Shown here: piece after piece, positions 1-24,000 of the stretch
Numbering within the stretch: position 1 is the first letter of the stretch
Layout: the number at the start of each line of letters is the position of its first letter
NCBI RefSeq assembly: GCF_029783845.1
Contig: NZ_LWID01000001.1
Span: 178,565-202,564 of the forward strand
DNA length: 24,000 nt
Reading direction: 5' to 3'
DNA from: Volucribacter amazonae
GTDB lineage: Bacteria > Pseudomonadota > Gammaproteobacteria > Enterobacterales > Pasteurellaceae
Translations under genes and position numbers: made by a program
The notes under the pieces: model-generated
What the model was told of the DNA's origin: nothing
What the model saw: only the letters and a program-made list of their open reading frames with translations
The model's database searches: none

Positions 1-127
1 TGATTTTTTGGGCAAATTTGGTGGCACGAATAATCCGATTTTCGGGAAAAATCATACCTAACTTGCTTTCCAGTGGCCAAGTTTCTAAATATTTTCGTCC
101 TTTAGTCCATATCTTAAATATTGACAT
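1..127 (-). CDS. yfbV: UPF0208 (YfbV-like) inner-membrane protein, N-terminal part only; gene runs off the left edge
   Basis: ATG at 127-125 on the minus strand. Translation is [42 protein letters not shown]... The WP.E..L...FPENR.I.AT.F pattern and the divergent position next to ackA-pta match enterobacterial yfbV as I remember it. It is truncated, so it is absent from the ORF track. Confidence 0.5.
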
Positions 128-310
128 TATCAACAACTCACAGTGAAAAATTTGGCAAATCATAGCACTTCACTGCTTTTATTCCCATAATATTTTTTAA
201 TTATTCAACTTTTTTTGAATAAAATCGGATTTTTTCTGCCGATCAGAATTTATTTTATTAGCTGAAAAGTGTATCCTATACAGGTTATGACTTTAAGCCA
301 TTCGTTATAT

Positions 311-416
311 TATAGTCGTTTCAATTTAAAATAAGGCAAGGCGGCAAGCCGAAGACAGTACAAGTAGTACGGCGAGGCGTGCCAACGCTGTATTATTTTA
401 AAGTGGAACGACTATA
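311..416. mobile_element. Correia-like MITE, copy 1 (106 bp)
   Basis: TATAGTCGTTTCAATTTAAAATAAG...TTATTTTAAAGTGGAACGACTATA gives ~23-bp terminal inverted repeats ending in TA. The core is AAGGCGGCAAGCCGAAGACAGTACAAGTAGTACGGCGAGGCGTGCCAACGCTGTA. It recurs at 5936, 12046 and 13243. Intergenic, 49 bp upstream of the ackA ATG. Confidence 0.8.
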
Positions 417-464
417 TTTAGAGCGAATTATTTTTTAACCCAATATAAAATATAGGTTATTTAC

Positions 465-1670
465 ATGTCTGAAAAATTAGTTCTTATTTTAAACTGCGGT
501 AGCTCTTCATTAAAATTCTCAATTCTTGAGCCTCAATCAGGCGAAGAGAAATTATCTGGTCTTGCTGAGGCATTTTATTTACCAGAAGCCCGTATTAAAT
601 GGAAATTACACGGTGAAAAAGGTCAAGCGGATCTTGGTGCGGGTGCAGCACATAGCGAGGCGTTAAAATTTATTGTTGATAATATTTTCTCCCTTGATCC
701 TGCATTAAAAAATAATATTGTGGCGATCGGGCATCGTATCGTACATGGTGGTGAACAATTTACCTCTTCGGTTATCATTAATGATGAAGTAATTAAAGGC
801 ATTGAAGATGCGGTACAATTTGCACCGTTACATAACCCTGCCCACTTAATCGGTATTCAAGAAGCCTTCAAAATTTTCCCTGAATTAAAAGATAAAAATG
901 TGGCAGTATTTGATACCGCTTTCCATCAAACAATGCCTGAAGAAGCCTTTTTATATGCGTTACCTTACGCTTTATATAAAGAGCATGGTGTACGCCGTTA
1001 TGGCGCACATGGTACTAGCCATTACTTTGTAAGTCGTGAAGCGGCAAAACGTCTTAATGTGGCAGAAGATCAAGTTAATGTGATTACTTGCCATTTAGGT
1101 AATGGTGGCTCAGTGGCAGCGATTCGCCATGGCGAATGTATTGATACCTCTATGGGTTTAACCCCATTAGAAGGTTTGGTAATGGGAACACGTTGTGGCG
1201 ATATTGATCCTGCCATTATTTTCTATATGCACGATACCCTTGGTATGTCTGTGAAAGAAATCAATGAAACCTTAACCAAAAAATCAGGTTTATTGGGTTT
1301 AACCGAAGTAACTAGCGATTGTCGTTATGCGGAAGATAATTACGACAGCGAAGAGCCTGCTAAACGTGCGTTAGACGTTTACTGCTATCGTTTAGCCAAA
1401 TACATTGGTTCTTATATGGCAGTCATTGGTGAACGTTTAGATGCTATCGTGTTTACTGGTGGTATTGGTGAAAACTCTGCACATGTGCGTGAATTAACCT
1501 TAGCTCACTTAAAACTTTTCGGTTATCAATTAGATAACGATAAAAACCTTGCAGCACGTTTTGGTAAAGAAGGTGTAATTACTAAAGAGGGTACACCTGT
1601 TGCTATGGTTATTCCTACCAACGAAGAATATGTTATTGCACAAGATACAGCTCGTCTTTGTATCAAGTAA
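465..1670 (+). CDS. ackA: acetate kinase
   Basis: 401-aa ORF, collinear over its full length with AckA (N-terminal [19 protein letters not shown], and GIGENS near the C-terminus). Directly upstream of pta as in E. coli and Haemophilus. Confidence 0.97.
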
Positions 1671-1682
1671 GTAATCTCAGAT

Positions 1683-1710
1683 AACTGCCGATATTATCGG
1701 CAGTTTTTAT
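1683..1710 (+). terminator. rho-independent-type hairpin between ackA and pta (possible partial terminator)
   Basis: AACTGCCGA-tatta-TCGGCAGTT (9-bp stem) followed by TTTTTATTTT, 13 nt after the ackA stop. Confidence 0.6.
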
Positions 1711-1739
1711 TTTATCTCTAAATAATTAAGGTAAGTATT

Positions 1740-3878
1740 ATGTCTAGAACCATTATTCTTATTCCAATCAGCACTGGTGTGGGTTTAACCAGTATTAGCC
1801 TTGGTTTAATCCACGCATTAGAACAAAAGGGGGCAAAAGTAGGTTTTATGAAACCTATTTCTCAGCCTGTTTCTGGGGAAGATAAAATTGATCGCACTAC
1901 GTCTATTGTGCGTAGCAGTACCAATATTGAAACCGCAGAACCCTTAATGCTGAGCTATGCTGAGGGATTAATTGGACAAAACCAATCTGATGTTTTATTA
2001 GAAAAAATTGTTGCTCATCATCAAGCTATTAGTAAAAACAATGAAATTGTGATTGTAGAGGGATTAATTCCAACCCGTAATAATGCTTATGCCAGCAACC
2101 TCAATTATGAAATTGCCCAAGCATTAGATGCGGAAATTATCTTGATCGCTGCCCCTTTAACCGATACACCTGCGGAAATGCAAAAACGTATCCAAGCGGC
2201 AACCTCTCAATTTGGTGGTGCAAATAATAAAAATCTATTAGGTGTAGTTATCAATAAATTCAATGCCCCTGTGGATCAATCTGGACGCACTCGCCCAGAT
2301 CTTACCGAAATCTTTGATTCCTTTAATCACAATCATAACCAAGTTTCTGAAATTTATAAGTTATTTGAAAATAGTCCAATTAAAGTTTTAGCTTGTATTC
2401 CTTGGAAAGCTGAATTAATTGCAACGCGTGCTATTGATTTGGTTAAACACCTTGGTGCAGCCATTATTAACGAGGGCGAAATTAATTCTCGCCGTATTCA
2501 AAGCATTACTTTCTGTGCAAGAAGTTTACCGAATATGGTGGAACATTTCCGAGCCAACAGTTTATTAGTTACCTCTGCTGATCGCCCTGATGTGATTGTT
2601 GCCGCTTCCCTAGCCGCAATTAGTGGGGTAAAAATTGGTGCAATTCTATTAACGGGGGGTTATAAATTAGATTCTCAAATTAAAAAACTCTGTGAATATG
2701 CCATTGAAAGCACAGGATTACCTATTTTCCGTGTAGAGGGAAATACCTGGCAAACCGCATTAAGTTTACAAAGTTTTAGCCTAGAAGTACCCGTTGATGA
2801 TAAAGAGCGTATTGATCATATTAAAGAATATGTAAGCAACGAAATCAGTAACGATTTAATTAATAGTTTAAGTGCAGGTACTGCTCGTTCACGCCGTTTA
2901 TCACCACCAGCATTCCGTTTCCAATTAACCGAATTAGCGCGCCAAGCGAAAAAACGTATTGTGTTACCTGAGGGTGATGAACCTCGTACCGTCAAAGCAG
3001 CTGCCCTTTGTGCAGAACGTGGTATCGCAGAATGTGTCTTGCTTGCAAATCCTGATGATGTTCAACGTGTGGCTGAAGCACAAGGGGTTCAATTAGGCAA
3101 AGGTATTAGCATTATTGATCCTGCCCAAGTGCGTGATAACTATGTGGATCGTTTAGTGGAATTACGCAAAGCCAAAGGTATGACGGAAATTATTGCCAAA
3201 GAGCAATTACAAGATAATGTGGTGCTTGGTACAATGATGTTAGAGGCAAACGAGGTTGATGGTTTAGTATCAGGTGCAGTACATACCACCGCTAATACCA
3301 TTCGCCCACCAATGCAAATCATTAAAACCGCTCCCGGTAGTTCTATCGTTTCTTCCATTTTCTTTATGCTATTGCCTGACCAAGTTTTAGTTTATGGCGA
3401 TTGTGCGGTTAATCCTGATCCAACTGCTGAGCAATTAGCTGAAATTGCGATTCAATCTGCGGATTCTGCTAAAGCCTTTGGTATTGAACCTCGTGTCGCT
3501 ATGATTTCTTACTCTACGGGGACGTCGGGTTCGGGTGCTGATGTAGAAAAAGTCAAAGAAGCTACACGTTTAGCCCAAGAAAAACGCCCAGATCTCATTA
3601 TTGACGGTCCATTACAATATGATGCGGCAATTATGGAAGATGTAGCCCGTTCTAAAGCACCAAACTCGCCAGTGGCAGGAAAAGCAACGGTATTTGTGTT
3701 CCCTGATTTAAACACAGGTAATACCACTTATAAAGCAGTACAACGTTCTGCGGATCTGGTATCTATTGGTCCTATGTTACAAGGTATGCGTAAACCTGTT
3801 AATGACCTTTCTCGCGGGGCATTAGTTGATGATATTGTTTACACCATTGCCTTAACCGCCATTCAAGCTACTCAATAA
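1740..3878 (+). CDS. pta: phosphate acetyltransferase
   Basis: 712-aa ORF with the long enterobacterial-type architecture: an N-terminal regulatory region plus a C-terminal PTA domain ([34 protein letters not shown]). RBS TAAGGT upstream. Confidence 0.97.
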
Positions 3879-3896
3879 TTGATAAATGAATAAATA

Positions 3897-3925
3897 AAAA
3901 GCCCTCATTTTTGAGGGCTTTTTTC
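3897..3925 (+). terminator. rho-independent terminator of ackA-pta
   Basis: AAAAGCCCTCA-tttt-TGAGGGCTTTT followed by a T-run. A USS (AAGTGCGGT, 3943-3951) lies just downstream. Confidence 0.8.
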
Positions 3926-4112
3926 TCTGTGTTATTCCCACCAAGTGCGGTCAGTTTTTAAAATTTTTTCTCTGAACAATCTTGTCCGTTTTAATTTAAT
4001 ATAAGGCATAGCAAAGCCGTCAGATTTTAAGATTTGTTATAAAAATGATAAACTCTGTTATAATGACGTCATATTTTGATGAAAACAACATCTATTCTCA
4101 AACGAGGTATTT

Positions 4113-5807
4113 ATGTCAGCACAACAACTTATTACACAACTTACCGACATTGTTGGTCAACGTTATATTATTACCGATCAAAGTAAAGCCGAAGCCTATT
4201 GCAGTGGCTATCGTTTTGGCTCAGGCAAAGCCTTAGCGGTGGTTCGCCCTGCTACCCTATTAGAATATTGGCAAGTATTACAAGCCTGTGTTAAACACGA
4301 CGTTATCGTGATTAGCCAAGCAGCGAATACGGGGTTGACCGGTGGATCTACGCCTAATGGTAATGATTATGATCGTGATATTGTCTTAATCAATGCCATG
4401 CGAATTGATGGTATTCAATTAATTAATAATGCAGAGCAAGTAGTATGTTTACCTGGCTCAACCTTAAACGAATTAGAGCAACAATTAAAACCCCATGGAC
4501 GAGAACCTCATTCAGTGATCGGTTCATCTTGTATTGGAGCTTCTGTCATTGGTGGCGTTTGCAATAATTCGGGTGGGGCTTTAGTGCAACGTGGACCAGC
4601 CTATACCGAAATGGCATTATTTGCTCAATTAAATGAACAAGGCGAATTAGAACTTAAAAACCATTTAGGTATTGATCTTGGCGAAACCCCAGAAGAAATC
4701 TTATTCAATTTACAACAACATCGTTATCAAAATAAAGATATTCAACAAAATTGCGGTAAAGGTCATGATCATAGTTACTGCGATCATGTTCGCCAAGTTG
4801 ATGAAAACTCCCCTGCTCGTTTTAATGCTGACCCTGCTCGTCATTATGAAGCTTCAGGAAGTGCGGGTAAATTAGCGATTTTTGCCGTTCGCCTAGATAC
4901 CTTTCCATTAGAAAAAAATACTGCAGTATTTTATATTGGCACAAACCAAACTCAGGTATTAAATGATCTCCGCCGTCATATGCTAACTAACTTCCAGCAA
5001 TTACCTATTTCAGGCGAATATATTCACCGAGATGCCTTTGATATCGCCGCTGTTTATGGCAAAGATACCTATTGGATTATCAAAAAATTAGGTACTCAAC
5101 ATCTCCCTAAACTCTTTGCCCTAAAAGCCAAAGTAGATAGGCTAGCGAAAAAATTTACATTCCTACCTAAAAATTTAAGTGATAAAGCATTACAACTGTT
5201 TTCTAAATTATTGCCGCAGCATTTACCCGAGAGTTTACGCCAATATCGTGATCAATATGAACATCATCTTATTATTAAAATGGGTGGTACAGGGGTACAA
5301 GAAGCAAGAGATTACCTCAAGGATTATTTTAAAGACTCTAGCCTAGGTAATTATTTTGAATGTAACCCAGAGCAAAGCCAAGCCGCTATGCTCCATCGTT
5401 TTGCCGTTGCCTCAGCGGCTGTGCGTTATCGAGCAATTCATGATAAAGAGGTTGAGGATATTGTTGCCCTTGATATTGCATTACGCCGTAATGATAATGA
5501 ATGGTTTGAAACCTTACCTACTGAAATTGATAATAAAATTAGCCATAAATTGTACTATGGGCATTTTATGTGTCATGTTTTTCATCAGGATTATATTGTG
5601 AAAAAAGGCAACGACTGTATGCAATTAGAACATGAAATGTGGAAATTATTGGATCAACGTGGAGCACAATATCCTGCTGAACATAATGTTGGGCATTTAT
5701 ATGTAGCAAAACCTGAATTGAAAAATTTCTATCAACAATTAGATCCAACTAACAGTTTCAACCCGGGTATAGGACAAACATCAAAAAATAAATATTGGCA
5801 AGAATAA
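4113..5807 (+). CDS. dld: quinone-dependent D-lactate dehydrogenase
   Basis: 564-aa ORF collinear with E. coli Dld: an N-terminal FAD-binding region (SQAANTGLTGGSTP) and a C-terminal AEHNVGH motif. RBS ACGAGG 7 nt upstream of the ATG. Confidence 0.93.
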   Translation: MSAQQLITQLTDIVGQRYIITDQSKAEAYCSGYRFGSGKALAVVRPATLLEYWQVLQACVKHDVIVISQAANTGLTGGSTPNGNDYDRDIVLINAMRIDGIQLINNAEQVVCLPGSTLNELEQQLKPHGREPHSVIGSSCIGASVIGGVCNNSGGALVQRGPAYTEMALFAQLNEQGELELKNHLGIDLGETPEEILFNLQQHRYQNKDIQQNCGKGHDHSYCDHVRQVDENSPARFNADPARHYEASGSAGKLAIFAVRLDTFPLEKNTAVFYIGTNQTQVLNDLRRHMLTNFQQLPISGEYIHRDAFDIAAVYGKDTYWIIKKLGTQHLPKLFALKAKVDRLAKKFTFLPKNLSDKALQLFSKLLPQHLPESLRQYRDQYEHHLIIKMGGTGVQEARDYLKDYFKDSSLGNYFECNPEQSQAAMLHRFAVASAAVRYRAIHDKEVEDIVALDIALRRNDNEWFETLPTEIDNKISHKLYYGHFMCHVFHQDYIVKKGNDCMQLEHEMWKLLDQRGAQYPAEHNVGHLYVAKPELKNFYQQLDPTNSFNPGIGQTSKNKYWQE

Positions 5808-5814
5808 ATTTAGC

Positions 5815-5835
5815 AAGCCACCTTTAAGGTGGCTT
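5815..5835 (+). terminator. hairpin downstream of dld
   Basis: AAGCCACC-ttta-AGGTGGCTT, 8 nt after the dld stop. The trailing T-run is weak. Confidence 0.4.
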
Positions 5836-5843
5836 AATTCTTC

Positions 5844-5921
5844 TATAATCGTTTAAAAAACAAGCCGAAAAGACAATACAAAGAGTACAGCAAGATATGC
5901 TATTTAAAATGGAAAGACTAT
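5844..5921. mobile_element. Correia-like MITE, internally shortened and degenerate copy (~78 bp)
   Basis: TATAATCGTTTAAAAAACAAGCCGAAAAGACAATACAAAGAGTACAGCAAGATATGCTATTTAAAATGGAAAGACTAT aligns to both ends and part of the core of the 106-bp element, with internal deletions. It lies 14 bp from full copy 2. Confidence 0.55.
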
Positions 5922-5935
5922 TGTTTTTTTAATTG

Positions 5936-6041
5936 TATAGTCGTTTCAATTAAAAATGAGACAAGGCGGTACGCCGAAGACAATACAAGTAGTACGGCGA
6001 GGCGTACCAACGCCGTATCATTTTAAAGTGGAACGACTATA
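5936..6041. mobile_element. Correia-like MITE, copy 2 (106 bp)
   Basis: TATAGTCGTTTCAATTAAAAATGAGACAAGGCGGTACGCCGAAGACAATACAAGTAGTACGGCGAGGCGTACCAACGCCGTATCATTTTAAAGTGGAACGACTATA. Same architecture and orientation as copies 1, 3 and 4. Confidence 0.8.
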
Positions 6042-6083
6042 CATAATCGCCATAACGATCATACTACTAAACTACCACCACGC

Positions 6084-6112
6084 TTGAATTTATCAATATT
6101 CTTACTTATACT
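6084..6112 (+). promoter_or_regulatory. sigma70-type promoter for the small ORF at 6158
   Basis: TTGAAT (6084-6089), 17-nt spacer, TATACT (6107-6112). Lies ~45 nt upstream of the ATG. Confidence 0.45.
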
Positions 6113-6157
6113 GTAAAGCCAGTATTTCACAGCAAATCATTATTCATTGAGGTTAAT

Positions 6158-6250
6158 ATGAAAAAAAATGTAAAACAATCCTTGATCATAGGTGCCATTG
6201 TATTTGTTGTTGCTTTTTTCTATTTTTCACATAAATCTGGCATACTTTGA
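6158..6250 (+). CDS. 30-aa small hydrophobic (single-TM) protein, not in the ORF track
   Basis: Translation is MKKNVKQSLIIGAIVFVVAFFYFSHKSGIL*. GAGG RBS 5 nt upstream of the ATG, near-consensus promoter upstream, hairpin downstream. Positive-N / TM / short-tail layout. Confidence 0.45.
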   Translation: MKKNVKQSLIIGAIVFVVAFFYFSHKSGIL

Positions 6251-6265
6251 TAACAAATATAATAA

Positions 6266-6297
6266 TTAGCCTATAATCATAATAATGACTATAGGCT
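6266..6297. terminator. shared hairpin between the convergent small ORF and tyrA
   Basis: TAGCCTATA-14 nt-TATAGGCTA, a perfect 9-bp stem. U-tracts are weak on both strands. Confidence 0.4.
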
Positions 6298-6331
6298 ATT
6301 TGTCATAATAAAAAATCTAATAAATTAGATA

Positions 6332-7450
6332 TTATCTAAAATCATTTGCCTGCTTTAATAAATTACGGCTTTCTTTCATAAAGAGTTCAGAATAATCGCC
6401 AAACCATTGATGTACTTTTTCAAATGCCTTAATAAAACCTTGTTTATCCCCTTGTTCAAAGAATGTTAAGCTTTCATCATAACTATCACGTAATGATTTA
6501 ATCACCGCTAAATTTTCAGGTTTATCCATAATAATATCCGCATATAAACTGGCATCTTGAGCAAATAAACGTCCAATCATTGCTAATTCCAAACGATAAA
6601 TCGGCGAGGAAAGGGCTAATAATTGGGCTAACTCAACAGGTTGTTGTGAAAGATGCAAACCATTAGCAAAGGTAGCAAAATGACGTAACGCTTGGATATA
6701 AGTCATACTATGATCATGCTCTTTGGCATCAACAGGATAAATAATTGCTCCCCAAATGGCAATTTGATCTATAAGCCATTGATAACGTTCGGCAAATCGC
6801 CCATCACAACGAGCTACTACTTGTTTTACCATACTTGGAATATCAGGTCCAAACATAGGGTGCAACCCCACTACTGCCCCTTGATGTATGCTCAACATTT
6901 TGGCTAAAGGAGCAGATTTTACCGAGGTTAAATCTGTTAATAACATATTTTCCGTTAAGTAAGGCTGCAAACGATCGAGGGTTTCAAGGGTTTTGGCAAT
7001 AGGCACAGACACCACCACCACATCAGCATTAGCTAGAATTTGTTCGGCATTTTGCCAATCTTCTCGCCCTAATAAATCCACTTGATAACCTGATAAGCGG
7101 AAATAATGGGCAAATAATCCACCGAGTTTGCCTCTTCCGCCAACAATCACTATTTTTTGAATAGCTGGATTGAGTTTTTTAAAACCATAATGGTTTTCAT
7201 TAGTATAGGACTCTCGCATAATACGGCGTAGAATATCTTCAATAAGATCAGGTGGCACACCAAGTTTTTCAGCCTCTTGTCGCCTTGCCTTAAGCATATC
7301 CGCTTCACGTTCTGGTACATAAATGGGCAATCCCTGCTGATGCTTGACTTCGCCAACTTTACTCACTAAGGTTAAACGTTTTGCTAATAGTTGTAATAAG
7401 GCTTGATCGGTCTGATCGATTTCATCGCGTAATGCTTTAAGTGCGGTCAT
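6332..7450 (-). CDS. tyrA: bifunctional chorismate mutase / prephenate dehydrogenase (T-protein)
   Basis: 372-aa ORF collinear with E. coli TyrA ([60 protein letters not shown]). Its ATG overlaps the aroF stop (ATGA). Confidence 0.95.
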
Positions 7451-8508
7451 TTTTTATCCTTTTTTGCTAATTTAGAAGCAATATTGCGTAATAAGGTTTC
7501 AGTTGTTTGCCAGTCAATGCAAGCATCAGTAATAGAAACGCCATATTTCATTTGAGTAACAGGTTGCTCAGCACTTTGATTACCTGCATAAAGATGACTT
7601 TCTAACATTAAGCCGATAATTGATTGATTACCATTAACAATTTGTTGTACAGCATCTTCTGCCACAAGAGGCTGGCGGCGATAATCTTTATTGGAATTAC
7701 CATGACTACAATCAATCATAATGGCTTGCTCTAATCCTGCATTAGCTAATTCAATTTCACATTGTGCCACAAATTCCGCTTGATAATTAGGAATTTTTCC
7801 ACCACGCAAAATAACATGCCCATCTGGATTACCTTCTGTATGCAATAAATTCACTTGTCCTTGCTGATTAATGCCAATAAAACTATGCCCCATAGATGCC
7901 GCTTTCATAGCATTAATCGCGGTGGCTAAACTTCCGTCAGTACCGTTTTTAAAACCCACCGCCATAGACAATCCTGAGGCTAATTCACGATGTGTTTGCG
8001 ATTCTGTGGTGCGAGCCCCTATGGCTGACCAGCTAAATAAATCTGCCATATATTGTGGGGTAATGGGATCAAGTGCCTCTGTGGCTAATGGCAAGCCTAA
8101 TTCGGCTAACTCAATTAATAATGCACGAGCAATATGTAAACCATGCTCTACATCAAAAGAACCGTCAATTTTAGGATCATTAATCAACCCTTTCCAGCCC
8201 ACTGTGGTACGAGGTTTCTCAAAGTAAACTCGCATTACAATGTAAAGATTATCTGACAATTCAGTGGCAAGTTGAGCCAATTTTTTACCATATTCAATGG
8301 CAGCTTGAGGATCGTGAATAGAACAAGGCCCAACCACCACTAATAACTTATCCTGTTGTTTATGAATAATCTTAGCAATATCTTGACGTGATTGCTGAAT
8401 TTGTTGGCGTAGCTCTGGGGATAATGGCAATTTTTGCTTGAGTTCATAAGGGGTTACTAAAACTTTTTCATCAATAATATGTACATTATGCAAGCTATCT
8501 TTATTCAT
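7447..8508 (-). CDS. aroF: 3-deoxy-7-phosphoheptulonate (DAHP) synthase, class I, AroF-like
   Basis: 353-aa ORF. The N-terminus [20 protein letters not shown] resembles E. coli AroF (MQKDALNNVHITDEQVLMTP) more than AroG. Contains [19 protein letters not shown], and forms an operon with tyrA as in E. coli aroF-tyrA. Confidence 0.92.
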
Positions 8509-8538
8509 TTTTCACTCCATTAATACCGTTGTTCTTGT

Positions 8539-8579
8539 TGTAAAATAATAATTACACTAAATGTAATAAATATAATACA
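8539..8579 (-). promoter_or_regulatory. two candidate TyrR boxes upstream of aroF-tyrA
   Basis: Box 1 is TGTAAAataataATTACA (8539-8556), matching 11 of 12 positions of TGTAAA-N6-TTTACA. Box 2 is TGTAATaaatatAATACA (8562-8579) and is weaker. They lie 31-73 bp upstream of the aroF ATG. Confidence 0.4.
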
Positions 8580-8599
8580 TTATAATTTAAAAAAGGCAA
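8572..8599 (-). promoter_or_regulatory. candidate sigma70 promoter of aroF-tyrA
   Basis: Minus strand: TTGCCT (8599-8594), 16-nt spacer, TATTAT (8577-8572). The -10 lies inside candidate TyrR box 2. Confidence 0.35.
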
Positions 8600-8661
8600 T
8601 GGGGAATAACTATACTATAAAATGAATAAAGAATATTTTAGAAAATTGCACCGCACTTAAT

Positions 8662-8689
8662 AAAAAACCTGCCAATTAGCAGGTTTTTT
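8662..8689. terminator. bidirectional rho-independent terminator downstream of the NhaC-family gene
   Basis: AAAAAACCTGC-caatta-GCAGGTTTTTT, with A/T runs on both sides. Lies 10 nt beyond the stop of the minus-strand transporter gene. A USS is adjacent at 8650-8658. Confidence 0.7.
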
Positions 8690-8698
8690 ATCGTTACA

Positions 8699-10231
8699 TT
8701 AAATTTGTTTCTTTCTACAAAGTAGAATAAGAATAGTAAAAACTATGGCTGTGGCAATAAAAGCATATAACATTGAAGAAGTAAAACCAATCACCAAATA
8801 GCCTACCACAGTAGATAGCGCCACTAACATAGCATAAGGTAATTGTGTAGTAACATGATCCATTAAACCACATTTTGCCCCAGTAGAAGAAAGAATGGTG
8901 GTATCCGAAATAGGCGAACAATGATCGCCACAAACCGCCCCTGCCATTACCGCAGATAAACAAGGGAGCAATAATTCAGGCGCTGCATTCGCCGCAATAG
9001 CTGCCGCTATCGGCAACATAATCCCAAAGGTTCCCCAACTTGTTCCTGTGGCAAATGCCATTGCGGTAGCAAGTACAAACAATAAGGCCGGCAATAATTC
9101 TATGGCAAAATTGCCTGAAACAAGGGTGGATAAATATTCCCCTGTTTTCATATCCCCTACTACATTATTAATTGTCCAAGCAAAAAATAAAATTAAAATT
9201 GCCCCTGACATTGATTTCATACCTAAAACCCAAGCACGAAAATAAGTGGCAATATCAACATGGCGTCCTGCTATAATACAAAGGGTTAATACAACTAAAG
9301 CACTTACCCCACCAAATACTAAAGAAATCCCAACAGTGGTATTTTCAAACGCACCTAGCACACTAAAAGGTTTTCCTTCTGCACTAAGAACTTGGTTACC
9401 TGTATAGAGCATCATAAAAACCGTCGCAACAATTAAGGTAACAATAGGAAACACTAAATTACGCATTCTCCCTGTTACCATAATCTCTTCATTGTCATCA
9501 TTATTTTTCGCTAATGCTGCTTGCTCATGCCTTGCCATTGAACCTATATCAATGGAAAAATATGCTACTAAGAAAACCATAATAATGGAAAAAATAGCGT
9601 AATAGTTCATCACACTCATCGCCATAAATGCGCCTATCGGAGAATATTCGGTAATAGAATAAGTGGCTAATAATCCTGCGATTAGGGTAATAATATAAGC
9701 TCCCCAACTAGATACAGGCATTAATACACACATTGGTGCGGCGGTTGAATCCAAAATATAAGCAAGTTTAGCACGAGATACCTTAAATTTATCAGTAACA
9801 GGACGAGCAATAGCGCCAACCGCTAAACTATGGAAATAATCATCAATAAAGGTAACAAATACTAATGATGCAGCCATTAATTTTGCCCCTCGCCGTCCTT
9901 TTATGCGTTTTTTTGCCCAATTTGCAAAGGCTTGATTACTGCCTGATACAGTAAAAAGTGCGGTCAATATTCCCAATAATAATAGAAAAATTAAAATATT
10001 AATATTATCGGCGTTTAATCCCTGTGCCTCTACATCATAAACTAAGGATAAAATATTCTCTTTAAGATAAATTAAAGAAGTAAGCAAATGACCACCGCCG
10101 AGCATTAACGCCCCAACCAGAATACCAATACTTAATGAAAAAATAACTTTACGTGTAACAATCGCCAAACTCAGTGCCAATAACGGCGGAATAATTGACC
10201 ATATTGACGTAGAATAATTAATAAGTTGCAT
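8699..10231 (-). CDS. NhaC-family (Na+/H+ antiporter superfamily) transporter, probably lysine-regulated
   Basis: 510-aa polytopic membrane protein with NhaC-family-like composition and length. It is preceded by a lysine riboswitch on the same strand. Confidence 0.85.
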   Translation of the reverse strand: MQLINYSTSIWSIIPPLLALSLAIVTRKVIFSLSIGILVGALMLGGGHLLTSLIYLKENILSLVYDVEAQGLNADNINILIFLLLLGILTALFTVSGSNQAFANWAKKRIKGRRGAKLMAASLVFVTFIDDYFHSLAVGAIARPVTDKFKVSRAKLAYILDSTAAPMCVLMPVSSWGAYIITLIAGLLATYSITEYSPIGAFMAMSVMNYYAIFSIIMVFLVAYFSIDIGSMARHEQAALAKNNDDNEEIMVTGRMRNLVFPIVTLIVATVFMMLYTGNQVLSAEGKPFSVLGAFENTTVGISLVFGGVSALVVLTLCIIAGRHVDIATYFRAWVLGMKSMSGAILILFFAWTINNVVGDMKTGEYLSTLVSGNFAIELLPALLFVLATAMAFATGTSWGTFGIMLPIAAAIAANAAPELLLPCLSAVMAGAVCGDHCSPISDTTILSSTGAKCGLMDHVTTQLPYAMLVALSTVVGYLVIGFTSSMLYAFIATAIVFTILILLCRKKQI

Positions 10232-10320
10232 GACCTCTACCTAAATATAAAAAATAAGGGAGATCTACTGAATGAAATAATCAAATTGATTATAACAGGT
10301 CGGTTAATTGAACCACCTAA

Positions 10321-10486
10321 CAGTAGCGCTCCATAGTGAACATAAACATACTATGGCAGTGACGTACCTTTCAATAACGCCCCCAACCAATCAAAATGAC
10401 TTTTGATTGATTTCGGCAAATATTCCTTTCTTTTTTCCTCATTGCTATCCGCTCAGAAAAAATACTTATAACATTTGCGCCTCTAC
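10321..10486 (-). promoter_or_regulatory. lysine riboswitch (L-box / LYS element) aptamer in the 5' leader of the NhaC-family transporter
   Basis: Minus-strand RNA, in order: GUAGAGGCGC; AAGUA; AGAAAGG; GCCGAAAU; hairpin CAAUCAAAA-GUCA-UUUUGAUUG; GUUGGGG; stem GGCGU...ACGUC; ACUG; stem CCAUAGU...ACUAUGG; AGCGCUACUG. The 5' GUAG/GCGC pairs with the 3' GCGC/CUAC to form P1. The order of conserved blocks (AGAGGCGC, GCCGAA, UGGGG, GUCAC, GGAGCGC) matches the L-box consensus. Confidence 0.8.
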
Positions 10487-10738
10487 ATATGCGGAAGTGC
10501 TAAGATTACGATAATCTTCATCAAATGACAATAGAAATTATTGATTAATCTGATATGCTAAATATTCATTGTTCCTCCTATTATAAAAAGACAACTTTTC
10601 ATTATTCCATTTAATTTAGATCTAATTAGTTAAGCAATATAAGATAAATTAATCCTAAATAAGCATATTTTTATTGCCTATTATAATTATTATAATTATA
10701 ATTGCTTAGCGTAATGAATAAATCATAGGAGGAATTTT

Positions 10739-11137
10739 ATGTCTGACGTATTAAAAACACTTACTAATATTCGTAGCTTACGAGCTTTAGCCCGTGAACT
10801 TTCTTTAGAAGAATTAAAATCTATTTTAGAAAAATTAACTTTAGTGGTAAAAGAAAAACATCAAGAAGCCGCTGAATTACAAGCCAAAGAACAACAACGC
10901 TTAGAAAAATTAGAAAAATATAAAGAATTATTACAGCAAGATGGTATTAATGCTGAAGATTTGATTGAATTATTAGGTGGCGAAACACCTAAACGTAAAA
11001 AAAGAGAACCAAAACCAGCTAAATACCAATACGAAGAAAATGGCATTGTCAAAACTTGGACTGGTCAAGGAAGAATGCCTAGAGTCATCAAACAAGCCGT
11101 AGATGCTGGAAAATCCTTATCTTCTTTTGAAATTTAA
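10739..11137 (+). CDS. hns: DNA-binding nucleoid protein H-NS
   Basis: 132-aa ORF with an N-terminal coiled-coil (NIRSLRALARELSLEEL) and the C-terminal DNA-binding motif TWTGQGRMP. Strong RBS AGGAGG. Very AT-rich upstream region. Confidence 0.93.
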   Translation: MSDVLKTLTNIRSLRALARELSLEELKSILEKLTLVVKEKHQEAAELQAKEQQRLEKLEKYKELLQQDGINAEDLIELLGGETPKRKKREPKPAKYQYEENGIVKTWTGQGRMPRVIKQAVDAGKSLSSFEI

Positions 11138-11157
11138 TCCATAAAATCTTTGACAAT

Positions 11158-11190
11158 AAAACCCATAATATATGGGTTTTATTGTTTTTA
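11158..11190 (+). terminator. rho-independent terminator of hns
   Basis: AAAACCCATA-ata-TATGGGTTTT followed by ATTGTTTTTATT. Confidence 0.75.
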
Positions 11191-11207
11191 TTCGGAAAAA
11201 TAACATT

Positions 11208-12044
11208 ATGATTGAAAATAAAATTTTATTAACTGATTGCCCAGATGATAAAGGTTTAATCGCCAAAATAACCAATATTTGTTATAAACATCAATTAAAT
11301 ATTCTACATAATAACGAATTTGTTGATTTTGAAACCAAACACTTTTTTATGCGTACCCAATTACAAGGTATTTTTAACGAACAAACCTTATTAGAAGATC
11401 TTAATCTTGCTCTCCCACAAGGTACAAATTGCCGACTAATTAGTAAACAAAAGAAACGCATTGTAATTTTAGTTACCAAAGAAGCTCATTGCCTTGGCGA
11501 TATATTAATGAAAAATTATTATGGTAGCTTAAATGTTGAAATTGCTGCGGTCATTGGTAATCACGATACATTAAGATCATTAGTAGAAAAATTTGATATT
11601 CCATTCTTCTGCATTAGTCATCAAAATCTCACACGTGTTGAACACGACAAATTATTAGCTGATAAAATTGATGAATATTCGCCTGATTATATTGTATTGG
11701 CTAAATATATGCGTGTGCTTAATCCTGAGTTTGTAAGCCGTTACCCTAATCGTGTCATTAATATTCATCATTCTTTCTTACCTGCCTTTATTGGTGCTAA
11801 ACCTTATCATCAGGCTTATGAAAGAGGAGTAAAAATTATTGGGGCAACAGCACATTTTATTAATAACGAATTAGATCAAGGCCCAATTATTTTGCAAAAT
11901 GTCATCAATGTTGATCATACCTATAATGCAGAAGCTATGATGAAAGCGGGCAGAGATGTAGAAAAAACCGTCTTAAGTAAAGCATTAGATCTTGCCTTAC
12001 AAGATAGAATTTTTGTTTTCCAAAATAAAACCATTGTTTTTTAA
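11208..12044 (+). CDS. purU: formyltetrahydrofolate deformylase
   Basis: Collinear with E. coli PurU (CPDDKGLIAKITNICYKH, IVILVTKEAHCLGD, NIHHSFLPAFIGAKPYHQAYERGVKIIGATAHF). The start is moved to MIENK (11208), because the track start at 11172 lies inside the hns terminator hairpin. Confidence 0.93.
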   Translation: MIENKILLTDCPDDKGLIAKITNICYKHQLNILHNNEFVDFETKHFFMRTQLQGIFNEQTLLEDLNLALPQGTNCRLISKQKKRIVILVTKEAHCLGDILMKNYYGSLNVEIAAVIGNHDTLRSLVEKFDIPFFCISHQNLTRVEHDKLLADKIDEYSPDYIVLAKYMRVLNPEFVSRYPNRVINIHHSFLPAFIGAKPYHQAYERGVKIIGATAHFINNELDQGPIILQNVINVDHTYNAEAMMKAGRDVEKTVLSKALDLALQDRIFVFQNKTIVF

Positions 12045-12045
12045 T

Positions 12046-12151
12046 TATAGTCGTTTCAATTTAAAATAAGACAAGACGGTACGCCGAAGACAGTACAAAA
12101 AGTACAATAAGGCGTACCAACACCGTATTATTTTAAAGTAGGACGATTATA
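12046..12151. mobile_element. Correia-like MITE, copy 3 (106 bp)
   Basis: TATAGTCGTTTCAATTTAAAATAAGACAAGACGGTACGCCGAAGACAGTACAAAAAGTACAATAAGGCGTACCAACACCGTATTATTTTAAAGTAGGACGATTATA. It begins 1 nt after the purU stop codon. Confidence 0.8.
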
Positions 12152-12226
12152 ATAAATCCAGTCTAATCTACTGGCTTAAATACTGCTGAAATTTAATGCA
12201 ATTAAATAACTTACTTCATTTTTTTC

Positions 12227-12254
12227 TTGCAATCATCACTTACCACTGTATAAT
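12227..12254 (+). promoter_or_regulatory. sigma70 promoter of the tRNA-Leu gene
   Basis: TTGCAA (12227-12232), 16-nt spacer, TATAAT (12249-12254). The tRNA 5' end lies 15 nt downstream. Confidence 0.5.
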
Positions 12255-12268
12255 CACTGCCATTAATT

Positions 12269-12354
12269 GCCTGGGTGGCGAAATTGGTAGACGCAGCGGA
12301 TTCAAAATCCGCCGTTGAATAAACGTGTCGGTTCGAGTCCGACCCTAGGCACCA
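12269..12354 (+). tRNA. tRNA-Leu (anticodon CAA)
   Basis: GCCTGGG acceptor stem pairs with CCTAGGC, followed by ACCA. Anticodon stem GCGGA/TCCGC has loop TTCAAAA, giving CAA. Long variable arm (class II). T-arm is GGTTCGAGTCC. Confidence 0.93.
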
Positions 12355-12557
12355 TTTATAATAAAATTATCCTTTCATAATCCTCTAAAAGCAAAAGTCT
12401 TTTTTACACATTTGAAATGTTTAATATCTCGATAAATTATAATCGTAAAATAAAAATTTATTTCATATAAATAAAAGCAAAAAAACACACCGCACTTTTG
12501 TATAAGGTAAAACCAATTATAGTAAACTAATACTATTTTTTAATTCTATTCACTCCT

Positions 12558-12899
12558 CTACTCTATCAACCTTTGCTGACAGAGAGCAATAAAAAATTCA
12601 ATATCTTCTGAGTCATAACCCAAAATTTTACCAATTTCTCGTTCTCGCTCGGGATCAAATCCCGATATTCCTATTAAAGAGGAAAGATGTTCGGCTTGTT
12701 GACGATATTCTTCCTTAAATACGATGGTATAAAAACCATTAGGCGGGCAATAATATTTCTCAATAGTAGAAAAATAACGACTTTCAATATAAGTCAACAT
12801 TTCATCAGGAATAATGCCATCAAAAAACAGCGCTACTTGTTTTTTGCCTTGTAACATTAATTGTAATTCAATACCCTCGTGAGGACCGATTTTTGCCAT
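12558..12899 (-). CDS. hypothetical protein (113 aa), family not recognised
   Basis: Clean ORF with RBS AAGGAA 6 nt upstream of the ATG. Soluble-looking sequence (MAKIGPHEGIELQLMLQGKK...). No motif that I can place. Confidence 0.6.
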   Translation of the reverse strand: MAKIGPHEGIELQLMLQGKKQVALFFDGIIPDEMLTYIESRYFSTIEKYYCPPNGFYTIVFKEEYRQQAEHLSSLIGISGFDPEREREIGKILGYDSEDIEFFIALCQQRLIE

Positions 12900-12945
12900 A
12901 TTATTTCCTTAAATCAACCTGTAGAGCCATTATCTTTAAAATAGT

Positions 12946-12970
12946 AAAAATCCCTCTTATTAAGAGGGAT
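12946..12970 (-). terminator. rho-independent terminator of yeeE-yeeD
   Basis: ATCCCTCTT-att-AAGAGGGAT. On the minus strand it is followed by a U-run (plus-strand AAAAA at 12946-12950). Lies 26 nt after the yeeD stop. Confidence 0.6.
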
Positions 12971-12995
12971 AATCATCAATAATAATATGTTGTTA

Positions 12996-13220
12996 TTATG
13001 CCTTTTTTATTACAATCTCCCAAGTAGCATCACCAATTTGAGCAAAATGAATAACAGGATAATCATTTTCGGCAGCCCAACGAGGTAAATTTTCAGTAGC
13101 TTCTGCACAAGTAAATTGTATCGCTAATTCATCGCCAATTTGTAACTCAACAATTTTTTTCTTAGCTTGCATTAATGGGTAAGGGCATAAATGCCCTTTG
13201 GTATCTAATTCATAACGCAT
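12996..13220 (-). CDS. yeeD: TusA/SirA-family sulfurtransferase-like protein YeeD
   Basis: 74-aa ORF with the CPxP motif (GHLCPYPLMQAKK). Similar over its full length to E. coli YeeD (GDEL.I.F.C..ATE..P.WAAE, QIGDA.W.I...KA). Downstream of yeeE. RBS GAGGAG. Confidence 0.85.
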   Translation of the reverse strand: MRYELDTKGHLCPYPLMQAKKKIVELQIGDELAIQFTCAEATENLPRWAAENDYPVIHFAQIGDATWEIVIKKA

Positions 13221-13242
13221 AATTTTCTCCTCTTGGTTATGA

Positions 13243-13346
13243 TACAGTCGTTTAATTTAAAATAAGACGGCGATACACTGAAATACAGTACAAATCGTAC
13301 AACAAGACATACCAACGCCATATTAATTTAAAATGGGGCAACTATA
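13243..13346. mobile_element. Correia-like MITE, copy 4 (104 bp, most diverged)
   Basis: TACAGTCGTTTAATTTAAAATAAGACGGCGATACACTGAAATACAGTACAAATCGTACAACAAGACATACCAACGCCATATTAATTTAAAATGGGGCAACTATA. It fills the yeeE-yeeD intergenic gap. Its terminal CTATA contains the yeeE stop codon. Confidence 0.7.
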
Positions 13347-14373
13347 ACTTTTGTGGGCGGACATAAACAAAATAGCTCATTGCCCAAACACCTAACATAA
13401 TAAAAAATAAAGAAATCCAGCCTTTACTACTCATTACCGCCGTTGCTGTTAAACCGTTGCCAATGGTACAGCCGCCAGCGAGAGACGCACCAATGCCCAT
13501 AAATAAGCCGCCAATTACACTATTTCTTACAGTAGCCAAATCTGGTAAACGCCATTTAAACTCACTACTCCCTTTAGCGGCAAGGTATGATCCTATTAGA
13601 ATACCAAGTACTAAAAATACGCCCCAATTTATACGAGAAGTATCGCCTGTTATTAAAAAAGTAATAATATTGGCAGAAGGACCTGTAATACCTAATCCTG
13701 CACTTTTACCTACCACAGCATTTGATAGCCAAGCTAACAATGCCAAAATTCCAATAAATATTGCTGCCCAAAATGGATGAATATGCTTTTCAAATAAAAA
13801 ATGGCGAATACCTTGATATTTTGCAGGTAAACTAGCTATTTTTAACTTAGGTTTACGCAATGTTGTATAAACCCCAAAAGCAGTAATAATGGCTAAAATA
13901 GCAACAAGCCACCAAACAGAAATTTGTAAACTTTGTGCAAGATTATCATTCATTCGCCAATATTGTCCCATAAATTTTTGCATATCATTTAATGCACCAT
14001 AACGCATCATTGCCGCACTTAACATATACATAAAGAGTGCAATCCAACTACTTATCAAGCCTTCGCCCGCGTGATACCAAGTCCCTGTAGCACAACCACT
14101 AGCAAGCACAATACTTACACCAAAGATCAATGAGCCAATAATGGTAGAAAACAGTGAAAAATCTTTATATGGAGAAGTGATATAGCCAATTTCAATTAAC
14201 CATAGTACGCCAATACTTTGTAGCAAAATGGCAATTAAAAATGCATAAAATATACGATTATTTTTACTGAGATACATTTCCCGAAAGCCGCCTGTCAAAC
14301 AAAAACGAGAACGCTGGAAAATAAAACCGAGAAGACTGCCAATCAATAATGGCGAGAAGATTGTTGAAAACAT
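13342..14373 (-). CDS. yeeE: YeeE/YedE-family inner-membrane (thiosulfate-uptake type) protein
   Basis: 343-aa polytopic ORF with repeated Cys-containing motifs (SRFCLTGG, ASGCATG, AGGCTIGNG) typical of YeeE/YedE. Paired with yeeD. Confidence 0.88.
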   Translation of the reverse strand: MFSTIFSPLLIGSLLGFIFQRSRFCLTGGFREMYLSKNNRIFYAFLIAILLQSIGVLWLIEIGYITSPYKDFSLFSTIIGSLIFGVSIVLASGCATGTWYHAGEGLISSWIALFMYMLSAAMMRYGALNDMQKFMGQYWRMNDNLAQSLQISVWWLVAILAIITAFGVYTTLRKPKLKIASLPAKYQGIRHFLFEKHIHPFWAAIFIGILALLAWLSNAVVGKSAGLGITGPSANIITFLITGDTSRINWGVFLVLGILIGSYLAAKGSSEFKWRLPDLATVRNSVIGGLFMGIGASLAGGCTIGNGLTATAVMSSKGWISLFFIMLGVWAMSYFVYVRPQKL

Positions 14374-14608
14374 AACTAAACCTTAGTATAAATGTTAAAC
14401 AGATCATTCATTCTAAAAATCTTATTGATAAAGACAAGCTGAAAGATCCAAAAATATGATCTCGCTCATAAAAAATTTGAATAAATGCCTGTCATTATAT
14501 ATTAAAAGCTTAAGTTATTCCCCACACTAACTTCATCTAATGTAATTTTCTGCAAAACTTTGCTTTGACTATTTCTTTTGCAAAGCAGAATCTTTAAAAT
14601 ACGCCACC

Positions 14609-14626
14609 TGAATGAACATTCATTCA
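14609..14626. promoter_or_regulatory. 18-bp perfect palindrome upstream of macA (candidate operator)
   Basis: TGAATGAA-ca-TTCATTCA, 85 bp upstream of the macA ATG in the yeeE/macA divergent region. Confidence 0.35.
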
Positions 14627-14710
14627 TTTTGTAATTCTTTATGCTTAAGATTTAGTTAAGAAATTTAGCTTAGACTATCGCTCACTAAATTTTTTATGAT
14701 TGGAATATTT

Positions 14711-15877
14711 ATGAACAAAAAACGCATTTTAACCATAATCATAGTGCTTGTCTTGCTCTTACTAGGCTACTATTTTTTCTATGGCAAAAACAATAATCAA
14801 ATTACCTATTTAACAGAAACCGTTAGTCGTGGCGACTTACAAAAAACAGTCATTGCCAATGGTACGGTGCGTAGTGCTAATCGTGTTGAAGTGGGGGCGC
14901 AGGTATCGGGGCAAATTAAGAAAATTTATGTACAATTAGGGCAACAGGTTAAACAAGGTGATGTGATTGCGGAAATTGATTCTACCACTCAGCAAAATAA
15001 TTTAAATACCGCTCAAGCGGAATTGGATTCTTATACCGCTCAATTAAAAGCGAAAAAAATCGCTTATGAGGTGGCAAAATCCGCCTTTGATCGTACTCAA
15101 ACCTTATATCAGCGTAAATCAGCGAGCTTAGATGATTTTAATACAGCAAAAAATAACTTAGCTGCGGCAGAAGCGGATATTGAGGATATTCAAGCCAGTA
15201 TTAAAAAAGCTGAAATTGAAGTGAATACCGCTCAAACTAATTTAGGTTATACCACCATTACTTCCCCTATTAATGGCACGATTATTTCTATTCCTGTTTC
15301 TGAAGGGCAAACGGTTAATGCCAATCAAACCACTCCAACCATTGTGCAAGTGGCAGATTTAAGCAAAATGTTAATTAAAGCGGAGATTTCTGAGGGCGAT
15401 ATTACAAAAATTAAAGCTGGTCAGGAAGTAAGCTTTACCACACTCTCTGATCCTGATATTCACTATCATTCCACCATTCATTCCGTAGATCCTGCGATGA
15501 GTACACTTACTGATGATGAATACAGTGAATCGGTAAGTAGCACTGATGCGGTATATTATTATGCCAACATTTTGATTGATAATTCGGACAATAAATTATT
15601 TATCGGTATGAGTACCACCAATGTGATTACCATTGCTGATGTGCAAGATGTATTACTTGTTCCGAGTTTAACCCTGAAAAAACAAGGCAATAAAACCTTT
15701 GTTGAAGTATTAAATGCTAATCATCAAGTAGAACAACGTGAGGTTACTACGGGGTTAAGTGATGAAATGAATACAGAAATTTTATCTGGCTTACAAGCGG
15801 GCGAAAAAGTCATTTCTTCTCAAGTGGCAAATGGTGAGCAAGTGGGCAACACAGGTCGTGGACCTCGTCTATTCTAA
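14711..15877 (+). CDS. macA: macrolide-type efflux periplasmic adaptor (HlyD/MFP family)
   Basis: N-terminal TM anchor (ILTIIIVLVLLLLGYYFF), long coiled-coil hairpin, beta-barrel domains. Immediately followed by macB. An alternative upstream ATG at 14696 has no RBS. Confidence 0.9.
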   Translation: MNKKRILTIIIVLVLLLLGYYFFYGKNNNQITYLTETVSRGDLQKTVIANGTVRSANRVEVGAQVSGQIKKIYVQLGQQVKQGDVIAEIDSTTQQNNLNTAQAELDSYTAQLKAKKIAYEVAKSAFDRTQTLYQRKSASLDDFNTAKNNLAAAEADIEDIQASIKKAEIEVNTAQTNLGYTTITSPINGTIISIPVSEGQTVNANQTTPTIVQVADLSKMLIKAEISEGDITKIKAGQEVSFTTLSDPDIHYHSTIHSVDPAMSTLTDDEYSESVSSTDAVYYYANILIDNSDNKLFIGMSTTNVITIADVQDVLLVPSLTLKKQGNKTFVEVLNANHQVEQREVTTGLSDEMNTEILSGLQAGEKVISSQVANGEQVGNTGRGPRLF

Positions 15878-15892
15878 ATGGCGGTGGTAGCA

Positions 15893-17827
15893 ATGAATAT
15901 TATTGAAATTAAGCAAATCAACAAATATTTTGGTCAAGATGATAATCGCACACAGGTGTTAAAAGACGTTAATCTTACGATTAAAAAAGGCGATTTTGTG
16001 GCGATTATCGGTACTTCGGGTTCAGGCAAATCCACCTTAATGAACATTATTGGCTGTTTAGATACCGCATCATCAGGTTCATATCAAATTGAACAGCAGG
16101 AAGTGAGCCATTTAAATGCTGATGCCCTATCCGATTTACGCCAAAAGAAATTCGGCTTTATTTTTCAACGTTATAACTTATTATCTACCCTTTCTGCCCT
16201 AGAAAATGTGGCATTACCTGCCATTTATTCAGGTATGGATCAGAAAAGCCGTCTTGAACGAGCAAAACAATTATTAACTAAATTAGGGCTTGGCGATAAG
16301 TTAAACAATAAACCGAGCCAATTATCAGGCGGACAACAACAGCGTGTCAGTATCGCTCGTGCCTTAATGAACGGCGGCGAAATTATTCTTGCTGACGAAC
16401 CCACTGGGGCGTTAGATTCTAAAAGTGGCGAAACCGTCATGGAAATTTTGACCCAACTTCATCAAGAGGGGCATACCATTATTTTGGTTACCCACGATAA
16501 GCATATCGCTGAGTTTGCTAATCGTGTTATTGAAATTAAAGACGGACGCATTATTCGTGATCAACAAAAATCAGAAAAAATTATTGAAAAATCCACCGCA
16601 CTTTCCCCCGTAAAACGAGGTCTGAGCTTTTATCGTGATCAATTTATTGAATCCTTTAAAATGTCGGTTTCCGCCATTATCGCCCATAAATTACGTTCCT
16701 TATTAACGATGTTAGGCATTATTATTGGTATAACTTCTGTGGTATGTGTGGTGGCGTTAGGTAATGGCTCACAACAAAAAATTCTGTCTAATATTAATGC
16801 CTTAGGTACAAATACGATGGATATTTATAATGGTACAGGTTTTGGCGATCGGCGAGCAGATCGCACTAAAAATCTTACCGTTGCCGATTCCGATATTTTA
16901 GCCAAACAAAGTTATATTGAAAGCTCTACCCCTAACAGTTCGGTCAGTGGTAACCTTACCTATGGCAATCAAACCCTTACCGCACAAATTCGTGGTGTCG
17001 GTGAACAATATTTTGATGTCAAGGGCATTAAAGCCTTGCAAGGGCAATTTTTTAATGCGGATCAAGTAAAACATAGCGAACAAGTTGCCGTTGTGGATCA
17101 AAATACCGTTACACAACTGTTTAAAGACAGCTCGCCATTGGGCAAAATCATTTTAGTCAACAAAAAACCTTTACGCATTATTGGCGTTGCCGAATTGCAA
17201 TCAACTATGGGTATGCAAAGTAATAGCCTCAATGTTTGGATTCCTTATACCACCGCAATGAATAAAATTTCTGGCGATCGCCATATTGATTCCATTACGG
17301 TTAAAATTAAAGACGATGTGAATACCCAAGTGGCAGAAAAAGATTTAACCCATTTGCTTACGGTACGACATGGCAAAAAAGATTTCTTTGTAATGAACTC
17401 TGATACCATTAAACAAACCGTAGAAAACACCACCAATACAATGAAACTGTTAATTTCGTCCATTGCTTTAATTTCCCTCGTAGTGGGCGGTATTGGTGTG
17501 ATGAACATTATGCTCGTTTCCGTCACAGAACGCACCAAAGAAATTGGAGTAAGAATGGCGATTGGGGCAAGACAATCCAATATCTTACAGCAATTTTTAA
17601 TTGAAGCCATTTTAATTTGTTTAATTGGTGGGGTTACAGGGATTGTTTTATCGGTAATTATTGGTGTAATTTTTAATCAATTTAGTTCTGAATTTGTTAT
17701 GGTATTTTCTACCTTTTCTATTGTAACAGCCGTAATTTGCTCTACCTTAATTGGCGTAATTTTTGGTTATATGCCCGCCAAAAATGCTGCCCAGCTCAAT
17801 CCAATTACTGCGTTAGCAAGAGAATAA
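15893..17827 (+). CDS. macB: MacB-type ABC transporter (fused ATPase and FtsX-like permease)
   Basis: Walker [10 protein letters not shown], signature LSGGQQQRV, Walker B ILADEPT, then a 4-TM permease with a large periplasmic domain. The start at MNIIEIK has a GGTGG RBS. The alternative ATG at 15878 abuts the macA stop. Confidence 0.93.
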
Positions 17828-17899
17828 ATCAATATCATTACAATATTTATGCAACAAAAAACAAGCAAAAAAAAGAAAATTTTGCTAAGATTATCCACA

Positions 17900-17926
17900 A
17901 AAGTGCGGTAAAACTGACCGCACTTT
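17900..17926. repeat. inverted pair of uptake signal sequences forming a hairpin between macB and the outer-membrane factor gene
   Basis: AAAGTGCGGT-aaaactg-ACCGCACTTT, with USS cores at 17901-17909 (+) and 17917-17925 (-). Confidence 0.7.
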
Positions 17927-17954
17927 ACTATTATTAACCTAAAGAGAGAAAGTT

Positions 17955-19346
17955 ATGAAATTAAATAAAATCGCCCTTGCTTTAGCCCTTTCTACCGCGC
18001 TGGTAGGCTGTGCAAATTTAGACGATTCCTTCAATGCCACTGAACAAAATTTCCAACAATATGAGGCTATTAGCAAACAATATGAAGTTAATGAAAACTG
18101 GTGGAGTTTATACCAAGATCCACAATTAGATCGCCTCGTGAATCTTGCCCTAGAAAACAATAAAGATCTGGCTAAAGCTGCTATTAGCGTTAATACCGCA
18201 TTATATAATGCCAACTTATTAGGGGCTGATTTAGTACCAACCTTTAGTGGCTCAGTCAGTTCATCTGCACAAAAAAATATTAATACAGGCGGTGCATCAA
18301 CCATTAGTCATGGTGGTTCATTATCCGTTAGCTATACCCTAGATTTATGGCGACGTTTAGCTGATGCTGCCAATGCTGCTGAATGGACACACGCCGCTAC
18401 CGTAGAAGATCTGGCGGCAACTCGCTTATCATTAATTAATAGTGTAATTACTAGCTACTATCAAATTGCTTACCTAAAAGATGCCATTAAGGTTACCGAG
18501 CAAACCATTAAATATTACAGCCAAATCAATGACGTAATGCAAAATAAATGGCGACAAGGGGTAGCGGATCGTGCGAGTAGCGATCAAGCACAACAATCCG
18601 TTCTCACCGCTCGCAATACCCTAATCAGCTATCAAACTCAATTAAAAACTGCTGAGCAAACTTTGCGTAACCTATTGAATTTAAAACCAAATGAACCGCT
18701 TAATGTGGTTTATCCTGAAATCCTTAATGTCAAATTAGCAGGGGTAAACCTTAATGTACCTGTCTCCGCAATCGCTAACCGCCCTGACGTAAAAGGTTAT
18801 GAATACCGTTTACGCAGTGCCTTTAAAGATGCCAAAGCCACCCAAAAAAGCTGGTTCCCAAGCATTACCCTTGGTGGCTCACTCAGCTACAGTGGCAATA
18901 AAGTGGACAATGCTTTCAATACACCTATCGCAGGGGGAACCGTATCCATTAGCTTACCATTCTTAAGCTGGAATACGGTAAAATGGAATGTGAAAATTTC
19001 AGAAGCGGCTTATGAAACGGCAAAAGTCAACTTTGAACAATCCATTACCACCGCATTAAATGAAATTGACACCAATTATTATAGTTACAGTCAAGCCTTG
19101 CAAAATTTTGCTAACTTACAGAAAAAATATGATTACGACAAACGTATCAGCCAATACTATAAAAACCGCTATGATGCAGGTGTATCAGAATTAAGCGATT
19201 GGTTAAGTGCCATTAACACCGAAAAAGCCTCAGAGTTATCAATACTTAATGCCAAATATAGCCTAATTCAAGATGAAAATGCCGTATATAGTGCAATGGG
19301 TGGCTATTATTCGCCTTATCAATTAGCTACGCCGATTAATAACTAA
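17955..19346 (+). CDS. efflux outer-membrane factor lipoprotein (NodT/TolC family)
   Basis: 463-aa ORF with a lipoprotein signal peptide and lipobox (ALALALSTALVGC). Two OEP-type repeat halves. Third gene of the macAB cluster. Confidence 0.88.
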   Translation: MKLNKIALALALSTALVGCANLDDSFNATEQNFQQYEAISKQYEVNENWWSLYQDPQLDRLVNLALENNKDLAKAAISVNTALYNANLLGADLVPTFSGSVSSSAQKNINTGGASTISHGGSLSVSYTLDLWRRLADAANAAEWTHAATVEDLAATRLSLINSVITSYYQIAYLKDAIKVTEQTIKYYSQINDVMQNKWRQGVADRASSDQAQQSVLTARNTLISYQTQLKTAEQTLRNLLNLKPNEPLNVVYPEILNVKLAGVNLNVPVSAIANRPDVKGYEYRLRSAFKDAKATQKSWFPSITLGGSLSYSGNKVDNAFNTPIAGGTVSISLPFLSWNTVKWNVKISEAAYETAKVNFEQSITTALNEIDTNYYSYSQALQNFANLQKKYDYDKRISQYYKNRYDAGVSELSDWLSAINTEKASELSILNAKYSLIQDENAVYSAMGGYYSPYQLATPINN

Positions 19347-19376
19347 TTGATTTATCAAAGATAATCTACTCTAATA

Positions 19377-19416
19377 ATTGCCCCAATAGTTAGAAAAAAC
19401 TGACTAAGGGGCAAAT
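19377..19416 (+). terminator. weak hairpin after the outer-membrane factor gene
   Basis: ATTGCCCC-23 nt-GGGGCAAAT followed by TTCTT. The large loop makes this low confidence. Confidence 0.25.
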
Positions 19417-19493
19417 TTCTTATAACTCAATATATCTAGCAACTTAATCTTCTCTCTTTCTAAAAATAAATAAAAATTTTATGATAGTCTTTA

Positions 19494-19583
19494 ATGCTTT
19501 TTAATGAAAATGCTAAAATTGTGGAATTTTATAAATTATATAGTGATGTTAAAGTTATAGGTACAGTTCCAATTAAGGAGTAA
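19494..19583 (+). other. 29-codon coding remnant / mini-ORF A (toxin C-terminal-tail-like), coupled to the downstream gene
   Basis: Translation is MLFNENAKIVEFYKLYSDVKVIGTVPIKE*. It is paralogous to 20468-20557. Stops at 19482-19487 close the frame upstream. Its last codons contain the AAGGAG RBS of the next gene. Confidence 0.35.
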
Positions 19584-19587
19584 ATTA

Positions 19588-20411
19588 ATGAGTGAATTTG
19601 AAATGAAAAAGCGGGCTATATTTTTAAAAGAGAATCATATGCAAGATTACAAAACTTATTTAATTAAAAATAAGAAAAAAGATGTATTTTCAATAATTGC
19701 CCCTGATTATATAAAAGAGGATCCTGATGATCCGAATAGATTAAATTCTTATTACCGTTCATTAAGTTGGCGTCAAATAAATAGTCAAATGGAGCTTTGT
19801 CAGTTACTCTATTCTGCGGGTGAAAATAAAGATATTGTTATTAGTGAAACTCGTCAAATGTTACAGCGTTTTCATCGTCATTTTGATATTGATTTTCCAA
19901 AACGAAAATTATATTTGTCTTCGCCAGACAGTTATGCTTATATTTTATGGTTACTAGGGTTAGCCGTTTTAGTCAATGATCAAGAAACCTTAATGCGTAT
20001 TCCACAATGGCTTGGCGGTAGTGATGAAAATGACTCTTTATACCTTATGTCGATCCGCCAATGAAAACCTTACTTGATTTTTTAGGTTATCAAGGGGCTT
20101 TAGCCGTGGCTGATAAGCCTTTTTTTCCAAAATCCTGTTATCGTTATTTTCCTGAATTAGTACAAAGCAAAATTGATTCTGAACGTGAAAGGTTATTAAT
20201 CCAATACTTAAAAGATTGGTATAAAAGTAATAAAGACACTTATTGGTATAATTACCATAAAGATTGTGAAGAATTCTTTTTTGGTTATTGGTCATTTGAA
20301 GCAGGGGCATTGGCGTTGCTATTAAATATTGATATAGAACGTTCAGGTATCGCAGAAAAACCTTTCTTTCCAGCAGATTATGTTCGTTGGGCGAGAGAGA
20401 TTAGGGGGTAA
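19588..20411 (+). pseudogene. frameshifted paralog (copy A) of the 277-aa gene at 20561; split into 158-aa and 116-aa ORFs
   Basis: Collinear with 20561-21394 apart from a 2-bp insertion at 20040-20041 (CTTTATACC versus CTTTACC in copy B). The 5' ORF stops at TGA 20062-20064. That stop overlaps the ATG of the 3' ORF at 20061 (ATGA). Confidence 0.7.
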
Positions 20412-20461
20412 TATTATTAGAGGGAGCTTGGCTTTCTCTTTTTGTTATACGGCGATGGAAA

Positions 20462-20557
20462 ATGGCTATGATCGTTGATGAAAATGGTAAAGTAGTTGAA
20501 ATTTATAAATTATCAAGCGAAGCAAAAGTTATAGGTACAGTTCCAATTAAGGAGTAA
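20462..20557 (+). other. 31-codon coding remnant / mini-ORF B (toxin C-terminal-tail-like), coupled to the downstream gene
   Basis: Translation is MAMIVDENGKVVEIYKLSSEAKVIGTVPIKE*. The open frame extends back to the TAG at 20402-20404. Its last codons contain the AAGGAG RBS of the next gene. Confidence 0.35.
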
Positions 20558-20560
20558 TTA

Positions 20561-21394
20561 ATGAATGAGTTTGAAGCCAAAAAACGAGCTATATTTTTAA
20601 AAAATAATTATATGCGAGAATATAAAGATTATTTTATAGAAAATAAACAGAAAGATATATTTACTATTGAGGCTCCTGATTATATAAAAAATGACCCTAA
20701 TGATCCGAATAGTTTGAACTCCTATTATCGTAGATTAAGTTGGAACCAAACTAGTAATCAATTAGAGTTTTGTCAATTGTTATATTCAGCAGGAGAAAGT
20801 AAAGAGATCGTTATTAGTGAAACTTGTCAAATGTTACAACGTTTTCATCGTCATTTTGATATTGATTTTCCAAAACGAAAATTATATTTGTCTTCGCCAG
20901 ACAGTTATGCTTATATTTTATGGCTATTAGGGCTAGCCGTTTTAGTCAATGATCAAGAAACCTTAATGCGTATTCCACAATGGCTTGGCGGTAGTGATGA
21001 AAATGACTCTTTACCTTATGTCGATCCGCCAATGAAAGCCTTACTTGATTTTTTAGGTTATCAAGGAGCTTTGGCAGTGGCAGATAAGCCTTTTTTTCCA
21101 AAAGCCTGTTATCGTTATTTTCCTGAATTAGTACAAAGCAAAATTGATTCTGAATGTGAAAAGCTATTAATCCAATATTTAAAAGATTGGTATAAAAGTA
21201 ATAAAAACACTTATTGGTATGATAGACATAAGCGAAATGATGGAAAATTCTTTTTCGGTTATTGGTCATTTGAGGCGGGGGCATTGGTGTTGCTATTAAA
21301 TATTGATATAGAACGTTCAGGTATTGCAGAAAAACCTTTCTTTCCAGCAGATTATGTTTGTTGGGCGAGAGAGATTAGGGCTAAGGATTCATAG
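20561..21394 (+). CDS. 277-aa two-domain protein (copy B, intact); candidate polymorphic-toxin immunity protein, possibly PoNi-like (DUF1910/DUF1911)
   Basis: Intact ORF with strong RBS AAGGAG. Soluble. The C-terminal motifs FFFGYWSFEAGAL and PFFPADYV recall DUF1911-type immunity proteins, from memory and unverified. The tandem paralog and the upstream toxin-tail-like remnant support an immunity-type context. Confidence 0.75.
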   Translation: MNEFEAKKRAIFLKNNYMREYKDYFIENKQKDIFTIEAPDYIKNDPNDPNSLNSYYRRLSWNQTSNQLEFCQLLYSAGESKEIVISETCQMLQRFHRHFDIDFPKRKLYLSSPDSYAYILWLLGLAVLVNDQETLMRIPQWLGGSDENDSLPYVDPPMKALLDFLGYQGALAVADKPFFPKACYRYFPELVQSKIDSECEKLLIQYLKDWYKSNKNTYWYDRHKRNDGKFFFGYWSFEAGALVLLLNIDIERSGIAEKPFFPADYVCWAREIRAKDS

Positions 21395-21512
21395 CCCCAA
21401 GTTCCTTTGAGGTAATATAGCCATTCTACGAAAGGAATACTTCGTTCGTACACCTTATCTTTCAATTTAAAATGGCGATAAACTAAAAGTGCGGTGCATT
21501 TTAGAAAAACTT

Positions 21513-22580
21513 TTAATCTCGTTTACGGCTTAATAACCACCAAGTAATCACTAAAAATAACAAACTTGGAATTAATGCCCCTACAATAGGGGCAACGTTA
21601 TACACTAAACTCAATGGTCCAAAAATTTCGTTGACCACATAAAACAAAAAGCCAAAACAAATCCCTGTTACAATTCTCGCCCCTGCGGTAACGCCACGTA
21701 GCGGGCCGAAAATAAAAGAAAGGGCGAGTAACATCATTACCCCTACCGAAATGGGTTGAAATAATTTACGCCAATAGGTCAATTCAAATTTTTTTGCATC
21801 TTGCCCCGTTTGTTTTAAAAAGCTAATGTAATTAGATAACCCCGTAATAGATAAAGAGGTTGGACGTAAAGAAACAATCCCTAATTTATCTGGGGTTAAA
21901 TTGGTTTGCCAAACTTGATTTAAACGGCTTGTGGTTTGAATTTCATCAGGCAAAATTTGTGATTGGTTTACTTGGCTTAAAAGCCATTCTCCATTTTCAT
22001 ATTTTGCCGAATTTGCATGGCTTACCGATTTAAGCTGACGATCTTGGAATTGATAAATATACAAATTTTGTAAATAATTATCTTCACTGATCCGTTGCAC
22101 ATAAATAAAATTATCCCCATCTTTCGCCCAAACACCTTGTTTTACTGACAACAATGAACCACCAGCTAAGGCTTTTGCTCGCATATCTCGAGCAAATTGT
22201 TCTGTTTGTGGAATGCCCCATTCGCCAATAATCATGGTAAAAATTACTAATGGTAAAGCGGTTTTCATCACTGATGCACCAATTTTTAAACGAGAATAAC
22301 CTGCTGCTTGCATCACAATTAATTCACTACGGCTAGCTAAATTACCTAACGCAATTAATGCCCCCAATAACGCAGCCATAGGAAAAAAAGTTTCAATATC
22401 TTTGGGAATGGTTAATAGGGTATATAATACTGCTTGCAAAGTATCATAACTGCCTTTACCAACACTACGAAATTGCTCAACAAATTTAATAATGGCTGAT
22501 AATCCCACAAGGGTAAATAAGGTGGCAAAAATCGCCCCTAAAATGCTTTTACCAATATAACGATCTAATACATTCAGCAT
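21513..22580 (-). CDS. lptG: LPS export ABC transporter permease LptG
   Basis: 355-aa ORF collinear with E. coli LptG (VLDRYIGK, ELIVMQAAGYS, NLTPDKLG, FIFGPLR). Follows lptF. Confidence 0.95.
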   Translation of the reverse strand: MLNVLDRYIGKSILGAIFATLFTLVGLSAIIKFVEQFRSVGKGSYDTLQAVLYTLLTIPKDIETFFPMAALLGALIALGNLASRSELIVMQAAGYSRLKIGASVMKTALPLVIFTMIIGEWGIPQTEQFARDMRAKALAGGSLLSVKQGVWAKDGDNFIYVQRISEDNYLQNLYIYQFQDRQLKSVSHANSAKYENGEWLLSQVNQSQILPDEIQTTSRLNQVWQTNLTPDKLGIVSLRPTSLSITGLSNYISFLKQTGQDAKKFELTYWRKLFQPISVGVMMLLALSFIFGPLRGVTAGARIVTGICFGFLFYVVNEIFGPLSLVYNVAPIVGALIPSLLFLVITWWLLSRKRD

Positions 22581-22585
22581 ATTTA

Positions 22586-23692
22586 TTATCCTTTTAATGC
22601 CACTTTATTGCGTATGATATGGCGAATTTTGTACATTAATGCCGTATCCCAACTATTTAGCCATATTGCTAACAATAAGAATACTAGATTAACCAATGGC
22701 ATTAATAATCCAACATCAAGTTTACCCGCTGTCCCCGCTGATTTTAGCGAGCTTTGTAATAAGAAATAAATTAAATAAAGTAATAACGCAGGTAATATTT
22801 TGGCAAAACGTCCTTGCCGAGGGTTGACTTTACTCATAGGCACTGCTAACAATGCCATAATAGGCACTGCAACAATGAGACTTATACGCCAATTTAATTC
22901 CGCTCTTACAATACTTGAGTTATCGCTAATCAATTTGTGAAAATCAAGTAAATCCGTATCATTATCCTGTGCAGTAACATCTTGATGCCCTAAATAGGCT
23001 TGGTATTGATCAAATTCAGTAATTTTAAAATCAGGTAATACCGCACTTCCTTCAATACGTTGGCTATGACTTAAAGTTAAAATCTGATCACCATTTGGCA
23101 ACGATTGCATTTCCCCCGTTTCTGCAACCACCACCGAGGGCTTGGTTTTACCTCGTTCTCGCATTTGAAATAAATAAATATCTTTTATTTTGTTATCTTC
23201 TAGCTTATCAATAAACAACACAAAATCGCCATTATTTGACGACATAAACTGCCCTGCCGTTAATGCCGCCATACGAGGATTTGCTTTCGCCTCTTCAATG
23301 ATTTGTGCTTGTTGCTGAATTGCCCAAGGAGAAAGCCATAAGGCATTATAGGCAGCAATGCCCGCAGTAAAGAGAGATAACATTAAAACGACACGAACCA
23401 AAATCCGTTGCCCTACGCCACAAGCACGCATTACCGTTACTTCACTTTCCGCATACAATCGCCCTAACGTAAGAAGTACCGCAATAAATAAAGACAACGG
23501 CAACATCAACTGTGCCATAGTGGGCATACCTAATCCCAACAAAGAAACCACTAAATCCGCTGGCACATTACCACTGGCAGCAGAACCTAATACACGAACT
23601 AACTGCTGACAGAAAAAAATCAATAATAAAATAAATAAAATCGCAATCTGGCTTTTAAAGATTTCTTTAATCAAATATCTTGTTAAAATCAC
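22586..23692 (-). CDS. lptF: LPS export ABC transporter permease LptF
   Basis: 368-aa ORF collinear with E. coli LptF ([42 protein letters not shown]). Divergent from pepA as in E. coli. Confidence 0.95.
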
Positions 23693-23793
23693 AAACTAAC
23701 CTTGTATCATCAAAACTTAATATTATTATTCAATTTGCTATAATAATGGGGTTGCCTATTTTACAACAGAAACAGAGGAAAAGAGGAATAAAA

Positions 23794-24000
23794 ATGCAAT
23801 ACAATGTAAAAAATACCGATTTTAATCAATTAGACCAACAATGTTTAATCTTAGCGGTTTATCAAGAGAAAAAACTCTCGCCAACAGCCGATCAATTTGA
23901 TCAACAACATCAACATATTCTCAGCAATATCCTTGCTCGCTCACATTTTAGCGGTGAACAAGGCGAACATTTGTTATTACAATATTTACCAGAGGTTAAA
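23794..24000 (+). CDS. pepA: leucyl aminopeptidase (PepA), N-terminal part; runs off the right edge
   Basis: Translation is MQYNVKNTDFNQLDQQCLILAVYQEKKLSPTADQFDQQ...GEQGEHLLLQYLPEV. It aligns with the E. coli PepA N-terminus (M.F.VK...C.VVGVFE.RRLSP.AEQLD...G.PGQTLLL..VP.V). RBS AGAGGA. The divergent lptF synteny is conserved. Confidence 0.85.
   Translation, partial: MQYNVKNTDFNQLDQQCLILAVYQEKKLSPTADQFDQQHQHILSNILARSHFSGEQGEHLLLQYLPEVK

Follow-up and report, generated by a model that had tools for sequence, protein, structure and literature searches.

A tandem array of PoNe effector tails and PoNi immunity genes beside lptG in Volucribacter

Introduction

Orphan T6SS immunity genes lack a cognate effector, are thought to protect against attack by non-kin and are often accompanied by 3′ fragments of effector genes; the arrays of Vibrio cholerae, the immunity islet of Salmonella Typhi and the Rhs orphan immunity genes of Serratia are examples. 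The array described here belongs to a different family from those islets, and no T6SS or auxiliary cluster accompanies it within the 24 kb analyzed. In CDI and Rhs systems, orphans as a rule follow the main locus directly and still contain the complete toxic CT domain, whereas each unit here keeps only a 29-codon, noncatalytic tail. Modules of this orphan CT/immunity type, from CDI (cdiA-CT/cdiI) as well as Rhs systems, were reportedly described by Poole et al. in 2011; like the present locus, they consist of tandem, diverged units of a toxin 3′ fragment and an immunity gene. The AID islands of Bacteroidales, as cited in PMC10470768, are arrays of orphan immunity genes directed against T6SS effectors and carried on mobile elements with recombinases.

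PoNi proteins bind and neutralize the adjoining PoNe DNase specifically, and the immunity function of VP14460 has been demonstrated (Jana 2019, PMC6688995; JBC 2026, PMC13377157). The PoNe/PoNi pair of Vibrio parahaemolyticus 12-297/B (V12_14465/V12_14460; structures 9vy2 and 9waq) has both Pfam domains in common with the PoNi gene studied here, and the last ∼27 residues of its toxin align to the tail found upstream of that gene. In contrast to the Vibrio pair, our PoNi, only ∼30% identical, has neither a full-length toxin nor VgrG, Hcp or PAAR in its neighborhood, and it is duplicated in tandem, with one copy broken, at an efflux operon/lptG site in a member of the Pasteurellaceae. The host, a Volucribacter, is a parrot-associated bacterium of that family, and literature searches returned no description of interbacterial-competition genes in Volucribacter.

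Results

Two Tandem Units between an Efflux Operon and lptG

The window (the whole 24-kb stretch of DNA that was analyzed) carries, besides the array, ackA, pta, dld, tyrA, a DAHP synthase gene, an antiporter gene, hns, purU, a sulfur transporter gene, macA-macB-OMF, lptG and lptF. The array lies in these housekeeping surroundings between the macA-macB-OMF efflux operon and lptG, and its features are as follows.

19378–19414, + strand: strong hairpin 3′ of the OMF stop (19346), at the left edge of the array
19479–19583, + strand: toxin-tail remnant A; mini-ORF 19494–19583 encodes MLFNENAKIVEFYKLYSDVKVIGTVPIKE and a stop
19575–19580, + strand: AAGGAG ribosome-binding site of PoNi A, within the last codons of remnant A; TAA 19581–19583, ATG 19588
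19588–20411, + strand: PoNi copy A, disrupted; ORFs 19588–20064 (158 aa, PoNi_N) and 20061–20411 (116 aa, PoNi_C)
20419–20449, + strand: intrinsic-terminator-like hairpin and T-tract between the units; 9-bp stem, 4 GC pairs, tail TTTTTGTTATA
20456–20557, + strand: toxin-tail remnant B; mini-ORF 20468 (or 20462)–20557 encodes M(AM)IVDENGKVVEIYKLSSEAKVIGTVPIKE and a stop
20549–20554, + strand: AAGGAG ribosome-binding site of PoNi B, within the last codons of remnant B; TAA 20555–20557, ATG 20561
20561–21394, + strand: PoNi copy B, intact, 277 aa, PoNi_N and PoNi_C; predicted PoNe-immunity protein

Units A and B are direct repeats with a period of 973 to 974 bp, a start-to-start spacing of 971 to 974 bp and an identity of 79 to 100% by segment. 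Block alignment gives 79% (300 nt), 92% (225 nt), 94% (140 nt) and 83% (90 nt) identity, and pairwise alignment a mean of 86%, far above chance; the tandem direct repeats of ∼974 bp proposed in the first-pass annotation are thus real. Tandem Repeats Finder did not detect them, solely because the period exceeds the longest that it handles (500 nt). Homology extends from ∼19479/19494 to 20406 in unit A and from ∼20456/20468 to 21380 in unit B, so that the two units stand as first drawn with slightly narrower limits. The spacer of ∼55 nt between these tandem, diverged units, a plan typical of orphan toxin-3′-fragment/immunity arrays, is unique sequence and contains the terminator-like hairpin.

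A gene inventory of the 24 kb agrees with the earlier statement that the window holds no toxin, secretion-system or mobility gene. It contains no vgrG, hcp or PAAR gene, the neighbors expected of a T6SS auxiliary module, and the array's upstream neighbor is macA-macB-OMF rather than a full-length toxin-immunity locus. In contrast to the AID islands, the array could not be tied to a mobile element: the window encodes no integrase, transposase or recombinase that would mark a mobile island, and a plasmid search returned no close relative, only a 25%-identical match from Ralstonia. The USS core is absent from the variable segment, with 10 cores elsewhere in the window, and an Rfam scan of the cassette gave no match.

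The hairpin at the left edge folds with a dG of −19.3 kcal/mol (z = −5.2; 0 of 200 shuffles equally stable) and probably ends the macA-macB-OMF transcript; its U-tract is weak (AAAUUUCUUAU), so some read-through past it may occur. The hairpin between the units (dG −12.9 kcal/mol, z = −2.3) places unit B downstream of a terminator-like element. A promoter search of both tails found none at ≥9/12 matches; a TATGAT −10-like candidate common to both units reaches 8/12, which is at chance level in AT-rich DNA.

Copy B Encodes a Predicted PoNi Protein and Copy A Is Frameshifted

Taking Pfam membership as both domains exceeding their gathering scores, copy B scores 43.5 bits for PoNi_N (PF08928, formerly DUF1910; cut-off 22.4, E = 3.9e-11) and 71.3 bits for PoNi_C (PF08929, formerly DUF1911; cut-off 25, E = 1.4e-19). 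It also matches the crystallized Vibrio PoNi VP14460 (9vy2_A, 9waq_A) across residues 47 through 271 with E = 1.1e-26. The DUF1910/DUF1911 identity suggested in the first-pass annotation therefore proves correct, and copy B is, as judged from its sequence, a PoNi immunity protein. An AlphaFold2 model (pLDDT 86.3, pTM 0.86) has the all-helical DUF1910/1911 fold; in a Foldseek search of the PDB its sole significant match was 2FEF (PA2201; probability 1.0, TM 0.57, E = 5.6e-4), the fold library apparently being older than 9vy2/9waq. A frame of 277 codons would stay open by chance with P = 5e-11 at the local base composition. PoNi B and the tail had no match in NCBIfam or PADLOC; we therefore rejected the idea of a catalogued phage-defense protein.

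A gene of ∼277 codons had been assigned to each unit, which holds for unit B only (20561–21394); in unit A the frame is split. The lesion, overlooked in the first-pass annotation, is a 2-bp TA duplication at 20040–20043 (TTTATACC versus TTTACC), leaving two ORFs that overlap as ATGA and match PoNi_N (E = 2.1e-12) and PoNi_C (E = 2.6e-21). Deleting the 2 bp in silico restores a full copy A protein of 273 aa; a 3-bp indel near codon 228 is a further difference between the copies. Phase variation was rejected as the source of the frameshift, since TATA comprises just two repeat units.

The Remnants Resemble the End of a PoNe Effector

Upstream of each PoNi copy in the window there are only the last ∼29 codons of a toxin gene. 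Both remnants, read in the mini-ORFs of A and B, end in KVIGTVPIKE and a stop, as had been noted, and their frames are closed upstream by the stops at 19482–19487 (A) and 20402–20404 (B). The coupling to PoNi is as tight as first described: AAGGAG lies within the last remnant codons of both units, and the remnant stop is followed by the PoNi ATG after 4 nt in A and 3 nt in B. Immediately 5′ of remnant A, out of frame and 13 nt before its ATG, are degenerate L-M-I-V codons (TTATGATAGTC); AAATGGCT immediately 5′ of remnant B is a vestige of K-W-L codons.

Genes ending in this tail, which the first-pass annotation had asked for, do exist elsewhere. A VgrG-linked effector of Neisseria sp. 74A18, 440 aa long, ends in WLMIVGPEGEVVEIYKLDKNAKVIDKVKK and a stop. 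It contains the complete PoNe motif, KGLYGE...GIDGIY...YVVTETK, and matches, through its C-terminal domain, that of the solved PoNe DNase VP14465 (VP14465C) with E = 3.9e-46; the Vibrio toxin VP14465 itself ends in WLMIVDDSGKVINITKLDEHAKALEKV. By BLASTP, remnant B is identical to the Neisseria effector C terminus at 16 of 25 positions (E = 1e-6). Remnant A, by tblastn, matches that effector tail with E = 1e-3 and tail B with E = 5e-11, and a 105-aa remnant from Actinobacillus porcinus bridges the window tail and the Neisseria effector (E = 1e-26). The short remnants are thus the C-terminal end of an effector of the PoNe DNase family, comprising only the final β-hairpin. They start past the motif region, so that the PoNe DNase motif Kx3GE...GIDx2Y...Yx3ExK and the immunity-binding helices are absent from both. 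Because the catalytic motif is missing, we rejected the remnants as toxins; a lone β-hairpin should be nontoxic and unable to bind the immunity protein. Each unit is accordingly a truncated toxin 3′ end, stripped of delivery and catalytic parts and tightly joined to an immunity gene.

Toxin-linked arrays of the same plan occur in other genomes. The Neisseria sp. 74A18 locus (LGZA01000011.1) reads VgrG-effector-PoNi-tail-PoNi, and Marinomonas sp. THO17 (AP031575.1) has Hcp-VgrG-VgrG-effector-PoNi followed by five fragment-PoNi units, giving six PoNi copies. These arrays share with the window a truncated toxin 3′ end, a tight junction, PoNi and a terminator hairpin; they differ in having an intact effector by vgrG at their head, the window holding the orphan part only. 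The Neisseria PoNi belongs to the same subfamily as ours (48% identity), and its tail begins at the same M-I-V codons. Toxin-less versions are also found: Kingella (K. denitrificans) has a tail and PoNi between housekeeping genes, A. porcinus has orphan units without toxin, and an A. porcinus-like contig has a tandem tail-PoNi pair. The first-pass annotation had named three outcomes that would speak against it, namely no profile match, no gene ending in the tail and homologs without toxin neighbors; the opposite was found for each.

The Two PoNi Copies Diverge at Predicted Toxin Contacts

Differences between copies A and B are concentrated in two segments.

20561–20845, + strand: divergent N-terminal segment, codons 1–95 (copy B versus A); spans the equivalents of the toxin-contacting VP14460 helices α2/α3
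21206–21280, + strand: divergent patch, codons 216–240; equivalent of the α9-α10 toxin-contact loop

In codons 1 through 95, dS is 0.95 and dN 0.17, against a dS of 0.14 in the core; in the α9-α10 patch, dS is 0.57 and dN 0.22, with 18 nucleotide differences in codons 221 through 240. Codons 216 through 240 are also the least confident internal stretch of the copy B AlphaFold2 model. When toxin contacts are mapped from the ∼30%-identical Vibrio structure, at eight positions only, copies A and B disagree at four of the eight, compared with 26 of 225 positions in total (hypergeometric P = 0.007). The equivalents of K45 and R52 in the N-terminal segment and of D209 and R215 in the α9-α10 patch are not the same in the two copies; those of W55, D107 and S108 are kept in both, and R52 and R215 in copy B, which thereby retains five of the eight residues of VP14460. 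The Neisseria PoNi pair diverges in the same α9-α10 patch, its only divergent part, where 18 of its 22 nucleotide differences fall. A and B are thus mosaics, with a homogenized core and with old divergence only where the crystal structure places contacts with the toxin, and from these two segments it follows that they probably recognize, or recognized, different PoNe variants.

Discussion

The PoNi domains, the PoNe tail homology, the arrays elsewhere, the signs of past selection on the gene, the placing of the differences between A and B and the PoNi scar at this site in V. psittacicida (below) support the reading of the locus as an orphan toxin-tail/immunity array, and we consider it likely that the locus is such an array against PoNe-family DNase toxins, with toxin tail and PoNi in each unit and copy B protective. 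Each unit would stem from an effector-immunity operon whose 3′ end was displaced or duplicated, having retained the last ∼29 effector codons, the Shine-Dalgarno sequence embedded in them and the PoNi gene. Cytoplasmic PoNi would bind helices α2/α3 of an incoming PoNe nuclease domain and so block the DNase. Copy B most likely protects the Volucribacter strain in this way against PoNe effectors injected by neighboring bacteria, which in the relatives examined are VgrG-linked T6SS effectors. Copy A would have been functional until recently, before the 2-bp duplication broke it, and gene conversion would keep the structural cores of the copies alike. We infer that the array is expressed and protective and that A and B differ in specificity.

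An unlikely alternative, which we nevertheless rate highest among the rivals, is that the locus is a decaying relic of an ancestral effector-immunity locus with no present function, copy B being intact only because little time has passed. It draws on the comparison of the lptG junction with the sister species, where the array is absent and a 3′ PoNi scar is retained.

19325–21322, no strand: segment absent from V. psittacicida (blastn of the window versus its genome)

In place of this segment V. psittacicida has ∼860 bp with a lipoprotein-like gene, and homology resumes at 21323, within the 3′ end of PoNi B. All that remains beside lptG there is a scar of the last ∼22 PoNi codons, ending in AEKSFFPADYVRWAREIRAKDY and a stop, from which the locus, under the main reading as well, appears ancestral and decaying. 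Copy A is frameshifted, a frameshift likewise disrupts the 5′ end of the nearest homolog's gene, no promoter rises above chance and the window has no toxin or secretion gene; given the broken copy, the loss in the sister species and the frameshifted homolog, the locus may be in the course of being lost and no longer maintained by selection. Against a relic, changes since the last homogenization of the core are strongly synonymous (4 of 13 nonsynonymous, P = 1.7e-4 versus the neutral expectation), within an overall dN/dS of 0.26 for copy B versus A, a ratio that records past selection and is no proof of present function. Copy A, moreover, has a single lesion, copy B keeps a consensus Shine-Dalgarno sequence besides its Vibrio-like contact residues, and a 277-codon frame decays fast at a stop probability of 8% per random codon. 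The V. psittacicida scar had been overlooked in the first-pass annotation. The YidX_N label precomputed for the replacement gene did not reappear in a scan with a local copy of Pfam.

Still harder to uphold is the view that the genes are not orphans but cognate or spare immunity, against sibling attack, for a full-length PoNe effector (T6SS, CDI or other) elsewhere in the same genome. The PoNe C-terminal profile search returned only proteins of ≤272 aa and did not recover the Neisseria effector of 440 aa, although its first query was the C-terminal domain of that very protein; it thus leaves room for a full-length toxin. A PoNi profile search of genome contigs, which returned five loci, likewise passed over the window's genome, although the window contains both patterns searched for. 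In A. porcinus, another member of the Pasteurellaceae, a VgrG-like fragment lies upstream of the PoNi module. On the other side, none of the short proteins returned by the PoNe C-terminal search came from Volucribacter. The window tails are truncated copies, the mark of displaced modules and not of an active pair. Since 89.8% of PoNe genes directly precede a DUF1911 immunity gene (Jana 2019, PMC6688995), an unlinked cognate would be unusual. A nonimmunity function unrelated to toxins is hardly credible for PoNi-like genes that carry a toxin-gene tail in every unit, are linked to toxins in the Neisseria and Marinomonas loci examined and are absent from the sister species.

As an orphan immunity array, the locus is clear but ordinary, and the practical stakes are small because such arrays are already an established concept. 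It adds a clean, well-bounded case of orphan anti-T6SS (PoNe) immunity in Volucribacter, and suggests that PoNe-armed competitors exerted selection in the parrot airway niche. The tandem PoNi pairs of Volucribacter and Neisseria, homogenized except at crystal-structure toxin contacts, offer a testable map of immunity specificity in the α9-α10 loop and the N-terminal helices.

More tentatively, and on balance doubtfully, the toxin tail could itself be a retained functional part, a minimal expression module that makes tail-PoNi-terminator an autonomous mobile cassette. The tail would then act as a promoter (the TATGAT box on its Met-Ile-Val codons), as a translational-coupling leader, or as both. 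Were this true, the cassette could duplicate and move among naturally competent Pasteurellaceae and Neisseriaceae, and, since gene conversion leaves the toxin-contact segments untouched, a tandem pair would carry two specificities. Selection tests on the tail mini-ORF were not significant (9 of 15 changes nonsynonymous, P = 0.063), and after 15 random substitutions 40% of simulated tails are still open. In window unit B, Neisseria sp. 74A18 and the A. porcinus-like contig, homology to the full-length toxin begins within ∼10 nt of the same ATGAT(A/C)GT (Met-Ile-Val) codons. The mini-ORF is intact in all four units compared (window A and B, Neisseria and A. porcinus-like), spanning 27 to 34 codons; each lies just after the previous unit's terminator and ends 3 to 12 nt before the PoNi start codon or overlaps it.

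Tandem Units with an Intact and a Split Immunity Gene

Units A and B between the efflux operon (macA-macB-OMF) and lptG are direct repeats whose starts lie 971 to 974 bp apart. Pairwise alignment gives a mean identity of 86%, and identity by block is 79% (300 nt), 92% (225 nt), 94% (140 nt), and 83% (90 nt).

Features of the tandem units
19378-19414: strong hairpin 3′ of the OMF gene (ΔG −19.3 kcal/mol, z = −5.2)
19494-19583: remnant A mini-ORF, encoding MLFNENAKIVEFYKLYSDVKVIGTVPIKE and ending ...KVIGTVPIKE*
19588-20064 and 20061-20411: PoNi A, split gene (158 aa and 116 aa)
20419-20449: canonical terminator-like hairpin and T-tract 3′ of PoNi A
20468-20557: remnant B mini-ORF, encoding MIVDENGKVVEIYKLSSEAKVIGTVPIKE and ending ...KVIGTVPIKE*
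20561-21394: PoNi B, 277 codons

Both remnants carry AAGGAG within their final codons, the next ATG follows the remnant stop after 4 nt in unit A and 3 nt in unit B, and the remnant frames are closed upstream at 19482-19487 (A) and 20402-20404 (B). The repeats, the tail, its spacing, and the closing stops are as described in the first-pass annotation, which also assigned a gene of ∼277 codons to each unit; this holds for unit B, but in unit A the gene is split by a TA duplication at 20040-20043 (TTTATACC vs. TTTACC). Deleting two bases from PoNi A regains a 273-aa protein, so the duplication is its sole disabling lesion.

The Immunity Genes Belong to the PoNi Family

PoNi B matches Pfam PoNi_C (DUF1911; E = 1.4e-19, 71 bits, cut-off 25) and PoNi_N (DUF1910; E = 3.9e-11, 43.5 bits, cut-off 22.4), and the two halves of copy A match one profile each. 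Residues 47 through 271 of PoNi B match VP14460, the crystallized PoNi of Vibrio parahaemolyticus (PDB: 9vy2, 9waq), with E = 1e-26. The AlphaFold2 model is confident (pLDDT 86, pTM 0.86); among PDB folds it significantly matches 2FEF (PA2201) alone, a DUF1911 reference structure (prob 1.0, TM 0.57). The first-pass annotation had pointed to PoNi-type DUF1910/DUF1911 proteins; this was correct, and both profiles score above cut-off. According to Jana et al. 2019 (PMC6688995), PoNi proteins bind and specifically neutralize the product of the directly preceding gene, the PoNe DNase domain; the PoNe-then-PoNi order is found in 89.8% of 1546 PoNe genes, and orphan PoNi genes may also exist.

The PoNi B subfamily is small: of 667 representative clusters for the whole family, 3 reach E ≤ 1e-30. 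The closest known relative of PoNi B, P0002 (L012 1-120), is 61% identical; the P0002 tail is degenerate too (...KLIRCYKTKE*, with AAGGAG), and the gene is frameshifted at its 5′ end, where MSEFELKNEIFS* precedes the called ORF, which starts anew at position 93. P0334, a 1457-aa protein of the representative library, has 16 separate stretches matching PoNi B residues 218 through 276 and thus looks like a PoNi_C-related protein made up of many repeats.

The Remnants Are the Tails of a PoNe Toxin

Neisseria sp. 74A18 encodes a VgrG, followed by a 440-aa protein and a PoNi homolog (48% identical). The C terminus of the 440-aa protein (...WLMIVGPEGEVVEIYKLDKNAKVIDKVKK*) is identical to the window remnant at 16 of 25 positions (E = 1e-6) and so provides a gene ending in the remnant tail. 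This protein has the full PoNe motif Kx3GE...GIDx2Y...Yx3ExK (KGLYGE, GIDGIY, and YVVTETK), and its residues 288 through 438 match VP14465C (E = 3.9e-46), a PoNe nuclease domain of solved structure that ends ...WLMIVDDSGKVINITKLDEHAKALEKV. A truncated 105-aa gene before PoNi in Actinobacillus porcinus, ending ...WLMIVDDNGKVVEIYQIASSGKDAKVIGTINIGDYQ, bridges the window remnant and the Neisseria effector (E = 1e-26 to the latter).

The Vibrio toxin folds as α1-β1-β2-β3-α2-α3-β4-β5, with the catalytic motif in the β core and the PoNi-binding site on α2/α3 (residues 394 through 416; PMC13377157). Because the window remnants are equivalent to β4-β5 and the extreme C terminus only, they are capable of neither DNA cutting nor PoNi binding.

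Similar Arrays Occur in Other Genomes

Effector, tail, and PoNi architectures
Neisseria sp. 74A18: effector-PoNi-[27-codon tail]-PoNi
Marinomonas sp. THO17: Hcp-VgrG-VgrG-effector-PoNi, then five [68-135-aa fragment-PoNi] units
Neisseria MAG: effector-PoNi-PoNi
A. porcinus-like contig: ...tail-PoNi-[34-codon tail]-PoNi
Kingella denitrificans: single tail+PoNi between FAD oxidoreductase and MiaB-like genes; no nuclease domain found within 10 kb

A toxin C-terminus profile search, which demonstrably misses full-length effectors, returned 91 proteins, all short fragments, including several per Marinomonas genome and pieces from Gallibacterium and Ursidibacter. From the architecture in other genomes, the window therefore contains the orphan-only form of a common array. 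The proposed orphan toxin-tail/immunity modules are supported on every testable point, namely PoNi identity, the PoNe tail, and arrays in relatives.

The Neisseria MAG contig with the main effector-PoNi-PoNi locus has a further PoNe-like/PoNi-like pair, only distantly related, ∼4 kb upstream (L007 3643-5095). In Neisseria sp. 74A18, an inverted DNA uptake sequence pair (GCCGTCTGAA...TTCAGACGGC) lies 3′ of each PoNi copy (L003 4243-4270, 5296-5333); it forms a terminator hairpin, and the right edge of the duplication falls inside it.

When the 150-nt regions preceding eight PoNi genes are aligned as DNA, full-length toxin homology starts within ∼10 nt of a shared set of ATGAT(A/C)GT (M-I-V) codons in three orphan units (window B, Neisseria sp. 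74A18, and an A. porcinus-like contig). Vestiges of these codons persist in window A, out of frame, 13 nt before its ATG; the Kingella remnant begins at about the same point, without an ATG. An intact mini-ORF of 27 to 34 codons is present in four of the units (both window units and those of Neisseria sp. 74A18 and the A. porcinus-like contig), and tests for selection on it were not significant. The orphan units could share this boundary because they descend from one ancestral unit, because recombination is frequent at this point, or because the tail has eroded to a minimal module for expression.

Divergence between Copies Is Mosaic

Nei-Gojobori divergence, repaired copy A vs. copy B
Codons 1-95: dS 0.95, dN 0.17
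Codons 96-215: dS 0.14, dN 0.014
Codons 216-240: dS 0.57, dN 0.22
Codons 241 to end: dS 0.09

Because dS is high in the divergent parts, their differences are old and not the product of a burst of positive selection; the remaining segments are nearly identical, which points to gene conversion between the copies. Only 4 of 13 changes in the homogenized core are nonsynonymous (P = 1.7e-4 vs. neutral expectation); purifying selection therefore operated after the last homogenization, and the copy A frameshift is recent.

Published VP14460 contact residues were mapped onto the window proteins. Both copies retain W55, D107, and S108; at the equivalents of K45, R52, D209, and R215, A and B carry different residues (S/R, R/S, N/D, and R/Y, respectively). 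The copies thus differ at 4 of 8 contact positions, compared with 26 when all 225 positions are counted (hypergeometric P = 0.007). The Neisseria PoNi pair has the same pattern, more sharply: nt 1 through 695 are identical, and 18 of the 22 nucleotide differences in 882 nt fall in nt 696 through 747, the α9-α10 loop (Y237R, I239K, V240K, L245N). In both pairs the R215 equivalent is Tyr in one copy and Arg in the other. On the basis of these eight positions, mapped from a structure with 30% identity, we infer that the copies probably recognize different PoNe variants.

History of the Site

LptG from the window shares 98% identity with the Volucribacter psittacicida protein and 87% with its Conservatibacter flavescens counterpart. 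When the junction is compared in these relatives, as the first-pass annotation proposed, V. psittacicida retains a PoNi 3′ scar only and Conservatibacter has different neighbors (lptG then tehB, with the efflux operon not adjacent). The V. psittacicida contig (L004) aligns with macA-macB-OMF at 87% up to 19324; the alignment restarts at 21323, within the 72 nt that end PoNi B, and continues across lptG-lptF at 92.6%. Positions 20349-20404, at the 3′ end of PoNi A, match this V. psittacicida segment too. The junction sequence ...AGCAGAAAAATCTTTCTTTCCAGCAGATTATGTTCGTTGGGCGAGAGAAATTAGAGCTAAGGATTATAG, encoding AEKSFFPADYVRWAREIRAKDY*, is the scar, and since V. psittacicida keeps it, PoNi already occupied this junction when the two Volucribacter lineages diverged and was later largely replaced in V. 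psittacicida. The scar is preceded by ∼860 bp with a frameshift-split, lipoprotein-like gene. G+C is 28 to 36% in the cassette vs. mostly 34 to 42% in flanking genes.

The replacement gene (L004 11281-11986, minus strand) comprises a 38-aa ORF with a signal peptide and lipobox (LLLTGC) and a 206-aa body in another frame; its precomputed YidX_N label was not reproduced with a local Pfam copy. Upstream of macA (window 1-14527 vs. L004) synteny is lost, the window having ackA-pta-dld-tyrA-...-purU and a sulfur transporter, and V. psittacicida an aminotransferase, purK, purE, and pepN.

Expression Signals and Other Elements

Because a terminator-like hairpin follows PoNi A, unit B would need a promoter within ∼20450-20560, in or near the tail. 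No promoter-like site with at least 9 of 12 matches was found there; at 8 of 12, a match quality expected by chance, a candidate promoter is common to both units, and its candidate −10 box, TATGAT, coincides with the Met-Ile codons at the left edge of the tail.

An intergenic repeat of ∼106 to 110 nt occurs in three copies (85 to 92% identical; 311-416, 5936-6041, and 12046-12151), with 29-nt terminal inverted repeats (5934-5962/6015-6043). It matched no Rfam family and looks like a MITE or palindromic intergenic element; pieces occur in V. psittacicida (L004 13513-13545 and 2616-2725). One copy adjoins a tRNA-Leu (CAA; 12269-12354, plus strand), near which a 113-aa ORF (12558-12899, minus strand) has no Pfam match. 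A lysine riboswitch (10316-10493, minus strand; Rfam RF00168, 139.8 bits) lies upstream of a Na+/H+ antiporter-family gene (8699-10231).

The 24-kb window has 10 copies of the Hin-type uptake signal core AAGTGCGGT, where 0.14 are expected. None of the copies found in scanning the window lies inside the variable segment 19325-21322; one (21487-21495) lies between PoNi B and lptG, and an inverted pair (17901-17909/17917-17925) lies between macB and the OMF gene.
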